A stretch of 64,000 nucleotides of DNA, taken from positions 16,028 through 80,027 of the IMG/VR virus record IMGVR_UViG_3300027762_000003; one strand, given 5' to 3'. Of this stretch, positions 1 to 64,000 are shown in pieces. The notes under the pieces were generated by a model. It searched no databases. It was not told where the DNA came from and was given only the letters and a program-made list of their open reading frames with translations. The position numbers and the translations under genes were made by a program. Position 1 is the first letter of the stretch. Each line of letters opens with the position of its first letter. Source of the stretch: a virus.

Positions 1-401
1 AGAGAGCGATTAGAAAACAAATCATCTAGAATTCTCTCTAGTCCAGTTTCTCCGAAAGCGGCTAATAGAACGATGGATTCCGATCTTCTATTGGTGATTG
101 CATCCCAAGTGACAAACTTGATGAAGTCTCGGACGGATATCGTTTGGGATCTAGTTCCATACCTCTCAGATGAGATCTGTACCTCAATTTGACAACCCGT
201 GAAACCCTGTTCCTGTAAAGCTTTGAGGGCTTTCTTGCCGTTTTTTGGCAACCTGCCTAAATACTCCTTACTGCGTCCGATCGCTAAAGAAGCGCCTGTC
301 ACCCCAATCCGTTTTTCCCCATCAGGGAGCATGTAGCAGTCCAGTGCCACATCCCCTGCTAACTTTAATTCCGCATTAACAGCTCTAATGGTATCATTCA
401 T
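1..401 (-). CDS. P63C-like / antirepressor-type phage protein, 3' end runs off the window
   Basis: Hand translation from ATG at 401: MNDTIRAVNAELKLAGDVALDCYMLPDGEKRIGVTGAS..., open to the window edge. The LDCYxLxDGxR motif is typical of the N-terminus of P63C-domain proteins. Absent from the ORF track because there is no stop codon. Confidence 0.55.
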   Translation of the reverse strand, partial: MNDTIRAVNAELKLAGDVALDCYMLPDGEKRIGVTGASLAIGRSKEYLGRLPKNGKKALKALQEQGFTGCQIEVQISSERYGTRSQTISVRDFIKFVTWDAITNRRSESIVLLAAFGETGLERILDDLFSNRS

Positions 402-458
402 ATGTTGACCTCTACTACAGGTTGACCACGCCCTCGGTTGCTGATAACAACGCGGGGG
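402..458 (-). promoter_or_regulatory. Structured 5' leader, copy A of a repeated antirepressor-gene leader
   Basis: Minus strand reads CCCCCGCGTTGTTATCAGCAACCGAGGGCGTGGTCAACCTGTAGTAGAGGTCAACAT then ATG; closely similar to 14491-14545 and 38977-39033. Confidence 0.65.
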
Positions 459-539
459 TACTTTAATGCTTATATCGTATCATAAAAAGCACGGTAAAAA
501 CCGCGCTTAACTATCAGTTATTCAGAGGTTTAATACGGT

Positions 540-1343
540 TTAATACGGGATATCTTCCTCCTCCATCGGCGGATAACTCCCCTTACGCTTAGTGACCCAC
601 TCCACCCAAGCGGCTCCCTTTTTACCACTTTCAGAAGCGGGTAAGTTGTCAAAGCAATCTTGAATATAAGTGATGTCCCATTCGGGCAACTCTCCCTGTG
701 CCCATATTATTGCATCATCCGGATTCTTCCACTTTCTCCAAGGTTTAGACGGGTCATCGATCGCCGCCACATTCCCCACTACCGGCGCGGGGGTCTCTCT
801 CGGTTGAACGTTGAGAACTTGAGAACCGGGGTATTGCTTGGCGATCGCCGAAGCCGCCGCACTAACCGCTCTTTGTTCCTGTTGCCTTGGCGATGTTTGT
901 ACAGGTCTTGCCGGGGGTCTACTTCCTCCCCCATTTCTTTCCCGTCCTTTTTTGTGGTATAAGTCGAGACCTAGCCCAAATTTTGCACAACAGCGCCGAA
1001 ACGCCATAGCTTCTGCGTTAGAGGTCGGATCGCCAAAGGAGCGTTTCCGTTTCCCGTCAGACTTAAAAACATTATGAGCGTCGTGCTCTTCTTGCCCGGT
1101 TGATTGCCTGGAAAGGGCAATATCTTCCCCTTGGATCGTAAGCTTACCGATCACGATGGTTCTATCATCGTGGTGTCTCACCTCTATTTCCCATTCCCAG
1201 AGATAATCGGCGCGCTCGTTAAGCAAATCTACTAGGTTATACCAGGAGATATAAGAGACCTCTGTCCCTTCCTCCCTTTTGATAGAGACAAGCTCTTGGG
1301 GTACGGGGGCGCGTAGTGCGGCTAGGATTTCAGAAATATTCAT
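540..1343 (-). CDS. Rad52/Rad22-family single-strand annealing protein
   Basis: YISW...LLNE, WEWEI, FGDPTSNAEAMAFRRCCAKFGLGLDLY are Rad52-like motifs; acidic C-terminal tail EEEDIPY. Confidence 0.85.
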   Translation of the reverse strand: MNISEILAALRAPVPQELVSIKREEGTEVSYISWYNLVDLLNERADYLWEWEIEVRHHDDRTIVIGKLTIQGEDIALSRQSTGQEEHDAHNVFKSDGKRKRSFGDPTSNAEAMAFRRCCAKFGLGLDLYHKKGRERNGGGSRPPARPVQTSPRQQEQRAVSAAASAIAKQYPGSQVLNVQPRETPAPVVGNVAAIDDPSKPWRKWKNPDDAIIWAQGELPEWDITYIQDCFDNLPASESGKKGAAWVEWVTKRKGSYPPMEEEDIPY

Positions 1344-1475
1344 GCTTCACCTGTGTTTTATTTTGTGGTGTGCTAGTATCGATGAATCACGCTTCGTGTC
1401 GTGATTTTCTTTGTTTTGTCTATGCATGAAGGGGAGAGATGCTTGTCCGGCGCTCTCCCTTTCGTGTATGTATCT

Positions 1476-1504
1476 ACAATAGCGCGATATTTTACTATTG
1501 TAAA
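1476..1504 (-). promoter_or_regulatory. Sigma70-type promoter (phage promoter family)
   Basis: TTTACA-N17-TATTGT upstream of the Rad52-like gene. Confidence 0.55.
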
Positions 1505-1567
1505 TAGATGCGATAAACCACATTAGTGTTAAACTCAGCTATAATACGTTTACAATAGCGAGGCGCT

Positions 1568-1828
1568 ATGGTTAAAAAAGGCGAAAAACGAGAAGTAACC
1601 TGGACTCCGAACCCCGACGGTTGTCCTTTGTTTGGCAAGAAATATAAATTCGAGCCAAGGTATGGGAAAAGGATGGGAAAGTCGATAACCCTGGCTATGC
1701 TCACTGAGGATTATATGCGCGTAAAGGATCGGGCTAAGGAAGAGAATCGCAGTGTACAGGATTTCATCCGTGCGGCGATCGTCTACGCGCTAGAACACCC
1801 AGAAACCATTAAGGAGGAGCGCCAGTAA
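1568..1828 (+). CDS. Ribbon-helix-helix (CopG/Arc-like) regulator
   Basis: SITLAM strand, then helices [30 protein letters not shown]. Confidence 0.7.
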
Positions 1829-3812
1829 TGTAAATTTCGGTTATATTCCCTACCTTCCTCTGCTCAATGGGGCAACCGTTAACGCCCTGGACGAATGCGG
1901 CGACGTTAGGGTATGTGCCCCAATCCCAGACAGGGAATAATGCATTAGGATCTGTGAAGTTTGTGGCTAAGTTGTCATCTCCATCGTAGGCACCGAACCT
2001 GAAATAATAGTTGGTGGTAACGCTGGCATCGGGGTTAATGACATCAACCTGCCAGAAGTGTACATCTCGAACGTCAGCTTGGCTATAAACTACATGGCCC
2101 CTAAGTTCCTCACAAGGGTTAGGTTCTGGCGTAGGTGTTGGCGTAGGCGTTGGCGTAGGTGCTGGCGTAGGTGCTGGACTTGGAGATGGACTTGGAGATG
2201 GACTTGGAGATGGGGATGGTGCTGGACTTGGAGATGGGGATGGTGCTGGACTTGGTGCAGGAGTGGGCGCTGGACTTGGTGCAGGAGTGGGCGCTGGACT
2301 TGGTGCAGGAGTGGGCGCTGGACTTGGAGATGGGGATGGTGGAGAAGGCGCTGGAGTAGGGTAAGGTGATGGTGCGGGGGTTGGGGTGGGTGGGTCTTTC
2401 TCTTCTTCTTCCTCCTCCTCCTCTTCTTCTTCCTCCCGTTTTTCGGGGCGAAACTCTAATGCCCAACTTCCCCATGGACTCAAAAACTCTTCCTCTCCTT
2501 CTTTGTACCCTATTTTGTAGTGAATAAAATCAACGTACCCTTCTTTTTTTTCTTCTCCTGCAATAACTGTGGGTTCGGTATAAGTAGGGTATACAACATT
2601 TTTCTTGGTGACCGTTCCTACGTTATCAAGAAAACCGCCTCTCGAATACTCTAGCTGACTTTTAGGTTTAACCTTGGCTAAATAAGTGCCTGGTGGTAGT
2701 ACAACAAAATTAGTAGACAAGGGAGACGGTGCGCCCGGATTACCTATTTGTGTGTCACACTTATATTGCCCATCTTTGTAATATTCTCTATTTTTAGTAG
2801 AGTAATATTTTGAGTCTACCTGTTCAGACCACTTGCCCCCATTTATTAGCTTGCTGTCTGACATTAACGAGAAACCCCTTTGTGTCTTTATCCTACCATC
2901 GACTCCCGTAGGAAGGCACTCGTATCTTAATGGAAATATAGCCTCAATTGATTTCGTGGATATGTCAGCTATAGGATTACATGCAGCCACTTCTAGTCCC
3001 CTAGGTAGAAGCCTAATTTTTATTTTTACACGAGTTCCTTTTGACTGATAAGAAAAACTGTCGCTACCCAGCACATCATACAATCTTCTATATTTAAAAA
3101 CTTTGAGATCCTCATCCCATTCCACTTTTGCTCCTTTACTGGACTCATGATCGTAGCTATCTACTTTAAATCCTTCTACTGCTTTTGTCTCTGCGTCTTT
3201 AAGGATTGAAGGCGTTATCTCTACGGTTCTAGAGTCAGTGTTATCTAAGATAGTCTCTTTTTCCAAAGTAGGGGAATCATCATCATTTACATATATTGTC
3301 GATCCGCCTTTTTCATTGTTTGGTGTTGTCGATGCAAGAAATGGCCATCCCACTTTTATTTCATTCCAGGGTGGTGGAGCCTCACCCGCATCATAATTCA
3401 AGCAGGACGTGCTAAACTTCCACATATGATCGTGATCTGGCCAAAATAGCATCTCGACCGTCTCGTCTTCTGGATCAAGGGTAACCTTGTCTTCTTCTTC
3501 CTCATCCGATCGCCGCTTCTTCCGATCCTGCTCCAGATTCACCCGTGGTTTGTACGTTATTGACTTCGCATTTCCCTCCATTCGCGGCACAACTTTCTCG
3601 CCTTTCTTGATGCCACCAGAAGCGAGGTTATGGACTTCAGTTTCTCGACCGTTCACTTTGACGATCGCCTGTCCATTTTTATAGCCTACAAAATAGGTGT
3701 CCTTGCGCTCCTCATCCGCTTTCTCCCTTTCTGCCACTTCCTCTGTGTGCTTCTGGCGATTCTGTGCGGCTAGGCGTTGAATTAAGCGCTGCTCTTCTCT
3801 GGAGAAAGTCAT
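1809..3812 (-). CDS. Putative tail-tip/fibre protein with acidic and Pro-rich linker
   Basis: 667 aa, last gene of the minus-strand tail cluster; poly-E then (PSPAPTPA)n linker before a small C-terminal domain. Confidence 0.5.
2121..2395. repeat. Coding low-complexity tandem repeats (Pro-Ser/Pro-Ala/Pro-Thr)
   Basis: 24-bp units such as GCTGGACTTGGTGCAGGAGTGGGC and 12-bp units such as GATGGACTTGGA. Confidence 0.9.
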
Positions 3813-3814
3813 TT

Positions 3815-4090
3815 TTAATAATATCTACGAGTCCTGTTTTTAGCGAGAATCATGATATCCGCACCTACCCTAGTCGCGACACCTTTACCGTAAGATGCGT
3901 TGGTCATCATCCTTGGGTTAGGGATCTCTTTTCCAGTTGCATCCGAGATGACCTTACGCCCTCGGATAGTAACCGATTCATCCGCATTCCCCCCTTGCGC
4001 TGCCTTTGATTTCTCCTGAGTGCCACCGCCATTTCTAACGGAGTGAACATAGCGATTAAGCAGCGCCATCTCTTCTAAAGATAGACCCAT
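3815..4090 (-). CDS. Small hypothetical protein in the tail cluster
   Basis: Start at 4090 (MGLSLEEM) overlaps the upstream stop as TAATG, which is more plausible than the 4198 start in the track. Confidence 0.55.
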
Positions 4091-4752
4091 TAGACTATCC
4101 TCCCCCAAAGCTGATTTTGCCTGAATAAAGAAGTCGAGCCGGTCTGGATATTTGCAGCCGGTGAAAGGACTTGATAAAGCTTGACAACCGCCTGGCAATA
4201 TCGCACTCCTAAAGTACCCGCACCCCCATTGGTAATGTCAATGGTGTTGCCGGAAATATTATCTTTCAATGTGATAGTGGTCGAGTTTGTAACCCCTACA
4301 TAATAAAAAGCGTCCGCAGTCGTTCCACCCGGTGCTGTAGCTCCTGCTATTTCATGGATCATTACCCGGTCATTTTCCGCAAAACCATGGGCAGCGCCAA
4401 AGGTGATCGTATTATTTGCGGGGGAAATTGTGGAAATAATAATCTCTGGAGTCGCGCTAACTGCTGTCGGTTGAGCCATTACAAAAGTCGAGATCACAGT
4501 AAAGTCATCCGCACCTGTAATGATGGCTTCTACAAGCGTTTCAGCCTGGAGAGTTAGCGATTTCCAAGATACTGCATTAGCGTTAAAATTAAGGAGCGGG
4601 CGCGTTCCTTGATCCGTGATTTCGTTGCTGTAATATTCTAAGTCAGTCGTGTCTATTGTCGGTGCGGCTAAACTACAAAAGCCTAACCGCCATTGGTAGG
4701 CATTGATGTGTAGTTTAGCTAAGTCTAATATTCCTTGTTTAGTTGATGGCAT
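4090..4752 (-). CDS. Virion tail-associated beta-rich protein
   Basis: NTITFGAAHGFAENDRV...YYVGVTNSTTITL resembles the FCCH-like beta domain common in phage tail proteins; tail cluster context. Confidence 0.55.
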   Translation of the reverse strand: MPSTKQGILDLAKLHINAYQWRLGFCSLAAPTIDTTDLEYYSNEITDQGTRPLLNFNANAVSWKSLTLQAETLVEAIITGADDFTVISTFVMAQPTAVSATPEIIISTISPANNTITFGAAHGFAENDRVMIHEIAGATAPGGTTADAFYYVGVTNSTTITLKDNISGNTIDITNGGAGTLGVRYCQAVVKLYQVLSPAANIQTGSTSLFRQNQLWGRIV

Positions 4753-4760
4753 AGTAATTC

Positions 4761-5108
4761 TTAAATAGCTAAGTGTTCAATCTCTAAATCATCTAATATT
4801 AGCTCTGGTGTAGCTAGTATATTGCAAGTCTCATCCCATAAAGATTTATTGATTAGTCCATGGTAAATATGATCATAAATTTGAACACAGTATCCTCCTA
4901 GTGCTTGCCCTTGGTTGATGTATCTACCTCCATTTAAATCCATGACGCTAGTAAACTCTACAGTCCCTTTATCGTTAGGGTAGGGGGACGCACTACCAAA
5001 TAACTCAAAAAAGAAGATCTGTAAATGTTGACTAGCCTGACCAATAAAGTCATGCGATCGCCTCCACCTATTAGCGCTTTCGTAGTCGTCAAAGATTAAA
5101 TACTTCAT
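4761..5108 (-). CDS. Hypothetical protein (possible fibre chaperone)
   Basis: Start MKYLIF at 5108 is coupled (ATGA) to the stop of the 1365-aa gene. Confidence 0.5.
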   Translation of the reverse strand: MKYLIFDDYESANRWRRSHDFIGQASQHLQIFFFELFGSASPYPNDKGTVEFTSVMDLNGGRYINQGQALGGYCVQIYDHIYHGLINKSLWDETCNILATPELILDDLEIEHLAI

Positions 5109-8100
5109 ATTCCCCACCTGGTCATCATTTCGTTCTCTATTTTAGCAATGTCAGTAGTTGAATAGGAATCGCTAAATACAGCTATTTCCGCTACATACAT
5201 CTGAGCCATATATCCCTCATGGGATCTACCTATTAAAAAGTTAATCGTATCTCTGACGAAACTCGTTTTATATGACTTATCCCAAACTACGGTTAAGCAG
5301 AAAAAGTTATTGATTGGAGCGCAGCTAAAGGGAGAGGATAGCCCACTACCATTTTTTCTGACTAATGCGGGGGATGGGTTATTATTGAAATAAGTCTGCC
5401 CTGATTCAAATAGATAAGAGCGATAAGCTGGAGCGTTTTGGGCGGGGTAAGAAAAGACTTGTCCAAAGGTTGACCAATTTGCCCCAACTGAGCGTAATAC
5501 CGCACATATACCGTAAACATGGGGGGATGCTTTTGCGTGGTTGGACAGCCATGTTGATCCGTTAAAGTGGACTGTATCTCCTAAACGGGCATCTGAATAA
5601 ATTAAAGGCTGATTAACTTTTGTTGTTTGTATCGCGTCCTCTCCAGACCCATTGTTAGCCCAAGCGGAAACACTATTAATTCCTGAGCTGGTATCAATGG
5701 TCAATCCCATATCAGCTCTAAACCAATAGTAAAGATCAAAGGAGGCGATATCTGTGTAAGAATGAGTAGCTCCAATATTCCACCTTGCTATCATCTCATC
5801 TTCAATGTCCTCAATATCTGGCGCACTTAAAGCGGTATCATGAATTACAATTTCTGCGAGATAAAATCCTAAATAGTAATTCTCGAAACTTCTATTAATT
5901 CTAAAGTTTTCAGCCCCTGAAATACGGTTATTTATATAAGTGGGATTGAATACCACGGTAATACAGAACCATTCATCTATTGGAGCGCAATTAAATGGTG
6001 ATGAAACGCTTATTTTATTCCTCCTTACTAATGCGGGGGATGGGTTATTATTGAAATAAGTCTGCCCTGATTCAAATAGATAAGAGCGATAAGCTGGAGC
6101 GTTTTGGGCGGAGTAAGAGAAGACTTGTCCAAACAAAGGTACTTGGATAGTTCTCCACTGTGGTAGAGTGCTTCTAATGATCGCCGTGAAGCCATAATAA
6201 GCTTTAGTTACCCCACTATCTGTTAATCCCAAGAAAGTTGGGTTGTCGAAATACGCAGCGTTAATTTTGCCGACTTTGAAATATTGGGGCTGATTTGATT
6301 TAGTGGTTTGAGTTAGTGACTCAGCAGATCCTTGGTTAGTCCAGGTAGAAATCCCCGCATAAGTCGTGTAGTCGATTGTGATACCTTCGTCAGTCCTGAA
6401 CCAGAAGCGGGGGTTAAGAGCGGCGATCGCGCTCGTTCGATCCTCATATTCCAATGCCCCGCCATAGTTGAATCCGCCGGTTAATTCATGAACGCTCGTT
6501 TGATCCTCATATTCTGACGTACCGCCATAATTAAACCCGCCGGTTAATTCATATATCTCACCAAGCACGTAAGCTAAATTTCCACCGTAGCCTACCCATG
6601 CCTCAGCATTGATGATGGTGGGAATGATTTGCTCCAATTTCCCCGTATACCCCCACAGATACTCAGTTTTCACATAGGGAATATAAGCTTCTGATAAGTC
6701 GCTACCGTGGAGATACTCCCCTTCAGACTCGACGATCTGATCGCCGTGGATTGTCATACCCCCATAGTTCCATTCGTCTATTAAATTGAACTCCTCTGGT
6801 GTGTTCGGATCGAAGTTGAACCACTGCGCCGATCCGCCATGCCTCCACCCTCCCGTCAGGATAGGTACAGGTTGGGGGATGATTAATGGGGGCGGTGGAA
6901 CCGGTGACGGACTCGGTACGGGTACAGGAGAGGGGACTGGAGTTGGTGCGGGGGTGGGGGCGATCGGATCTTTGGGGTCTGTGGGGATGATGGGGGGCGG
7001 GTTGAGCTGCGGGTAGTATTGCTGAGTGCGGATAAAGAAATTCGGGACGCTCTTATAAAGGATGAGATCCATGGACATCAAAGCGGTATCGTTTTCCAGA
7101 GTCCAGGAAATTCCCTCTGCGATATACATGAAGGTTCGATCAAGGCTCGTGAACTTGTTGCGTCCGTACTCCTGCACTTTAATGAAGCCCACTGGCTTGA
7201 AGTTCTGAACGATATCTTCTCGCAGTGGGATAACTAGTTCGTGAAGCCAAACACGCCCTTGATCGAGGGCGGCGATCGCATTACCGATTTCGGACAAGTT
7301 CGACTTGTCTTTGATGAACTCTAACCGGATGTCTTTTTGCTTGGGGCGATACTCTGCATAGGCTGGCGCTTGCATCTCGACTTCGCATTCAATGTTCTCG
7401 GTTTCCTTACCAGAGCTTTCTTCCTGCATTGCGTCGCTCATGGTTTCCGGTTCGGGTGGTTGAGAGTCTCCCGAGTTAGAAAGAATGTACTCGGATTCTT
7501 CCATATCCACCCTTAAATTAAGGGCATCCTCCCTAGAAACCGCATCATCTCCTCTGGCTATCTTGCCATGAGATTGCCAGACAACTTTATTCCACTGCCA
7601 TTCATCTTTCCTAAATTCTTCCCAGGTCTGCTCTTCTTTGTAGGTAGGAACAAGATCTAGTATCCAATTGGCATTATTAAACAACTCGTAGGCACTCTCA
7701 AAAGGCCAATAACCAAACTCCCTCTCAACGTCCCTTGGGGACATCTTGACACCTTCATTCTCCTTCTCGGATTCTGACTCTTCCTCCTCTTCTTTTTTGT
7801 CTTTCTCAATTACATACTTCTTCCCGTACCACATCTCGAATTTATAGTATTTTGACGTGATAGATCCTTTAGGTTCCTTAATTAATTTTGTATACTTATT
7901 AGTGACTCCGGTCTTTTCGTCAAAAAACCACTTTTCCTCAACTTCCCTGATCGGCACTGTCATTGTAGCGATATCAACGTTAGCAAAATAGTTCCTGTAA
8001 TATTCTACCTTCTCTCCAGTGTTTGACCTTTCAACTTCTTCCGGTATCTGATCCATTAAATCCTTTAGAATCTCTCCTGGCATCCTTTGCTCGAATGTTT

Positions 8101-9202
8101 CTCGTTTATGAAGAATTCCATCGGAATTGTAATACCATTTTTCTTGAATTCCTTCTTTTGATATTAAATACCCCTGCCCTCCCCTCTTTGCCCAAAAAAC
8201 TAGCCCTCTACGCCGCCTAATTGCTGTTGTTACCCAACGAATCCACCCATCCCCATTTTTTTCCCATCTATCGCACTTCTTCTCCTCTATGACCCATAAG
8301 TTGTTTTTTGATTCCGAAAATATACTCCCATTTGCTGGTTCAAGATCAGCCATTGTCCCATGAACCCGACGGGTAGAACACCCATCGTCCTCTTCTTCCC
8401 CTTCCTCTCCTTCCTCCCCATCACTCGTATCGCCCTCTGCTGTGAACAGGTACTTACTTGGGGGAATATCCATACCTGTGATGGACTTATAAGATATCTC
8501 CATCCCGTTATCACCCCCAATCACAATATCGGGGAACTTATGGCTAATCTTACTGGGAACGATGCGAACGGCTCTAAGTTTTTCGGTGTTGTCGATCCAA
8601 AGAGCATGACCGCCACCAAATGCGATATCACCGCACAATTCAATATAGGAGCCACTCCCTAATTTATCGGCTTTTACGGCAAGCGGATAATCGGGAATTG
8701 TGCCCTGTAACTGAATATTCGGAATCCCCTGCTCTTTTGCGAGATTGGAGAGGATTTCATTAATAATTTGATGTCTAGGCTTTTCCTGCTTCTTAGTTTC
8801 CTCCTCCTGCTTATCCTTATCTGGTGGGGACGCAAAATCAAGCAGGGTCAGCAAGCACCCAATTTCAATCTCAATGTAATCTTTACCAGGGTAGGGAGGT
8901 GCGGGGTCTCTGATGATTCGTAGCGCTCCCCTGGGGTGTCTGTATCTAAACCATCTCCCGTTTCTGCTGAATTCGACTTCAATAATGACAGGCGATCCCC
9001 TGGAGAATATGGGGTTAGTTCTGGAGTCTAGATCGATCACCCCATTATCCATAATTTGCAGGGTTCCCGATGTCTTTATCAGTCCACGGCTAATCTTCTC
9101 ATCGCTAACACCAAAGAAAGTACCACCACCGCCAACGAGTTCGGAGACATCCACGCCTCCGACAGTTACCATATGAGCGATCGCCCCTGCAAATACGGTC
9201 AC
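5105..9202 (-). CDS. Large tail-tip / host-specificity protein with two tandem C-terminal LamG/ConA-like domains
   Basis: 1365 aa; Pro-rich hinge, GGFNYGG repeats, duplicated domain (WFRxDxGxTID...W.N.GS...Q.TK.NQP...AEIxxxxxxxSxxDIxxIExEMxxRW). Confidence 0.7.
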   Translation of the reverse strand: MTVFAGAIAHMVTVGGVDVSELVGGGGTFFGVSDEKISRGLIKTSGTLQIMDNGVIDLDSRTNPIFSRGSPVIIEVEFSRNGRWFRYRHPRGALRIIRDPAPPYPGKDYIEIEIGCLLTLLDFASPPDKDKQEEETKKQEKPRHQIINEILSNLAKEQGIPNIQLQGTIPDYPLAVKADKLGSGSYIELCGDIAFGGGHALWIDNTEKLRAVRIVPSKISHKFPDIVIGGDNGMEISYKSITGMDIPPSKYLFTAEGDTSDGEEGEEGEEEDDGCSTRRVHGTMADLEPANGSIFSESKNNLWVIEEKKCDRWEKNGDGWIRWVTTAIRRRRGLVFWAKRGGQGYLISKEGIQEKWYYNSDGILHKRETFEQRMPGEILKDLMDQIPEEVERSNTGEKVEYYRNYFANVDIATMTVPIREVEEKWFFDEKTGVTNKYTKLIKEPKGSITSKYYKFEMWYGKKYVIEKDKKEEEEESESEKENEGVKMSPRDVEREFGYWPFESAYELFNNANWILDLVPTYKEEQTWEEFRKDEWQWNKVVWQSHGKIARGDDAVSREDALNLRVDMEESEYILSNSGDSQPPEPETMSDAMQEESSGKETENIECEVEMQAPAYAEYRPKQKDIRLEFIKDKSNLSEIGNAIAALDQGRVWLHELVIPLREDIVQNFKPVGFIKVQEYGRNKFTSLDRTFMYIAEGISWTLENDTALMSMDLILYKSVPNFFIRTQQYYPQLNPPPIIPTDPKDPIAPTPAPTPVPSPVPVPSPSPVPPPPLIIPQPVPILTGGWRHGGSAQWFNFDPNTPEEFNLIDEWNYGGMTIHGDQIVESEGEYLHGSDLSEAYIPYVKTEYLWGYTGKLEQIIPTIINAEAWVGYGGNLAYVLGEIYELTGGFNYGGTSEYEDQTSVHELTGGFNYGGALEYEDRTSAIAALNPRFWFRTDEGITIDYTTYAGISTWTNQGSAESLTQTTKSNQPQYFKVGKINAAYFDNPTFLGLTDSGVTKAYYGFTAIIRSTLPQWRTIQVPLFGQVFSYSAQNAPAYRSYLFESGQTYFNNNPSPALVRRNKISVSSPFNCAPIDEWFCITVVFNPTYINNRISGAENFRINRSFENYYLGFYLAEIVIHDTALSAPDIEDIEDEMIARWNIGATHSYTDIASFDLYYWFRADMGLTIDTSSGINSVSAWANNGSGEDAIQTTKVNQPLIYSDARLGDTVHFNGSTWLSNHAKASPHVYGICAVLRSVGANWSTFGQVFSYPAQNAPAYRSYLFESGQTYFNNNPSPALVRKNGSGLSSPFSCAPINNFFCLTVVWDKSYKTSFVRDTINFLIGRSHEGYMAQMYVAEIAVFSDSYSTTDIAKIENEMMTRWGI
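5361..6133. repeat. 107-bp near-identical direct repeat pair (5361-5467 and 6027-6133)
   Basis: ACTAATGCGGGGGATGGG...GACTTGTCCAAA occurs twice with 2 mismatches. Confidence 0.9.
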
Positions 9203-9286
9203 AAATTCCCCTTATTCCAACACTATGCCTATCTTAATTCCGTGGTGGGCAGGCTACACTAGAAATATACTTACTCTAAAGTAGCC

Positions 9287-9487
9287 ATGATTAAAAAACG
9301 GAAACTCAACATCGCCCAACTCCGAGAAAAACGGGGACTGACGCAACGTCAATTAGCAGCAGAAATCGGAGTCGCACAAAAGACCATATCAAATTGGGAA
9401 GTAGGTCGTTACGGCTTCATGATGATCGACACGGTTGTAAACCTTTGCCAGGCTTTGGACTGTAAACCAGAAGACTTAATCAGTTAA
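9287..9487 (+). CDS. XRE/Cro-family HTH regulator
   Basis: LREKRGLTQRQLAAEIGVAQKTISNWEVG...LCQALDCKPEDL. Confidence 0.9.
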   Translation: MIKKRKLNIAQLREKRGLTQRQLAAEIGVAQKTISNWEVGRYGFMMIDTVVNLCQALDCKPEDLIS

Positions 9488-10104
9488 AAACCACGCTGCA
9501 AGATTTCCAATTCTGTAGCGGTGAAATCGACCGAAACATACCCAAACCGCACCGAGCCAAATTGAGCCATGGTGAAATCTGTTAGAGCGACGTTGTAGAC
9601 TCGGTAGCCAGCATGATTGAAGTATCCATTGGCAATAGGATCGCTTAGGTCTGGGCTTCCAGGTTCCTGGCTTGCTCCGAACTCACCGATATTCCACGAT
9701 GCCAGTGCCCTGGATGTTCCAGGATCTTGTTTCCCTAAAACATTTTCAGAGTAAAACGAATCCGCATAGATCGTATCCTCTAGCAGAATTCTCCACTCAT
9801 CCCCCGCCGCCATGTCGTAACGTTGGCGATCCAGCATTGATTGGATCGCCCAAGCCGATTTCTCTTTCACTATCCCCCCAGCAACTTTCCATTGCCAATA
9901 GCGATGATAGAACGAATCTTTCATGAAGATATTACCCCAGTGTGATCGCTCGATCTTCCTCTCTGAGATCATCGATTTCTGCACCGCTCCATAATCTCGG
10001 AAGATATTCACGGTGACTTCCCATACTGGAAGGCGCTTGTAAACTAAGCGAATCCTCCCCCATGGCTCTTGTTCTTCTGGAATAAAGGGTGGGGATAGTG
10101 GCAT
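9484..10104 (-). CDS. Hypothetical protein, possibly distal-tail-like
   Basis: 206-aa ORF upstream of the tail-tip gene on the same strand; ends VDFTATEL. Function inferred from position only. Confidence 0.4.
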   Translation of the reverse strand: MPLSPPFIPEEQEPWGRIRLVYKRLPVWEVTVNIFRDYGAVQKSMISERKIERSHWGNIFMKDSFYHRYWQWKVAGGIVKEKSAWAIQSMLDRQRYDMAAGDEWRILLEDTIYADSFYSENVLGKQDPGTSRALASWNIGEFGASQEPGSPDLSDPIANGYFNHAGYRVYNVALTDFTMAQFGSVRFGYVSVDFTATELEILQRGF

Positions 10105-10110
10105 AGGGCA

Positions 10111-10428
10111 TTAGGGGAGAAGGGTTTCTAGTTCTTTCTTGACTGTATTTTCTGCTATCCTAGCCTCCTCAACGCAGTCAAAAGTTGCCTTACCTTGCGC
10201 TAAAGCTTGGAAGATTTTCTCAAGGAAAAGAACAGCAGCGCGTTGGTTCTCAAACCCGGCAAGCGGGTGTCCATATATGTCTCCGCCCTGCGAGAGAGAT
10301 ACAGTTGCGGAACATACAATATAGGGTTCCTCAAATCCATCAAATTCACATTCCGATCCATCATCTACGGAGATACTGTTAACCAATACTGTGTTAACAA
10401 GTAAATTATCCTTTGTTTTCATCCACAT
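10111..10428 (-). CDS. Hypothetical protein (paralogue family with 16570-16836 and 16836-17129)
   Basis: Shares an N-terminal T/K-D-x-x-x-[VY]N motif and a C-terminal A..[LF]L..I...[LMI].[QS]G helix. Confidence 0.55.
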   Translation of the reverse strand: MWMKTKDNLLVNTVLVNSISVDDGSECEFDGFEEPYIVCSATVSLSQGGDIYGHPLAGFENQRAAVLFLEKIFQALAQGKATFDCVEEARIAENTVKKELETLLP

Positions 10429-10439
10429 ATTTTTGTAGT

Positions 10440-11012
10440 TTACCTAGCGATCGTGACTTCGTGCTTCTGATCTTGGTATTTGCCGACACCGTAAGATTCA
10501 CGGCAAGGAGCGCCTTCAAATAACAGCACTTGGGCAATTCCTTCATTGGCATAAACCTTGATTGGGTTGGGGCTTGCGTTGAAGAACTCTAATGTTAAAT
10601 GACCGCGCCAACCGGGTTCTACTGGGGTCATATTCGTGATCAGCCCACATCGAGCATAGGTCGATTTTCCCATACAGATTCCTAGTGCGTTCTCAGGCAT
10701 ATTGAATTCTTCAACTGATACGCCCAAAGCGTAAGAATTGGCAGGTAAAAGAAAGAATGTACCCGTATCATTAGTCGATGCACCCGCCTGCTTGAATATC
10801 CCAGCCTCTAAGTCTTTGGGGTCTACAACCGTCCCTCTCGGTTGAAAAATTCTGAAATCTTTTGAGGACAAGCGAATATCGTAGCCGTAGCTTGACAATC
10901 CAAAGCTAACGGCACTCGCTACACCGCTGATTGTTTCTATGATTCGGGTTTTCCCTGACAGGAATGGGTTGAATATTTTCTTTTCTTCTATTTGTCTATC
11001 GCTCAGAATCAT
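10440..11012 (-). CDS. dcd: dCTP deaminase
   Basis: MILSD start at 11012; SFGLSSYGYDIRL, GKSTYARCG, TPVEPGWRGHLTLE, YANEGIAQ, GKYQDQ. Confidence 0.95.
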   Translation of the reverse strand: MILSDRQIEEKKIFNPFLSGKTRIIETISGVASAVSFGLSSYGYDIRLSSKDFRIFQPRGTVVDPKDLEAGIFKQAGASTNDTGTFFLLPANSYALGVSVEEFNMPENALGICMGKSTYARCGLITNMTPVEPGWRGHLTLEFFNASPNPIKVYANEGIAQVLLFEGAPCRESYGVGKYQDQKHEVTIAR

Positions 11013-11217
11013 ACTATAATGGGGTAAATTTCTACCATTATTATGGCACAAAATAAACACCGCGTGAAGTTGGATTTTAATTTGCTCACGCCCGGACAAA
11101 AAGAGATGTTTCAATCTATCGCATCCTATGATAAAGATTCAGCATATCGCTACTATAAAATAGTCACCAGCCCCGACTACGGGATGATCACGAATACAGA
11201 GAGTAAGAAGCAGAATT

Positions 11218-11931
11218 ATGGAATTCAAAGTAACCACGATCGCCAAAACCCCAAACCCACAACAAGTCACATGGTGCGCTATGCACCAGTGCTATTCCTC
11301 GCACCCTATTGGAATTGAAGAGCTGCCCACTGAAGAGAAGTGTGGGGAGATTGTGGTACGTCGGTTGTTGAAGGGCGATCGCGGTCATTATGGCCCGTTA
11401 GAGCATCCTCAAATCACTTTTGCTTGCGCTAATTTTCCCCATAGCGTAATGCAGCAGGCACGCACCCACAGAGTCGGGGTGAGTTTCGATTGCCAGAGCA
11501 TGAGGTACACGGCAGAGCATATTCTGATGGTTGCTAAAGGAGAGCGCTTACCGGAGGAGGTCTTCTATTTGCGTCCGGTTGGGGAATACGGCGATCGCCA
11601 AGGAACCCGATACGAATACACTCACGAACTCAGAGAGCAACACCTAAGTCTCATTCAGGATATGTGCCAGTCCTATGCTGATGCCGTGGACATGGGGATG
11701 CCCTACGAACAAGCGCGGGGGTTGATTCCGTTTGATGTCCGTCAGCATTTTGTGGTGTCATTCAACTTGCGCTCGTTGATGCACTTTCTAGACTTGCGCG
11801 CCAAAAAAGACGCACAACTCGAAATTCAAAAGCTGTGCGAATCAATGATGATGGAGTTTGAATGCTGGTGTCCGGCGATCGCCCAGTGGTACAAAGAGAA
11901 TCGATGGGGGAAAGCGAGGTTAGCGCCATGA
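11218..11931 (+). CDS. thyX: FAD-dependent thymidylate synthase
   Basis: GHYGPLEH, QARTHRVGVSFDCQSMRY (ThyX motif), NLRSLMHFLDLR...AQLEI. Confidence 0.95.
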   Translation: MEFKVTTIAKTPNPQQVTWCAMHQCYSSHPIGIEELPTEEKCGEIVVRRLLKGDRGHYGPLEHPQITFACANFPHSVMQQARTHRVGVSFDCQSMRYTAEHILMVAKGERLPEEVFYLRPVGEYGDRQGTRYEYTHELREQHLSLIQDMCQSYADAVDMGMPYEQARGLIPFDVRQHFVVSFNLRSLMHFLDLRAKKDAQLEIQKLCESMMMEFECWCPAIAQWYKENRWGKARLAP

Positions 11932-12203
11932 TACTAAGCAGGAAGTCCTGGGACACTGAGTTGAGATACTTTAGGGGTAACTATAAGTCTGAGTATCTTA
12001 GGCTCTAATTCTAGCGGACTATCTTCTATTACTTCTCCGTCTAATACAATTATTCTATGGATCGGTGAGTTCCAGTGCCTCTCTCTTTCTGTCTTTGGGA
12101 AGAACAGAGTCCAATGTAGCCATACAGAATTCACGTCTGAAGGACTGCGGGTTGAGATACTTTTAGGATTGCCAGATCCATACCCTGCAAGGGTTAAAGT
12201 AAG

Positions 12204-12249
12204 GAAAAAGCCCGCAATCCGCTACGCTGTCAGGGATTGCGGGCTTTTC
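12204..12249. terminator. Bidirectional intrinsic terminator
   Basis: AAAAGCCCGCAATCC...GGATTGCGGGCTTTT in the region where thyX and the minus-strand genes converge. Confidence 0.7.
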
Positions 12250-12254
12250 AAATG

Positions 12255-12665
12255 TTACGTTTCAAGCAGTTCTTTGTATTCCGCGATTATCGCGGGTAAC
12301 TTGTCGACAACGAATTCTTCCGCCTCGAATTGGCTCCACTCCTTGTGGATCGACTCGATTTCTCTGTCAATCTCCCTTGACAGATCCAAGGGGAGATCCC
12401 CATTGTAATATGCATCGAATAAGGCACTTGGATTATAGTGCCTTGCTTTGCCTTGCATCACGAGGTCGATGCAATCCAAAAATGCATCTTTTTTGCTTTG
12501 AAAGCCGAAAGAGAGTCCTTCTAAGGAACCAACACATACCCATCCGTCAATCCGACCCGGCTCTTGGACTGCCCTGTATTCCTCTTCTGGAAGATCTGGA
12601 TTTACCCAGATCTTCCAATTATGCTCTCCTGAGTTCAAATTCGAGAGAAAATCTTTAAGGCTCAT
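12255..12665 (-). CDS. Hypothetical protein
   Basis: 136-aa ORF with its own promoter (12696-12724) and a GAGG RBS. Confidence 0.65.
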   Translation of the reverse strand: MSLKDFLSNLNSGEHNWKIWVNPDLPEEEYRAVQEPGRIDGWVCVGSLEGLSFGFQSKKDAFLDCIDLVMQGKARHYNPSALFDAYYNGDLPLDLSREIDREIESIHKEWSQFEAEEFVVDKLPAIIAEYKELLET

Positions 12666-12695
12666 TGTTGCTTTCCTCTAAGTTCTTATTTTTTA

Positions 12696-12724
12696 ATAAT
12701 AGCAAGATGTCCCGTTATTGTCAA
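12696..12724 (-). promoter_or_regulatory. Sigma70-type promoter (phage promoter family)
   Basis: TTGACA-N17-TATTAT. Confidence 0.7.
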
Positions 12725-12725
12725 G

Positions 12726-13766
12726 CTAAAGATCCTCCCAACCCTCAAGTCCGGATGACATCACGTAGCTGGTAACCCCCGCTTCAAAGAAGTTGGACTT
12801 AGTGGAAGCGTCAGCAGAAGTGTCCGCAAACCGCTCCAGGTGAGCATAGGGGTTTTTCTCTTGTTCGTAGAGCGTGTCCAGTCCGATCGCTTTTAGCCGG
12901 ATGTTGGCCAAATAGCGCGTGTATTGCTCTGTACTTGCCTCGGTTATTCCCAGAATCTGATCGCCGATGATGTGATTTGTCCACCTGCACTCTTGCCGTA
13001 CCGCTTCACGGAACATCTCACTGATTTGGGCTTTCGAGTGGGGGAAGACCGTCATCCCCTCTGTGATCAGCTTCTGAAAGATGCGGACGTGGGATAGTTC
13101 ATCTCGGTTGATGAGCCGGAAAACATCGGCGCTACCAGACATGAGCTGACGACTAGCCAAGTTGTAGAAGAAGCAGAATCCGTTGAAGAAATAGAGACCC
13201 TCTAAAAGGTAATTCGCAATTAGGGTGATGAAGTAGTTCTCCTCCGTGGGGTCATCGATATACTGCTGGTAGTACTGTGCAATGAACTCACAGCGCTCTT
13301 TGAGAATGGGGTCGGTTCGCCAAAAGTCATAGATGTCGTTACGGCGATCGCCCGGCACAATCGCCTCAAGCATAGTCTGATAACTTTGGCTGTGCAATGC
13401 CTCCTGTGATGCCTGCTCGGTCAAACACAAGGCGATTTCAGGGGCGGTGATAGGACTTTTGATGTAGGGCAAATTATAGGTTTGCACTGAGTCCAGGAAT
13501 GTGAGGTAAGAAAGAATCCCGTCATAGGCGCGGCGTTCATGGATGGTCAGATTGGCGTAGTCCGTCACGTCCGTGGTGAGGTCGAGCTTTTCGGGTATCC
13601 AGAAGTTCTCTCTCATCTGCTTGTAAATCTTGGCGGCCCAATCATAGCGGATATTGTTGAGCTGCATCAGGTTGGTGGATCTGCCGTGCCACGCTTTCCG
13701 GGCTTCACGGCGATCGTCTCCTTGGGGGTTAAATACTGGGTTGGGTTTTAGTGTTGGTTGGTTCAT
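12726..13766 (-). CDS. nrdB: Class I ribonucleotide reductase beta subunit
   Basis: NFWIPE, FLDSVQ, QEALHSQSY, LEGLYF, RDELSH, C-terminal NFFE...Y. Confidence 0.95.
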   Translation of the reverse strand: MNQPTLKPNPVFNPQGDDRREARKAWHGRSTNLMQLNNIRYDWAAKIYKQMRENFWIPEKLDLTTDVTDYANLTIHERRAYDGILSYLTFLDSVQTYNLPYIKSPITAPEIALCLTEQASQEALHSQSYQTMLEAIVPGDRRNDIYDFWRTDPILKERCEFIAQYYQQYIDDPTEENYFITLIANYLLEGLYFFNGFCFFYNLASRQLMSGSADVFRLINRDELSHVRIFQKLITEGMTVFPHSKAQISEMFREAVRQECRWTNHIIGDQILGITEASTEQYTRYLANIRLKAIGLDTLYEQEKNPYAHLERFADTSADASTKSNFFEAGVTSYVMSSGLEGWEDL

Positions 13767-13836
13767 GGTTGTTTTTGGATTAGATGAAAGAAAATCGCCC
13801 TCATTTAAGATAACAAGGGCGATCTAGAAGGGTTGA

Positions 13837-14490
13837 TTACTGAGCAAAAACTTCGTCTAAGATTTCAATCAGATACTGGTTGATTTTCCCATACTTGGAG
13901 TCATGTGAATCGTGGATTGGGATACCCCGACTACGAGAAAGTGCGGCCGCTTTTCTTCCCAGTAGGTTAGCTTCTTTAGATGTGATTTGAATCCCCAAGA
14001 TATTGGCATATCCCAAAATCGTGTAGTAGTGTCCATCGGGGTGAGAGATTCGGTCAAGCTCCGCATTGTGACGGGTGACGGTTTCCTCAACTTGAGCTAG
14101 TCGGCGTTCCTGCTCTCGATATGCTAGAGCCATCTCAACGAGCGCGTCACCGGTGGTTTTCTGGATGGCGTAAGAGCCGGTTTTACGAATAGATGGCAAG
14201 ACTTCAGATGTCACCCACTTACGAAAAGGTTTTGCTTCAGGCTTACGTGAAGACAGCACCAGCGCATACATGCCGGACTCTGAAACTACTGCTGTGCTTG
14301 GGTTTCCCCGATTACCCTCATTTAGAATGATAGTATTCTTTTCTTCTTCATCAAGCCGGGTTAATGCCTGACTCGGATTGCTGATTTCCAAAACTTCGCA
14401 CAAGTCCTTAGCAACAAACCAAGGCTCTCCATCTTGAGTGATGATGCGAACATCTTGACCTTTGAAGTCGAAAACTGATAACTTATTCAT
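13837..14490 (-). CDS. BRO-N domain antirepressor-like protein
   Basis: VRIITQDGEPWFVAKDLCEVLEI...SESGMYALVLSSRKPEAKPFRKWVTSEVLPSIRKTGSY. Confidence 0.92.
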   Translation of the reverse strand: MNKLSVFDFKGQDVRIITQDGEPWFVAKDLCEVLEISNPSQALTRLDEEEKNTIILNEGNRGNPSTAVVSESGMYALVLSSRKPEAKPFRKWVTSEVLPSIRKTGSYAIQKTTGDALVEMALAYREQERRLAQVEETVTRHNAELDRISHPDGHYYTILGYANILGIQITSKEANLLGRKAAALSRSRGIPIHDSHDSKYGKINQYLIEILDEVFAQ

Positions 14491-14545
14491 GTTAGCCTCT
14501 AGTACAGGTTGACCAAACCCCCGGATGTTGATAGCATCGCGGGGG
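14491..14545 (-). promoter_or_regulatory. Structured 5' leader, copy B
   Basis: CCCCCGCGATGCTATCAACATCCGGGGGTTTGGTCAACCTGTACTAGAGGCTAAC then ATG; TATAAT lies just upstream. Confidence 0.65.
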
Positions 14546-14593
14546 TTGTTATGTTTTTATTATAGTATAGACTCTAGTTGTTAGTCGCAAAAA

Positions 14594-15187
14594 CTAAGCC
14601 GTGAGAAGGTCTTTTATTTTCCGTTTCTTGCGTACTTTTTTGATGTTCTCCTTGATGATTTTCTGGAGGCTCGGATCGCACCCAACCTTGGCAATAAGTT
14701 CAGACGAATTAACATCCCGATCGCTCTCATGTCCACAACAAGCGCAATGGTAGACGGGTTTGTTGATATCCATTTCTGGATCATAGGACAGGCACTGAGA
14801 GCAGATCCGAGATAAAGGTAAATCCGACGCAGGTTTTAATCGCGTCATCTTTTTGCCAAACTCTTGAGTTTTCTTGTCGATTAAGTCGATTTGCTGACCG
14901 ATCGCCGCGTCCAAATTACTCTTATTTTGACCCGCTAAAGCCGCTCCCGTCATCCTTGGCTTTGGCTTTGACTTTCCCTACCTTCTTCTGCAAGCCATCC
15001 TCAACTGCGATACCGGATGAATAGGTGGTCAGGTAAGAAGCGATGCGGTACTGGTGCGATCGCCGTCTGCGTTTCGTCTTCTCATGGATGCGTCTTATCC
15101 TCTGCTTACACTCCTTTACTCCTTGGGAATCACCGCAATGTTTCCACCGTAGGCGTTGAATAGTCCTGGGATAAGGGCTTCGAGGAT
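14594..15187 (-). pseudogene. tnpB: Truncated, frameshifted TnpB-family (IS200/IS605) nuclease remnant
   Basis: Upstream frame reads IQRLRWKHCGDSQGVKECKQRIRRIHEKTKRRRRSHQYRIASYL...IAVEDG...KAKAKDDGSGF then stops. A second frame reads AGQNKSNLDAAIGQ...SRICSQC...CACCGHESDRDVNS (zinc ribbon, RuvC-III). The N-terminal half including RuvC-I is absent. Confidence 0.85.
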
Positions 15188-15196
15188 TTTAAGAGG

Positions 15197-15521
15197 ATTG
15201 AGCAGGATCTAATACTCTCTTAGGGATTGAAACCGAACACCAAATCGCATTAATCACTGCCGAAATTCAGGATTCAATGGATCTAATACTCTCTTAGGGA
15301 TTGAAACGTAATCCTGATCAACCCAAGCTAAGGCATTAGCCAGATTCAATGGATCTAATACTCTCTTAGGGATTGAAACAAGCTTGTGGGTAGCTCGCAG
15401 ATCCCCATCAAGATGATTCAATGGATCTAATACTCTCTTAGGGATTGAAACTGTTGCGTGCTAAATTAGAATCATCAATTGAGAGATTCAATAGATCTAA
15501 TACTCTCTTAGAGATTGAAAC
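15197..15521 (+). CRISPR. CRISPR mini-array: 5 repeats of 37 bp and 4 spacers (37, 35, 35, 33 bp)
   Basis: Consensus GATTCAATGGATCTAATACTCTCTTAGGGATTGAAAC at 15271, 15343 and 15415; 5'-divergent copy at 15197; 2-mismatch copy at 15485. Spacers are unique. Orientation inferred from the ATTGAAAC 3' end. Confidence 0.97.
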
Positions 15522-15533
15522 GATTAAATCAAC

Positions 15534-15571
15534 AAAAAAAAGCGATCGCCCCCAAAGACGACCGCTTTTTT
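15534..15571 (-). terminator. Intrinsic terminator beside the array (pairs better on the minus strand, possibly bidirectional)
   Basis: A-tract, GCGATCG...CGACCGC, T-tract. Confidence 0.7.
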
Positions 15572-15587
15572 GCTACGCTTCCGACCT

Positions 15588-16007
15588 TTAGCCGGACATT
15601 CCATCCCCCATAAAAATGATGAGAACGTTGTCCGTCTTCAGTGACTCAGAAGCTTTCCGAGCGATCGCCACCGCCTCACCGTAACTCTGCACCGGCAGTG
15701 CCACCAGCGCACCACTGACCCGACCCCGTAAGACGTGGGTAAATTCGTGCGTGCAGGTGGTCACGCCCCGGTTCCCTGGTACGGCGCGGTTTATTTCAGC
15801 AACAGCATGATCGCCGGGAACGAACAACGCCCAGCCAACGCTAGGGCACGTCGAGTAAACCTTGGGTGCGGCGGCGATTCCGGTTCTGGAATCGGCGATC
15901 GCTGTCTCTCCCATATTTACGATGCCATTGGTCACCCCGATGATTGCCCCCACAAGCATCCCGACTACGGTTGCTATCATAGTGGTAAGTTTAGATGTCT
16001 TGCTCAT
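15588..16007 (-). CDS. Membrane-anchored/exported hypothetical protein
   Basis: N-terminal hydrophobic helix; TCP...TCT cysteine pair as in 19484-19882. Confidence 0.6.
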   Translation of the reverse strand: MSKTSKLTTMIATVVGMLVGAIIGVTNGIVNMGETAIADSRTGIAAAPKVYSTCPSVGWALFVPGDHAVAEINRAVPGNRGVTTCTHEFTHVLRGRVSGALVALPVQSYGEAVAIARKASESLKTDNVLIIFMGDGMSG

Positions 16008-16070
16008 TGTTTCACCTCTTGTTGTTGGTTGTGGATGGCGATCGTCGGTGGTTCGGCGATCGCCTTTTTC

Positions 16071-16355
16071 TTAGCGGATCGCGTAGTTTTTAGCGCTCAG
16101 GTTAAGGTAGGGTTGCATATTCCTTAGCGCCCGAACTGCTGCATCAAAATGATCAATGCCGCCTTCTGGAATAGGTAGACTATTTAATGCCTTAACCGCC
16201 GCGTTAAAAGGTTTGATATCATCCTCCCTAGAGAGCTGTTGGAGAGTATTGATTGCCGCATCAAAAGACTCGATATCGTCTTCCGTGGAAAGTTGCCGAA
16301 GGGCGGCGATCGCCTCTTCCTTGTACCGATGAATCCGTACTTCGTTGTGGGTCAT
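16071..16355 (-). CDS. Small helical-repeat hypothetical protein
   Basis: Three repeats of I..F[DN]AA[IV]..L; likely start MTHNEV after AAGGA. Confidence 0.55.
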   Translation of the reverse strand: MTHNEVRIHRYKEEAIAALRQLSTEDDIESFDAAINTLQQLSREDDIKPFNAAVKALNSLPIPEGGIDHFDAAVRALRNMQPYLNLSAKNYAIR

Positions 16356-16569
16356 TTTCTTTTCCTTTTGTCTATGTGTTCTAGGGGTTTTGGAGTCCCC
16401 CAAACTCTTAAAGTCGAATGTGCATCGTGGATAAAATCGCTGCTTTCAGATCGGCGGATGTGTGTCCGCGATCGATAAAGTATTTAGCCAAATCCACCGC
16501 TACAGCGATAATCTTTTCCTCTTCAATTGAGAGGGGTCTAACCTCATAAATACCCTTGGTTTCTGTCAT

Positions 16570-16836
16570 TTACTCCGCCTCCTTAATGGCATCCAGGATA
16601 TCGGATATATTGCAGTATTTATCGCCAGAGATCCAACGGTGGATAATCTCGTCTAGGATGGTTTGGGCGATTACTTCATCATCGGCTTCGTGGAGGGTCA
16701 CGAACTTATATCCTTCTGATTCTGAAGGATAGCTGCCTTGAATGAAGTATTTTCTGCTTCCTTTTGTGATGAGGAAGTGTGTGAATTTGTTGTTCAGATT
16801 AACGTAGGTGTTGTCAGTTAATAACTTTAAAATCAT
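16570..16836 (-). CDS. Hypothetical protein (small paralogue family)
   Basis: Translationally coupled to 16836-17129 and similar to it. Confidence 0.6.
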   Translation of the reverse strand: MILKLLTDNTYVNLNNKFTHFLITKGSRKYFIQGSYPSESEGYKFVTLHEADDEVIAQTILDEIIHRWISGDKYCNISDILDAIKEAE

Positions 16837-17129
16837 CAGAAGATCTCCTCAATAGATGTAGATAGTTTGTTGATTTCTTCCCGAATTTTGTAGTAGCTAC
16901 AGTAGTCCCACCCTTGCGACATCCGTAGCATTATTTCCGAGAGGAGCGCTACTGCATCATCCTTAGAATCGGCAGTAGCAATCACTTCATCAAACGGTGC
17001 AACGTGGGGATACCGAGGAATCAGTTCGGCGGTGATGCACCACCCCTCGTCGATTTCTCCTTGTTGCACATGGAATTTGTGGTAGTGGGAGAGATTGTAA
17101 AACTCGTCGTCAGCAGTTCTAAAAATCAT
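16836..17129 (-). CDS. Hypothetical protein (small paralogue family)
   Basis: 97-aa ORF downstream of dnaN on the same strand. Confidence 0.6.
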   Translation of the reverse strand: MIFRTADDEFYNLSHYHKFHVQQGEIDEGWCITAELIPRYPHVAPFDEVIATADSKDDAVALLSEIMLRMSQGWDYCSYYKIREEINKLSTSIEEIF

Positions 17130-17180
17130 GGTGTAGGTGTACCTCTGTCAACATATCCGATTAAATCCGATTAAATCCGA

Positions 17181-18260
17181 TTAATAATCCCTAATCTGAA
17201 CCGGCATAATCAACACAAGACGATCACCGTCCTTCACGACCGCCGGGGTATTCGGTTGATTGACGTGGAGAGTAAACTCACCATCAGGAAGGGCGGACAC
17301 AAGGTAGGGGTGATGGATAGCGATTCTGAACGGCTCATCAATAATGGATGCAACGACTTCCTCGCTCGCAGATCCGGTATCCCCGCTACATGAGAATGAC
17401 TCAACTTTTGCGAGAACGCCTTCCCCAAATTGGAGCGCGACATTCCTGGTATCACCACAAGTGATTGCTACCCGATCTAGAGCCGCTTTCAACTCACTCC
17501 CATTCATGGTGATTTCATGCTTGAATTCAGCCGGTATAAGCCTAAGTGCATCAGGATACTGCCCAGAAGGGATGCGTGCTGCAATTCGGGTATCTCCAGT
17601 GATAAATAAAATCTGAGAATCATCAAACTTGAATTCGATATTCCCATCAGCCGCCACCTTGAGAATGGCAACCGCCGATCCGGGAATAGTAACCATGAAA
17701 TCATCAGACTTCAATTCTCCAGATGAGTAGCCCAAGCGCTTTCCGTCTGTGGCGATCGCGTGGAGAATATTGTCGGCAATCGAAACATTTACCCCGGTCA
17801 AAACCTGCTTCGTTTCATCTTTGCTGGCATAGCGCGAAGCGAACCGAAGATGTTCTATGACTGACTCAGGGAGCGTGTAGGCACGGTCGCTTTCGATTTC
17901 GGGGAATTCCGGAAAATCGTCAGCAGCGATCGCCTTGTATTGAAACTTACCTTTACTCCACTTAATCAAGACATTGAACTCATCATCAATGTCTAGGCTG
18001 ATTTCCTGATTGCGGTCGATTTTGCTAACGACTTGCTTTAGGAAATCGTAGGGGATACAGAATTCTCCAGAGTCGGAACTTTCCACTGGAATCTTGGTGG
18101 CGATCGCCGTCTTCAGATCTGATCCCGTCACCAGTAAGGAGTCCTCTGTTAATACCATCTTGACGTTAAGTAGCATGGTATTGAATGGTCGGGAATCGAT
18201 TGTGCGCCCAACAATATCAAGAGCGCTTTTTAGGACTGCAACATTACAACTAAATTTCAT
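17181..18260 (-). CDS. dnaN: DNA polymerase III beta sliding clamp
   Basis: 359 aa; TGSDL, ADDFPEFP, ASKDETKQVLTGVN, ATDGKRL, GQYPD...LIP, C-terminal LIMPVQIRD. Confidence 0.95.
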   Translation of the reverse strand: MKFSCNVAVLKSALDIVGRTIDSRPFNTMLLNVKMVLTEDSLLVTGSDLKTAIATKIPVESSDSGEFCIPYDFLKQVVSKIDRNQEISLDIDDEFNVLIKWSKGKFQYKAIAADDFPEFPEIESDRAYTLPESVIEHLRFASRYASKDETKQVLTGVNVSIADNILHAIATDGKRLGYSSGELKSDDFMVTIPGSAVAILKVAADGNIEFKFDDSQILFITGDTRIAARIPSGQYPDALRLIPAEFKHEITMNGSELKAALDRVAITCGDTRNVALQFGEGVLAKVESFSCSGDTGSASEEVVASIIDEPFRIAIHHPYLVSALPDGEFTLHVNQPNTPAVVKDGDRLVLIMPVQIRDY

Positions 18261-18415
18261 TATTGATCTTCCTCGATACTTAGAATAGCTAAAGCTCTGG
18301 ACATGGCGCTTAGTGCTGTTTTGAAAAGTTCACGATCTCGTAGATTGTTTACCTCACTAAGCGCCTCTTTGGCGGTGGTGATCGCTTTCTGGAATTCAAC
18401 CTCATGCCTGCTCAT
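18260..18415 (-). CDS. Small hypothetical protein
   Basis: MSRHEVEF..., overlapping the stop of the upstream gene and the start of dnaN. Confidence 0.45.
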   Translation of the reverse strand: MSRHEVEFQKAITTAKEALSEVNNLRDRELFKTALSAMSRALAILSIEEDQ

Positions 18416-18579
18416 AATTTCGATCCAACGGCTTTGTCTTCCATTATCCACCCGATCGCCATCCAGTCGTACTCAGACATAATGACCCCCGTGTTAGATC
18501 TCCATCCGTTGGGGTCTTTAAATAGCACCTTAGTGTTGCCACTAACTTGATGTTTGAATCGAACAAATTGTAATGCCAT
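18412..18579 (-). CDS. Small hypothetical protein (55 aa, below the ORF-track cutoff)
   Basis: Hand translation MALQFVRFKHQVSGNTKVLFKDPNGWRSNTG...GSKL; GAGGG RBS; ATGA overlap with the next gene. Confidence 0.5.
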   Translation of the reverse strand: MALQFVRFKHQVSGNTKVLFKDPNGWRSNTGVIMSEYDWMAIGWIMEDKAVGSKL

Positions 18580-18590
18580 GGTTTTCCCTC

Positions 18591-18970
18591 TTATTTAATC
18601 AATGCAGAAAAATCTATCAAATCATCCAACTCTTTAATTATTGGATATTTACTTGAGAGTCTGTTTAATTTCGTAGTGGCTTTTTCATCACTACAGACAA
18701 TAATAAGCCTCTCAATTACCCACCCTTAGCTTCCACAAAGAGAGACGGAACGGTTTCTCCTTTTTTGATGACCGCAAAATCACATCGCCATACAAGACTA
18801 CGATTGGGCTTAACATAGGAATTACTTGGGCAAAGCGGGATTCTATATTGCTGGTCTATCCGGTGTTCGCTTTCTGGGAAATGGTCTAACAGATGGTAGT
18901 AAACGCAAGCTTCAAAATTTGAGTCAAACTTCTTACCCTCCAAATAAGTTACATTGCTTCGATACCTCAT
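18591..18970 (-). pseudogene. DUF1064-like PD-(D/E)XK nuclease, frameshifted
   Basis: KKFDSNFEA...CDFAV...VEAKGG then stop; a plausible C-terminus (VIERLIIVCSDE...LIK) resumes in another frame. Confidence 0.6.
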
Positions 18971-19533
18971 TTGATCTTCTCCATGTGTGAATTAACTTTC
19001 TCTGCCCAACTTGGATCGGTGGCGTAAACTTCTCCAATTAGTTTAAGGCTTTCCTCTGGATTTGTCTTAGTAAATTCAGTTGTTCTACCATGTTCCTTGA
19101 GGATGTTCTCTACCGTTTGAGCAAACAGAATATCGCTCTTGTCGTCTGCAAATCCCAAGTCCTGCACAACCATTTGCCCGCCATAATATTCGGTGGTGGT
19201 GGTGGTGACATCGTTACCCTTGATTCCCCAATGATTGTTCTCGCCAATTACTGCTGCGCCGTTACCTGTTTCGTGAGAGGCGATCGCCAATGTAATTGCA
19301 GGGTTGATGCCGTAATCTTTCTCCAGATCTTGCGCGATCGGGTAGAGGGATTTCTGATATTCATCAAGGTTAGTCAGTGTTGTTAGCTGTTGCTCTCCTG
19401 GATTAGATAGCGGTATCCACCAATGGGATTGCCCTAGGTTGCCCAGGATGAGATGAATAGATAAAAGCCCGGCTGCCATTAGGCTAATTTTGGCTAGGAG
19501 CTGTAGCTGTGGGTCGTGGCTCGTTTGTTCCAT
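18967..19533 (-). CDS. GH73 glucosaminidase/muramidase with N-terminal membrane anchor
   Basis: GINPAITLAIASHETGNG, NNHWGIKG, TTEY, YATDPSWAEKV. Confidence 0.88.
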   Translation of the reverse strand: MEQTSHDPQLQLLAKISLMAAGLLSIHLILGNLGQSHWWIPLSNPGEQQLTTLTNLDEYQKSLYPIAQDLEKDYGINPAITLAIASHETGNGAAVIGENNHWGIKGNDVTTTTTEYYGGQMVVQDLGFADDKSDILFAQTVENILKEHGRTTEFTKTNPEESLKLIGEVYATDPSWAEKVNSHMEKIK

Positions 19534-19882
19534 AGATAGTGTCTAGTCCTAGTTCGTAGGCTCTTGCGTTTGCAAATTCTCTCGCTGATTCGATTGAGTT
19601 AAATTCAATGGGGTAAATGCTATACCTAATCCCTTCAAGGGTGCAGGTTTGCCCAATTGGGGGAGTCAGGGCGATCGCCACATAATAAGTATTTCCCTTA
19701 GCTCTGGTTGGGCATGTGTCACCAGGTTGGTTATTTTTACCCTTGATGTTGACATCAAAATCCCCAATAAATGTGTGGTCGAATTCATCCGGGATGATTC
19801 TGTATTCGCCTTTGGGAGTGGCGAGCGTGCAACTGGATATTAGTCCAGTGATTAAAGTCAAAAACACGAGCTTGAGTTTCAT
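19484..19882 (-). CDS. Putative lipoprotein
   Basis: MKLKLVFLTLITGLISSC is a lipobox-like signal. Confidence 0.65.
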   Translation of the reverse strand: MKLKLVFLTLITGLISSCTLATPKGEYRIIPDEFDHTFIGDFDVNIKGKNNQPGDTCPTRAKGNTYYVAIALTPPIGQTCTLEGIRYSIYPIEFNSIESAREFANARAYELGLDTIYGTNEPRPTATAPSQN

Positions 19883-20559
19883 GGCTTGAGTACCTTCTCT
19901 AAAAGTTCTCTGGATGGAATGGGGCGATCGCCGTTCTTGTCCTTGAGCCTCAAGTCCAAATGGGGGCCGGTTCCTGCATCCCCACTTTCGGCGATCTTCT
20001 GTCCCTTCTTGGCAGCGCCTGGGGTGCAGTCATGTAAGTGGAGAAATTGAACGGTGTACGTGCCTTCTGGGCTAGGGAACTCAGCCACTAATCCGGCTAA
20101 TCCGCCATAATTGGGACATTGCACCGTAGTGTCAAAAGGTGCGTAAAGTGGAGTGCCGGTTGGCGTTCCAACATCGATCGCTGCATGATAAGAGGAGCAG
20201 CCGCTACAGGGTGAGACTCTTGGCCCATAGCCAGAGGTCACGGGATGTCCAGCAATGGAGTCACCGGGAACTAGGCTTATGTTTGAAATTAGTTGAGCGT
20301 CTTGAATAGCTCCAGAGGTAGGGATGTTTGCCGTGCTTTTAGTCTTGCCGGGTTTACCTAATTGAGATTCTAGAAAAGATTGCCAGGGTTTCATTGTTTC
20401 ATCCCATGTTTTATTTAAGTTTGGAAGGATTTGGATAGCCACAGCACCACAAGTTATAATGGTTGTGATCAGGAGAACACTGGTTTTTCTATTCGAGATC
20501 GTGGGACTTTTATTGCTGCGTTGAACTTCTTGCAGGTGGGGGGTGGTGATGCCCCCCAT
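19879..20559 (-). CDS. Membrane-anchored M23-family peptidase
   Basis: TM helix; VTSGYGPR, HAAID (HxxxD), FLHL, TGPHLD (HxD variant). Start placed at MGGITT. Confidence 0.88.
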   Translation of the reverse strand: MGGITTPHLQEVQRSNKSPTISNRKTSVLLITTIITCGAVAIQILPNLNKTWDETMKPWQSFLESQLGKPGKTKSTANIPTSGAIQDAQLISNISLVPGDSIAGHPVTSGYGPRVSPCSGCSSYHAAIDVGTPTGTPLYAPFDTTVQCPNYGGLAGLVAEFPSPEGTYTVQFLHLHDCTPGAAKKGQKIAESGDAGTGPHLDLRLKDKNGDRPIPSRELLEKVLKP

Positions 20560-20578
20560 TTTTACTTTGAGCTGGAAA

Positions 20579-20710
20579 TCAAGAGCCACCTTTAATAATC
20601 TCCACAATATTTGGGATATAGGAGCGTCGATAGCCTGGTGCGTCAAAACTCAAGGCGACTATCGCAAAAGCGCAGCAGGCTATAATTATTCCTTTGCTTA
20701 TCGACCCCAT
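20579..20710 (-). CDS. 43-aa single-TM protein (not in the ORF track)
   Basis: Hand translation MGSISKGIIIACCAFAIVALSFDAPGYRRSYIPNIVEIIKGGS; overlaps the upstream stop and fills the gap in the operon. Confidence 0.45.
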   Translation of the reverse strand: MGSISKGIIIACCAFAIVALSFDAPGYRRSYIPNIVEIIKGGS

Positions 20711-20952
20711 GGCATTTGCACCGATGTAGGACGAATGGGACTTGTGTTGTTAGCGGCTTGATTGGCTCCGATATTTCCGATCCAATAAGCCGCGCCAACA
20801 AAGAAGCAAATAACGATAACGGAAGTGCCTACGACTTGCGACATAACCGAGAATCCACCGGCCACCGTATCGGTAACGGTGTGTGCCACATCAATCGTTG
20901 TTTTACGTTTCGCTAGACTTCCACCACGGGAAACCATATCAATATCTGCCAT
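20698..20952 (-). CDS. Small membrane protein
   Basis: One TM helix VVGTSVIVICFFVGAAYWI; starts 2 nt after the ATPase stop. Confidence 0.65.
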   Translation of the reverse strand: MADIDMVSRGGSLAKRKTTIDVAHTVTDTVAGGFSVMSQVVGTSVIVICFFVGAAYWIGNIGANQAANNTSPIRPTSVQMPWGR

Positions 20953-20954
20953 GA

Positions 20955-22196
20955 TTATGCTCCTTTCTTCTTGAATTCGATTACATTACTTTTTGGCTGG
21001 GGATTGGATGGCGCTTGTACCGATAAATCAGGGGTAGCGGTCACGAAAGGATCGTCCCCTTCTCTGCAAATAATCGCCGCATATTTACCAAGCGCAATCC
21101 TTTCTCTGTGTAGTTTTTTCCTGTCCCAATGGTCAGGAATAATGGTGTTCGTATCGTTAATTAAGTTGCCCAACAAGTACCAATGCATCTGCATGGTTGC
21201 GCTGGAATCAAGCTCGCACATTCCTTTTTTGAGGGAGTGCAACCCTAGGAAAACATCGACGTGAAACTTACGGAATCCATTCTGGATATAGGTAATCATT
21301 TCAGCCATTTCCTTGCCCGCACCAGTCCGGGTGATAAACCCTTGATATTCATCGATCACTACCAATAGCGGGGGTTCTTTTTTTAGGATCGCTTCTTCTC
21401 TTCTTAGCCCTTCCTGGTAAACCTTGTTGAACGCGGATAAAGCTTTGAACGGGTCTCTGACTACAATTTGGCCATGCTCATCTTCTGAACATCCAGACAA
21501 CCAGGACTCTTCATCGGGGTCATAGTGGGGGTCAATGATTAGAAGCTTTGTATCCGGCCTCGCTTGCAACCGCTTGCTGAGTAAGTGTCTCAGTGCGGAT
21601 GACTTCCCCGAACCACGGGAACCCGCGATGATTGCCGATCCATTATGAAAAATCTTCTCGATTTCACTGAAGGGTTCAGATTCCTCATTGAATCCCATCC
21701 CATCAGCCCTGGCCGGGAATGAGGGTAACTCTTCCTCCTCTTCTTCGTCCCACAAGTCAATCGGGCTTGGGGATATAGGTTGTGGACGAGACCCAGCCGT
21801 AAATGGTGGGGGACTGCTGAAGATGTTGAACGAGCGCTCGGTGGTATCTGTTGGCTCTTCTTCTGCGCTTCTTGGTTCCGATGTCTGCCATGATTCTTCT
21901 TCCTCTTTGTCTAGTTCGTAATCGTCGATTCCGGTCACGGAATCGTCTATGGGTTCATTAGTTTCTTTGATTTGCTTCTTGTTCGGGGTGTAGGCATATA
22001 GCCCGCCTATCGCTGCCCCGCCGATCATCATCATTCCCAATCCCTTGAAGAGTGGGTGCGCGGGCGGCTGCACAGCTTCCTGGATGGATGAGTACGGGGT
22101 GGAGTTAAGCTCAATGGGTGGCTGGTAGCTGAAGGTGATCGCCCCACCTATCGCCAGGAGTGTCGATGCTGCCAGTACAGCCGGATTAAAAGGCAT
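20955..22196 (-). CDS. Membrane-anchored FtsK/HerA-superfamily P-loop ATPase
   Basis: Two N-terminal TM helices, acidic/Pro linker, Walker A IIAGSRGSGKS, LLIIDPH, Walker B LLVVIDE, arginine-finger-like GFRKF then a strand ending LHS. Confidence 0.85.
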   Translation of the reverse strand: MPFNPAVLAASTLLAIGGAITFSYQPPIELNSTPYSSIQEAVQPPAHPLFKGLGMMMIGGAAIGGLYAYTPNKKQIKETNEPIDDSVTGIDDYELDKEEEESWQTSEPRSAEEEPTDTTERSFNIFSSPPPFTAGSRPQPISPSPIDLWDEEEEEELPSFPARADGMGFNEESEPFSEIEKIFHNGSAIIAGSRGSGKSSALRHLLSKRLQARPDTKLLIIDPHYDPDEESWLSGCSEDEHGQIVVRDPFKALSAFNKVYQEGLRREEAILKKEPPLLVVIDEYQGFITRTGAGKEMAEMITYIQNGFRKFHVDVFLGLHSLKKGMCELDSSATMQMHWYLLGNLINDTNTIIPDHWDRKKLHRERIALGKYAAIICREGDDPFVTATPDLSVQAPSNPQPKSNVIEFKKKGA

Positions 22197-22912
22197 CAGT
22201 GTACACCTCCATCCATCGTGATTGTTATGGTGGGATCGATTGAGCGTTGAACATCAAAAGCAATATCAGAGCGATTGTTGGCACGTTCGAGATCTCGGTA
22301 TCCTTCCAGAACTTTCCGGCTATTCGCCAACTCCTTTAACCACACTCCGTCTGTATCACCGCCTAAGTCTCTGTCAAAAACTAGCGCGGTATGGGCCGCC
22401 TGATGTTTGACAATTGCAAAAGCTTTTAATTCCTCATCGGAAACTGCTAATTCTACTCTCCTGCCTTCACGGTTGACATAGATGATCTTGGCTTGAGTGC
22501 CCCCAACCGTTGCATCATTAGCTAAGTCTTGGGCATTGGCGATCGCCCCTAGGATGGCTTGATGTTCAGGAACTCGATACAGGGGAGACTCTGGATTTGT
22601 GGACGCATCTTTAACCCGATCCTTCATGCTTGACGCAACCGAGCTAATGATTTGCTGGTGGATACCCATTTGGGTTGGACTTGGTGTGCGGTCATTATCA
22701 AAGTAATCCTTTAGGTAGGTGTTCCATGCTTGCTGGAGATTGTCGGATGTCTGCGCCTGCTCTTGAGTAATCTGCGGAATAACTGCACCGTAAGGAACTT
22801 GGGAGCGGAAGGGTTGCATCGCTACGATCAGAATAGATGCAAAAAGGATGGAGGCGGCGATCGAGATTTGTTGTAAATTGAATTTGAACCGTGCAAGGGT
22901 AAAAGCTTCCAT
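22196..22912 (-). CDS. Membrane-anchored exported helical protein
   Basis: N-terminal TM helix; stop overlaps the ATPase start. Confidence 0.65.
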   Translation of the reverse strand: MEAFTLARFKFNLQQISIAASILFASILIVAMQPFRSQVPYGAVIPQITQEQAQTSDNLQQAWNTYLKDYFDNDRTPSPTQMGIHQQIISSVASSMKDRVKDASTNPESPLYRVPEHQAILGAIANAQDLANDATVGGTQAKIIYVNREGRRVELAVSDEELKAFAIVKHQAAHTALVFDRDLGGDTDGVWLKELANSRKVLEGYRDLERANNRSDIAFDVQRSIDPTITITMDGGVH

Positions 22913-22914
22913 GA

Positions 22915-23133
22915 TTAGAATCCTCCAAAAGGAACGACGGCGGGGGTAACGGGTTGCTCGTAGGGGTAGGCGCTAATCCCCTCCCGAATGAGTGAGCCAA
23001 TATATAAAGCAGATCCGATCGCTACCCAAGTGGAGGTCACGTGAACCACCGCCGCTATGAACGGCATTGGTAGCGCCCAAGCAATGATAGGGATGAGTGG
23101 GGAAATAATCATAAGGTCGATGATGCGATCCAT
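22915..23133 (-). CDS. Small two-TM membrane protein
   Basis: Likely start MDRIIDLMIISPLIPIIAWAL after AGGA; two hydrophobic segments. Confidence 0.6.
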   Translation of the reverse strand: MDRIIDLMIISPLIPIIAWALPMPFIAAVVHVTSTWVAIGSALYIGSLIREGISAYPYEQPVTPAVVPFGGF

Positions 23134-23317
23134 TTTTCTGATTCCTGTCGTTATGTTGTTTATTTCTCTCTCCTGAAGCCAATGAACGCGCCTAGCGCTG
23201 CTACGGCTAAGGCTGAGAAAAGAGGGGAAAGGGTGGGGTGGATTGCGTACCCGACAAATCCACCGATACCGGAGATGGGTGCGGCACAAAGTAAAACTTG
23301 GCGCTGCTCTTTCCAGG

Positions 23318-23863
23318 CTAGTTGCTGCTGCTGAGATACGAACTCGGCAAGCAGGGCTTCACTGGTTGGGGTATCGATCCAGCGATGACTGCCATCGTCT
23401 TCTCTACCGGGCGCAATCCCAACTCCCCCAGTGCTTGGTCTAAAGGGCTTTCGTAAATCTCCCTCATTGCTTGCATCCGTGATTCGATTAATCGCTGCCC
23501 CAACTCTTCCAGGGATTGAGCTTCACCTGCAACATAAGCGCGCAAGGTTTCAGTCCCGGTTAGAACCCCTGCTGTCGCTCCCCTTTGAATGCCCTGGCTA
23601 CGAAGCACGGAAAAGATATCACGGTGGGCGCGATCACCACTCGAAAGGTTGGATATAGTTTCCTGTTCTGGAGTCAGGTCGCCGCCCTTCACTTGTTGGC
23701 GGTTCGCATTCTGTGCAGCCTTCTCTTTTGCTGATAATAATTGCTCAACAATTTCATCGGGAATCTCATTGACCCCATAAAGCGTTTTGTCGATAGCTGA
23801 CAGCATTTTGTCAAGCTGGGGATTGGTCACGTTGATAAGTTGTAATACTTCTGCTCGTTTCAT
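23318..23863 (-). CDS. Hypothetical protein with HTH-like N-terminus and coiled coil
   Basis: MKRAEVLQLINVTNPQLDKML; ATGA-coupled to the upstream gene. Confidence 0.6.
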   Translation of the reverse strand: MKRAEVLQLINVTNPQLDKMLSAIDKTLYGVNEIPDEIVEQLLSAKEKAAQNANRQQVKGGDLTPEQETISNLSSGDRAHRDIFSVLRSQGIQRGATAGVLTGTETLRAYVAGEAQSLEELGQRLIESRMQAMREIYESPLDQALGELGLRPVEKTMAVIAGSIPQPVKPCLPSSYLSSSN

Positions 23864-24270
23864 TTGTTTTTCCTGAAGTTAAAGTGAATGATGGTTTGAC
23901 TTTCTCTCTGTCCGTTCAGCCGCTTGTTGTATTGTGCCAAGCTGAATTTCTCTGGTTCGGTAATTAATGCTGTTTTGATTTCCTCTCGTTTCAACCTCTT
24001 CTTGCCTGGAGACCTACCAGGCTCGGTATAGGGTGGGGAGGTGAAAATTTTTAGGAGCCAGATCACGTAATCATCGAGTGGTGACCTGGGATTAACAACA
24101 GCTTCATCGCAAAGAGCGGAGATTGTTGTTAATAAATAATGCAAAGAAGACGTTCGATAAATACCTAAATCATCGGCTATTTGATGACGGGTCAACGTTC
24201 GGTTGGACAATGTAATCACTTTGTTTTTACTGTGTTTAATTCCTCTGTGATGTCTATGCTCATGTGACAA
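23860..24270 (-). CDS. Putative DNA-binding protein, first gene of the membrane/ATPase operon
   Basis: LTRHQIADDLGI is HTH-like; basic protein; start codon uncertain. Confidence 0.5.
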   Translation of the reverse strand: MSHEHRHHRGIKHSKNKVITLSNRTLTRHQIADDLGIYRTSSLHYLLTTISALCDEAVVNPRSPLDDYVIWLLKIFTSPPYTEPGRSPGKKRLKREEIKTALITEPEKFSLAQYNKRLNGQRESQTIIHFNFRKNK

Positions 24271-24457
24271 AATCGTTTTATTTGTTTCTGTCGCATGAGC
24301 TTAAGTTAGCCCATATAAATCGAGGGTTCAATGGTTGTGTAGCGACTTGCTCGCGTGGGTCGTCACATGAGCGATTGCACAGTGCTTCCGGGGAATATGG
24401 CACTAAAAAAGCCAAGTCTCTAAACTTGGCTTAAAATTTTTGGGGTTGTTTTTTCGA

Positions 24458-24715
24458 TCAAAATAGTGCTAGTTGTCCAGATCTCTCGTGCCTCAGTTCT
24501 TCGAGTCGATCCACCTGCTCTTTAGCCAACCCAATACAGTGGTCAGCTTCGCCTGAAACATTTTCCACTACGCACGACCAAGCAGAATCGTTGCTATCTA
24601 CCACGCTTAAAACAGGGGGACTATATTCAGAAATAAAGATCCTATATCCCCGGTACTCATCAATGAGAGTGTCTAACTCAAGAATATAGCGCGCATAAAC
24701 TTCACCCCATCCCAT
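24458..24715 (-). CDS. Hypothetical protein
   Basis: MGWGEVY... after a GGAGG RBS; ends GQLALF. Confidence 0.55.
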   Translation of the reverse strand: MGWGEVYARYILELDTLIDEYRGYRIFISEYSPPVLSVVDSNDSAWSCVVENVSGEADHCIGLAKEQVDRLEELRHERSGQLALF

Positions 24716-24968
24716 GGCTAGATTTCCTCCCCGCACTCATAACATGATCAGCGATCGCCAACTGAAGCAATGTACTGCGTGGTGGCTTGTGTTGCCCGCA
24801 CACCCATTTGCGAACAGTGACCGGATGGACTTTTAGTAATTCAGCCACTTTTGTATAGCTGCATTCCCACCTCTGTAAGAAGGTGGTGATGGTGTACCCC
24901 TCGTACTTCCTGAAGAAGTGAGAAGCGTTCAGGATGTCTTCATCCGTTAGATATATGGGATGATGCAT
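24702..24968 (-). CDS. HTH DNA-binding protein
   Basis: SYTKVAELLKVHPVTVRKWVCG; GGAGG RBS. Confidence 0.75.
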   Translation of the reverse strand: MHHPIYLTDEDILNASHFFRKYEGYTITTFLQRWECSYTKVAELLKVHPVTVRKWVCGQHKPPRSTLLQLAIADHVMSAGRKSSHGMG

Positions 24969-25132
24969 GTAAGCCTCCTATAGGTTCGGTCTATTGGGGG
25001 TCAGAAGTGATCGTTGGGTGGCCGCCCGGCGATCACTTCGTCTTTTGTGTCACATGATAGCACTATTCACTCGAAATAGATACACTGTCAACACAAATTA
25101 GATAGAATCGATTCAAGAGAAAGGAGACAAGT

Positions 25133-25354
25133 ATGAATAACGAGCGAATATTGATCACGTTAAGCCAAGACGAGCTAAGACTACTCAAACTCTGGGCCGC
25201 TTGGCACGGAAAACCGCAATCCACTTATGCCGGACAGATATTGGGAGCTAGATTGGAGGCGAACCGAGAACTGATCGAAGATCTAGTGAGATCGGCAGCA
25301 GAAAACCGAGGCATGAGCCATGAACAACTCTGTAAAGAATGGTTGGATGAGTAG
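25133..25354 (+). CDS. Small RHH-like regulator
   Basis: ERILITL strand then helices; AAGGAG RBS; divergent from the HTH gene. Confidence 0.6.
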   Translation: MNNERILITLSQDELRLLKLWAAWHGKPQSTYAGQILGARLEANRELIEDLVRSAAENRGMSHEQLCKEWLDE

Positions 25355-25461
25355 TACACCTATTGTTTTTTACATTGAAAACTATGCTAATCATCAGTAT
25401 GTTTTACTGGTAATTAATGTTAGGAGAAGGTATGATTAAGGGGTGAGTTAATAACAGCCCT

Positions 25462-27735
25462 ATGCACAAAATAAACACTACTCAGAAAACACAACCGGAA
25501 GAAATCATCGGAGGCAAATCTAACGAGATTTCTGTAACTCGAAGAAACGGGTCGGTTGTGCCCTTAGATATTACGAAAATCAGAAGAGTTGTAGAGTGGG
25601 CGTGTGACGGATTGGGAGCCAGTCCCATCGTTCTTGAATCCGGTCTCTGTGTTCGCCTTTGTGACGGTATTTCAACTAAGAGTATTCAGGACAATTTAAT
25701 TAGCGTCTGCCTAGAGATGTGTTCCCCAGAAGAGCCTTATTGGCGTTATGTGGCTGGACGCTTACACATCTGGAGTTTGTGGAAAAATACCCTGGTTAGC
25801 CGTGGCTATCAATATGGGAATTATGCCGGATGGGTCAAGCACCAACTAGAGGCTAAGAAGTATGACGATCGCCTAGGCATCTATTCCAGTGAAGAACTAC
25901 AAGAAGCGGGTAGTTGGATTAATCCAGATTGGGATGCTGACTACGATTACGCTGGAGCCACCCTACTAACCCGGCGCTATCTTTTAGAGAATGAATTACC
26001 CCAAGAGGCTTTCCTAACTTGTGCGCTATTGCTTGCATCGGTAGAAGAACATCGCGATCGCCTGAAGTGGGCGCGTCAATTCTACGAGGCGATCGCCCAA
26101 CGGAAGCTCTCCCTAGCTACACCCATCCTTGCCAACCTCCGTATTCCCGGCGGCTCCCTCTCCAGTTGTTTCATCACCGCCATGGATGACAACCTAGAGA
26201 GTATCTTTGGGGTAATCACCGATACTGCTCGAATCTCTAAGAATGGGGGCGGTGTTGGGGTCAATGTAAGCCGTGTTCGGGCCACGGGTTCGGATGTGAT
26301 GGGACGTAGCAATGCATCCGGTGGTGTGGTTCCTTGGGTTAAGCTACTCAACGACACGGCGATCGCAGTTAACCAGGGTGGAAGACGGGCCGGCGCGGTC
26401 ACGGTTAGCCTCGATATCTGGCATCTAGATATCCTTGAATTCTTGGAGATGCAAACCGAGAACGGCGATCAACGGCGTAAAGCTTACGATGTCTTTCCTC
26501 AGTTAGTGATTACTGATGAGTTCATGCGGCGGGTTGATGCTAAAGAGGAGTGGACGCTCGTTGATCCCCATGAAGTAAAAACCAAGTTAGGTATTGACTT
26601 ACCGATCCTCTGGGGTGAGAAATTTGAGGAAGCCTGGGGAATCGTAGAAAGGGAGGTGGGGCGATCGCTCAAGCTTTATAACCGAATCAATGCCAGGGAT
26701 CTCTTCAAGACCATAATGCGTACCCAAGTGGAAACGGGGATGCCCTATCTGGCTTTCAAGGATACGATCAACCGTTTTAACCCGAATCAGCATCTGGGGT
26801 ACATCCCTGGGGTTAATTTATGTTGTGAAAGCTTCTCGAATGTAAGCCCTGGCAAAGAGGTACATTGCTGTAATTTAGTCAGCCTGAACCTAGCAAACTT
26901 GGAGATTGCGGACATTCCAGATCTATGCCGTGCGGCTGTACGAATGCTGGACAACACCATCGACCTAACTAACCCGCCGATCTCCGCCGCCGAAAACCAC
27001 AATAGTATCTACCGCACTATTGGAGTCGGGGCGATGGGTCTTGCCGATTGGCTGGCCAAGAGGGAATTGAGCTACTCAGACACCATGGCAATAGGGTTAC
27101 TTTTTGAGGAAGTCGCCTATTGGTGTACCCATGCTTCTATGGAGTTGTCCAAGACTAGGGGGTGGTATCCTGGATTCCCTGGTAGTGAATGGCAGAAAGG
27201 GAAAATCATTGGGCATGATGCCGAGTGGTTCAAGTACCATTCAATGATTCCGGATAGATGGCAGCATTTGGCGTATCTAATCCGGATTAATGGCATCAGG
27301 AACAGCCATATAACAGCAATCGCCCCTAATACCTCATCTTCCCTCGTCCAAGGCTGTACAGCGAGCGTTTTGCCCACGTTCAATCGATTTTTCTACGATA
27401 AGTCGTCTAAGGGTGGCGTGCCTGTCGCTCCTCCGTTCATCGACTCCCATTACTGGTACTACCAAGAGAGCCGGAACATGAATCAAGATGTGGTGGTGCA
27501 GGCGATCGCCACCATTCAACAATGGATCGACACAGGGATATCGATGGAGTTGCTCTTTAATCTGAACGAGGGCGTTTACTTCCCAGATGAACCGGAGCGG
27601 GCGCTTAAGGCGATCGATATTTTCGAGACGTTGATGCTGGCTTGGCGATCGGGGTGTAAAGCGGTCTACTACGTGAGAACTGTGCAGCGTGATGATTTCA
27701 AAGAGTCGGGCGGATGTAGTACTTGCGCTAATTAA
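25462..27735 (+). CDS. nrdA: Class I ribonucleotide reductase alpha subunit with ATP cone
   Basis: VTRRNG ATP cone, ATPILAN, LSSCF, NQGGRRAGA, GVNLCCE, CNLVSLN, IAPNTSSS, VYY, C-terminal CSTC. Confidence 0.96.
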   Translation: MHKINTTQKTQPEEIIGGKSNEISVTRRNGSVVPLDITKIRRVVEWACDGLGASPIVLESGLCVRLCDGISTKSIQDNLISVCLEMCSPEEPYWRYVAGRLHIWSLWKNTLVSRGYQYGNYAGWVKHQLEAKKYDDRLGIYSSEELQEAGSWINPDWDADYDYAGATLLTRRYLLENELPQEAFLTCALLLASVEEHRDRLKWARQFYEAIAQRKLSLATPILANLRIPGGSLSSCFITAMDDNLESIFGVITDTARISKNGGGVGVNVSRVRATGSDVMGRSNASGGVVPWVKLLNDTAIAVNQGGRRAGAVTVSLDIWHLDILEFLEMQTENGDQRRKAYDVFPQLVITDEFMRRVDAKEEWTLVDPHEVKTKLGIDLPILWGEKFEEAWGIVEREVGRSLKLYNRINARDLFKTIMRTQVETGMPYLAFKDTINRFNPNQHLGYIPGVNLCCESFSNVSPGKEVHCCNLVSLNLANLEIADIPDLCRAAVRMLDNTIDLTNPPISAAENHNSIYRTIGVGAMGLADWLAKRELSYSDTMAIGLLFEEVAYWCTHASMELSKTRGWYPGFPGSEWQKGKIIGHDAEWFKYHSMIPDRWQHLAYLIRINGIRNSHITAIAPNTSSSLVQGCTASVLPTFNRFFYDKSSKGGVPVAPPFIDSHYWYYQESRNMNQDVVVQAIATIQQWIDTGISMELLFNLNEGVYFPDEPERALKAIDIFETLMLAWRSGCKAVYYVRTVQRDDFKESGGCSTCAN

Positions 27736-27855
27736 TCTTTGAAAAAAAGGGGTTTTAGACCCATTCTTCTGACAATTAATCCCCAAAAAAAGAAACTAAA
27801 GCTTTCGTCTAAACAGATCGAAGCCCATCAACCCCCTGGAGCGATTCGGGGGTTT

Positions 27856-28251
27856 TTACTTGGAGATTAAGATGATGTGGGAGATAAACCCGGCAAGCGC
27901 GGCGATCGCTCCAGGAACCAAGATGACCATGAGGTGGAGCGTATCCAAGGAACTCTGCATCTTGACCTTGTACTCAATCAGTCGATCCTGATCGCCTTCA
28001 ATCTCGGAGAGCCGTTTGTCAATCCGGCTCAGATGCTCTTCTGTCCGGACTTTAAGCTGATCCATCCGATCGCGTAGTTCAGAGCGATGGAGATTTTGTA
28101 GATCTACAATCTGCTTGTGCCAAGTGAGCATCGACTCCTTAAGAGCCGCAGAACGCTCTGCTTCATTGGTGGCCATCTCAACAGCCGCCGCATTCTTTTG
28201 AAGCGCATCCAAGAAGAATTTCATTAGCTCATCGTCGATGTTTTTATCCAT
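27856..28251 (-). CDS. Coiled-coil protein with C-terminal TM helix (holin/XhlA-like architecture)
   Basis: Start MDKNID follows AGGAGG; ends in a hydrophobic helix. Confidence 0.5.
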   Translation of the reverse strand: MDKNIDDELMKFFLDALQKNAAAVEMATNEAERSAALKESMLTWHKQIVDLQNLHRSELRDRMDQLKVRTEEHLSRIDKRLSEIEGDQDRLIEYKVKMQSSLDTLHLMVILVPGAIAALAGFISHIILISK

Positions 28252-28478
28252 GCCTATCCTCCTGAGTTCCTCTATGGCATTTTTGAGGGTAATCAGTTTT
28301 CGCTGCAAGCGCTTCACACCATAGCGATTGATGCCCACATCAACTTTACTGTACCCCAGAATCCCGGTCGAAAATCGGATCTCTGTATTCGGGTCTTCTG
28401 CATTCATCCGATCACCTCCCTTTGTGTAAGTTACTCCTATCGTATCTGCTCAGGAAGGGGCACACCTATATCATGACT

Positions 28479-28922
28479 GTTGACTTTTTCGTCAACCCCA
28501 ATAATGTTGATTTTTTCGTCAACGCCATAAGATCTTTTCTTTAAGGTTGTGGGTTAGCTATCAATATTTTTTTCAACCAAAGAGAGATGTAACTTATGTT
28601 GGAAGACCTGATTTTAAAATTAAGGGGTTTTTACGCGCGGCTGTTTCCTTCTTGTTTTAATGATCAAGATCTGTAATTCCTGTAGATCCCTTATGTATTT
28701 ACATCTTAAAGATCTAAGGCAACTTGAAAAGCTTGATTTATAAGACTTTCAAGGATCGGAAACGACAAAGTGATCGTTTAAACGACAAACCTGTCGTCGA
28801 GGAAACGACAAGAATGTCGCTTACTTATGCCCACTAAACGACAAGAATGTCGTTTCCTACCTGTTGAAAATACTGAAAACCCTACCCTTATTTTGGTAAA
28901 TTCTGAAAAGAGGAAACGACAA
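28479..28922. repeat. Non-coding cluster of palindromic repeats (candidate origin, partition or operator region)
   Basis: GTTGA(C/T)TTTTTCGTCAAC at 28479 and 28506; AAACGACA-N4-TGTCGTTT-like 20-mers at 28760, 28780, 28803 and 28836, plus a half site at 28914. Confidence 0.8.
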
Positions 28923-28927
28923 AATAC

Positions 28928-29554
28928 TTAAGTACATGGCTTCTGTATACGGGCGATCACTCCACCCGATCGCCTCTTCACCTCTAGGAATATATCCCTA
29001 GCAATATCCTCGATCACCCCAACACTATCGACCCGGATATAGCTTTCTCCAGCAAGAGCCAATCGGTAGCCAGCCCTTACCCTTTGCCAGAATTGGTCAG
29101 ATCGCCAGTCGAGCTTATCGTTGCCTACCCGCCCTTTAATTTGCTGCTTACTAAACTCCAATGGTGGATCTATCCACACTACAAAATCCGGCTTTCTGGC
29201 GGGGATAGCTCTGTGAATCTCATTGATTAAGTGCAAGTCAACTCCCGCTCCATATCCGTCATAGGCAATGGTCGAGTAGAGCGAACGATCGCTGATCACC
29301 CACTTTCCCTCTTGTAATGCCGGGTTGATGACTTCCTTATAGTGCTGTGCCCTATCTGAGCAGAATCGCAGGCATTGAGCCAAAGGGCAGAGATCCCGCC
29401 CCATTACCGCCTCATAGACAAGAAGTCCGTAATCTGTGGCTCCTGGCTCTTTGGTTAAGATGTGGGGAATTTCTAGCTCGTGCAGGCGATCGCTTAGTAG
29501 TTTCGCCTGTTCAGATTTCCCCGATCCATCAATCCCCTCAAACGCGATAAACAT
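28928..29554 (-). CDS. tmk: Thymidylate kinase
   Basis: MFIAFEGIDGSGKS, TKEPG, DRAQH, VISDRSLYSTIAY. Confidence 0.95.
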   Translation of the reverse strand: MFIAFEGIDGSGKSEQAKLLSDRLHELEIPHILTKEPGATDYGLLVYEAVMGRDLCPLAQCLRFCSDRAQHYKEVINPALQEGKWVISDRSLYSTIAYDGYGAGVDLHLINEIHRAIPARKPDFVVWIDPPLEFSKQQIKGRVGNDKLDWRSDQFWQRVRAGYRLALAGESYIRVDSVGVIEDIARDIFLEVKRRSGGVIARIQKPCT

Positions 29555-29638
29555 TGCGGTTCCCCATTTCTCACTACTGTCATTCTATTTGGAAGATCCC
29601 TCTTCCATAGGGCGCTAAGATTTTCTTAGATGAACTGC

Positions 29639-29667
29639 TTGACAATAGTTGAATATCACGTTATTGT
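29639..29667 (+). promoter_or_regulatory. Sigma70-type promoter (phage promoter family)
   Basis: TTGACA-N17-TATTGT, followed by ACAAAACGGAGAAAATCATG. Confidence 0.7.
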
Positions 29668-29705
29668 AGATATATAAACAAAAAGAGGACAAAACGGAGA
29701 AAATC

Positions 29706-29936
29706 ATGAGTAGAACCAAACGAGACGAATTTGCTTTGAGCGGCTACACAGCCTTCCGGAAGTGCCGGACTATAAACCGAAAAGCTGAAGTTATGGCAAT
29801 CAGTGCTGTACAGGAAGAGGGATTTCTCCCTTCCAATCGCCAAAAACACCGTGCGAATAGGGGTAGACTTATACGCGGAGGCTACCGCGAAATTGCCGCC
29901 CTACGTGAGCTTCCCAAAGCTTGCTGGACGCGGTAA
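29706..29936 (+). CDS. Small basic hypothetical protein
   Basis: Own promoter and GGAG RBS. Confidence 0.55.
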   Translation: MSRTKRDEFALSGYTAFRKCRTINRKAEVMAISAVQEEGFLPSNRQKHRANRGRLIRGGYREIAALRELPKACWTR

Positions 29937-30045
29937 TAGGGAGACGTATGAAAACTGATGGCGCATCAAGCGTGACGCTGTGACTCAAATTCACTGCGCC
30001 ATCATTGCCAGATATCTGGTAAGTATACATTCAGAAAAAAACTGC

Positions 30046-30074
30046 TTGACAACAGCTAACTATTTAGCTATCAT
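30046..30074 (+). promoter_or_regulatory. Sigma70-type promoter (phage promoter family)
   Basis: TTGACA-N17-TATCAT. Confidence 0.7.
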
Positions 30075-30105
30075 AGGTGTATAGACAAAACGGAGAAAGA
30101 AAATC

Positions 30106-30657
30106 ATGTTAGTAGGTGAATCAGTATTTGTGTATTGGGGTGGAGATGTAATCGAGGGTGAGATCTACTACGAAGCAGTCGTAGTCGATTACATCCCCGC
30201 CTCCTATGATGTGATTAAAGATGTATGTGATTTCTGGTTTTTGGGGGTATTCCCCCCCCATACAAAAGAATTCGGCAGGGTAAGAGAAGGGATTGCAGTC
30301 TTGCAGTCTGTCTTAGGATGCGGCGACTGTTTTACAGCCCCTGCCGATAGGGTATTTCGTCTTCTTCCCCCCCAAGGTGAGTATCCTCAAAAAGTCGTTC
30401 CTTTTGAGTCTCTCTTGCGAGACTTCAAGAAAGTCGAGTTAAAAGAGACTCAGCTCATTGGTGGTGTGCGGATTTTCCGCACCGAACACATTACGACTAC
30501 GCTGCGAAATGGAATGATGAGTTCCGAGAGGGTCTTTGAATGGAAGGCTGAGATCTCCCAAGAGCGGGGGAATGGGTTTTATCTCACGACATCCGAAGAT
30601 CTCTCCTGGGAGGAGATCTATTCAAAGGCTGTTAAAAAGTTCACATTTCAAAGGTAA
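30106..30657 (+). CDS. Hypothetical protein
   Basis: 183-aa ORF with promoter and GGAG RBS. Confidence 0.65.
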   Translation: MLVGESVFVYWGGDVIEGEIYYEAVVVDYIPASYDVIKDVCDFWFLGVFPPHTKEFGRVREGIAVLQSVLGCGDCFTAPADRVFRLLPPQGEYPQKVVPFESLLRDFKKVELKETQLIGGVRIFRTEHITTTLRNGMMSSERVFEWKAEISQERGNGFYLTTSEDLSWEEIYSKAVKKFTFQR

Positions 30658-30663
30658 GGATCG

Positions 30664-31569
30664 ATGCCAAAATTTATCACCCAACCCATGTTGTCAAACT
30701 TCTACACTGATGCCGTCTGCTTCGCGCTCGAAGCGCACCGGCAACAAATCAGAAAAAACGGAACACCCTATGCCGCACATCTCTTAGCGGTATCCAGCCT
30801 TGTGCTTGAGGCTGGAGGAACGGAGAAAGAGGCGATCTCCGCACTTTTTCACGACCTGCTTGAAGATATCTGGGGTGGAAAATTCCCAGATCAATGCTTG
30901 AACCGCAAAGGGGAATTTATCATTCCTTGCAACGATCCATACGTTCCGTCTGATTGGGTCGTTGACGGCGATATCCTCCGAATCATGAAGGCGCTGAGTG
31001 AGGATAAGTCCCTCCCCAAAGCGGATAGGAAAGCTCAGTACATCATAGGAGTGTCTGATCTCTCCAATCCTCTCCACAAGTCTATAGCACTCGTAAGTGC
31101 GGCGGATAAGCTCCATAATCTCAGGAGCTATTACCACGATTTCTGCACCTACGGCACTCTGATTGATGCTGAAGCTAAACGCTTCAACAAGCATTTAGTA
31201 GATGTTTACGCGGTAGCTGAATCTGTGCCCAGTCACTGGGTGAATGAAATGAATCGAATCTTAGAGCAACTATTAGACGAATACAACCTCCTCGAACTTG
31301 AGGAGGTCCGCTTCGATTTGAAAACGTGCGAGAAACAAATCGATGACAGAGAGAACGAGATCCGGAGGGAGTGCGGCGATATCATTTCCCTTCTTGATAA
31401 CCTAATCAGGGAGCATGAGACCCTGAATGATGACGGAACTCCCAGCCTTACAGGAGAGCAAGTGAGAGAGAGGGCTGCTCCACTCATCAAAAGGCTTGAA
31501 AGCTTTGCCCACAACTGGAAGAGACGCTTCTCTCCCGAAGAACGGTTCTTTCTAACAGGAGAAGAGTGA
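30664..31569 (+). CDS. HD-domain hydrolase, RelA/SpoT-hydrolase (small alarmone hydrolase/Mesh1)-like, with C-terminal extension
   Basis: AH..Q.RK.GTPY..H...V, ALFHDLLED, LSEDK, VSAADKLHNLRS. Confidence 0.85.
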   Translation: MPKFITQPMLSNFYTDAVCFALEAHRQQIRKNGTPYAAHLLAVSSLVLEAGGTEKEAISALFHDLLEDIWGGKFPDQCLNRKGEFIIPCNDPYVPSDWVVDGDILRIMKALSEDKSLPKADRKAQYIIGVSDLSNPLHKSIALVSAADKLHNLRSYYHDFCTYGTLIDAEAKRFNKHLVDVYAVAESVPSHWVNEMNRILEQLLDEYNLLELEEVRFDLKTCEKQIDDRENEIRRECGDIISLLDNLIREHETLNDDGTPSLTGEQVRERAAPLIKRLESFAHNWKRRFSPEERFFLTGEE

Positions 31570-31668
31570 GTGAAGGGCAAAATCTTCTTGCCTAGATCCC
31601 CTGACTAATCGCATTTCATTCACCTAGTCACTGGGTGAATGAAATGAATCGAATCTTAGAGCAACTAT
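31231..31668. repeat. 43-bp exact direct repeat (31231-31273 and 31626-31668)
   Basis: AGTCACTGGGTGAATGAAATGAATCGAATCTTAGAGCAACTAT occurs twice. Confidence 0.9.
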
Positions 31669-31677
31669 AGAGGTAGC

Positions 31678-32691
31678 ATGAAATACATCGTAACGACAAG
31701 ATTTGCAGCGATCGCCCAGGTCAAAAAGTTCGCCATGGTAGATGGAACGGTGCCGGGATGGTTGGCAGCAAGTGGTGATGACTTGCACTATGATCACCAC
31801 CGGCCCGGCGGGGCGGATATCCAGATCTTGGAGATGGACACTGCTCCAATCCTGCGCGATACTGATGGTTATACCATCGTAACGACGCAAATAGACGCGG
31901 ATGCCTGCGTAGCGGCGGCATGGCTTCAGCTTAACGAAGATGAACGTCAGGTTAACCTGCGGAAATTATCGGCGATCGCCTATGACTGCGACCACCTTGC
32001 AGTTCCCAGTTACCTTGCTAACCTTTCGAGCTTCGCAGCGCAAGCAGTCGCTGCCATGAAGACCGGTTCATCAAGCCTAGTTAAGGAACTAGACTTGCCC
32101 GCCGACCGTAAGGGGTGGAGCGTCCTAGACAAGGAGGAGTACGCTTCTAAAGCGTTTGAGGCTGGCACACAAGCTATCCTTGACGCTTGCCGGGGAATTG
32201 CCCCATGGCCAGGAGAAAATGGGGAAGCGTCTGGGTACTGGCAGACCGTTGAGAAAAATGTTCAAATGATTTTGGATGGCGATCGGGTAAGCCTTTACAA
32301 AGGTTGCTTGATCTTTGATGGGAAAGGGCTTCAAGGGAAGTATATCGATCCAAGGTGCTGGTTACGGGCAGCGCAAGCAATGGGTATCCGCGACGATGCA
32401 CCCTTGCAGTCTCGGACGCTTTGCCCTATAACCCTTACTCAAAGGGAGGTTTACATTGAGGATACCTTCCAGGGTTACTCTTACACCATCGGGTGTATAC
32501 CGTTCCATCCCAAGCTCAACGAACTCGACTTCACCAGTGGGACATTTGATGCGCTTACTAAAGCGGAAAAATCAATTAATCCCCATGCTGATGGGTGGGG
32601 AGGACGCAAGACAGTTGGCGGATCTGGGTGGAATACTCCATCTAACCTTTCGCCGCAGGAAATTATTGATATAGCTGTTAAATGTTTTTAG
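31678..32691 (+). CDS. Divergent DHH-like phosphoesterase
   Basis: VDG, YDHH, TTQIDADA, DCDH, C-terminal GWGGRKTVGGS. Confidence 0.55.
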   Translation: MKYIVTTRFAAIAQVKKFAMVDGTVPGWLAASGDDLHYDHHRPGGADIQILEMDTAPILRDTDGYTIVTTQIDADACVAAAWLQLNEDERQVNLRKLSAIAYDCDHLAVPSYLANLSSFAAQAVAAMKTGSSSLVKELDLPADRKGWSVLDKEEYASKAFEAGTQAILDACRGIAPWPGENGEASGYWQTVEKNVQMILDGDRVSLYKGCLIFDGKGLQGKYIDPRCWLRAAQAMGIRDDAPLQSRTLCPITLTQREVYIEDTFQGYSYTIGCIPFHPKLNELDFTSGTFDALTKAEKSINPHADGWGGRKTVGGSGWNTPSNLSPQEIIDIAVKCF

Positions 32692-32768
32692 GAGGAGAAC
32701 AGGGAAATCTTTTCCAAGATATGGAAAGGCATCCATTGGGAAGTCCTTTCTCCTAAAACTTAATCCAC

Positions 32769-32812
32769 TTAACTAAAAAGCACCGGTAAAAAAACCGGTG
32801 CTTTTTAGTTAA
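32769..32812. terminator. Perfect 19-bp-arm inverted repeat, probable bidirectional terminator
   Basis: TTAACTAAAAAGCACCGGT-AAAAAA-ACCGGTGCTTTTTAGTTAA. Confidence 0.8.
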
Positions 32813-32819
32813 ACTTGAA

Positions 32820-33410
32820 GTGCAATCCAAGGAAGCAAAAACAAGGATCAAAGTGTACCGATTTTACGGAATGCCAGCAACTACGGAACCCAGGTATGGA
32901 TTAATTTCGGCCATATCTTATGCAGTATTGATCTGCCGAGATCGTCGTCGAAGTCAGCTTCAAGGGACTAGCTTCTGGGAGCGATTTCACAAGTGTGTCT
33001 ATGATGCTGGAATCAGATCGACTAATCTCCTGGAGTATCCAGCACTCCTATGCCAAGGGGTGAGTTCAGACTTAACCCAGGCTATCCTCAAGGGATTGTC
33101 CATCCCTCTATCCGAATGCCCTGATATTCACCTCCCCATCCTCCCCACTGGAGAAGCGGGGGACTTGTTCACCCCCAACCAGTCCCCACTACTGACAGCC
33201 TATTGGGTAGAGACCGTGGCTAAATGCTGCAAACTCCACGGATATACAGAAGAGGATATTCTGGAAATTCCTAGGGATATCACCAAGTCGCAATGGGTAG
33301 CGGTCTCTTGTCGGGTCAGAAGAGAGGAGGATAAGGAGATAGCCAAGGTTAATAGTGATCGAGCCAAGGCACTGGAAGAATTGGAAACAATTGAAGTCGA
33401 GGTAAGTTAA
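32820..33410 (+). CDS. csf4: Type IV-B CRISPR small subunit (Csf4/Cas11-like)
   Basis: Helical protein with FWERF...A..RSTNL.EY...LC, directly before csf2; the start may be the GTG at 32853. Assigned largely by synteny. Confidence 0.6.
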   Translation: MQSKEAKTRIKVYRFYGMPATTEPRYGLISAISYAVLICRDRRRSQLQGTSFWERFHKCVYDAGIRSTNLLEYPALLCQGVSSDLTQAILKGLSIPLSECPDIHLPILPTGEAGDLFTPNQSPLLTAYWVETVAKCCKLHGYTEEDILEIPRDITKSQWVAVSCRVRREEDKEIAKVNSDRAKALEELETIEVEVS

Positions 33411-33412
33411 TA

Positions 33413-34576
33413 ATGGACTACGATATCCACGATCGCCGTCACGTCACTTATCACTGTGTATTCGATCTGCTCTCCCCCTTGAGCCACATTGGGGAAACTC
33501 TCGGTGGTAGCAATATCACCGTACTTAAACAAGCCAAACGCATCGCCATTGATGGGAGGGAGCGATCTCACTTCGTTTTTTCTTCCAACGCATTCAGAAA
33601 CGCCATATTTAGACGCAAGGGATTTGGATTTACCCTTGACGGATTAGGCGTGCAAGTTGACCCCACCACCCATCACACCCTTTTTGCAGGAGGGCGGATC
33701 GACTCCGGGACAGTTGCCAATATCGAGCTTGAAGACCAGTTTCGGCGCTGGCTTCCTGGCTTATCCGTACTCGGAACCGCCAAACCTAAAGACATGGGAG
33801 GGGAGAAAGGCTCCCAGATGATTAGTGGGCGGCTATCCGTAGGTGATGCTGTTCTTGTTTGTTACGAAACTATTAATTACATTTATCAGCAAGCGCCTGG
33901 ATTGATTCCCTATTCAATTTACTCATCCGTCAAGCGGATTATGGAGGCAAGGGAGGCGATCACTGCCGATATTTTTTCGCAACCGTCTCCAGAGGCGAGC
34001 GCTGCTTATGAGAAAGCACTGGAGGAGGAGCTACCCAAAATCAAGCAGCACTTGAAATCCTCTACTGCGTGCATTTCCACTAATCGCTTCTATCGCCGCG
34101 ATAGCGAGAGTGATCCTGATTTAGTGAAATACCTGAAAGCGCCTGAGCAGAAACTCATCGGCACTATCCCCGGACTTACGGAGGAAAAAAAGAAGCCGGT
34201 AGCAGAGAAACAGGAGTCTCGATTCATGGGAGACGACCACTTGATTGCTCCAGGCAACCAACTCTATAGCCGGATGGACATGCACGGCACGACTGTAGAG
34301 GAAGGATTTCTCTGTGCAGCGCTCCTAGAATTCGCCAAGCACCCTTATATAGGTGGTAAATCGAATCGAGGTAATGGGCACGTAAACTTGAGGATAAATT
34401 ACAAGGATCACACCATAGGGGAATCGGGAATATTGCTTTCGGTGGGAACCGACTACCAGCAATTAAGCGATCGCGCTCAAGAGAATTACCGTCGGTATTG
34501 TAATCATTTGGAGGAATTTAAGCACCATCTGGAATCCGCAGATTCTATGCCTAGACATCTTTTAGGAGGGAAATAA
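33413..34576 (+). CDS. csf2: Type IV CRISPR backbone RAMP (Csf2/Cas7)
   Basis: LLSPLSHIGE, SSNAFRN..FRR, HTLFAGG, LSVLG, MISGRLSVGDA, G-rich loop IGGKSNRGNGHV. Confidence 0.9.
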   Translation: MDYDIHDRRHVTYHCVFDLLSPLSHIGETLGGSNITVLKQAKRIAIDGRERSHFVFSSNAFRNAIFRRKGFGFTLDGLGVQVDPTTHHTLFAGGRIDSGTVANIELEDQFRRWLPGLSVLGTAKPKDMGGEKGSQMISGRLSVGDAVLVCYETINYIYQQAPGLIPYSIYSSVKRIMEAREAITADIFSQPSPEASAAYEKALEEELPKIKQHLKSSTACISTNRFYRRDSESDPDLVKYLKAPEQKLIGTIPGLTEEKKKPVAEKQESRFMGDDHLIAPGNQLYSRMDMHGTTVEEGFLCAALLEFAKHPYIGGKSNRGNGHVNLRINYKDHTIGESGILLSVGTDYQQLSDRAQENYRRYCNHLEEFKHHLESADSMPRHLLGGK

Positions 34577-34582
34577 ATAGAA

Positions 34583-35269
34583 ATGGAACCCATACAGATT
34601 ACCGCTTGGATGAGTAGCGCGATCGCGCTGCCCGACGATTGGTCGCCCGACTTGGTGGGCATAGTGATCGCTACCATATTTGATAAAGATCCTCGCCCTT
34701 TTCAAGAGGATTTATCCACACTTGAGGGGGTTCCCTTTGCTAAAACCGATTTAGGTTCCCCTCTACTTTGGTATTTTGCCTGCTCGTCCCCTTGCTACGA
34801 GCTACTTAGTGAAGAGGTGACCCGTTTCCGAAAACGCTGGGACGCTGATGACGGTCGGGTTAGCTGGGGTAAGCGCAAGCCCCAATTTAACGCATCGGAG
34901 GGGAGTGAGAAAAATTATGATCTCCCTCTTCCTCTCAGGGGAATGGAGCGGATCGATTGGTTCGCCATTGGAGATATCGGAGGCGCAGAGCGACTGCTCA
35001 AGCAAGTCACCCACCTAGGGAAAAAACGGAAAGGGGTTGTGGCGCGGTGGGTGGTGAAGGCAATCGCTCACGACTGGCATCTGTACCGCAACAACGAGCT
35101 AATGCGTCCTATCCCTATTAGCTGCAAGCGTCCCGAATGTCTTTCATACGGCATTCGGGATTGGGGATGGCGGCCCCCAATCTGGCTACCTAAGAATAAG
35201 GAGCGGTGTGCCATGCCGGTAATCACAGTAATCAAGCCATGGATGAACAATCAAGAGCAAGCTTTTTAG
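34583..35269 (+). CDS. csf3: Type IV CRISPR Cas5-like RAMP (Csf3)
   Basis: MEPIQITAWM, FRKRWD, IDWFAIGD...LL..VTHLGKKR.G.V..W.V, LMRPIP, RPPIW. Confidence 0.88.
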   Translation: MEPIQITAWMSSAIALPDDWSPDLVGIVIATIFDKDPRPFQEDLSTLEGVPFAKTDLGSPLLWYFACSSPCYELLSEEVTRFRKRWDADDGRVSWGKRKPQFNASEGSEKNYDLPLPLRGMERIDWFAIGDIGGAERLLKQVTHLGKKRKGVVARWVVKAIAHDWHLYRNNELMRPIPISCKRPECLSYGIRDWGWRPPIWLPKNKERCAMPVITVIKPWMNNQEQAF

Positions 35270-35931
35270 GATGGACTCAACTCCCTCGATTTAAGAAAAG
35301 AGTGGAGGAAGCCAAGCGAACCATCAATGAGGCACTGGCGATCGCTCCCTCCTATGTTGCGGTTAGTTGGGGAAAAGATAGCACCGTACTACTCCACCTG
35401 TGCCAACAAATCGATCCGAATATCAAGGCTATTTCACTAGGGAATCCGGATCGCTCTTTTTGTGGCTATGAGCAGGTAATTTCGGACTACTGCGATCGCT
35501 TCCCAACCAATCTCGAAACAATCGAAATAGAGGGAGATCACGTTCCCGACAAACTCAAGCAACTGCGACTGTGGGAGCGGTATCCTATGGCGATCGTAGG
35601 AGTACGGAAAGAGGAATCGCAATATCGCTCGATGGCTATTTCTCGTTATGGGCTGATCTACCAATTCACCAATGGCGAAAAGGAGGGAAGTTGGAGGTGC
35701 TTTCCTTTGGGATATTGGGGATGGCAAGATGTCTGGGGTTATATAGTGCAGCACGATTTACCTTATCTGAGTGCCTACGATCGCCAATCTTGGGAAAGGG
35801 GAAGGACGACTGACCATTTGAGTAAAAGCACTAAAAAGCGATGGCAGCGTACCCGATTAGAGGGATTAGCGTCCATCGCTCCTGAATACTATCAGTATTT
35901 GCTCAAGCAATACCCAGAAATGTTCAACTAG
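35239..35931 (+). CDS. CysH/PAPS-reductase-like PP-loop protein associated with type IV-B
   Basis: YVAVSWGKDSTVLL, GVRKEES..R, PL..W...DVW.YI....LPY...YD; no C-terminal ECGxH. Start placed at MDEQSR. Confidence 0.88.
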   Translation: MDEQSRASFLGWTQLPRFKKRVEEAKRTINEALAIAPSYVAVSWGKDSTVLLHLCQQIDPNIKAISLGNPDRSFCGYEQVISDYCDRFPTNLETIEIEGDHVPDKLKQLRLWERYPMAIVGVRKEESQYRSMAISRYGLIYQFTNGEKEGSWRCFPLGYWGWQDVWGYIVQHDLPYLSAYDRQSWERGRTTDHLSKSTKKRWQRTRLEGLASIAPEYYQYLLKQYPEMFN

Positions 35932-36256
35932 CTAGGACAAAATCGACCCCATTAGGGGTTACAATCCCATCCCCGTAGCTGACCGAAATAAACTCCAACC
36001 CTTCATGTCCAATATCGGAAAATCCATGAACTTGCCCGGATTCCTTATGGTAAAGATCCCCCTTCTTTATCTGGTGATTTTTGTCTCCATCAAACCAGAT
36101 CCCACTTCCTCTTAGGATTTGGATACTACAGGGTACTTCGTGACTATGGGGAGGGACTTCACCACCCTCTTCTATCCTCACCAGGAGGACTTGAGTATTG
36201 TAGCGATTGAAGATATTTTGAACGGTTGTTTTCTTGCACTCGTCAATCTCAAACAT
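35924..36256 (-). CDS. Cupin-domain protein
   Basis: GGEVPPHSH...ILRGSG...IKKGD....SGQVHGF. Confidence 0.85.
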   Translation of the reverse strand: MFEIDECKKTTVQNIFNRYNTQVLLVRIEEGGEVPPHSHEVPCSIQILRGSGIWFDGDKNHQIKKGDLYHKESGQVHGFSDIGHEGLEFISVSYGDGIVTPNGVDFVLAS

Positions 36257-36293
36257 ACACTAATCCAATTTTGTTGACCCATCTATTTTAACC

Positions 36294-36968
36294 ATGAATT
36301 ACTGTTATCTGTGCGGGAAAGACGGAGATCGCCCATTAGATCTTCCCAAAACATTCACCGCCCATAACCTAGCCAAAAACCCCACGTCTGACGTACTCTG
36401 TGATCGCTGTTACGGGACGATTGCAGGTGACGAAAAACAGCTCTACTACTGGAACGAGAACAAGAATCCGCCTGCATGGTCAAAGTTATGGGGGCGATCG
36501 CTCTCCAGGCTTTACGTGGGAGAAGAACTGAGATCACCCATCATCGAAGGAGAGCGGGAAGGTACGGCGATCGTCCACTCTTTACCCACTCGTGTAGAAA
36601 TCCGGCAATGGCTCATCAATCCACCTGAGCCACCATTTACAATCGCCATCTCGGTTTCAGGGCAAAAGCATATTTTACCTTTTGCCCAAGAAGCGCATGA
36701 TAGAGAGCGGTTTCCGATTCGATTTGAGTTAACCTCTTTGGAGGTCAACCGCCAAGAATTCACTCGCCTACTCGCTAATTTTGAAATGCTTTACGACATG
36801 GGATTGACTAAAGCGGAAATCCTTAAAGGCAATTACAGTGTGTCACGAGTGGCGGCGATTCCTTATGCGGATTTCCTGAAAAGAGAGGAGGAGATCGCGC
36901 AGTACCGTGGCACTGACCTGCTAGAGTTGGCGGCGTTTGTAGCGCAAAAGGAAGGGGCGATCGAGTAG
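36294..36968 (+). CDS. csf1: Type IV CRISPR Cas8-like large subunit (Csf1)
   Basis: CYLCG...FT.H.....P.SD.LCDRC zinc finger; LINPPEPPF.I.I..SGQKHILP. Confidence 0.85.
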   Translation: MNYCYLCGKDGDRPLDLPKTFTAHNLAKNPTSDVLCDRCYGTIAGDEKQLYYWNENKNPPAWSKLWGRSLSRLYVGEELRSPIIEGEREGTAIVHSLPTRVEIRQWLINPPEPPFTIAISVSGQKHILPFAQEAHDRERFPIRFELTSLEVNRQEFTRLLANFEMLYDMGLTKAEILKGNYSVSRVAAIPYADFLKREEEIAQYRGTDLLELAAFVAQKEGAIE

Positions 36969-37048
36969 GGTAAAGGTGATCGTGGATTTGTTGTATAAAT
37001 CGATTTGATTAACGACTTAAACGCTAGTCGAAACCAGCGTTTTTTGTG

Positions 37049-38938
37049 TTAAAAATTAGTAGATCTCAATAACTCCAGTTCCCTCTCGCGTTTCTTACCT
37101 TCAATTAACTGCTGACTAAAATACTCATACTCTTTTAAGTCGAGCTTGACATTGATTTTCGCTATCTGTTCAGTAGCGTATTGAATGCGCTTTTTGCAGA
37201 TCAATTTTTCCACAGTTAACACCGCTTTCTCGATTGAAAGAATAGGCTTTTGAATATCCGATAAGTGTTTTTCCTGTAGGCATAATAATCTGTGGTACTG
37301 CTCACCAGCCTCTATGTATTCCAGTTCACTTTGCAGCCTAGAGATTAAATCGGTAGAGTCTATGGGCAGGCTTTCTTGTAATTCCTTGATCTGATTCCAG
37401 AGCGCTTGATGGTGGGGATACTGGAACGAGAGACGACGATCTCTCACAACCCGCAAGAAATAATCACGCGCTTCAGGTGCGTGGAGGTAGATTCGCAAAA
37501 TCAGACTCTCGGCTTCAAGTAGTAACCGGTCTTCTGGGTTGGACTCGATTTTGATTTTCGGAATACTGGGATTACTTCTAGATTGGGGAATGTGGCGTAA
37601 GCGCTGCACTTGCCTTGCCAAGTCTGCGGTAATCAATTTGAGGCGATCGCTGTTACCCCGGCTTAGATACTCACTACAGACCCCAATATAATAATTCCGC
37701 ATAGTAGGGTCATCGATTTTGCTTAAGACTTTTACCCAAGCTTGCGCTACCTCTTGGAATTCGTGAGCAGAACCGAGATCCTTACCTTTCATGGTTTGCT
37801 CAATCTGCCAGTCAATCCAGAGGGAAGCTTTCTGCACCAGGTCTAAATAGGCTTGATTTCCTGAAGATTTCAGAAACTCATCAGCATCTTTACTTTGGGG
37901 GAGACTAAGAATGCGAAGTTGGATTTGCCCTTGATAGACTAGATCCGCAATCTCTGAAATAGCGCGCCCTGTGGCCGTGGTTCCTGCTTGGTCGGTATCA
38001 AAATTGAGGATGATTACCTTGGAGTACCGAGCCAACCTCTTGATTTGGGAGCTACTCAATGCAGTACCCAAAGACGCGACAGACTCGGAAACGCCGGAGG
38101 CATGGAGGGCAATCGCATCGAAGTAACCCTCGACCACAATAGTCCGATCCTGCTTGACGATCGCCTTCTTGGCTTTGTCGAGTCCAAACAGCAGATTCCC
38201 CTTTTCAAAGATGGGGGTTTCTGGAGAATTCAGATACTTTGGCTTTGCATCCCCTAACGCTCTTCCCCCGAAGCCCACAACCCGCCCCTGGATATCGCAA
38301 ATGGGAATCATTAGGCGATCGCGGAACCGGTCATAATAACCAGAGGATTTGCGCTTAATCACCAACCCCGCTTTCTCAACCACGCTTACCGGATATCCCT
38401 TGACCTCTACCAAGTGGCGATAGAGGTCTTGCCACTCATTTGGTGCATAGCCCAATCCGAATCCCTGGATCGTCTCCCTGGACAAACCTCGCTGTTCCTG
38501 TAGGTAAGTTAGCGCTTTTGTCGCGTTGGGTTGATGTAGGGCATGTTGGAAAAAGTTGGCGGCGATCGCCATAACCTCAAACAACTGTTCATTCAGGGAT
38601 AACTGTCGTTGAAACTCCTTACTGTCCTGATTATCCATTGTGCGGATGGGGACTTCGTAGCGTTTTGCCAGATCTAAGGCTACTTCCCCAAACGAGCGAC
38701 TATCCAACTGTTTCAGGAAGCTAATGGCATCCCCACCCGCGCCACAGCCGAAGCAGTGAAAAACCTGCTTAGTCGGGCTAACGGTAAAGCTTGGACTCCT
38801 TTCGTCATGGAACGGACACAACCCGGCAAACTCACGCCCCTGTTTCTTCAGTACCACCCGCTCCGAGATGATCTCGACAATATCAATCCGTTGCTTGATT
38901 TCTTCAATGGTGTCGGGGTGGAGTCTAGGGATATTCAT
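37049..38938 (-). CDS. dnaG: DNA primase, bacterial (cyanobacterial-like) type
   Basis: MNIPRLHPDTIEEIK start, CPFH...CFGC zinc finger, DRFRDRLMIPI, KYLNSPET, VVEGYFD, FDTDQAG, KDADEFL. Confidence 0.96.
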   Translation of the reverse strand: MNIPRLHPDTIEEIKQRIDIVEIISERVVLKKQGREFAGLCPFHDERSPSFTVSPTKQVFHCFGCGAGGDAISFLKQLDSRSFGEVALDLAKRYEVPIRTMDNQDSKEFQRQLSLNEQLFEVMAIAANFFQHALHQPNATKALTYLQEQRGLSRETIQGFGLGYAPNEWQDLYRHLVEVKGYPVSVVEKAGLVIKRKSSGYYDRFRDRLMIPICDIQGRVVGFGGRALGDAKPKYLNSPETPIFEKGNLLFGLDKAKKAIVKQDRTIVVEGYFDAIALHASGVSESVASLGTALSSSQIKRLARYSKVIILNFDTDQAGTTATGRAISEIADLVYQGQIQLRILSLPQSKDADEFLKSSGNQAYLDLVQKASLWIDWQIEQTMKGKDLGSAHEFQEVAQAWVKVLSKIDDPTMRNYYIGVCSEYLSRGNSDRLKLITADLARQVQRLRHIPQSRSNPSIPKIKIESNPEDRLLLEAESLILRIYLHAPEARDYFLRVVRDRRLSFQYPHHQALWNQIKELQESLPIDSTDLISRLQSELEYIEAGEQYHRLLCLQEKHLSDIQKPILSIEKAVLTVEKLICKKRIQYATEQIAKINVKLDLKEYEYFSQQLIEGKKRERELELLRSTNF

Positions 38939-38976
38939 GGGAAGTCCGGAGGGCGATCGGGTATAATATAGAAGTG

Positions 38977-39177
38977 CCCCCGCGATGTAATCAGCAACCG
39001 AGGGCGTGACCCATCTAGAACAAGTAGACAGGTATGAATAAGTTAAGATATTTTGACGGAATCCGCTATGGGGAATACCGCGATCTTGAGGTATTGGTTG
39101 GTCGTCTTTGGGGAGGGCGATCGGTAAATGTCCATAATGCCTACTCATGCCCGCCTATGTCGGTTTGTGTCCATTGA
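38977..39177 (+). pseudogene. Structured leader (copy C) followed by a 47-codon antirepressor-like stub
   Basis: TATAAT, then CCCCCGCGATGTAATCAGCAACCGAGGGCGTG..., then ATG at 39034 reading MNKLRYFD (compare BRO gene MNKLSVFD); stop at 39177. Confidence 0.5.
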
Positions 39178-39235
39178 TATGTCCGTATGTATTTGGCGTG
39201 CGATAATGGACGCATTAATTTAGTTATTTAGCCTT

Positions 39236-39610
39236 ATGGCAAAAAAATCTAGGTTCACCAACACTCAGAAGAGAACTATCTTAGTTGAGTCTGTCGCTCT
39301 TGGTGATAGTGCTACGGCAAAAAAATATAATATAGACCCTAAGACACTGTTTCGATGGCGAAAAGAGATAGATCAAGAGGAGTTAGATAGAGCCATAGAA
39401 GAGGCTGGCCCATTTTCGACAGAATTCAACGAAACCCTCAAACTCTCCACTCAATTCCTGAATGAACTCCTGAAGAAGGCGATCGTTAATATCCAGAACA
39501 TGAATGACCAAGGGGAGTCCAGGGCGATCGCCGCCTACCATGGATTATTTAAGGCGTGTGCCGATCTTAATATCCTGAAAGAGTTAGAACGAGACTCAGA
39601 GGATGATTAG
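39236..39610 (+). CDS. terS: Terminase small subunit (HTH)
   Basis: TAKKYNIDPKTLFRWR; overlaps the start of terL. Confidence 0.7.
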   Translation: MAKKSRFTNTQKRTILVESVALGDSATAKKYNIDPKTLFRWRKEIDQEELDRAIEEAGPFSTEFNETLKLSTQFLNELLKKAIVNIQNMNDQGESRAIAAYHGLFKACADLNILKELERDSEDD

Positions 39611-41093
39611 CATACAAGCCAGAATTAATGAAAAGCTTAATCGGAGGCGACAAAAACGCAGAGAAGGCAGGAGGTCACCACTAATTAAGCTTGAGCAAGC
39701 GATCTCCGACATCGATGGGCCAGTTGATTTCACACGCCAGATTCTTGGCATCAAGCTCTACCCCAAACAAGAAGAACTCTTAGCCGCGATCTGGCAACCT
39801 GGAGTTACCCACGTGGTGTTGTCACTCGGCAGACGTTCCGGTAAGACCACCATGGCGGCTATTTGTGCGGTTTATGCTGCAATCTGCTTGGGCGATCGCT
39901 ACCGTAAAGCGCTTGGTCTACGCTCCACGTTTAATATCCTCTGTATCGCCAACAAGGAGGCACAATCCAAAGTCGCGCTAGGGATGATTAGGGACTTAAT
40001 TCAGAAAGCGCCCCTACTCAAACCCTTAATCAAGCGCCAAGCAATGGAAACCCTAGAACTAACCAACGGGGCAATCTTTACGGCATCCCCCGCCTCATCT
40101 AGGGGTATCCGTGGGGAAGCATCACCCCTAATTATTTTCGATGAGTTGGCTCACTCCCTCGACACATCCGGAAACGCAGCCGGTGACCAACTCTATCAAG
40201 CGGTGGCTCCTGGCGCTGCTCAGTTCGGGAAGTACGCCAAGATTCTTATGCTTTCTACCCCATGGATTCAAGGGGGAATTTTTTGGGACTTCTATAACCA
40301 AGGGCAATCCCCCGATTACCCGTCCACGTTCTCTATTTCCTTGCCAACATGGGAAGTTAACCCCCATCTACCCTATGATGGGGAATTCCTCAAAGAAGAG
40401 CGCGATCGCGACCCATGGTCATTTAACATCGAGTACGGCGCTAACTTTGCCTCACCCGTAGGCGCTTTTCTCTCGTCTGATGACGTGGAAGCGTGCATAC
40501 TCAGAGAACATGCCAACCCCACCCCAACGAAGTCAGACCACTACTACACCCTTTCTCTTGACCCTGCTAAAGGTGGGCGGGATGAGTATGTAGCCTGCAT
40601 CCTCCACTGGGAAAAGGATGAGTGCATAGTCGATCGCTGGTATGTATTTGAGCCATCCGTCCAGGATGGTAAGCGGAAACTCGTAAGCGTGGAAGAAGTA
40701 GAGAATTGGATTATCGAGAGCGATCGCCGCTACCGGTTCCACAAGATTATCCTCGACCAGTACAACAGTCAAAGCACTATACAGAGCCTAAAGAAGCGCG
40801 GGTTACCTTGCCGTGAACTTCATTGGTCAGCCAAGTCGGTGACGGAAGCCTACACCAAACTAAGAAACCTGGTCATCTCTGGCAACCTAAACCTGTACCG
40901 GCACAAGAAGGCGATCGAACAGTTGAAGGGATTAATTGTGAGGTACAACAGCGTAGGCACAATGTCTATTAGCGGCGGTGACGGTGCGGGGGTTGACGAC
41001 TACTGCGCTGCTCTTGCCGGCGCTGTGTTGGTGAGTACGCCACCCAGACCGCCAGGGCGATCGGGTACGTTCTCGATGAGTATGTGGGGGTGA
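39603..41093 (+). CDS. terL: Terminase large subunit
   Basis: LYPKQ, GRRSGKT, IIFDE, LSTP, SLDPA, ILDQY, GVDDY. Confidence 0.93.
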   Translation: MISIQARINEKLNRRRQKRREGRRSPLIKLEQAISDIDGPVDFTRQILGIKLYPKQEELLAAIWQPGVTHVVLSLGRRSGKTTMAAICAVYAAICLGDRYRKALGLRSTFNILCIANKEAQSKVALGMIRDLIQKAPLLKPLIKRQAMETLELTNGAIFTASPASSRGIRGEASPLIIFDELAHSLDTSGNAAGDQLYQAVAPGAAQFGKYAKILMLSTPWIQGGIFWDFYNQGQSPDYPSTFSISLPTWEVNPHLPYDGEFLKEERDRDPWSFNIEYGANFASPVGAFLSSDDVEACILREHANPTPTKSDHYYTLSLDPAKGGRDEYVACILHWEKDECIVDRWYVFEPSVQDGKRKLVSVEEVENWIIESDRRYRFHKIILDQYNSQSTIQSLKKRGLPCRELHWSAKSVTEAYTKLRNLVISGNLNLYRHKKAIEQLKGLIVRYNSVGTMSISGGDGAGVDDYCAALAGAVLVSTPPRPPGRSGTFSMSMWG

Positions 41094-41105
41094 CCCCACT
41101 ACTGC

Positions 41106-41828
41106 CTAGCAGCAAAGGTAGGAGAGAAATTGCCCTCCGTTACCTTCCCAGATTGTCGATTTGGCTCCTTCTAGGACAAGGTATCGGACTGTCCGGATCA
41201 TGGTTTCCCAGTCTTCTACCGGAAAGCTCATTAAAAGTCTTTCCTCTAACTTTAGCCGTCCTATAGAGTCCACCTCTACAGCCCCAAAGGGGACGTGACG
41301 TTTCCCCAATGGTATGTCTTCCCCACCGGCAGTTGCCAGGATTACCTTGGCTCCAGACCTTAGCTCAGGGGCGATCGCCTCGTAGTTGGCGTTTAGCCAG
41401 TGGGCGACATCCCCACTCATCAATCCATTGCTGGCAATTTCCGCCAGTAGGTCGGTAATCTCTAATCCATCCTTGGACTCTAACACCATGGACAACCGTC
41501 CATCGATTCGCGCGGTAGCGATCGCGTACCGGATACCGTAGGCAGCTTCACGGAGAGAGTCTCCACACCGGAAAAGCTTGTAGACCAAGTCGGTCACTCG
41601 CTCCATATCCGAATTTCGGACATCTACCAGGCTTAACCCGTAGCCTGCTAGGGCTTCTAGAGCCTGTGCCTTTAGCGCTGCTTTGGCGCTAAAGGATTTG
41701 AAGCTTACGAACCGCGCCCCAATCCCGGAGGCAACCACAAACCAGCAATTAGCCCATTTTTCTACCCGCTTGATAGCAGTGACCTCTACAGATAGGATGT
41801 TAGCGAATTGAGAGAAGAAGTTAAACAT
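41106..41828 (-). CDS. Hypothetical protein
   Basis: 240-aa ORF with promoter TTGACA-N17-TATTAT at 41877-41905. Confidence 0.65.
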   Translation of the reverse strand: MFNFFSQFANILSVEVTAIKRVEKWANCWFVVASGIGARFVSFKSFSAKAALKAQALEALAGYGLSLVDVRNSDMERVTDLVYKLFRCGDSLREAAYGIRYAIATARIDGRLSMVLESKDGLEITDLLAEIASNGLMSGDVAHWLNANYEAIAPELRSGAKVILATAGGEDIPLGKRHVPFGAVEVDSIGRLKLEERLLMSFPVEDWETMIRTVRYLVLEGAKSTIWEGNGGQFLSYLCC

Positions 41829-41920
41829 TGGGGAACCTCGTAGGATAAAGGGCTGTAGCCGTTTGGTTATATTTCTATAATAGTATAATGTTTCGCTATT
41901 GTCAAGCAGTTTACCAAAAG

Positions 41921-41946
41921 AAAAACCCGGTAGTTAACCGGGTTTT
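41921..41946. terminator. Terminator family with GTTAAC-containing hairpin
   Basis: AAAACCCGGTAGTTAACCGGGTTTT; related hairpins near 42648, 42695, 47405 and 47716. Confidence 0.7.
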
Positions 41947-41963
41947 GATTTAGCGAATTAAGA

Positions 41964-42305
41964 TCAAAGCTTGTTCCATTCCTTGGGGAAGAACCCAGGA
42001 TCTGCAATCATTGCTTGTCTATGTTCCTCGGCTTCTCTGCGTGCTTGTGGACTGTTCCAGTCAAATCCCTTCATAAAAGGGTTTTCCTTAACTTTGTAAG
42101 CGCGACAAAGATAGTCGTCATTGGGCGCGTGTTTCCTCACGAATTCGGTGCAGTCTTCCAGCTTTTCAACATAGAAAAGCGCGTCTTTGATCCCTTTAGG
42201 GGTTTTGGGGAACTCGTGAGTCTTGCCCGTCCGATCTTTTACGAACACTCGTTCGCCGACAGTCTTGATACATCCTTGTTTTACGTTGGGAGTTTTAGCA
42301 GCCAT
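41964..42305 (-). CDS. Hypothetical protein
   Basis: Own promoter (42338-42366), GAGG RBS and terminator. Confidence 0.65.
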   Translation of the reverse strand: MAAKTPNVKQGCIKTVGERVFVKDRTGKTHEFPKTPKGIKDALFYVEKLEDCTEFVRKHAPNDDYLCRAYKVKENPFMKGFDWNSPQARREAEEHRQAMIADPGFFPKEWNKL

Positions 42306-42337
42306 GATTTAGTCCTCTTTGTTTTGTCTATATCTAT

Positions 42338-42420
42338 ACAATAAGGGAATGTTTCGCTATTGTCAAGCAGTTCAGTAAATCAGATCTAGCATTGACAATA
42401 GCCAGATATATGAGTATTAT
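42338..42420. promoter_or_regulatory. Back-to-back sigma70-type promoters
   Basis: Minus strand TTGACA-N17-TATTGT (42366-42338); plus strand TTGACA-N17-TATTAT (42392-42420). Confidence 0.75.
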
Positions 42421-42446
42421 AGAGTTATAGATGAACGGAGAACACC

Positions 42447-42629
42447 ATGAACTACACAACCATTGAAGAAATCAAAACCCTGAGCAAGAAAGACGCTTTA
42501 GCGCTACGCAAGGACTATCTGAAAGAGATCCCCTTCTACGTTTCGATGGGCGGCGATCGTGATGAGACTGCTGTAGAGATGAGGTTGGTAGTTGGGCTTA
42601 TAGATAGCCTCTACCCCAGGAAAAAATAA
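42447..42629 (+). CDS. Small hypothetical protein
   Basis: Promoter, GGAG RBS and terminator near 42648-42673. Confidence 0.65.
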   Translation: MNYTTIEEIKTLSKKDALALRKDYLKEIPFYVSMGGDRDETAVEMRLVVGLIDSLYPRKK

Positions 42630-42756
42630 AGGGAAATAAAGAAAAGTAAATCGGGGTTAACCCCGATTTTTTTATTGGTTATATTTAGGCAAAGAAAAAC
42701 CCGGCGGTTAACCGGGTTGTAGTTCATGTCCCGTAGGCGGGGCTGATGGGATGGGG

Positions 42757-42999
42757 TTAACCGGGATATTCCCACTCTTCAAATACATTTAGTGATTCTT
42801 CAATAAGCTTCATATCGCGAATGTCTCGGCATTTGCACCGATTAATGTTAATACCGGGTACACGATAGGCGGGGGGTTCACTCCCCTCGATCAAGGTCGA
42901 GGGAGGGATCAGCGAGGCGATCGCCTCTTGCTCAGAATCCGCTTCTATAAATAACCGGTGGGTTACGATCTCTTTTATCTCTATAATATATCTAGCCAT
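42757..42999 (-). CDS. Small hypothetical protein
   Basis: Start MARYII follows ACAAAGAGGACAAAATC, the same RBS context as other cassettes. Confidence 0.6.
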   Translation of the reverse strand: MARYIIEIKEIVTHRLFIEADSEQEAIASLIPPSTLIEGSEPPAYRVPGININRCKCRDIRDMKLIEESLNVFEEWEYPG

Positions 43000-43027
43000 G
43001 ATTTTGTCCTCTTTGTTGTGTGTGTAG

Positions 43028-43113
43028 TATGTGGTCATGCCCTCAAAGGAGAGGGCGGTGAAAATCAGTATATGTGGTCATGCCCTCAAAGGAGAGGGCG
43101 GTGAAAATCAGTA
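43028..43113. repeat. 43-bp exact tandem duplication
   Basis: TATGTGGTCATGCCCTCAAAGGAGAGGGCGGTGAAAATCAGTA twice with no spacer. Confidence 0.92.
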
Positions 43114-43557
43114 GACGTAGTTTAGAGAATCGGCTTTCCAGCATCCGTGATCGCGATCGCCCCAGTAGATCTCCTCCTGCCCTCGCTGGTAGTCGTCATC
43201 ATCCCGTTGTGCTTTCTTGTAGCCAGCCATGTACGCCTGGCTGGTTTCTTGGGGTTCCAAGCCGGTCAACCAATCCTCGTACCCACGGCGGTGGGTACGG
43301 GCATAATCATCTGGGCGGTAGGCGAGTGCCACCTTGTAGCCCAGCTCATAAAACTTGAAAAAATATAAATTTTCTTTTTGGGTGTGCAGGGGGGAGAAGG
43401 GGCGGTAGGCGAGTGCGTCAGCCACAGCCTGACGCACAATGAGGGAACCGGGGCAGCGATCGTAGCGAGGCGAGAGGTGGTAACCGATGGTGGGGTCGGT
43501 GTAGATCGAAGAGTAGGTCGAGAGGTGAAGTGTGTTAGACTTGTCGTTAGAAGACAT
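43108..43557 (-). CDS. Hypothetical protein
   Basis: 149-aa ORF; promoter at 43635-43663 and a hairpin leader. Confidence 0.55.
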   Translation of the reverse strand: MSSNDKSNTLHLSTYSSIYTDPTIGYHLSPRYDRCPGSLIVRQAVADALAYRPFSPLHTQKENLYFFKFYELGYKVALAYRPDDYARTHRRGYEDWLTGLEPQETSQAYMAGYKKAQRDDDDYQRGQEEIYWGDRDHGCWKADSLNYVY

Positions 43558-43827
43558 GAGGTTTTACCTTTTGTTTGCGAGTGAGAGGGAAGCGAGACTT
43601 TGGTCGGTAGCGCTTCCCTTTCGTGTATATCTCTATAATAACTAAACATTTCGCTGTTGTCAAGTAGAAAAATAAAATTCATTCAAGTAAGCCGCAATCC
43701 TTTTGTGGGAAGGCGTTGAGGGCGATCGGTTGTGCTATAATAATCAAAAGCCCAGAGCGCAGGATTGCGGGAAACAATCCAGGCTCTATCACCGGGCTGG
43801 TCAACCTAGAACAAGTAGGCCAACTAC

Positions 43828-44547
43828 ATGGATTTTACCGAATTAGTGTCCAGCACACAACGTGCTGATGGTTTTGTCAACGCTACCAAGTGGTGTAAAG
43901 AATTTGGCTATGAAGTCAAAAATTGGAAGCGACTGCCTGAGACCAAGAAGCGAGCCAAAGCTTTACAGGATGAGGTTTTCAGGTTAACGGGTGAAAAAAT
44001 TACGCCCATTATTTCTGAGAATAAAGGACGTGCCGGATCGGTAACTTGGGTACATCCCATCATGGCTATCCACTTAGCCCAATACCTTTCCCCTGAGTTT
44101 GCCAACTTTGTCGCTGAAGTCTTTCAACGCTACCTTGAGTCCGATATCACCCTGGCTGATGAGATCGTGCAGCGCCAAGATGATCCAGAGCGGGTTAAGT
44201 GGCTGAAGGAGCGGATTGAGGGCAAGCTTGCACGTTTCTATTTCACTGATGTTCTGAAACGACATGGAGTCGGTGAAGTCAATCGGGGTCGGTATCGTGA
44301 GAACGGCTACGCTCTCTGCACCGAGGCAATCAACAAAACCCTTTTCGGCAAGACTGCCAAGCAGATCCGGGAAGAGCGCCAAGTCCAAGAAACCAGGGAC
44401 GGATTAAGCCGCGTGGAATTGGCAGCGCTCAACTTAGCTGAAACGATCGCCGCCGAAAATATCCGAGAGGGCGATCGCCGTGGCAATCGGCAGTGCCGGG
44501 ACAGTTGTCAGGACGCGGCATCAAGGGTGCGCCGCGTCTTTGATTAG
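43828..44547 (+). CDS. KilA-N domain protein
   Basis: RADGFVNATKWCK, TWVHPIMAIHLAQYLSPEF. Confidence 0.9.
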   Translation: MDFTELVSSTQRADGFVNATKWCKEFGYEVKNWKRLPETKKRAKALQDEVFRLTGEKITPIISENKGRAGSVTWVHPIMAIHLAQYLSPEFANFVAEVFQRYLESDITLADEIVQRQDDPERVKWLKERIEGKLARFYFTDVLKRHGVGEVNRGRYRENGYALCTEAINKTLFGKTAKQIREERQVQETRDGLSRVELAALNLAETIAAENIREGDRRGNRQCRDSCQDAASRVRRVFD

Positions 44548-44570
44548 CGGGTCACAGGTTCTCACCTAGT

Positions 44571-45077
44571 TCACTTCCCAACGAAGTGAACCCAACAACC
44601 CCCGTCTGGCATACAGGCTTCCTTGATTAGGGCGTAGGAGTAGTGCAGGTTTTTCCCTGATGCCTTAGTATCATAGCCGTCAGCCCACCACTCCCCCCAC
44701 GGGTCGTTTACAAAGAACCCCCTTTCGTCAAAACCCTTGACCACAATGATATGTCCAGAACTGGTGAAGTATCCGTGGATAATACAAGGTTTTTTTGCTA
44801 TTAAATGGTCTTTAATATCTTTAATCCGAGCGTCACTACGAAATTCATCTTTGTGTCCATAGTCTTTAATTAAAGAAGCTAAATCATGGGGACTGTGACG
44901 GTCTAGTCCATGGTCAAGGCAGTATCGGTAAAGCTCGTCTTCTAGTTGCTCATTGGGGTTTGCTGGTTTAACCCCATAGTAAAGCAAACACATTGCAACG
45001 CTCGACACATTACACGATCCGGATGGATTATATTCATTGTCTCGCTGTGATCTGTAGGGAACATCTAGATTAATCAT
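44571..45077 (-). CDS. C39-like cysteine peptidase (candidate endolysin)
   Basis: VPYRSQRDN...SCNVSSVAM, GHIIVVKG, VNDPWG. Confidence 0.8.
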   Translation of the reverse strand: MINLDVPYRSQRDNEYNPSGSCNVSSVAMCLLYYGVKPANPNEQLEDELYRYCLDHGLDRHSPHDLASLIKDYGHKDEFRSDARIKDIKDHLIAKKPCIIHGYFTSSGHIIVVKGFDERGFFVNDPWGEWWADGYDTKASGKNLHYSYALIKEACMPDGGCWVHFVGK

Positions 45078-45184
45078 AATTACCCCCCCACTTCTTATTC
45101 CCTTTAACTTAAATTCTAGAGACCTATATATATTATAGCTTCATCAAAAATGAACTAGAATAAAGGTATTTTATCTCTAAAAAT

Positions 45185-46528
45185 ATGCCCTATTCACCTG
45201 AAGTTAAATGGGATTTTTACCAAGGCGATCACGAAACAGCGATCGCCTACTGGAGTGGCCCCCGCCCATCCGAAACCCAACGCAGTGCCGACACATTTAA
45301 CCGGTATCTTGACCAGTCGATTAACACCTACAACATCATCAAGGAACTGGTGTCCCACTATGTGAACGCCTTAGTAGGTAAGCCATTCAACTATCCAGAA
45401 GATGAACTTCTATCTGAGTGGCTCCATACCCAAAGACGCTTATCCGCTTTCCGTCGTCGCGCCGACCCATTTATGGAGGCGGTCACACAAGCGCTAGTCT
45501 CTGGGCGATCGTTCATCCGCTTGTACACCCCGGAAAGATTCCAGAACTCTAAAAATTCCCTACTCCTAGTTACCCCGCACCTGTGCCATCTTCAAGACTC
45601 TAAGCCAGAGTACGATTCTGATGGATTCTTAAATCGATTCACCTATACCTATCGCGATTCAAAGGGCGGGCGAAAGCAAGAAGTATATTTCATTGATGAA
45701 TCGGGATACACTCACATCCTGGCTAATGGTGAGGAGATTATTGTCGATCGCCGTGGGATGATGCCTATCTTTGAGCTATCGGTCGATCCGGTAATCTCGG
45801 ATGCTGCCATCTGTGCCCAGAGAGCGCTTACCGTACTACTCACGATGTTAAATGAGTTTATCTGCTCTTCTGCCCTTCCTGAGCATATCGTCACCAATGC
45901 TCAAGTACCAGGTGAAATCATTGAAGATCCCGATCACCCTAGGGGACAACGGTTTGAGCCGAGACAAGATCTACTTGAGTTTGGGGCTAACCAGTTAGTG
46001 ATGCTCGATGGGAAACCAATCGGCGATCCAGATATGCCATCAGGGTTCACCAGTCCGTCCGTTTACTTCAAGGAACCGAGTAACCCGCAAACTTTTAGGA
46101 CTGCATTAGACATCCTCATGGAGACGGTTTATAGAGAGGCGGGATTGGGGCATTTACTGACGAGTGGAGATGGTTCATTGTCCGGGGTAAGTCGTGCCAC
46201 ACTAAAGTCCGACTTTGAGCTTCGACTAGGGAACTATAGGGAATATATTGAGGATTTCTTTAACGCTATTCTGGAGTATGTCTTGATTGAATTGGGGCAA
46301 AAAGACCCCTATGTAGAGACTCAATTAAATCTTGATACCGGGAATATTTTACCAGAGGAACGTAATGCAATCTTAGAGGAACTCAACTCAGGAATCCGAT
46401 CTCGTAGGTCTGCTATGCGGGCGCTCGGCATTGAAGACCCTGATGCAGAGGAGGAGCAAATACTACTGGAACAAAACCGGGATATGGGGGTGACCGATAT
46501 CCCGGATGAAGAAGCTACCCTCGATTAA
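45185..46528 (+). CDS. Portal protein
   Basis: 447 aa; N.IKELV...VNALVGKP, SGVSR, G..SRRSAMRALG..DPDAEEEQI (SPP1 gp6-like pattern). Confidence 0.8.
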   Translation: MPYSPEVKWDFYQGDHETAIAYWSGPRPSETQRSADTFNRYLDQSINTYNIIKELVSHYVNALVGKPFNYPEDELLSEWLHTQRRLSAFRRRADPFMEAVTQALVSGRSFIRLYTPERFQNSKNSLLLVTPHLCHLQDSKPEYDSDGFLNRFTYTYRDSKGGRKQEVYFIDESGYTHILANGEEIIVDRRGMMPIFELSVDPVISDAAICAQRALTVLLTMLNEFICSSALPEHIVTNAQVPGEIIEDPDHPRGQRFEPRQDLLEFGANQLVMLDGKPIGDPDMPSGFTSPSVYFKEPSNPQTFRTALDILMETVYREAGLGHLLTSGDGSLSGVSRATLKSDFELRLGNYREYIEDFFNAILEYVLIELGQKDPYVETQLNLDTGNILPEERNAILEELNSGIRSRRSAMRALGIEDPDAEEEQILLEQNRDMGVTDIPDEEATLD

Positions 46529-47183
46529 AGTTTAAGCGGGTTCTTTTTAGATAATCCCCAACTAGATCCTCTTTCTTGCTGGCCGGGCGATCGTTACTTG
46601 GTGCGCTTGGCAGCGATCGCTCCCGTGTTTGGGGTTCAGGTGATTCTCGCTTGAGCGCGGGGAGGAACATGCTGAGGGTCGGGTCACTGGCGATCGCCTG
46701 GGTTATTTCCTGAGATTGGTAATATGCTTTCCCTCCTGAAATCTCAATGCTGTCCACATCAATAGCCGAAATATTAGAGAGGATATTTGCATCAAACCCA
46801 GTTAGCCTACTCACCTCTTGCAGCGTGTATTTCCGGTTGATGGTTTGCAATTCTTGTCGGCTTTCCGCTAATTCATTCTTAGCCAGTTCCAAGTCTGATT
46901 TCATCCTTTGATTAGCCAGGTGTAAATCTCGTTTCTCTTGTGAGACTTTCTTCACTACCTGGTCAATGGAAATCGTCGGATCACTACCCTCTAATAGGCT
47001 TTGGATTTCTGATTGTGCGCTTGCCAACTCAGCTTCAGCCTTGCGCAACTTATCGTTCTTTTCCCTGATTTCACCAATAACTTTAGTCTTGCCGGATTCT
47101 AGTTCGGAAATTCGAGAGGCGATCGCGGTTTTTATTTCTTCATCCGCAATAGCCTCTAAGGCTTGTTCGTAATTGTAAGGCAT
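46515..47183 (-). CDS. Putative capsid scaffolding protein
   Basis: Coiled coil, Pro-rich linker and short terminal helix; lies between portal and capsid genes but inverted. Confidence 0.6.
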   Translation of the reverse strand: MPYNYEQALEAIADEEIKTAIASRISELESGKTKVIGEIREKNDKLRKAEAELASAQSEIQSLLEGSDPTISIDQVVKKVSQEKRDLHLANQRMKSDLELAKNELAESRQELQTINRKYTLQEVSRLTGFDANILSNISAIDVDSIEISGGKAYYQSQEITQAIASDPTLSMFLPALKRESPEPQTRERSLPSAPSNDRPASKKEDLVGDYLKRTRLNFNRG

Positions 47184-47457
47184 AGTATTTTTAGGGTTTC
47201 AATCTCTGATATTGAATTATCTATTAGAAATCGCCGGTTGATCTCACCAGCAAATTGTGGCTGCCAAGACTGCACCACCATACCCCCCGAAACCGGGGAA
47301 CATCCGAGGACGTTAGAATTATTATAACAGCAAAACAAAGACAATTAGAGTCAACGATTGCCCCACCCCCACCCGCATTTCTACGAGTGGGGGTGGGGCA
47401 ACAGAAAGCCCGGTTAACCACCGGGCTTTGGGCATATTTAATATTCGATTTATTGCA

Positions 47458-47679
47458 TTACATCCAAGGGCATCCAGAATATCCGTGCCTATAGATTACC
47501 CAATCAATGGATTTCTTCAAATCCTCTCCTTCATCAAGGATATTCTTCATGTCGTCATAAAACAGCCAGTCTTGGGTGTAAATTCTCCACCCATCCTCTC
47601 CTTCATTCCGATTCCGAACTGCTACGGTGCTTTCAGTGAATCGGACTTCGTGGGTTGTTCCAGTGAATAACGAGTTCAT
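47458..47679 (-). CDS. Small hypothetical protein
   Basis: MNSLFTG...; start region carries an 11-bp tandem duplication ATGAACTCGTT. Confidence 0.45.
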   Translation of the reverse strand: MNSLFTGTTHEVRFTESTVAVRNRNEGEDGWRIYTQDWLFYDDMKNILDEGEDLKKSIDWVIYRHGYSGCPWM

Positions 47680-47790
47680 AACGAGTTCATATTGGTTTCC
47701 TTTTTGCGATTGAAAGAAAACCCGGCGGTTAACCGGGCTGTGGGGTGGGGTCATATTGGTCTCCTTGTTTTTTGTTTTGTGTATATTACT

Positions 47791-47819
47791 ATAATAACTG
47801 AACGTTCAGCTAATGTCAA
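47791..47819 (-). promoter_or_regulatory. Sigma70-type promoter (phage promoter family)
   Basis: TTGACA-N17-TATTAT. Confidence 0.7.
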
Positions 47820-47888
47820 TTGATTTAGGGAAAAAACTTTTCTAGATCCTTCAAGCCCTTATAGTTGCCACACTTTAGGTGATCGCCC

Positions 47889-48010
47889 TATAATAGATTC
47901 AACTCAGCCACTGGTGGCATTCAGTCGCGTGCTGGCACGTACGACTGATTGGAGAGCAGGGAATAGCTCAGAGAGCTGTGGAGGCCCTGCGATCTTGAAC
48001 TTCAATAAAG
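47889..48010 (+). promoter_or_regulatory. -10 box and three-hairpin 5' leader of the capsid operon
   Basis: TATAAT at 47889; stems at 47907-47918, 47921-47948 and 47956-47990. Confidence 0.5.
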
Positions 48011-48406
48011 ATGAAAGTTTCTTTTATTTCCAATACGATTACCCCTGCGGCTTGGGCGGCAGATGGTAGAGGGAAGGATCAACTTCTCCCCTTTGCCGGA
48101 ATCGCTGTACCCGCAGGATTTACCCCATTACCCGATGGTCGGGTTTTTATCCCCGCCGGTACATTGGTAGGGCGTACTTTTGCAGAGAGAACTGCCGGTA
48201 TTGGCTTTGGGCCGGGAGATCCTGCTGACAATGAGCTGTTCCTTACGGTTTTTGACTGCTACGATGCACTCCAAGATCCGGAGCTGACCTTCTACCGTCC
48301 TGGTAAAGTCGTCAAACAAAACTTTTTGCCCAATTGGGCAACCTTGGCGGCTGGTGTGCGAACCAAAATCCAGGAACTCTATGTATGTATCGAGGGGGTA
48401 GCGTAA
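48011..48406 (+). CDS. Head decoration protein-like
   Basis: 131 aa, IPAGTLVGR motif, directly upstream of the capsid gene. Confidence 0.65.
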   Translation: MKVSFISNTITPAAWAADGRGKDQLLPFAGIAVPAGFTPLPDGRVFIPAGTLVGRTFAERTAGIGFGPGDPADNELFLTVFDCYDALQDPELTFYRPGKVVKQNFLPNWATLAAGVRTKIQELYVCIEGVA

Positions 48407-48407
48407 G

Positions 48408-49493
48408 ATGCCAGATATCGGAACTCTTATCCGAGTGGCTATGGAAGATGGAAGCTTCCAGCGTTTAGCCAACTCACCCCAAACCCAATTCGGACAAGGT
48501 AGCCGACGCTATATCGGTGCAGAACTTTTACCAGAGCGCACCGTAGAGAGCAATATGTTCCGTGAGGATATGTTCCGGCTACGGACAATCGCCGCCTCCG
48601 ACGGTGGACGCTACAACCCCACTCAGCTTAAGTCTGGGGATAGCTTCCAATCCGTTCTGGTTGAATGTGGCGATGTCGATATCCGCAGGGAATTGACCGC
48701 CCGTGAATATGATGCCCTTCTGCAATTACTCAGAAGAGGCTCAGACATAGCAGCGATGACTCAACTAATCGGATGGGTTGACACTACTTTAGTTCGAGCC
48801 ATCATCGAGAAAGCCGAAATCGAGCGCTGGCAATCAATCTGCAATGCTGAGATTGTGCGGATGGGTGATAACGGGATGACTCAGACGGTGGCGTTTGAGA
48901 ACCCAACTGGCCACCGTGTAACCCCTGTGAATGCCTGGTCTGACCCCACCACGGATATCTTTTTAGATATTCACACAATGGTAGACCTACTGATTTCAAA
49001 GGGATTCAACGTATCTCGGATCATCACATCTCAGAATGTTGTATCGATGATGTCAAGAAACGACACCGTCAAAGGCAACGTGATTGCTGAATCAATGATC
49101 TCAACCGGACGCGCCACCCTGCAAGCCATTAACGCTGCACTGGAGTCCGATGGTCTGCCCCCCATCGAGCGCTATGACTTGCAGTACAGAGTCCCAAGCC
49201 CCAACGGGAGTGCGGCTTCTGCTCGGTTTTTCCCTAATGATGCGTTTGTCTTGATTGGTGACACCAACGAAGGTTCCATTATTGACCTAGGTGACGATTC
49301 CCCAATGCAGTTTGAGAACGTTCTAGGTTATTACGCCGTGGGAACTGTGACCGGGATGGGTACACCTGGACGTAAAGTTCACGTGGAGAACTTTGAATCA
49401 CGTCCTCCCCGGATTGAAGGCGAGGCTTATCAGTCGGGTGTGCCTGTGGTGACCTATCCGGAGGCGATCGCCGTTTTACAGGGGATTGCCTAA
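48408..49493 (+). CDS. Major capsid protein (HK97 fold, lambda gpE-like)
   Basis: 361 aa; E..RWQ.I..A, W..PT.D...DI, PPR...EA....VPV...PEAIAV. Confidence 0.85.
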   Translation: MPDIGTLIRVAMEDGSFQRLANSPQTQFGQGSRRYIGAELLPERTVESNMFREDMFRLRTIAASDGGRYNPTQLKSGDSFQSVLVECGDVDIRRELTAREYDALLQLLRRGSDIAAMTQLIGWVDTTLVRAIIEKAEIERWQSICNAEIVRMGDNGMTQTVAFENPTGHRVTPVNAWSDPTTDIFLDIHTMVDLLISKGFNVSRIITSQNVVSMMSRNDTVKGNVIAESMISTGRATLQAINAALESDGLPPIERYDLQYRVPSPNGSAASARFFPNDAFVLIGDTNEGSIIDLGDDSPMQFENVLGYYAVGTVTGMGTPGRKVHVENFESRPPRIEGEAYQSGVPVVTYPEAIAVLQGIA

Positions 49494-49735
49494 TGCTGGA
49501 CATCAAACTCACTAGAGATGTGGTGATGGGCGGGAAGATTCACACTAAAGGCTCGGTGATTACTGTCTCCAAATCCTTGAAATATGAAAGCTTTGGAGAG
49601 CTTTTTTCACAACCTAAAAAGAGCGAAGAACCCGCACCGGAATCTAAGTCCGACCCCAAGCGATCTCGCACCAAGCCCGAAGCGAAACCTGAGCCAGAGG
49701 TAACAGAAAACGATGGCACTGGAAATAACCCTTAG
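49493..49735 (+). CDS. Small head-associated protein
   Basis: Coupled to the capsid gene; short beta domain and Pro/Glu/Lys-rich tail. Confidence 0.55.
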   Translation: MLDIKLTRDVVMGGKIHTKGSVITVSKSLKYESFGELFSQPKKSEEPAPESKSDPKRSRTKPEAKPEPEVTENDGTGNNP

Positions 49736-50075
49736 ATACCAACTTCAAATCCTTTTCAACTTTGGGAATGACCGCCTTCCTGAGCTTCAAAAAGCGTTAG
49801 AGAATGTGCGATCGCCTGAAGTTGAGGAGATGGTACGTGATCGCCTGAAACGTGCAATGAATCTCATGACCACCATTGAACAGGAACGCTCTAGCGCCAA
49901 CTTTGCATTAAGCAAAGCTGACGTTTTGGAATGGGATTCACGGGAGCGATCACGGGGGATGTTAATTCAGAAATCTCAACTCAAAAAAGAGATTGCCAAT
50001 CTGTTAGGAATTCGTAATTGGGAAATCTCTTACTCCGTTGGTTCAACGTCCATTCCTATTAGGCGAATTTTATGA
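49713..50075 (+). CDS. Putative head-tail adaptor
   Basis: Helical 120 aa, KADVLEWD; assigned by position. Confidence 0.5.
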   Translation: MALEITLRYQLQILFNFGNDRLPELQKALENVRSPEVEEMVRDRLKRAMNLMTTIEQERSSANFALSKADVLEWDSRERSRGMLIQKSQLKKEIANLLGIRNWEISYSVGSTSIPIRRIL

Positions 50076-50623
50076 ACGCGCTTAACTTTATCTCAGCACC
50101 TGAGATCACTAAAGTCCATGTGGTTTTATCTGACAAGATGACTCCGATAAGCGCTTACCTTGACCCCAAGAAAGCGCAAGAAGCAAGACACGGAAGTCTT
50201 CCGTACCCTGTTCCCCTTGAGGATTTTGATATAACTTCTCCTGAATTTTGGCAAATCCTACTAGGGGAAATTCCAGAAATTCAAGATGCGATCGCCGAAG
50301 GGTACTCCATTTTTGACCGACTTAAAAACGGGAAATGGGAGGATATCAACCTCGACTCAATTCCTGAGCGCTGCTCAATTTATGTGGTCTGTGATCGCGC
50401 TGATCACCCGTTGAAGGCTTTTATCTCGCAGTCGGAAGCCTATCGACTAATTGACCGCAATCCTGAATTCACGGCGTACACAGTTCTGCTAGAAGATTTC
50501 GATTACTGGTCACCATCTTTTTACGGAACTTTGATTAATGAATCTCAAAAACTCCAAGAAACTGTAACTAAAGGCTTTGAATTCTTGGACAATTTCAACC
50601 CCTTTTCTAGGAGGGATAAATGA
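50072..50623 (+). CDS. Hypothetical protein made of two tandem homologous domains
   Basis: VV...P..A...LEDFD..SP.F...L..E....Q.....G....D occurs twice. Confidence 0.6.
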   Translation: MNALNFISAPEITKVHVVLSDKMTPISAYLDPKKAQEARHGSLPYPVPLEDFDITSPEFWQILLGEIPEIQDAIAEGYSIFDRLKNGKWEDINLDSIPERCSIYVVCDRADHPLKAFISQSEAYRLIDRNPEFTAYTVLLEDFDYWSPSFYGTLINESQKLQETVTKGFEFLDNFNPFSRRDK

Positions 50624-51420
50624 CCGGAAGCACGTACCATCTAAGAAACCGAATCTTAGATCATCTCTTTGGGGGCGTACCCTTCTCCCCCATCACTACC
50701 CTGTATTTCGGCTACATGACCGGATCACCCTCTCCTGCTGGGCCAGGTTCTGAACCCGCCGGTGGAGGATATGCCAGGGTTGGGGTTGTGAATAACACTA
50801 CCGCATTTCCCACGACAGCAACCAAGATCAAAACCCTGGCGACGGAGATTGTTTTCCCAAAGGCATCGACAAACCAGGGAAGCATCGTAGCGGTAGGGGT
50901 TTGGGATTCTCCTGGTTCAGGGAATCTCCTGTACTGGTGGGATTTACCATCCCCTAAAGTCATTGATGCCAATATGAAGATGACCATCCCGGCGGGCGCT
51001 CTAGAATTGAGCATCCCGACGACCGGAGGTTTATCTGCTTACGTCAAGAACAAGCTACTAAACCATGTATTCGGTGGGGTGTTGTTTAACACAATTCCCT
51101 TGATGTATGCCGGATACATGACTACAGCACCAACCGAAACCACAGCCGGAACCGAACCAGGGACGGCAGGTTACAGCCGGGTGAGTTTCAACAACACTTT
51201 ATCTATGTTCCCGGCTGGCTCTATCGGTGTGAAACGTAACGCTCTACGGGTTAATTTCCCTGAATCTTCAGGTGACCAAGGAACCGTTACCCACGTCGGT
51301 TTCTGGGATGCGATGACCGGTGGTAACTTCCTGGCTTACTACCCAGTGACCGCCAAGAATATCATCGCTCTTGATGTTCCCCAAATCGATGCTGATACCG
51401 TGACGTTCACGATCGCCTAG
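50620..51420 (+). CDS. Virion structural protein with a duplicated domain
   Basis: Two copies of Y..N..L.H.FGG...EP...GY.RV...F P......G.....G.WD....GN.L. Confidence 0.7.
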   Translation: MTGSTYHLRNRILDHLFGGVPFSPITTLYFGYMTGSPSPAGPGSEPAGGGYARVGVVNNTTAFPTTATKIKTLATEIVFPKASTNQGSIVAVGVWDSPGSGNLLYWWDLPSPKVIDANMKMTIPAGALELSIPTTGGLSAYVKNKLLNHVFGGVLFNTIPLMYAGYMTTAPTETTAGTEPGTAGYSRVSFNNTLSMFPAGSIGVKRNALRVNFPESSGDQGTVTHVGFWDAMTGGNFLAYYPVTAKNIIALDVPQIDADTVTFTIA

Positions 51421-51430
51421 GAGGTGACCT

Positions 51431-52120
51431 ATGCCTTTAGCGATTTTTGAACCGACCGCTGGCATTCTGGAGACGTTCGATGGGCAGATGCTTCTCGATG
51501 CCAAGCGTCACATCATTTTTGATAACGCTTTGATCCATGAGGAGTTCTCTCGCTCGACCGCTATCCCAGAATTTGAGCGACTTGTCGAATACTTGTCTGG
51601 CCAAATTGTCGGGCTAATTGAGGGTGTCCTTAAGCGGGCGCGGCGTTTACCTGGTGAAATCATTGAGACGTTCTATGGGAAGGTTTCGGTCTTCATCGAT
51701 GCGACAATCACAGCCACCCCGACCGCAAGACTGTACTTATACCAAGCTGAGTGTCCCGAATTTACCGAGGATAACTTAGCGGGGCATAGCTTCACCCGGA
51801 CGGACTACTTGGCGATCGGGTTCAAGTGTTGTGGGGACAAAATGGCAGGATTGCGACCCTATTTCCAAGCTGGGTTAACAACGGGTGGGGTCTTGATTAA
51901 TAAAGGGCCGTCCAATATGACGATCAATCCCATCTTCTCAGCCTCTGCCAATGAGGAACACCTAACTGGGATGTTCTCGATCACGGAAGTTGATACCGCG
52001 CCCTTGCCGGCTGATACCCAAAGCGAGTTAATTTACCGATTCTGGCTATCTGATGGGGTGGGTAGGAATTACACCCTAGAGGAGGGTTCACTCACTATTA
52101 CCCCAATTAATGTGAGGTAG
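51431..52120 (+). CDS. Structural-operon protein (BppU-like C-terminus)
   Basis: Ends YRFWLSDG.G..YTLEEGSLTITP; GGAGG RBS. Confidence 0.5.
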   Translation: MPLAIFEPTAGILETFDGQMLLDAKRHIIFDNALIHEEFSRSTAIPEFERLVEYLSGQIVGLIEGVLKRARRLPGEIIETFYGKVSVFIDATITATPTARLYLYQAECPEFTEDNLAGHSFTRTDYLAIGFKCCGDKMAGLRPYFQAGLTTGGVLINKGPSNMTINPIFSASANEEHLTGMFSITEVDTAPLPADTQSELIYRFWLSDGVGRNYTLEEGSLTITPINVR

Positions 52121-52124
52121 CGCC

Positions 52125-52511
52125 ATGTCCACTAGCCCGTTCGCATCCCTGGAAAATGCCACCCTCACATTTAAGTTATCTGCTCAAGCTATGGAGGTTG
52201 ATGAGTGGGGGAATCGTTTACCAGTACAGGAGGATCTCGTGATTCGGTGCTGGCTCAAGGAGGACAATCCGTCTCCTGGGATGTTGGAGATCGATGAAGA
52301 TATGTACCCCGGTGTTTCTGATAGTTTCCAGAATGTCAAAGGATATTGCATTGAGCCTCAATTCTTGCCGGATTCGGTTACTCATCTCTCAGAGGCGATC
52401 GCCGTAATTAGCGGGCAAGTGGGACGCTTTGTTTTGCGTAGGGGGATCGACGGTATGGCGACATACATCACTGGGTCTCCGATTAGGGGGGTATTCAGGA
52501 GGACAGTATGA
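52125..52511 (+). CDS. Putative head-closure (stopper) protein
   Basis: VDEWGN motif; size and position. Confidence 0.55.
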   Translation: MSTSPFASLENATLTFKLSAQAMEVDEWGNRLPVQEDLVIRCWLKEDNPSPGMLEIDEDMYPGVSDSFQNVKGYCIEPQFLPDSVTHLSEAIAVISGQVGRFVLRRGIDGMATYITGSPIRGVFRRTV

Positions 52512-52927
52512 ATCATGAATCGATTAAGCAATTGCGCTCCAGTATCGAGTCCGCATTGGTGGACAAGTTGGGGCTTTATACTTTTTCTAACGGGATCAAG
52601 GAGAGGGCGATCGCTGTCGATTTAGGAAACTATCCTCCACAAAATACCAAAATTGAAGGACTAGAAGTCGTTATTACTCCATATAAAGAAATCAATTCAA
52701 CAGGGTTACTTAATGATTTCTCTGATTTTGAGTTTTATCACGAGATCCTTCTCAAGCAATGGAGTTCAACTCCATCAACTGATTTGATTGACTCAATTTT
52801 GATTATCCGAACATTATTTGGAAGTCGCGTCCAGGTAGGTGTTAGGGTCTTGCGCCTAGACGATATATCAACAATTGAGTCATGCCCACTCATGTATTTA
52901 GAAAGGAAGAGTTTACGTCATGGGTAG
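52508..52927 (+). CDS. Putative tail terminator
   Basis: 139 aa, directly upstream of the major tail gene. Confidence 0.5.
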   Translation: MNHESIKQLRSSIESALVDKLGLYTFSNGIKERAIAVDLGNYPPQNTKIEGLEVVITPYKEINSTGLLNDFSDFEFYHEILLKQWSSTPSTDLIDSILIIRTLFGSRVQVGVRVLRLDDISTIESCPLMYLERKSLRHG

Positions 52928-53630
52928 TATTAGAAGAACTCGGTTTCCTCAGCAGGGGGATAAAACCTGGATTCGAGTCCAGCGTAGCCTTATTGCTCCT
53001 GTTACAGATACTTCAGGTGTGTTAACTTTGAACACCCAAAGTATCACTCTGGGGACAGCCGCTACGGCTGGCGCGGTTAGTTTAACTGTTACCGCGCTCA
53101 CTTATCCAGTTTATAAGGATAACTTCATCCTATTTACTGATGAATATGATTTAGAATATCTTGTCGAGCTGACGGACGATGCCGATGCGGGTGCGACGGC
53201 TTTAGATATTGCACCTCTAGCACAAGGCATCCCCGCCGCATCGGTAGCTGATTGGCCGCCGGAGTTCCTAGACCGGACAGATTCTACTTGGGACTCCTCA
53301 GCATCGACAGACGACTTTACAACCTACAACACGGGCGGTTACCAGATGTCGATGGTCACAACCATTGCAGAGACTTGGACGCTCCCTGGCTATCACACAG
53401 AGAAAAACGCCGGGCTGAAAACCATCGATAAAGCCTACCGGGATAAAGCTGAATTTTGGCTGATCTTCCAGTACCCTCCCTTCCCGACCTATGCCGAAGG
53501 TGAGGTCAGAGTCGGGCGGGCTGTCTGCACAAGTGCGTCAACTGCTGCACCTGCTGACGGAAGGATCGATGCGGAAAGAAGCGGTAATTTCAACGCCGCA
53601 CCTTATCTGATACCTTCTGTGCCAGCCTAG
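52920..53630 (+). CDS. Major tail (tube) protein
   Basis: Thr/Ala-rich; GGY....VTT...TWTLPG, A.C.S.S..APADG....., F...P tail-tube pattern. Confidence 0.7.
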   Translation: MGSIRRTRFPQQGDKTWIRVQRSLIAPVTDTSGVLTLNTQSITLGTAATAGAVSLTVTALTYPVYKDNFILFTDEYDLEYLVELTDDADAGATALDIAPLAQGIPAASVADWPPEFLDRTDSTWDSSASTDDFTTYNTGGYQMSMVTTIAETWTLPGYHTEKNAGLKTIDKAYRDKAEFWLIFQYPPFPTYAEGEVRVGRAVCTSASTAAPADGRIDAERSGNFNAAPYLIPSVPA

Positions 53631-53677
53631 TCTAAAGAGACGGGAAGTTGTAAGATCTGGGAAAATAGAGGTAACCT

Positions 53678-54139
53678 ATGTTTATCAAGTTTTTGCCGGC
53701 GCTTCTTCTTCCTGTCGTTTTAGTAGGGTGCGATCGCCAACCACAAAAGCGCGAATTTACTTTTTATTGGGAAACTCCAGGGGTTCCTACTGAAGTTACA
53801 GGAAAATGCTATCCACTAGATGATAAAGCGGTTCCCCCTTTTATTGTCGTTGAGATGCCAGAATTAAATAGGGAGTGGGACAGGGAAAAAGCGAGTGAAG
53901 CGGGAACACTAAGCATGAATCCAGTAGACGTTATTGGAATAAACAAAGGTGGATATGGAACAGTTACAGGGGATATATCTGAAGAGATAGTTAAATGCGT
54001 TTACGAATACAAAGGGGCATTATTTTTGAATGGCAATGAGTCCAACGTTTATATTTTTTATAATGGGCGGAATGGGGAAGCTATAATGAGGACTACAGGT
54101 AAAGAAGCGATCGAGCTAAATTTTACTTTTGAGTATTAG
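53678..54139 (+). CDS. Lipoprotein
   Basis: MFIKFLPALLLPVVLVGC lipobox. Confidence 0.8.
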   Translation: MFIKFLPALLLPVVLVGCDRQPQKREFTFYWETPGVPTEVTGKCYPLDDKAVPPFIVVEMPELNREWDREKASEAGTLSMNPVDVIGINKGGYGTVTGDISEEIVKCVYEYKGALFLNGNESNVYIFYNGRNGEAIMRTTGKEAIELNFTFEY

Positions 54140-54141
54140 CT

Positions 54142-56613
54142 GTGGATGTAGTCAGGATAGTAGGTAAGCGAAATAAGTCGATCCAGTCCAGTGAGGAGAA
54201 TGCGCTATCTAGTATCCTGTCAGGAGAGAAGAAGCAATATTCCCAGGTTGAGAGATCTATAGTCCGTGAGTATTCGCGGCTTATAGAACAAGAGTCATTT
54301 ACCCCTGACCAAATCGCCACACTTGTTGATAGCCAGTCTAAGTCATTAAGCGTTAAAAGCTCAACCGTTAGAAGTCTTAAGTCCCTATACTCTAAACAGT
54401 CCAATGAAGGGTTTGTACTGAGTCGGGAATTGATGGATCGGCGATCGCCGCAAGAGAAATACAAAAGCCCTAAATCTGACTTTGTGCAAGAGGCGATTGA
54501 TGACACTAAGTCCAGGTTAGGCGATCGTCAAAGGGACTTTTCTAATAGGAATAAAGCTATCCTGACTGAGGCTGCGCGTAGAGGGTGGGGTAGCGACAAA
54601 TTAAGGAGATCGCTACGTCGGAATTATCAGTCCTACGAAAGTAATGTTAAGAGGATTTTACAAACTGAATCGATTAAGTCCGTAAATCAATCCCTACTTA
54701 ATCAATACAAAGCCAATGGGGTGGAGTATGTCCAAAGAATATCCCAAGAAGATGACAGAGTATGCGCTTTTTGTGCGGAAAGGGCGGGCAAAGTTTACCC
54801 AATAGATAAAGCCCCGACTGTAATCCACCCTAATGATCGCTGCTACAACATGCCCTGGTCTGTGGCTTCTTACATGGAGGGGATGACCGAAGATGAAGTC
54901 ATGGAGGAACATCTGTCCGATGTATCCGCTAGGGCATCGGGACGATCCATTGAACTAACTCCATTTGAGAAGCAAGCGGGAATCCTTGAATCGGATATCT
55001 CAAGTCCTATTGATTTGTACCTAGAGGGTATTGACTCTATCCCGATTGAGGAGAGGATTAACTACGATCGACAGCTCGTTGAAAGGCTTCGAGATTACAG
55101 AATCCCCGGAGAAATGGGGGAGGCTCCTTTCTATCGTCAAGTCTGGTCTTTTGTCCAAGGTGCGTTATTAACCGGGTTGACTCTTGGTGCTTATGCGGTC
55201 GTCCGGCAAAGGTATAGAGCCAGGATTCCACTTAGCGCACTAGAGGCTTCAACCCTTGCAAGCTCTAAGGATTTCAACTATTTGACAGCTTCTTATTTGC
55301 ATCAAAGTAGGGGAGAAAAGACCGTCCTGAACGAGACGGAAGAAGAGCTTGCCAGGAGAGAACGAGATTACCAGAAAGCCCAAAATATAGAGAGTGCTGA
55401 AAGAGTCGTGTTTATAGCTGGGGGGCTGGCGGGGCTGGGTGGATTTAGCTCTCTTGAAGCTAGAGATCAAATCGCGGCGAATATGGGAGAGAATATAACT
55501 TTTATAGATACCCCTAACCCTGACTTTGAGATAAGTATTGGACTAGCTGAGTTACAGCAGAATCTATCTGGGCTTGGCCCATTGGCTGGGACAATAGCCG
55601 GAATCATGACCGCTAAAAATATGGCTCAGATGATGGCGACTAATGCGCTGGTGAATGGCAAAAATCAAACCTCTATTAGAATGGCTGCCCAAGCCCTTAA
55701 TTTTCATAAGCAATACCCGGATAAGCCAATCACCTTAATGGGATTTTCGGGGGGTGGAATCGCTGCAAAGGAGGCGGCTATCATCCTAAATCAACTAGGA
55801 CTAAGGGTTAACGTTATCTCTTCTGGCTCTCCTGATTTTGGTATCTTTCGTGAGTCTGACTTTTATCCTGGGCAGCACACTGGATTTAAGGGCAAAGGAG
55901 ATATTGTCCCCCTTGCTGGAGGCCCACCGATGAATAATATTGAATTAGCGGATGTCCCTAGCCATTCTTACCTGGATTACGCAACTAGCCCCACCTATCA
56001 AAGAATGCTGGCAGATGCCATGGCGAACGGCCGTCCAACTCTTGAGCATGAAAACAATAAGGAAAGCTTTAATCGCTACTGGAGCGAGTGGGCAGAAGTT
56101 AATAAGCAGACCCCCAACTTTGATATCGACACTTCGCTAGAGTCGTCTTTGTCCTCATCTATTGACGCTGCCAGGGATGCGGTAACGGGTATATATGGGG
56201 GCATCTCTGAGTTTATTAAAGGGGTTACAGATCCAAGTAAGATAGATGATGCGTTAAACAGTACCCTTGACCCGGACAAGTCTGCAAAGCGATCGCTTTC
56301 GGTGGCATCTACAGCAATCACGTCTACCCTACTCACTGAGAGGATAGACCCGTTGCAATACAAGTCAACAGAAAAATCTTACCGCATGTCTGTTGATAAC
56401 TTAATCTCAGATGTCTACAGTGACTTCAAAAATGGTGAAGTTCGATCGCCTAAGTCCTATAGGGAGGAGATCTCCAATGGGATTTCACTGACAGATTATC
56501 AGGAACAGAAAATTGAGAAATATATCAGTAATTTAATTTCCCGGTTAAAACACGCTTACGCCACCCCGTTATCTGCCTACCCCTCAGAGATTGCCCTATC
56601 AAGTAGTTTTTGA
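54142..56613 (+). CDS. MuF/SPP1 gp7-like minor head protein fused to an alpha/beta-hydrolase domain
   Basis: RILQTE...DDRVCAFC....GKVY......HPNDRC, a hydrophobic helix, then VFIAGG, LMGFSGGG, SGSP, GDIVP, HSYLDY. Confidence 0.8.
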   Translation: MDVVRIVGKRNKSIQSSEENALSSILSGEKKQYSQVERSIVREYSRLIEQESFTPDQIATLVDSQSKSLSVKSSTVRSLKSLYSKQSNEGFVLSRELMDRRSPQEKYKSPKSDFVQEAIDDTKSRLGDRQRDFSNRNKAILTEAARRGWGSDKLRRSLRRNYQSYESNVKRILQTESIKSVNQSLLNQYKANGVEYVQRISQEDDRVCAFCAERAGKVYPIDKAPTVIHPNDRCYNMPWSVASYMEGMTEDEVMEEHLSDVSARASGRSIELTPFEKQAGILESDISSPIDLYLEGIDSIPIEERINYDRQLVERLRDYRIPGEMGEAPFYRQVWSFVQGALLTGLTLGAYAVVRQRYRARIPLSALEASTLASSKDFNYLTASYLHQSRGEKTVLNETEEELARRERDYQKAQNIESAERVVFIAGGLAGLGGFSSLEARDQIAANMGENITFIDTPNPDFEISIGLAELQQNLSGLGPLAGTIAGIMTAKNMAQMMATNALVNGKNQTSIRMAAQALNFHKQYPDKPITLMGFSGGGIAAKEAAIILNQLGLRVNVISSGSPDFGIFRESDFYPGQHTGFKGKGDIVPLAGGPPMNNIELADVPSHSYLDYATSPTYQRMLADAMANGRPTLEHENNKESFNRYWSEWAEVNKQTPNFDIDTSLESSLSSSIDAARDAVTGIYGGISEFIKGVTDPSKIDDALNSTLDPDKSAKRSLSVASTAITSTLLTERIDPLQYKSTEKSYRMSVDNLISDVYSDFKNGEVRSPKSYREEISNGISLTDYQEQKIEKYISNLISRLKHAYATPLSAYPSEIALSSSF

Positions 56614-57544
56614 TCGATTTGGCGAGTGACCCAACCAGGGACTTTAGATCCATCCACAAGTTTTTTCAAAGTTTTAGCTACATCAAGACCCATTATTTCC
56701 CGTGCTTCTTCAATCTCGAATTGTCTTTGCCACGGGTTAAACCAATCCGGATCGGCTTTTTTAGCCCCCTGGGATTGGGCGTAAGCTACCCCAACGTTGG
56801 CGATCGGTATACTAACTAAGTTCGCCATCTCCTTATGGAATGTTCGAGCGGTTATGAGAGCTTGGCGAATGTGAATAATGGACTGATCGCCGAAGTTCTC
56901 ATAACTCCACCTTTGATCGCCGGGGTAATAGAGTCTTAAGCGCTCTGCGATTTCTCCCCAGTTGATTTCCTTTGCTTTCCCCTAGATGAGGAAGGGGAAG
57001 CTTTTTCTGCATCTAGGGGGGTATAGTCTTCCACTACTTCCCAATCAAGCAGGGCTTCGGCGGGTGTCTCCGTATAGTCCACAACGATATAAGTGAACAG
57101 TATATCTTTACGTTGCAGTACAACCCATCCGTTTTCCTTGGCGCAATTTAACGCAGCATCTTTGCCGTCAAACCCCTCTACCTTGAGTTTCCAAGATGGA
57201 ATCCATTCACTTCTTTCCCCATCAAAAAAGCGGAACAACGCTTCAATAAGTGGGTAGTTTGGGAGCGCTTCTGTACTGGCTCGATTCCAGTCTTTTCTAT
57301 ATCGGGACTGGAGCATCATCGTCACAATCTCGGTCGTGAATTCCCCGTCTCCGAGTCTCCCCAACTTTAGATCGTTCTGGACTTTTAACGCATATCTATC
57401 CCAGGCTATTTTCTCATTAGGAGTCAAGCACCCCATTTTCCTGATTTCAACTTCCCCAATTTGAGGGCTACCAACGACCTCGGTCATGTCAGCTTCAACT
57501 GATGGGGGTGTCTTGAATGTCAGGCTTAAGATATTTGTGGGCAT
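56577..57544 (-). CDS. Tail assembly chaperone pair (gpG 57544-56936; gpGT via -1 frameshift to 56577)
   Basis: In-register slippery heptamer G GGA AAG at 56981-56975; the -1 frame stays open (AKEINWGEIAERLRLYYPGD...) and joins ORF 56577-56828. Confidence 0.8.
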
Positions 57545-57761
57545 AATTTAGATTTTCGTCAAATAACGGTGAATAAGATTGTTGAGGAATCAATACATCG
57601 TAGCGATCGCCCGTAGATGGATCGATGACTTGTACGATTTTCTCGACTCCTTTCTCAATAAATATTATGCCACAGCGCAACTGGTTACTGTTGGTGATCG
57701 CGCTACAATGGACTAAGAACACTCCCTTGCCTGTTAGGTAATCTATAATAGGTTTTCCCAT
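57495..57761 (-). CDS. Small hypothetical protein
   Basis: 88-aa ORF upstream of the chaperone on the same strand. Confidence 0.5.
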   Translation of the reverse strand: MGKPIIDYLTGKGVFLVHCSAITNSNQLRCGIIFIEKGVEKIVQVIDPSTGDRYDVLIPQQSYSPLFDENLNYAHKYLKPDIQDTPIS

Positions 57762-58143
57762 GGTTCACTTTAAGGTTACGCAAAGTAAATTCAAGGTTAG
57801 CAAAAAATTTATTCAAGAAAACAGGGAAATATTTAAAGCGGTTATGGAGGATCTAGGAAAAGAATTCACCGCCGTATTCAATGACCCTAATGAGTTCCCA
57901 GAGTATCCGGGTGATATTGTGGACACTGGGAAACTGAGAGACTCACAGAAAATGGTTGAAGTCAGAAAAGATCAATATCAGTTTGAATGGTACACTCCTT
58001 ACGCTGGATATGTCTTTAGCGGATATATCACTCGTAGAAACAGAAGGATGCCTGGTCGCAACTGGGTGAAAGCAGGGGTTAGGCGTTTTGATTTTAGAAA
58101 GGTCTATCGGGAAAAACTTAAGGGTTACAAAGGAGAGAAATAG
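57760..58143 (+). CDS. HK97 gp10-like tail completion protein
   Basis: IVDTGKLRDS, TPYAGYV, MPGRNW. Confidence 0.75.
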   Translation: MVHFKVTQSKFKVSKKFIQENREIFKAVMEDLGKEFTAVFNDPNEFPEYPGDIVDTGKLRDSQKMVEVRKDQYQFEWYTPYAGYVFSGYITRRNRRMPGRNWVKAGVRRFDFRKVYREKLKGYKGEK

Positions 58144-58145
58144 TC

Positions 58146-61100
58146 ATGGCGATCGGCGGATCTATTGGTAGCATAGGGACGGCTACTTTTAATATTGCAT
58201 TAAGCATAGGAAGTATTCCCAGGCAGATTGGTACTGCAACCCAGTCTATTACTCAAAGCATTAATAGAAGTATAGCGGGCATCAATCAGAGAGTCCAGGC
58301 GATTACGCAATCACAGACTTTTCAAGTTATTAGATCTTTGCAGGCAGTTACTAATTTCATCCAGGTAAGTCAGATCGCTTTTGCCTATGCATTCGTGAAA
58401 GAGATCCCCAAGATGATCAAGGTCACAGTTAAGGTGATGGCTGGTCTAGGGAAAGGAGTCGCCCAGGTAGCTGTATTGGCTGTTAAAGGCGGGGCGATCG
58501 CCGTCAAGTCAGTAGCCCATGTAGTAAAAGGACTATCTGGATTACTCAAGGTTGGAAGTTTTGTAGTTAAATCCGTAAGTAATTTCATAAAAATCGGGGC
58601 AGGCATAGGTAGGATATTTGTTCCCTCTATTGCAAGAATCGGGGCAGCGTTTGCCAAGTTAGGAGCGGGGATAAGTGCCAAAGGGATTAGTCTGTTTGCT
58701 AAGTCTGGAGCAAGTGCGTTAAAGGTAATCACGAAATCAGCAGCAGACGTAGGGAAAGCTCTTGCGAAACTTGGTGGCGAGGGCGCAACAACAGCATTAA
58801 AGTCTCTCTCTGGGACTCTGACACAATTATCTCAAAAATTTGCGTCTGGATTACCAGCGATCGCCAAACAAGCAGGCGCTGCTCTAAATTCCGTGAAGCA
58901 GACGGTAATGGGACTAGGTAGTTCTTTTCAGAATGTTATAGGTAATCTTGGAAAAATAGCGCAATCACCTACAACTGCACTCGCCCCCTTAGTCCAAGCA
59001 AACAAAACGCTTCGTGCTGCATTGAATGATATGGCGTACTCTGCTGGTAAGTCTTTATCGGATATGCTTGCGTTCTTTACTAATACGTTCTCTAAAGTAA
59101 AAGATAGTATTCAGTCTTTATTTAAGACGGTTTCTGGCATCCCAAAGATTTTCTCTGGGATTAAGTTTCCTGACATAGGGCAAAAGTTTATTAATGTTAT
59201 TGAGAAAATAAAATCAACTTTCAATCTTGATTTTCTTAATAAAGTGATTAAGGGCGTACAGTCAAAAGTGGGCGCTCTATTCAATGACTTGTCTAAACTA
59301 GGCGGGTCTTTTAAAAAAGATCTTTCATCTGCATCCACACTCATCTCAAAAGGGTTGACAGGGCTAAAAGAAAGATTTGGGGAAGTCATAAAACTTGCGT
59401 CTGGGATACCTCAAGTAATCACTAAGGGGTTTTCTGCTATCAAAGGGATATCTTTTGCTCCCCTCAAGGCTGGGGCAACAGAGGTATTCAAGCTTCTAGG
59501 GGGAGGATTCCAGAATGTAGGAAAAGGGATTAATGCGATCGGCGGCGTTATTGGAGGGGTCGTCAAGCAATGGGGGTTTGCGATGGCATTCCTTGGGGCT
59601 GCCACGCCAGCCATTCGCACATTAGGAAAAGCTTTGTTTGCCCCATCCATGAGTCCACTGGAATCGTGGATACTTTATTTAATGAGAGGGTTGGACGCTG
59701 CATCCTCTAGTGCCACAAAAATATTCACCGCCCCCACAAAGTTAGCAAGTACCGGTAAGTTTATTTATCTGAATGAAGCAGGGGTCATAGATAGCTTCAC
59801 ATCAACATTTTCAAAGGCAACTGCGAAGGCTCAGACCATCATAAACAGGTTCAAAGAATCGGGAATAAAAGGACTGAAAGAGGAGTTTACGCGACTAGGC
59901 AAAGAGATAAAAGACTCTCTTTCGGGTATAAGTCAGAGGGCTGCTAAGGCAGGAGAGGCTGTTTCTAACACCGCTAAAAAAGCAAGAGAGGCGACTGCTA
60001 ATGCGGCTAAAAAAGTGGGTAGCGACATCAAGAAAATCAACGAGATGATCGAGAACGATACTTTCGATGCGGCTCTCGATAAAGCAATTGATGAAGCGTT
60101 TGACCCAAGCAAGAGAACTCCAAGAACTAAACCACAGAGGAGATCCGCTGCCTCCGTCCCTACTCAAGCAACAGCACAATCCGTCTCTCAAGCAACAGCA
60201 CAATCCGTCTCTCAAGCAACAGCGCAAAGCGTGTCATCGGCAACGAAGCAAGGGATAGAGTCTGGGGTCAAGGCAGCACAACAGTCAATACAGAAAGGGA
60301 TCTCAACTCCGTCATCTAAAGGGGCTGCTGAAGGGATGGAGTCTGGGGTCAAAGCGGGATCGAGTGTTGCGATGAAGCGGTTCAAAGAGATGAAGTTTGG
60401 ACAGGCAGCAGCAGACGCTTTCAACAAAGAGTTCCCTAGTAAGATAGCTCCGGGGGTTGTCGCCGCACAGAAAAATTTTGAGAAAATGTGGGCAGCAGGA
60501 TTTAGGAAAAGCGCGAATCAATTTGATATTAAATTGTTAGGTGATGAGTGGAACAAGAAATTAAATGAAGGATTCGCAGGTCGTGTACGAAAATCTGTAT
60601 CTGCGCCCGTACAAGACGTAGCTGATTATATTCCCCAAGTCCAAGGACTGAATGAGTATCTAAATTCAACAAAAAGAACGGCTTATGCACTCAGGGAATC
60701 CGCTATCGCGTTTTTGAGTTTAAAAGAATCCGCCGTTAGTTTTCGTTTGGCGATCACTAATGTTACCGCAGTGTATAGACAGCTTAAAACGGAGATGACT
60801 GCGGCGATTTCGGCGGGTATGTCAGCAACGGCTGGGCTGGGAGCGGGAGGAGTCACTCAGATGAATATGTTTGACCGGCAGCAGGGATTACGTCTTTCTA
60901 TTGAGCTTCAAACTGTAACAAACCAAATTAAAGCGCTTGCTGTCGCATCCGGGGACAGCAAGTCAATGGTTGCTGAGGTGGTCAATGAGATTAATCGATT
61001 GGGCGCTACTACCGCTAAAACACCTCAAGAAATTGCACTGACTGCGGTTTCGTTAATCCGACTAGGGTTTAGTGCCCAACAAGTAAAAGAGACGCTTGAT

Positions 61101-64000
61101 GGAGTCGTGAAAACCTCGATCGCTACCGGACTGGAGATGAATGTAGTAGCAGAAACAATGGCGGCGGCATTAAATCAATTCGGATTAGACGCAAGTGAGT
61201 CGGGAAGGATAGGCGATCTGTTCGCTTCAGTGACCGCGAATTCTGCCGCAAATGTCGTCGATATTGGGGAGGGATTAAAGTATGTTGGGGCTTCAGCAAA
61301 AGCCGCAAATCAAAATATAGAAGACACCGTAGCTGTTTTAGGGATGTTGAGGTCGGCTGGGATGGAAGGCGGAATGAGCGGGACTGGGATGATGGCCGCA
61401 CTGAGATCGCTGCAAATGGCGGGTGCTTCGTCGTTTGGCGCGGGAGACATGATTGGCGCTTCCGGTGAATCGACAATTGGAGATAGCGCGGCGGGTGGAA
61501 AGCAAAGAGCAAATGCATTAGAGCAGTTGGGTTTAAGTAGTAGAGACATTCTGACCGCAGAAGGAAAAACAAAATCTATTTTAGACATCATCCCTAGGCT
61601 AAAAGAGCAAGTGGAGGAATTGAAACAGACAGCAGAGGGTCAGGCATCCGTCCCCGTTATTCTCGATACTTTGTTTGGGGAGTCAGGGGGGCGTACAATT
61701 AGCGCTCTCCTAGGAATGACAAACGAGCAGATGAATAAAATTATTTCATCTGCTCGGAATTACAGGGGGTTTGCAGCAGAAGCTGCGGAGATAATGAATG
61801 AGGGAGTTGTCGGCAAATTAAGAGAAATGCAATCCAAGATTACAGCGATCGCCCTTACTGTAGGCGATACATTTAAACCCATTATGGCGCTTTTTATTGG
61901 AGGCGTTAATCGGGCGATCGGTATGTTCGCTCTACTGCCCAAGCCTATGCAATCAGTATCGCTATTGTTTGCGACAACAGTACCTCTTATAACCGCTTAC
62001 TATAGAGGACTTAATTTACTAATTTATGCTAGTGATGCGCTAGTAATTGCCAAAAAAGCCGTCACATTTGCAATGCAAGAAAATGCATTGGCATTAACTA
62101 TCCTCAAAGTAAAGCAAATCACTTTAGCCGTAGTAGAAATGGCTAACGTTGTCAGAAATCAAATCTCAATCAGAGTCATGAGGATGATGACTCTGACTTA
62201 TACAAAACAGATATTTGCGGCGGATTTGCTGTTTATAAAAGAGAAAGCCTTGGCTTTAATAACGGGGGCGCTTTCGGCAGCATATGGCACTACTATTCAA
62301 ACGATGAGGAAAATGGCTAACCAGTTTCTAATAGCAGCTCAGTACGCTGGTACTTTTTATATGGCGTGGATTGCGGTTCAGGCTTTGCTTGAAAAATCCC
62401 AAGGAGCAAAAAATGCATCAATTATAGATGGATTGACCGAGCAAGCGGGAAAAATTCAATCGATTAATCCGGATAATGGAATTGATTCTGTTGGGGAAAA
62501 GATAGCTAATGGAATCGTTAAAGGGGTTGGGCAGGCAATGCAAGTTGTTAAACACCAAGTAACCCAAGGCATTAGCGATATTATGGGGGTTGTCGATAAC
62601 ATTAAAATACATGGGATCGTAGAGGGGATCAGGCAATCTATTGTTAATTCAGTATTAGTTGGTAAAGTTCTTATTATTAGCGCTGTAACGGCGATCGCTG
62701 CAACGATATTTATGGCGATGTTCAAAACAAAAAGAACGGTTACTGTAAGCCTAAAACAGTATGAATCTGCGTTTGATAATACATTAAAGTCAATTGGTCA
62801 AAAGCTAAACATATTCAAGACGGCAAAAGATTTCGCGATGTCCATCAAAGGGGAATCTATCGGAAAAGCGGCTTTACTGGCAGGGGGGGTAGCGGGAGCG
62901 GGAGGTGCTATAGCGGCAATAGTAACACTAATAAGCCCTGAACTTGCTTTAAAAATCGGCAGCATAATAGCGGGTATAGGAGGAATAGTTACTGCATTTG
63001 TGCAGTTTCGCGCATTTTTAGAGACCGGAGCTATTCAAGAATCATTAAAAAACGTAAGAGATGGATTTGTCGCTTTTTACGACTATATAGCTAAGGGTGG
63101 GCTAGTTGCTTCCCTTCAGTCAGCCAAAGATGGGCTTCTTGCATTTCAGGCTTACCTCGCTTCTGGAGGTATATTGAAATCATTAAAAGCTTTCCAGGTT
63201 GCGTCTATTGCTGCCCTAGCCAAAGTCAAAGCAGCAGCATTCGCTACAAGTGTAACCCTGACAGCAACTATCGGAATGGTTTTAGGGATTGGCGTTCTAA
63301 TCGCAGGTTTAGCAATGCTGGCACTCTCGCTTCGAGCCGATCCTGTTTCCAAGTACGGGAAGGCTTGGGGTTTTGCAACCGCAGAGCAACGTGGTGCGGC
63401 TAAAGAGATGATAGCGCTGGAGAAGTTGAGCAGCAAGCTCAATGCGGGAATTCAGGAGCGGCAAACCCTTCTGCTGAATTACAAATCATACGATAAAGAC
63501 ACTTTTGCGGGCAAGGCCGAGGCGGCGATCGCTCAAGCTCAACAAGAAATCGATTTACTGAAACAAGTGGAGACAAAAGATGCCGATCATCAAAAAATGA
63601 TCAATAACGAAATAAGTATAAGGGAAAACCACATCTCCTTACTAAGAGCAAGGAATTATGAGTTACAAAGGGGGGTAAAAGCAGAGGAGACTATGAGGTT
63701 TACCCTGGAGCAGATAAATGACCTCATCGCTGAACAGACTTTTGAGATTGAAAAGAATGCCAAGCGTAGAGAAATGGTGATCGCACAGTCCGTATCTCAA
63801 GGGTTGATTTCCAAAGAGTCAGGGCAAACCCAGTCACTCCAAAATCAATTGAGAGCAGAAAAAAATAGATTAAAAATGGAGGAAGCCGCCCTACGCTCAA
63901 TTGAGGAATCAAAGTTCGGAGAGACAGACGTTGAGGAATTGGACAAGTTAGAGGAGGAATCTAAGAAAAAGCAACTCGCTCTATATGATATGAGAGCAGA
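58146..64000 (+). CDS. Tail tape measure protein (partial, over 1900 aa, runs off the window)
   Basis: ATG at 58146; the same frame holds the TP901-type core near 60960-61900 (RLGATTAKTPQEIA...LNQFGLDASE...EGLKYVG...EDTVAVLGML). Absent from the ORF track, consistent with no stop before the edge. Confidence 0.92.
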   Translation, partial: MAIGGSIGSIGTATFNIALSIGSIPRQIGTATQSITQSINRSIAGINQRVQAITQSQTFQVIRSLQAVTNFIQVSQIAFAYAFVKEIPKMIKVTVKVMAGLGKGVAQVAVLAVKGGAIAVKSVAHVVKGLSGLLKVGSFVVKSVSNFIKIGAGIGRIFVPSIARIGAAFAKLGAGISAKGISLFAKSGASALKVITKSAADVGKALAKLGGEGATTALKSLSGTLTQLSQKFASGLPAIAKQAGAALNSVKQTVMGLGSSFQNVIGNLGKIAQSPTTALAPLVQANKTLRAALNDMAYSAGKSLSDMLAFFTNTFSKVKDSIQSLFKTVSGIPKIFSGIKFPDIGQKFINVIEKIKSTFNLDFLNKVIKGVQSKVGALFNDLSKLGGSFKKDLSSASTLISKGLTGLKERFGEVIKLASGIPQVITKGFSAIKGISFAPLKAGATEVFKLLGGGFQNVGKGINAIGGVIGGVVKQWGFAMAFLGAATPAIRTLGKALFAPSMSPLESWILYLMRGLDAASSSATKIFTAPTKLASTGKFIYLNEAGVIDSFTSTFSKATAKAQTIINRFKESGIKGLKEEFTRLGKEIKDSLSGISQRAAKAGEAVSNTAKKAREATANAAKKVGSDIKKINEMIENDTFDAALDKAIDEAFDPSKRTPRTKPQRRSAASVPTQATAQSVSQATAQSVSQATAQSVSSATKQGIESGVKAAQQSIQKGISTPSSKGAAEGMESGVKAGSSVAMKRFKEMKFGQAAADAFNKEFPSKIAPGVVAAQKNFEKMWAAGFRKSANQFDIKLLGDEWNKKLNEGFAGRVRKSVSAPVQDVADYIPQVQGLNEYLNSTKRTAYALRESAIAFLSLKESAVSFRLAITNVTAVYRQLKTEMTAAISAGMSATAGLGAGGVTQMNMFDRQQGLRLSIELQTVTNQIKALAVASGDSKSMVAEVVNEINRLGATTAKTPQEIALTAVSLIRLGFSAQQVKETLDGVVKTSIATGLEMNVVAETMAAALNQFGLDASESGRIGDLFASVTANSAANVVDIGEGLKYVGASAKAANQNIEDTVAVLGMLRSAGMEGGMSGTGMMAALRSLQMAGASSFGAGDMIGASGESTIGDSAAGGKQRANALEQLGLSSRDILTAEGKTKSILDIIPRLKEQVEELKQTAEGQASVPVILDTLFGESGGRTISALLGMTNEQMNKIISSARNYRGFAAEAAEIMNEGVVGKLREMQSKITAIALTVGDTFKPIMALFIGGVNRAIGMFALLPKPMQSVSLLFATTVPLITAYYRGLNLLIYASDALVIAKKAVTFAMQENALALTILKVKQITLAVVEMANVVRNQISIRVMRMMTLTYTKQIFAADLLFIKEKALALITGALSAAYGTTIQTMRKMANQFLIAAQYAGTFYMAWIAVQALLEKSQGAKNASIIDGLTEQAGKIQSINPDNGIDSVGEKIANGIVKGVGQAMQVVKHQVTQGISDIMGVVDNIKIHGIVEGIRQSIVNSVLVGKVLIISAVTAIAATIFMAMFKTKRTVTVSLKQYESAFDNTLKSIGQKLNIFKTAKDFAMSIKGESIGKAALLAGGVAGAGGAIAAIVTLISPELALKIGSIIAGIGGIVTAFVQFRAFLETGAIQESLKNVRDGFVAFYDYIAKGGLVASLQSAKDGLLAFQAYLASGGILKSLKAFQVASIAALAKVKAAAFATSVTLTATIGMVLGIGVLIAGLAMLALSLRADPVSKYGKAWGFATAEQRGAAKEMIALEKLSSKLNAGIQERQTLLLNYKSYDKDTFAGKAEAAIAQAQQEIDLLKQVETKDADHQKMINNEISIRENHISLLRARNYELQRGVKAEETMRFTLEQINDLIAEQTFEIEKNAKRREMVIAQSVSQGLISKESGQTQSLQNQLRAEKNRLKMEEAALRSIEESKFGETDVEELDKLEEESKKKQLALYDMRA

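Follow-up and report, generated by a model that had tools for sequence, protein, structure and literature searches.

A four-spacer CRISPR array without adjoining cas genes in a complete cyanophage genome, and its possible capture from a host type I-D-class array

What is a short CRISPR array doing in a virus that carries no cas gene beside it? The question is raised by a locus within a 64,000-nucleotide stretch of viral DNA (positions 16,028 to 80,027 of the IMG/VR record IMGVR_UViG_3300027762_000003; hereafter the window), in which a first-pass annotation had pointed out 37-bp repeats and four spacers. The four-spacer array in this complete 80-kb cyanobacterial virus is real. A repeat search recovered a 37-nt unit in five copies across window positions 15197-15521, three of them identical, with start-to-start distances of 74, 72, 72 and 70. 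The locus therefore combines near-identical, regularly spaced direct repeats (five, where at least three define a CRISPR array) with four unique spacers of similar length, and these spacers agree letter for letter with those originally listed. The array and its flanks comprise the following features:

14594-15143, minus strand: relic of an IS605-family tnpB (Cas12-family) gene, frameshifted near 14934-14941 and lacking approximately the first 277 model positions
15144-15196, plus strand: 53-nt gap separating the tnpB relic from repeat 1, the sole space for a dedicated promoter
15197-15233, plus strand: repeat 1, 81% identical to the reference copy, with the 3' 24 nt intact and the 5' 13 nt replaced, the differences being 5' only
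15234-15270, plus strand: spacer 1, 37 nt
15271-15307, plus strand: repeat 2, the reference copy, 37 nt, with the 3' end ATTGAAAC
15308-15342, plus strand: spacer 2, 35 nt, target search negative
15343-15379, plus strand: repeat 3, same sequence as repeat 2
15380-15414, plus strand: spacer 3, 35 nt, target search negative
15415-15451, plus strand: repeat 4, same sequence as repeat 2
15452-15484, plus strand: spacer 4, 33 nt, the sole spacer with a candidate protospacer
15485-15521, plus strand: repeat 5, the terminal copy, with two substitutions relative to the reference
15536-15571, either strand: two-way intrinsic terminator with a 16-pair stem and a T-run on the minus strand, read on the plus strand as an A-run, the stem and TTTTTT

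The 3' 14-mer of the repeat, TTAGGGATTGAAAC, occurs six times in the window when up to two mismatches are allowed, against 0.6 expected from shuffles, none of which reached six. The array lies on the plus strand, with its 3' end ATTGAAAC oriented as in host arrays that stand downstream of their own cas operon. Logan contigs from sequencing run X1 join phage genes to repeat 1, spacer 1 and repeat 2 (11000-15300), and join repeat 4, spacer 4 and repeat 5 to the phage genes on the other side (15422-19000). The array-junction contigs have the same depth as their flanks (14-15x), and the collapsed 37-nt repeat unitig has a depth of about 40, matching the expectation for three identical copies; as this run may be the record's own source sample, the linkage serves as a consistency check rather than as independent proof. 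Within the array, the replaced 5' segment of repeat 1 is probably a recombination junction with the tnpB relic, and a G>A substitution in the 3' arm of repeat 5 converts a U.G pair of the predicted stem to U-A.

The record represents a complete virus genome of 80,027 bp, with 122-bp direct terminal repeats, a CheckV completeness of 100%, and genes for TerL, the portal and the major capsid protein, in agreement with the phage origin proposed at the outset. The HIP1 motif (GCGATCGC) occurs 82 times against 1.2 expected, and the TerL of Synechococcus phage S-CBS4 shares 41% identity with the one encoded here. Judged by its genome, the phage infects cyanobacteria, and it is a siphovirus-like cyanophage. 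A search for cas genes, conducted with PADLOC over 106 ORFs, with Cas6 probes and by tblastn with 15 host Cas proteins, recovered no Cas6, Cas1/2/4 adaptation genes, I-D or I-B effector, or Cas12p in the complete phage genome, and no intact cas gene adjoins the array. The virus accordingly lacks cas6, the adaptation genes and an effector matching its array, the combination of absences that typifies arrays such as that of cyanophage N-1 (see below). Two sets of PADLOC matches were set aside, that to RT_UG29 being the DnaG primase and those to Cas12u2/Cas12f the tnpB relic. The initial report of no cas genes therefore holds for the neighborhood of the array, but the phage is not cas-free, as it encodes a type IV-B csf/cysH module 17 kb away:

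32820-36968, plus strand: type IV-B module with a 196-aa ORF, csf2, csf3, a cysH-like gene and csf1, and a cupin gene on the opposite strand

The phage repeat is a member of a cyanobacterial family of 37-nt repeats with the 3' end AGGGATTGAAAC and an 8-nt handle AUUGAAAC (Cas6d-processed, type I-D class, 'DR5-like'). Its 3' 14 nt are identical to those of many host repeats, with an overall identity of 24-30/37 (24-27/37 for a compared set of host repeats, all 37 nt long), and its 3' 20-mer, with up to three mismatches, is matched in 117 of 401 cyanobacterial genomes, about 70 of them with arrays by a count of rows. The nearest annotated array (L094:7350-7386; 82 copies, 30/37 identity and a shared GATTCAA start) lies on the Pseudanabaena galeata plasmid pPg_01, directly downstream of the type I-D operon cas3'-cas10d-cas7d-cas5d-cas6-cas4-cas2, and a metagenome array of the family lies downstream of Cas8b-7b-5b-Cas3-Cas6d-Cas4d-Cas1-Cas2d. 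Arrays of this family hence adjoin cas6d-containing operons (I-D on pPg_01, Cas8b/7b/5b with Cas6d in the metagenome), and because the family with Cas6d is also found downstream of a Cas8b-Cas7b-Cas5b operon, the effector type cannot be read off the repeat and could be I-D or I-B-like. The original description of the repeats as host-like is supported by the type I-D operon that precedes the nearest annotated array, but their assignment to I-D does not extend to the effector.

Matching the repeat to host arrays, as had been recommended, yielded the family and not the exact repeat, which is absent from every sampled host and metagenome array (best 30/37). It differs from every sampled host repeat at no fewer than seven of 37 positions, including a C>T change in the stem. 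This departure from repeat identity lowers the case for placing the array with the N-1 type, while leaving room for that placement as the true host may be unsampled. The 18-mer TCTCTTAGGGATTGAAAC has only solitary chance matches in species-representative genomes, one of them at a non-array position in a Microcoleus MAG, and one solitary match in IMG/VR; a two-copy pattern in JGI metagenomes retrieved 15 arrays, all with CCCTCTTAGGG and none with the phage variant. The weak hairpin first noticed (TCTC-TTA-GGGA) does exist, although ViennaRNA prefers a 5-pair stem UCUAA, a 7-nt loop and UUAGG, with one U.G pair, at -4.1 kcal/mol, as against -7.5 to -9.2 kcal/mol for host repeats of the family. 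Because the repeat is divergent and its predicted hairpin weak, cleavage by a host Cas6 is not assured. Rfam gave a sub-threshold match to CRISPR-DR54 on the wrong strand of the array, and is uninformative here because host arrays likewise score nothing.

A further repeat-like unit lies far from the array:

47196-47232, minus strand: solitary repeat-like unit of 37 nt and uncertain status, in the 5' UTR of the gene at 46515-47183, downstream of a TTGACT/TATAAT promoter

This unit is 23/37 identical to the repeat and its last 12 nt equal those of repeat 5, a match of which about 0.02 are estimated by chance in the genome; its predicted fold is unlike that of the array repeat. As a lone repeat just behind a promoter it might loosely fit the pattern of the RNA anti-CRISPRs (Racrs).

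The array shares with that of the Nostoc/Anabaena cyanophage N-1 an arrangement of five 37-bp repeats around four spacers that spans about 0.4 kb, repeats of the cyanobacterial family ending GGGATTGAAAC, and residence in a phage without cas6 or adaptation genes, with spacer targets that are not known in either case. To our knowledge, N-1 is the single cultured example of a cyanophage with a cas-less array. The N-1 array, with its five 37-bp repeats, four spacers and no cas genes, is transcribed in infection (Chenard et al. 2016, PMC4916379), and the host's I-D Cas6, Alr1566, cuts its repeat (Reimann et al. 2020, bioRxiv 10.1101/2020.04.14.041012). N-1 is an unrelated myovirus whose array has an AT-rich leader where a tnpB relic is found here, and the present phage additionally encodes a type IV-B module; moreover, the N-1 repeat is 73-84% identical to host repeats and cleaved by the host Cas6, whereas the stem of this phage's repeat is weakened.

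Taking these points together, we consider the chances about even that the array is an N-1-like, host-Cas-dependent orphan mini-array captured from a cyanobacterial type I-D-class array. As the array has no enzymes of its own for cutting or extension, the phage probably borrows the CRISPR machinery of its host. The array might have been taken up by illegitimate recombination or an IS-associated rearrangement, and, because a leader is absent, it would acquire no spacers itself. It would be transcribed rightward during infection, and a host Cas6d-type endonuclease would cut 8 nt before each repeat end to release crRNAs with a AUUGAAAC 5' handle. These may be loaded into Cascade-like complexes of the host (I-D or I-B-like) or into its type III complexes, which would then be directed at rival mobile elements in the same cell, as has been proposed for N-1; some crRNAs might additionally be loaded into the phage's own IV-B Csf complex. 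In being short, cas-less and host-like in its repeats, with presumed use of host Cas proteins, the array also resembles the mini-arrays of interviral conflict (Medvedeva et al. 2019, cited in PMC10848311; Faure et al. 2019). Such mini-arrays, however, have spacers that demonstrably match related viruses and repeats identical or nearly identical to those of the host, in contrast to the best match of 30/37 here.

The spacers, at 33-37 nt, fall within the host array range of 32-45 nt (mode 35-36). They have no match beyond 13 nt in the phage's own 80-kb genome and hence no self-targets, as the initial inspection by eye had suggested. The proposed search for targets by BLAST was fruitless in phage and plasmid collections: neither the array, compared by blastn with 50,697 phage records (INPHARED), nor the spacer block, compared with 72,556 plasmids (PLSDB), gave a spacer match. 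The spacers likewise have no match in 49 related viral loci and nine related phage genomes, and the first 20 nt of each have no exact match in IMG/VR, an exact-word scan of a kind that misses mismatched protospacers. One contig of run X2, an independent aquatic metagenome, covers 15451-15486, i.e. spacer 4 with one and two flanking bases, between flanks that are unlike the phage sequence and non-repeat. Such flanks are what a protospacer would have, and the contig appears, judged by the position of this alignment rather than base by base, to hold a candidate spacer-4 protospacer; its 22-nt flank has no match in IMG/VR. The sequence upstream of this sole candidate is GCC and not the GTN that was expected of I-D acquisition.

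Evidence in the reverse direction comes from a 36-nt spacer of a cyanobacterial genome (G345, L024:2560-2595, minus strand), which sits in an array of the same repeat family as the phage repeat and matches the end of the phage TerL gene (window 41056-41091) at 32/36 positions. All four mismatches fall at third codon positions, and the GTC immediately 5' of the protospacer fits the I-D GTN motif. By this match, cyanobacterial arrays with repeats of that family demonstrably target the phage lineage. Among 93 spacers from the arrays of related phages (97 extracted, four of them this phage's own) none matches this phage.

The flanks of the array bear on whether it is active at all. The tnpB relic contains the Pfam domain Cas12f1-like_TNB in the ORF at 14594-14953, with model positions 353-440 at 14630-14941 and positions 278-347 at 14934-15143 in a different frame; it is 34% identical to an ordinary TnpB, shows no similarity to Cas12p, and its truncated 5' end points toward repeat 1. 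It is genomic context and no working cas gene. Because the gene touching the array is this frameshifted, 5'-truncated TnpB/Cas12-family relic, the array "leader" is pseudogene DNA. No promoter-like site was recognized on the plus strand in 14954-15196, positions 15144-15196 do not resemble the leader preceding the Pseudanabaena I-D array, and comparison of the array region with that I-D locus revealed no flank homology. The sequencing runs listed for this DNA include none of RNA. On the right, the terminator at 15536-15571 stands between the array and the converging minus-strand operon, just as first described, and the ORFs beyond it (15588-16007 and 16071-16403) have no family match; an apparent Cas12p homology in these ORFs (29% alignment, E = 0.66) was dismissed. 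A relative in run X2, 95-99% identical to this phage, diverges at 14160, to the left of the array, implying that the neighborhood of the array is variable. The X2 contigs over 14160-15788 are short pieces only, and the gap was not counted as absence of the array from the relative.

These surroundings would suit an inert passenger, in the form of a host array fragment recently carried in with IS-related DNA and neither transcribed nor selected. The array adjoins a decayed tnpB, its first repeat is truncated, it has no leader or recognizable promoter, its neighborhood is variable and its spacers have no known targets; the identity still shared by the three internal repeats would be expected of a young insert. 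The nearby IS relic and the lack of a leader are as compatible with a fragment carried along passively as with the N-1-like reading. Against this, a proper two-way terminator closes the array, which cleanly fills its intergenic slot, the sole 3'-arm change in the terminal repeat keeps pairing, and the comparable cas-less array of N-1 is transcribed and has cleavable repeats (PMC4916379; bioRxiv 10.1101/2020.04.14.041012). On balance, we regard the passenger explanation as unlikely.

The second alternative concerns the IV-B module. This sole cas effector of the phage lies 17 kb from the array in another transcription unit. PADLOC recovers typeIV_Cas7 (7.8e-33), Cas5 (7.2e-31) and Cas8 (3.9e-26) in the module; NCBIfam matches to Csf1/2/3 are below cut-off, a profile search matches the Csf2 of PDB 7JHY, and the cysH-like gene matches Pfam PAPS_reduct at 49 bits, above cut-off. 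The csf1, csf2, csf3 and cysH-like genes that mark type IV-B are thus all present at 32820-36968, and, as is typical of IV-B, the locus itself is without an array or Cas6. No helicase or Cas10 domain was found by NCBIfam or Pfam in the other ORFs of the module, and neither DinG nor a Cas10 family is among the 25 PADLOC families listed of 101 matched. The 196-aa ORF (32820-33410) has no family or PDB match; it is kept at its position in 47 of 49 related loci and is cas11-like by position. A single-sequence search of IMG/VR with Csf2 returned nothing, but a profile search did find relatives. The closest Csf2 relatives have 87% and 66-67% identity, and the IV-B block recurs, conserved, across 32-49 viral contigs. 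In five related IV-B records no counterpart of this phage's major capsid protein was found.

Most related IV-B phages, unlike this one, have no such array. Four HIP1-rich IV-B phage records are without any array (G406 and G411, both complete; G409, 95%, and G412, 77%, by CheckV), whereas in others (G405, G414, G415 and G402-G404) the arrays are downstream of a Cas12p gene; one of the latter, the complete 95-kb phage G405, has an array about 0.9 kb past csf1. In these related cyanophage contigs a 622-627-aa Cas12p (PDB 9JFS, 1415 bits) is directly upstream of arrays whose 37-nt repeats are of the same broad family as the phage repeat. Since four IV-B phages are array-less and the arrays of the others follow Cas12p, the IV-B module needs no phage-borne array.

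It could nevertheless be that the array is a guide supply for the phage's IV-B complex, with a host Cas6d cutting the transcript and Csf2, Csf3, Csf1, the Cas11-like and the CysH-like proteins binding the crRNAs, so as to bind rather than cut competitor or host nucleic acids; such a role is compatible with capture of the array from a host. In its favor are the completeness of the IV-B module as the sole phage cas effector, the lack of a Cas12p competing for the array, the array close to csf1 in G405, and the standing hypothesis that IV-B systems, being without arrays and Cas6, scavenge crRNAs (PMC8175902). An archaeal virus family also combines IV-B with a mini-array (PMC10848311): the Fuxivirus locus (Duan et al. 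2024, PMC10848311), like the present phage with its putative cas11-like ORF, has csf1-3, cas11-like and cysH-like genes, a small array and no adaptation module, although its two-repeat array is inside the IV-B locus rather than 17 kb away with I-D-class repeats. That distance and the separate transcription unit, together with the array-less G406, G411, G409 and G412 and the Cas12p-linked arrays of G405, G414, G415 and G402-G404, speak against the proposal, as does the solved IV-B complex, which is reported to have formed on non-CRISPR RNA despite co-expressed I-E crRNAs (PMC7937560, summarised in PMC8175902). We therefore rate it unlikely.

A third explanation holds that the repeats rather than the spacers are what is active, the transcript titrating host Cas6d or Cas7 in the manner of Racrs, or its crRNA-like products redirecting Cas proteins of the host so as to repress cas genes in the manner of Cracrs. 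Repeat mimics in phages without cas genes are known from both classes, and are reported to inhibit CRISPR-Cas (PMC10651486) or, as crRNA-like arrays, to silence cas or toxin promoters (bioRxiv 10.1101/2024.10.29.618823). Counter-defence would pay, given that hosts with this repeat family target the phage lineage; a divergent, weakly folding repeat could form aberrant complexes, and the genome has the extra repeat-like unit behind a strong promoter at 47196-47232. However, Racrs are solitary, spacerless repeats (PMC10651486), and Cracrs have shortened spacers with partial complementarity to the promoters of cas or toxin genes (bioRxiv 10.1101/2024.10.29.618823), whereas this array has four spacers of normal length without such complementarity in a surrogate host locus, no partial match exceeding 12 nt to the cas locus and promoter region of the nearest annotated host system. 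Further, in place of a lone spacerless repeat behind a promoter there are five repeats with spacers and no promoter found before them. These differences make a decoy or regulator quite improbable.

The arrays of type V-P Cas12p, the 'Cas12 hacker' (Wang et al., bioRxiv 10.1101/2025.01.20.633832; PDB 9JFS), are likewise phage-borne, have 37-nt cyanobacterial-style repeats and occur in contigs with the same IV-B module; Cas12p and type I-D share a GTN PAM (Wang et al., bioRxiv 10.1101/2025.01.20.633832). Each of these arrays, with 5-28 spacers, is immediately preceded by cas12p and a tracrRNA region, whereas this phage is without both, searches across its genome having given no homologue for Cas12p or for the tracr-bearing spacer region. 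Descent of the array from a V-P locus that lost its nuclease and tracrRNA, which the Cas12p genes directly upstream of same-broad-family arrays in related IV-B cyanophages and the Cas12-family relic touching the array might suggest, is highly improbable and already largely refuted. That relic resembles ordinary TnpB, and it occupies the other strand with the 5' end pointing at the array, the wrong geometry for cas12p-tracr-array; the genome has no homologue of either lost component, and a host I-D repeat resembles the phage repeat more closely (30/37) than does the nearest Cas12p-linked repeat (24/37, by eye, L044).

The phage adds a second, unrelated lineage beside N-1, and, if the N-1-like reading is correct, the capture of host I-D-class arrays is a recurrent event in freshwater cyanophages. 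The locus is more useful than a plain repetition of N-1, in that the lineage is targeted by arrays of the same family with a GTN-type motif beside the protospacer, and in that the phage has a complete IV-B module without the Cas12p that owns the arrays in related phages. Should the array guide the IV-B complex, it would be a natural guide supply of a viral IV-B system and a defined RNA partner for type IV-B, and the AUUGAAAC-tagged crRNAs would lead the Csf/CysH-like machinery to rival elements or to genes of the host. Were the host to be found, the phage would offer a simple natural system for the processing of a weakened-stem repeat and for the role of borrowed crRNAs, be it in host complexes, in the enigmatic IV-B complex or as decoys.

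The array consists of five direct repeats of 37 nt each, with start-to-start spacings of 74, 72, 72 and 70 nt, which enclose four spacers of 37, 35, 35 and 33 nt whose sequences are exactly those read in the first-pass annotation. Repeat copies 2, 3 and 4 are mutually identical, copy 1 retains the 3' 24 nt and differs in its 5' 13 nt, and copy 5 bears two substitutions. The 3' 14-mer of the repeat (up to 2 mismatches) is found 6 times in the window where 0.6 would be expected, and no spacer has a match longer than 13 nt elsewhere in the phage genome. The array and repeat-related features are:

14594-14953, minus strand: ORF adjoining the array, with a Cas12f1-like/TnpB zinc-ribbon domain
15197-15521, plus strand: the array
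15536-15571: hairpin of 16 pairs flanked by an A-run and a T-run, predicted to terminate the array as well as the minus-strand operon that converges on it
47196-47232, minus strand: solitary 37-nt repeat-like unit, 23/37 identical to the repeat, its last 12 nt equal to those of repeat 5

In independently assembled Logan contigs of sequencing run X1, possibly the source sample of the record, the left end of the array (repeats 1-2) and its right end (repeats 4-5) are each continuous with phage genes. The contigs over the array have a depth of 14-15x, equal to that of the flanks, and the collapsed repeat unitig has about three times as much. Because this assembly links both ends at flank depth, the array is not a chimeric join, and it is real as an object. 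The solitary unit, which stops 12 nt short of the start codon of the gene at 46515-47183 and is preceded at about 100 nt by a TTGACT-17-TATAAT promoter with an extended TG, could be either a lone repeat or a chance match.

The phage is a cyanophage of an uncultured lineage. Its IMG/VR record, of which the window forms bases 16028-80027, is 80,027 bp long with direct terminal repeats of 122 bp and a completeness rating of 100%, and encodes TerL, portal, major capsid protein, DnaB, DnaG, DnaN, both ribonucleotide reductase subunits, ThyX, a Bro-N protein and a methyltransferase. The HIP1 motif GCGATCGC, a mark of cyanobacteria and cyanobacterial phages, is present in 82 copies in the 80 kb genome against 1.2 expected, and among cultured phages Synechococcus phage S-CBS4 has the closest TerL (41% identity).

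No array with the exact repeat was found in one genome per species among 185,579 prokaryotes, in IMG/VR or in JGI metagenome contigs. The repeat family as such is common in cyanobacteria: the 3' 20-mer (up to 3 mismatches) is matched in 117 of 401 sampled cyanobacterial genomes, about 70 genomes (counted from genome rows) carrying arrays of tens to hundreds of copies. Full-length host repeats are likewise 37 nt long and share 24-27 of 37 positions with the phage repeat, and the best metagenome arrays reach 30/37. The best annotated match, also 30/37 and sharing the GATTCAA start, is an 82-copy array on plasmid pPg_01 of Pseudanabaena galeata CCNP1313 (first copy L094:7350-7386), situated directly 3' of a cas3'-cas10d-cas7d-cas5d-cas6-cas4-cas2 operon and reading in the same direction. 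This arrangement fixes the orientation of the phage array as plus strand with the handle AUUGAAAC, and its type I-D operon supports the I-D-type label initially given to the phage repeats. A metagenome contig with a 27/37 repeat (L082:344-10940) encodes Cas8b-Cas7b-Cas5b-Cas3-Cas6d-Cas4d-Cas1-Cas2d followed by an array of the same family. By gene content this is a hybrid operon, combining Cas8b-Cas7b-Cas5b effector genes with Cas3, Cas6d, Cas4d, Cas1 and Cas2d, and hence the family is tied to Cas6d-type maturation rather than to one effector; the repeat family alone does not discriminate between I-D and I-B-like effectors. In the phage repeat the canonical stem has a C>T change in its 5' arm. 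The stem that ViennaRNA predicts has 5 pairs, one of them U.G, and an energy of -4.1 kcal/mol, whereas host repeats reach -7.5 to -9.2; this U.G pair becomes U-A through a G>A change in the terminal copy. The phage spacers (33-37 nt) fall within the range of the Pseudanabaena array (32-45 nt, mode 35-36).

To the left of the array, a six-frame search recovered two pieces in different frames, covering only positions 278-440 of a 445-position TnpB/Cas12 model and ending at 15143. The segment 14594-15143 (minus strand) is a frameshifted, 5'-truncated IS605-family tnpB, the broken end of which faces the truncated repeat 1. Nothing similar to the leader of the Pseudanabaena array was detected upstream of the phage array, which, with the relic directly on its left, is without a host-type leader; nor was a promoter recognised in the 53 nt between relic and array. 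A recently acquired, inert passenger would account for the adjoining IS relic, the lack of leader and promoter, and the identity of the internal repeats, but we consider this reading unlikely. TnpB-family genes also touch other arrays of this family: in L042, from a related viral contig that carries IV-B, a 587-aa TnpB (19077-20840) overlaps the final repeat, and a "zinc ribbon domain" ORF (L094:13482-13961) lies 110 nt past the end of the Pseudanabaena array. These contacts may reflect an insertion preference for such arrays. In run X2, a relative 95-99% identical to the phage has a contig that diverges from the phage genome within the Bro-N gene, at 14160. Other, short contigs from X2 and from a further run, X3, match only 14447-14545, the leader before that gene (about 86% in X3, with different flanks), which suggests that this segment is a mobile or repeated leader element.

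Three types of search, namely PADLOC on 106 whole-genome ORFs, direct Cas6 probes and tblastn with 15 host Cas proteins from I-D and I-B-like loci, found no Cas6, Cas1, Cas2, Cas4, Cas3 or I-D/I-B effector in the phage genome. The genome does carry a type IV module, made up and accompanied as follows:

32820-36968: the module, with PADLOC hits to Csf2 (7.8e-33), Csf3 (7.2e-31) and Csf1 (3.9e-26)
between csf3 and csf1: CysH-like gene with a PAPS-reductase domain
cas11 position of the module: conserved 196-aa ORF
opposite strand, between the cysH-like gene and csf1: cupin gene

The Csf2 profile matches the IV-B structure PDB 7JHY, and csf1, csf2, csf3, the CysH-like gene and the ORF in the cas11 position constitute the type IV-B gene set (PMC8175902). 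The module at 32820-36968 is therefore predicted to be a complete type IV-B CRISPR-Cas module; the early statement that no cas genes adjoin the array holds, but the description of the phage as cas-less does not. As IV-B is the only effector that the phage encodes, and the field has yet to settle where IV-B complexes get their RNA, it is an attractive idea that crRNAs from the array might serve the phage's own IV-B complex. This is improbable, given that array and module lie 17 kb apart and that some IV-B phages have no array at all.

No spacer match was found in deposited phages, plasmids, IMG/VR (exact 20-mers), related loci or related genomes. When contigs of the three runs were compared with the phage, one contig of X2, an independent 2025 aquatic metagenome, aligned to 15451-15486 only, that is, spacer 4 with one base to its left and two to its right. 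Its flanks are unlike the phage on both sides (at least 255 and at least 96 nt) and non-repeat. This contig is a lead, a candidate protospacer of spacer 4 recognised by alignment extent rather than mismatch count, and its upstream triplet is GCC, not GTN. In the opposite direction, the cyanobacterial genome G345 has an array with repeats of this family in which one 36-nt spacer (L024:2560-2595, minus strand) agrees with the 3' end of the phage TerL gene at 32 of 36 positions (window 41056-41091), all four mismatches being on third codon positions, with GTC immediately 5'. Hence, hosts with this system class take spacers from this phage lineage with an I-D-type motif. Of five genomes that carry such arrays, two yielded Cas10d, which the query used did not detect in G345. 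Targeting by hosts makes a Racr- or Cracr-like RNA, acting as decoy or regulator, plausible, but the four spacers are of normal length and show no complementarity to the cas locus of a surrogate host, so that this explanation is unlikely.

Csf2 has 177 homologues in a large protein collection and no detectable relative in any GenBank phage record. A profile search of IMG/VR recovered 49 contigs, with the five-gene block conserved in 32-49 of them. Arrays are present in six of the 49, with cyanobacterial-style repeats of 37 nt and at most 28 spacers. The arrays of G402-G404, G414 and G415, and one of the two in G405, immediately follow a Cas12-like gene of 622-627 aa or a match to it at 78-80% identity. 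The product is Cas12p, known as the phage "Cas12 hacker" (PDB 9JFS, 1415 bits), which is reported to depend on a tracrRNA and to have a GTN PAM (bioRxiv 10.1101/2025.01.20.633832). Its genes include:

L042:14179-16047, L044:17713-19596 and L047:16330-18201: directly 5' of arrays with 9-28 repeats of 37 nt
G405:C1:75683-77542: upstream of a 5-repeat array in a complete 95-kb genome with terminal repeats

Two spacers of the latter array (C1:78038-78159) match their own genome perfectly, over 36 nt (C1:20703-20738) and 34 nt (C1:72162-72195), and are thus self-targeting. Among nine related records taken whole, no array was present in the four HIP1-rich IV-B phages without Cas12p (G406, G409, G411 and G412; 77-100% complete by CheckV), which have 65-108 HIP1 copies; the motif is missing from G408 and G410, which probably do not infect cyanobacteria. 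Neither Cas12p nor its tracr-bearing region has a homologue in the present phage, the Cas12-family relic of which resembles an ordinary TnpB, so that a decayed Cas12p locus is largely excluded. In the relatives the arrays beside IV-B operons belong to Cas12p; the present phage is the exception, having an array without Cas12p.

The best-supported reading, to which we give about an even chance, is an orphan array of the type in N-1, a Nostoc/Anabaena cyanophage, captured from a host and providing guides for host complexes against competing elements. N-1 is the closest known case, sharing the cas-less viral mini-array with host-type repeats, and this kind of array is already known in viruses. The anatomy of the array, the gene inventory, the assignment to the repeat family and the contact between host and phage are established by the results above. 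We infer that recombination beside the IS relic would have brought the array in from a host I-D-class array, and that it would be static, acquiring no spacers of its own, because it has neither leader nor adaptation genes. Transcription would run rightward up to the terminator, host Cas6d would cut the transcript into crRNAs with the AUUGAAAC handle, and these would be loaded into host complexes and arm them against competing elements. The array is unusual for its company, a seemingly complete IV-B module in a phage that lacks Cas12p, the protein that accounts for the arrays of related phages. It is also distinguished by the direct evidence for targeting of this phage lineage by cyanobacterial arrays with repeats of its own family.

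Follow-up and report, generated by a model that had tools for sequence, protein, structure and literature searches.

The co-occurrence of a type IV-B CRISPR-Cas operon and a CRISPR array on one viral genome raises the question of whether the array guides the effector or whether the two merely share a phage. The window analysed here comprises 64,000 nucleotides (positions 16,028 to 80,027) of IMGVR_UViG_3300027762_000003, a record of 80,027 bp in total, with 122-bp direct terminal repeats and phage genes for terminase, portal, major capsid and tape-measure proteins. The phage is cyanosiphovirus-like. There are 82 copies of the HIP1 octamer GCGATCGC, where 1.2 would be expected, and the nearest terminase of an isolate, that of Synechococcus phage S-CBS4, shows 41% identity; together, these features point to a cyanobacterial host.

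The effector is encoded by five intact, co-directional open reading frames at positions 32820-36968:

32820-33410, plus strand: cas11/csf4, IV-B small subunit, 196 aa (AlphaFold fold match to 7jhy_h)
33413-34576, plus strand: csf2, Cas7 backbone subunit, 387 aa (PADLOC typeIV_Cas7, 7.8e-33)
34583-35269, plus strand: csf3, Cas5-like, 228 aa (PADLOC typeIV_Cas5, 7.2e-31; TIGR03116, 6.7e-7)
35206-35931, plus strand: cysH-like (CasCysH) PP-loop protein, 241 aa (Pfam PAPS_reduct, PF01507, 8.5e-13)
36294-36968, plus strand: csf1, Cas8-like large subunit, 224 aa, with an N-terminal Cys-rich motif (PADLOC typeIV_Cas8/Csf1, 3.9e-26)

These are the genes named in an initial sequence-only reading, and the calls hold, through HMMs for four of them and through the fold of 7JHY for Cas11. 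The NCBIfam matches of Csf3 and Csf1 (TIGR03114, 6e-11, for the latter) fall under the curated cut-offs, and Csf2 matches TIGR03115 weakly (5.7e-5). At least 177 Csf2 homologs are present in metagenomes, and a profile built from 20 homologs recovers the Csf2 of 7JHY (1.6e-7) and the IV-A Csf2 of 8RC2 (1.8e-5). The Cas11 frame has no match at the sequence level in HMM searches that included Pfam, NCBIfam and PADLOC, and Foldseek alone found nothing for its AlphaFold model, which is all-helical and of moderate confidence (pLDDT 66). Among 48,161 PDB representatives, this model fits best to 7jhy_h, which is Cas11 in the 7JHY structure of a type IV-B complex (Z 8.8; rmsd 3.3 Å over 122 of 143 residues; second-best match Z 4.9), and the location of the gene immediately 5′ of csf2 is conserved in related viral loci. 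By its predicted fold only, a Cas11-like small subunit is present. The real start of the cysH-like frame may be an ATG about 33 nt further downstream. Besides the Pfam match, its product gives weak matches to CysH, DndC and CysD, and its PP-loop, SWGKDS, belongs to a motif (SWGKDS/SGGKDS) that is invariant across 15 homologs; the homologs form two subfamilies by length. An antisense frame of 110 aa is located between the cysH-like gene and csf1. Overall, the IV-B operon is complete and nuclease-free.

The type IV-B system of Mycobacterium sp. JS623 (PDB 7JHY; Zhou et al. 2021, PMC7937560) has the same composition, with Csf1, Cas11, Csf2, Csf3 and a CysH-like gene, and likewise lacks Cas6, DinG, adaptation genes and an adjacent array; it resides on a megaplasmid, whereas the present operon is carried by a tailed cyanophage. 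The gene order differs as well, being cas11-csf2-csf3-cysH-csf1 in the phage, while csf1 comes first in 14 of 19 loci from cellular genomes, and the phage Csf2 is 25-29% identical to full-length bacterial matches as opposed to 36-45% for other copies on viral contigs. The same order is shared by 49 IMG/VR contigs, as far as each contig extends, and the operon is the sole module common to all 14 whole records compared with the phage. A tblastn search for Csf2 in 50,697 deposited phage records found none. The IV-B operon is the mark of a distinct phage-borne clade.

The absence of cas1, cas2, cas6/csf5 and dinG, first reported for the window, extends to the whole 80,027-bp record, in which searches for Cas6 (TIGR01877 and PF10040), Cas1, Cas2 and a DinG-type helicase (Helicase_C_2) found none, with working positive controls. 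One further gene adjoins the operon:

31678-32691, plus strand: phosphoesterase with a DHH/DHHA1 fold, 337 aa, immediately 5′ of cas11 (Foldseek on the model)

Its product, which has no HMM match, has the fold of a DHH/DHHA1 phosphoesterase and is not a Cas6. In Foldseek, the model (pLDDT 92.5) comes closest to the PAP phosphatase 8A8K (E 1.3e-5, probability 1.00), with GdpP, PggH, NrnA and RecJ next; DHH-type motifs are invariant in the family, and at least 279 homologs occur in cyanobacteria and phages.

The IV-B locus itself contains no array, and the nearest one is situated 17.3 kb away, in the following surroundings:

15197-15521, plus strand: CRISPR array without cas genes, five 37-nt repeats ending ATTGAAAC, four spacers
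15234-15270, 15308-15342, 15380-15414 and 15452-15484: the array spacers, 33-37 nt long
15536-15571, no strand assigned: terminator-like hairpin directly 3′ of the array, set between runs of A and T
14594-15190, minus strand: Cas12/TnpB-like pseudogene, frameshifted and 5′-truncated, abutting the array (PADLOC and Pfam)

The array, recognised from the outset as having four spacers, is confirmed as five 37-nt repeats, three of which are identical and a fourth 95% identical, while the 5′ end of the first has degenerated (81%). Judged from the flanking runs, the hairpin, which was called on the minus strand, may serve both directions. A promoter upstream of the array was sought, and none convincing was found. 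The spacers have no targets in the phage itself at up to nine mismatches, and no protospacers for any of the four were detected in isolated phages, IMG/VR or 50 related records.

By sequence, the repeats are assigned to the cyanobacterial type I-D (DR5) family. In a sample of 401 cyanobacterial genomes, the most similar repeats show 2-3 differences in the last 22 nt, and over the last 17 nt there is full identity with a sampled repeat located after a full type I-D operon; one of these most similar repeats, that of G330, comes after Cas3d-Cas10d-Cas7d-Cas5d-Cas6d-Cas4-Cas1-Cas2. The matching region is the 3′ half of the repeat, including the hairpin and the ATTGAAAC handle. Cyanophage N-1 (PMC4916379) has a comparable array of five 37-bp DR5 (type I-D) repeats ending GGGATTGAAAC and four spacers, likewise without known spacer targets and without cas genes for processing or adaptation. 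This array is transcribed during infection (PMC4916379), and its repeat is cut in vitro by host Cas6 (bioRxiv 10.1101/2020.04.14.041012). N-1 differs in being a myovirus without IV-B and in that expression and Cas6 cleavage, demonstrated there, are predicted here; its repeat hairpin is also stronger than that of the window. The analogy with N-1 and the repeat 3′ half support the earlier suggestion that the array might be processed by a type I-D Cas6 of the host. The window hairpin is weaker than that of the host (-4.1 versus -9.9 kcal/mol; z -0.07) and none of the 401 genomes has an identical repeat, so host Cas6 cleavage is not assured.

The neighbour of the array is a ruined gene. Its 119-aa frame at 14594-14953 aligns with the C-terminal end of PADLOC Cas12u2 (positions 355-441 of 445, 5.2e-24) and with Pfam Cas12f1-like_TNB, and the N-terminal two thirds are missing; a putative RuvC-II-like stretch, read from the translation and without an HMM match, precedes it in another frame. 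Intact homologs have 467 aa in G020 and 581 aa in G018. Such a position suggests that the array probably arrived within a type V-like unit or through recombination there. The window does not hold a type V locus, be it V-P (Cas12p) or another, as the array has neither an intact RuvC effector nor a tracrRNA anti-repeat beside it: a tblastn search with Cas12p gave no match in the phage genome, and no complementary stretch above chance was found within about 1.5 kb of the array.

It could be argued that the array is a functionless, decaying relic of such a type V-like unit, whose effector was lost. The frameshifted and truncated gene, the degenerate repeat at its junction with the array, the lack of an anti-repeat, of a known target and of a clear promoter, and the intact Cas12-like genes adjoining arrays in relatives all fit this view, which is nevertheless rated as quite unlikely. 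Neutral decay would not be expected to leave three of five repeats identical and a fourth nearly so, a terminator directly follows the array, and the repeat belongs to a family processed by Cas6 rather than to a tracrRNA-dependent kind. Moreover, pseudogene and array are divergently oriented, whereas in intact type V loci the gene lies upstream on the same strand, and the identically laid-out N-1 array is expressed and processed (PMC4916379; bioRxiv 10.1101/2020.04.14.041012).

The minus strand carries a candidate solitary repeat unit at 47196-47232, with a start codon 12 nt further on; 23 of its 37 nucleotides are identical to the array repeat, and its last 12 nt are those of repeat 5. According to a further explanation, this possible repeat and the array would act as RNA decoys that tie up host Cas6 and I-D subunits, with the IV-B complex soaking up host crRNAs as a second layer. 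Solitary repeats and mini-arrays of phages are published as RNA anti-CRISPRs (PMC10651486), the array repeat mimics the host I-D family, and the RNA binding of IV-B filaments shows no preference for sequence (PMC7937560). The idea is nonetheless considered very improbable, as the solitary unit is one match where, at the stringency used, 0.6 would be expected by chance, and decoys would have no need of four distinct spacers of normal length.

The initial proposal was that the array supplies the IV-B complex. In such a split system, host Cas6d would cut the phage array and the crRNAs would load the phage IV-B complex, which would bind, without cutting, DNA or RNA of rivals or, for regulation, of the phage or the host. 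The array and IV-B share one genome that contains no other effector, and the same virus-encoded-guide hypothesis was put forward for Fuxivirus, a Bathyarchaeia virus with IV-B, a CysH-like gene, no adaptation module and a small array whose protospacer was not found (PMC10848311). This precedent also means that the rarity first ascribed to the combination was overstated. In the archaeal virus, however, the mini-array (two repeats, one spacer) is inside the locus, whereas here the array is 17 kb off, beside the Cas12/TnpB-like pseudogene. In the only published co-expression test, of Mycobacterium IV-B with Cas6 and an array, crRNAs were not enriched, accounting for about 0.12% of the reads from bound RNA (PMC7937560).

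The distribution among related records was proposed earlier as a check on this coupling. Arrays occur in 12 of 31 records of the IV-B clade and are absent from four of eight complete or near-complete members, namely G019, G021 and G022, which have direct terminal repeats, and G018 (95% complete); relatedness among the phages means that these counts lack phylogenetic independence, and many of the records are fragmentary. Conversely, arrays of the GGGATTGAAAC family were found at 56 IMG/VR loci, and none of the 49 array-bearing viral records outside the IV-B set contains Csf2 (positive control 5.5e-193) or Cas6; a Cas12-like protein of 590-635 aa is present in 16 of the 49, with one further weak match of 399 aa. 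The two modules are therefore largely separable, which speaks against coupling, and the frequency of arrays within the clade leaves room for a link.

The details of the clade point both ways. In nine related records, a Cas12p gene (type V-P) lies 0.9-7.9 kb from the IV-B operon, and the accompanying arrays have as many as 28 repeats; this proximity is a new observation. Cas12p is the 'Cas12 hacker' (PDB 9JFS, bioRxiv 10.1101/2025.01.20.633832), and the G006 protein is identical to the 9JFS chain over 613 aligned residues. The Cas12p loci carry a tracrRNA anti-repeat, placed in G009 between cas12p and the array, together with arrays of a similar repeat type; the present phage has a decayed fragment of another Cas12/TnpB-like lineage instead, without Cas12p or an anti-repeat. 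Arrays of three unrelated repeat families, with no intact Cas12p alongside, recur in IV-B phages (G000, G003 and G020), which favours a split system; yet these families offer no common handle for one Csf3, and the G020 array is adjoined by an intact Cas12f-like gene of 467 aa. In G004, an array lies 870 bp after csf1, and one of its spacers perfectly matches an intergenic site in the same genome that is flanked by divergently oriented genes, as would fit a nuclease-free guided binder. Taken together, the coupling of array and IV-B complex is weakly supported, and a split system in this phage is regarded as unlikely. An equally low probability is given to the lineage-wide version, in which IV-B is a guided, nuclease-free binder that uses phage arrays whether they stand beside Cas12p, beside a small Cas12-like gene or alone. 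If this were true, the 12 of 31 linkage and the G004 self-match would be its footprint, and the binder would silence rivals or regulate phage or host genes.

What the genes are, which genes are absent, the family of the repeat and how the modules are distributed among relatives are established, and the explanation given a somewhat better than even chance is that one phage carries two separable modules of known kinds, an array-independent IV-B operon and a cas-less array of host I-D type. Several observations sit uneasily with it: arrays are far commoner in the IV-B clade than expected for phages generally, nine records have them within 8 kb of the operon, and the G004 array is close to csf1 and self-matching. 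The weak hairpin of the window repeat, the lack of an identical repeat in sampled hosts, and the lack of a convincing promoter and of known targets also count against a working host-type array.

Under the two-module explanation, the IV-B operon would need no array encoded by the phage. As in the single IV-B complex studied so far, Csf2 and Cas11 would form a filament on RNA, which here would come from elsewhere, either host crRNAs or other cellular RNAs, with the CysH-like PP-loop enzyme as an accessory, and the likely role would be counter-defence or competition among mobile elements. The array would be transcribed rightward and probably cut by host Cas6d 8 nt before each spacer, giving mature crRNAs with the 8-nt 5′ handle AUUGAAAC. 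The main recipient of these guides would be the I-D interference complex of the host itself, so that the phage would borrow the machinery of its host for use against rivals, as N-1 is proposed to do.

Both the type IV-B operon and the CRISPR array of this cyanophage are genuine, both belong to known kinds, and they lie 17.3 kb apart.

Features of the window (window positions)
14594-14953, minus strand: 119-aa ORF, Cas12u2/TnpB-like C-terminal part with zinc ribbon and RuvC-III (5.2e-24)
15197-15521: CRISPR array, five 37-nt repeats and four spacers
31678-32691, plus strand: 337-aa DHH/DHHA1-fold phosphoesterase, directly upstream of cas11
32820-36968, plus strand: type IV-B operon of five co-directional ORFs
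Within the operon: Csf2 (PADLOC profile, 7.8e-33), Csf3 (7.2e-31) and Csf1 (3.9e-26)
35206-35931: cysH-like gene with a PAPS-reductase fold domain (8.5e-13)
Elsewhere in the window: large terminase, portal, major capsid protein, MuF-like head protein and a tape-measure protein of more than 1,950 aa
Also in the window: ribonucleotide reductase, sliding clamp and DnaG primase

Bases 16028-80027 of the 80,027-bp IMG/VR record make up the window, and the record carries 122-bp direct terminal repeats. Its designation as a cyanophage is well supported, since the nearest isolate by terminase is the Synechococcus siphovirus S-CBS4 (41% identity) and HIP1, a cyanobacterial octamer (GCGATCGC), is present in 82 copies, with 1.2 expected. 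The terminase has no relative among 30 IV-B viral records, and Rfam returned no family reaching its gathering score over the entire window. The phage nrd and dnaG genes (25685-27736 and 37087-38941) show 63-75% DNA identity to cyanobacterial genes, the best match being the sampled cyanobacterial genome G376 (dnaG 73%, nrd 71%), a hint of the host lineage or of the source of these genes. A 20-kb DNA search against 401 cyanobacterial genomes gave, among the matches listed, only nrd and dnaG homologs.

The gene list proposed in the sequence-only reading proved correct, and the HMM confirmation it called for was obtained with the PADLOC profiles for Csf1, Csf2 and Csf3; NCBIfam matches were weaker and under the NCBIfam cut-offs. 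The Csf2 family profile also matched Csf2 of the type IV-B complex 7JHY. The first operon ORF (196 aa) matched no profile. Its structure model, built from 17 homologs (pLDDT 66), found the Cas11 chain of 7JHY as the top of 48,161 PDB representatives (Z 8.8, rmsd 3.3 Å, 122 aligned residues; runner-up Z 4.9). This match came from exhaustive structural search alone, as Foldseek with the model and a profile searched against PDB sequences both came up empty. In the cysH-like protein, the SWGKDS PP-loop pattern is invariant across 15 homologs, which split into short and long subfamilies. The gap between the cysH-like gene and csf1 is filled by an antisense 110-aa ORF (35924-36256, minus strand) with GxxxxxHxH-type motifs, which looks cupin-like by eye; in other loci this gap is empty or holds a 230-aa forward ORF.

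The reported lack of cas1, cas2, cas6 and dinG holds over the whole record: searches with positive controls detected neither Cas6 (by two models) nor Cas1, Cas2 or a DinG-type helicase domain. The 337-aa ORF, considered as a hidden Cas6, was ruled out by its DHH/DHHA1 phosphoesterase fold, with a PAP phosphatase as the best structural match. Homologs of this enzyme, whose family is widespread in cyanobacteria, adjoin the array in the related viral record G007. Their distance from the operon is about 9 kb in G007 and G009 and about 4 kb in G022. A tie to the CysH-like enzyme through pAp or AMP products is conceivable, as is degradation of a signal nucleotide.

The four-spacer array is likewise present as described, and is directly followed by a terminator-like hairpin with an A run on one side and a T run on the other; the region just upstream holds no convincing sigma-70-like promoter. 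The repeats end at the 3' side in ATTGAAAC, and the same 3' repeat family forms large arrays in many of the 401 sampled cyanobacterial genomes, the nearest repeats differing at 2-3 positions over the last 22 nt. In one such array of 85 repeats, the last 17 nt are identical to those of the window repeat. Because this array follows a full Cas3d-Cas10d-Cas7d-Cas5d-Cas6d-Cas4-Cas1-Cas2 operon, the window repeat is assigned by its sequence to the type I-D (DR5) family. Homology predicts the plus strand as the guide strand, and array-derived crRNAs would carry AUUGAAAC as their 5' handle. The repeat hairpin is weaker than that of the host repeat. A solitary repeat-like unit at 47196-47232 (minus strand) is identical to the array repeat at 23/37 positions, a match of a quality expected by chance about 0.6 times per window; the unit shares its final 12 nt with repeat 5 and stops 12 nt short of the start codon of the ORF at 46515-47183. 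Additionally, PP681321.1 (about 40406-40445) and other Microcystis MaMV phages contain unannotated stretches about 81% similar to the window repeat region, matching in two pieces apiece, which may be repeat-like units or mini-arrays.

The immediate neighbor of the array is the 119-aa ORF. A RuvC-II-like stretch can be read in the translation upstream of it in a different frame, and the N-terminal two thirds are absent; with its frame shifted and most of it gone, the Cas12/TnpB-like gene is dead. The array's degenerate first repeat directly adjoins the broken 5' end of this gene, and no tracrRNA anti-repeat was found near the array. The IV-B records G020 and G018 hold intact relatives of the gene, of 467 aa and 581 aa respectively. 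The G020 gene is Cas12f/V-U-like and directly adjoins an array of five repeats (L091:17192-19184).

The four window spacers had no target in their own genome at up to 9 mismatches and none in 50 related records; in 50,697 phage records the matches were all repeat-like or attributable to chance. Exact 26-nt cores of each spacer were also absent from IMG/VR, a scan that mismatched protospacers escape.

At least 177 Csf2 homologs occur in metagenomes, and the 50,697 deposited phage records contain none. On viral contigs a single-protein Csf2 query returned nothing, whereas an alignment-based query gave 49 viral loci in IMG/VR, and 19 further loci came from cellular genomes. The order cas11-csf2-csf3-cysH-csf1 is kept in the viral loci as far as contigs reach, and also on two short contigs assigned to MAGs of Spirulinaceae and Dolichospermum; most loci with this order are HIP1-rich. 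Among the remaining cellular loci csf1 stands first in 14 of 17, with full-length Csf2 matches of only 25-29% identity. Beyond the operon, the 30 whole viral records compared share few genes with this phage and no labelled head or tail genes.

Arrays in these relatives were sought as three exact 12-14-mers at 45-100 nt spacing. In nine records, a 622-627-aa Cas12 protein is followed by arrays of 5-28 repeats, 0.9-7.9 kb beyond csf1.

Cas12 and arrays in related viral records
G004, G005, G006, G007, G009, G010, G013, G014, G024: Cas12 protein plus array
G006, L079:13443-15311: Cas12p, 613 aligned residues identical to the PDB 9JFS chain of that name
G004 (L074-L078, 95-kb genome with direct terminal repeats), 71478-71928 and 77864-78179: arrays with self-matching spacers

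The interval between cas12p and the array contains a conserved tracrRNA-like region in G006 and G009, with a clear anti-repeat in G009. Cas12p, the 'Cas12 hacker', was described from phage MAGs whose hosts were left undetermined (bioRxiv 10.1101/2025.01.20.633832). All nine records contain HIP1, which points to cyanobacterial hosts and to a IV-B/V-P island. The preprint text holds neither 'type IV' nor 'Csf' (bioRxiv 10.1101/2025.01.20.633832), and the cyanophage IV-B clade and its Cas12p linkage appear new. Cas12p phages are thus placed on HIP1-rich, cyanobacteria-like contigs, closely linked to IV-B.

Arrays without Cas12p occur in three more records: this phage, G003 and G020. G003 has two mini-arrays in opposite orientations (L101:6072-6427 and 14646-15010) whose repeat forms a strong hairpin; PADLOC identified none of four neighbouring ORFs as a cas gene. 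Such frequency of arrays in the IV-B clade keeps in play the proposal that host Cas6 cuts the phage array and its crRNAs load the phage IV-B complex. So does self-matching in G004: among 112 unique spacers from relatives, its two perfect self-matches were the only strong ones. One (36438-36470) is intergenic, between divergent ORFs; the other (20702-20738) lies within a 4,694-aa ORF, and its 5' flank, read by hand, is GGT, unlike the published GTN PAM of Cas12p (bioRxiv 10.1101/2025.01.20.633832). These spacers could serve self-regulation or attack on near-identical rivals.

The distribution of the two elements argues against such coupling, as each exists without the other. Arrays are present in four of eight complete or near-complete IV-B genomes (this phage, G003, G004, G020) and absent from G018, G019, G021 and G022. 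Many of the records in the wider set are fragments, and the tallies are raw counts across related phages. Conversely, an exact IMG/VR scan for two GGGATTGAAAC ends at array spacing gave 56 loci, with 49 records outside the IV-B set (10 of them at least 90% complete), none with Csf2 (positive control 5.5e-193). Cas6 was found neither in these nor in 31 IV-B records. A 590-635-aa Cas12-like protein occurs in 16 of the 49, and one more has a weak 399-aa match, so that about 32 carry cas-less arrays. The characterised example of this kind is cyanophage N-1, which lacks cas genes and has an array of five 37-bp DR5 repeats and four spacers (PMC4916379); its array is transcribed during infection (PMC4916379), and its repeat is cut in vitro by host Cas6 (bioRxiv 10.1101/2020.04.14.041012).

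Moreover, local context links the window array with the lost Cas12/TnpB-like gene and the host I-D repeat family, not with the IV-B operon, and the only biochemical experiment combining a IV-B complex, Cas6 and an array gave a negative result (PMC7937560). Loading of the IV-B complex with phage guides is accordingly improbable here. Given the separable distribution, the array context and that negative test, the array and the IV-B operon are most likely independent of each other, the former relying on the host as in N-1, the latter working without an array in a role that is inferred. Nor is the virus-guided IV-B concept new, since a virus-borne IV-B system with a mini-array and the same hypothesis are already in print (PMC10848311).

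If the modules are independent, this is an ordinary case of two known phage strategies in one genome. As a test case the window is not the first choice, its array being small, far from the operon and next to a dead gene; G004 and G006 are better ones, with arrays within a few kb and a self-matching spacer. The operon recurrently shares a genome with arrays, which are natural candidate RNA partners for IV-B, and because the lineage supplies such partners, it brings the function of type IV-B within reach of bench experiments.
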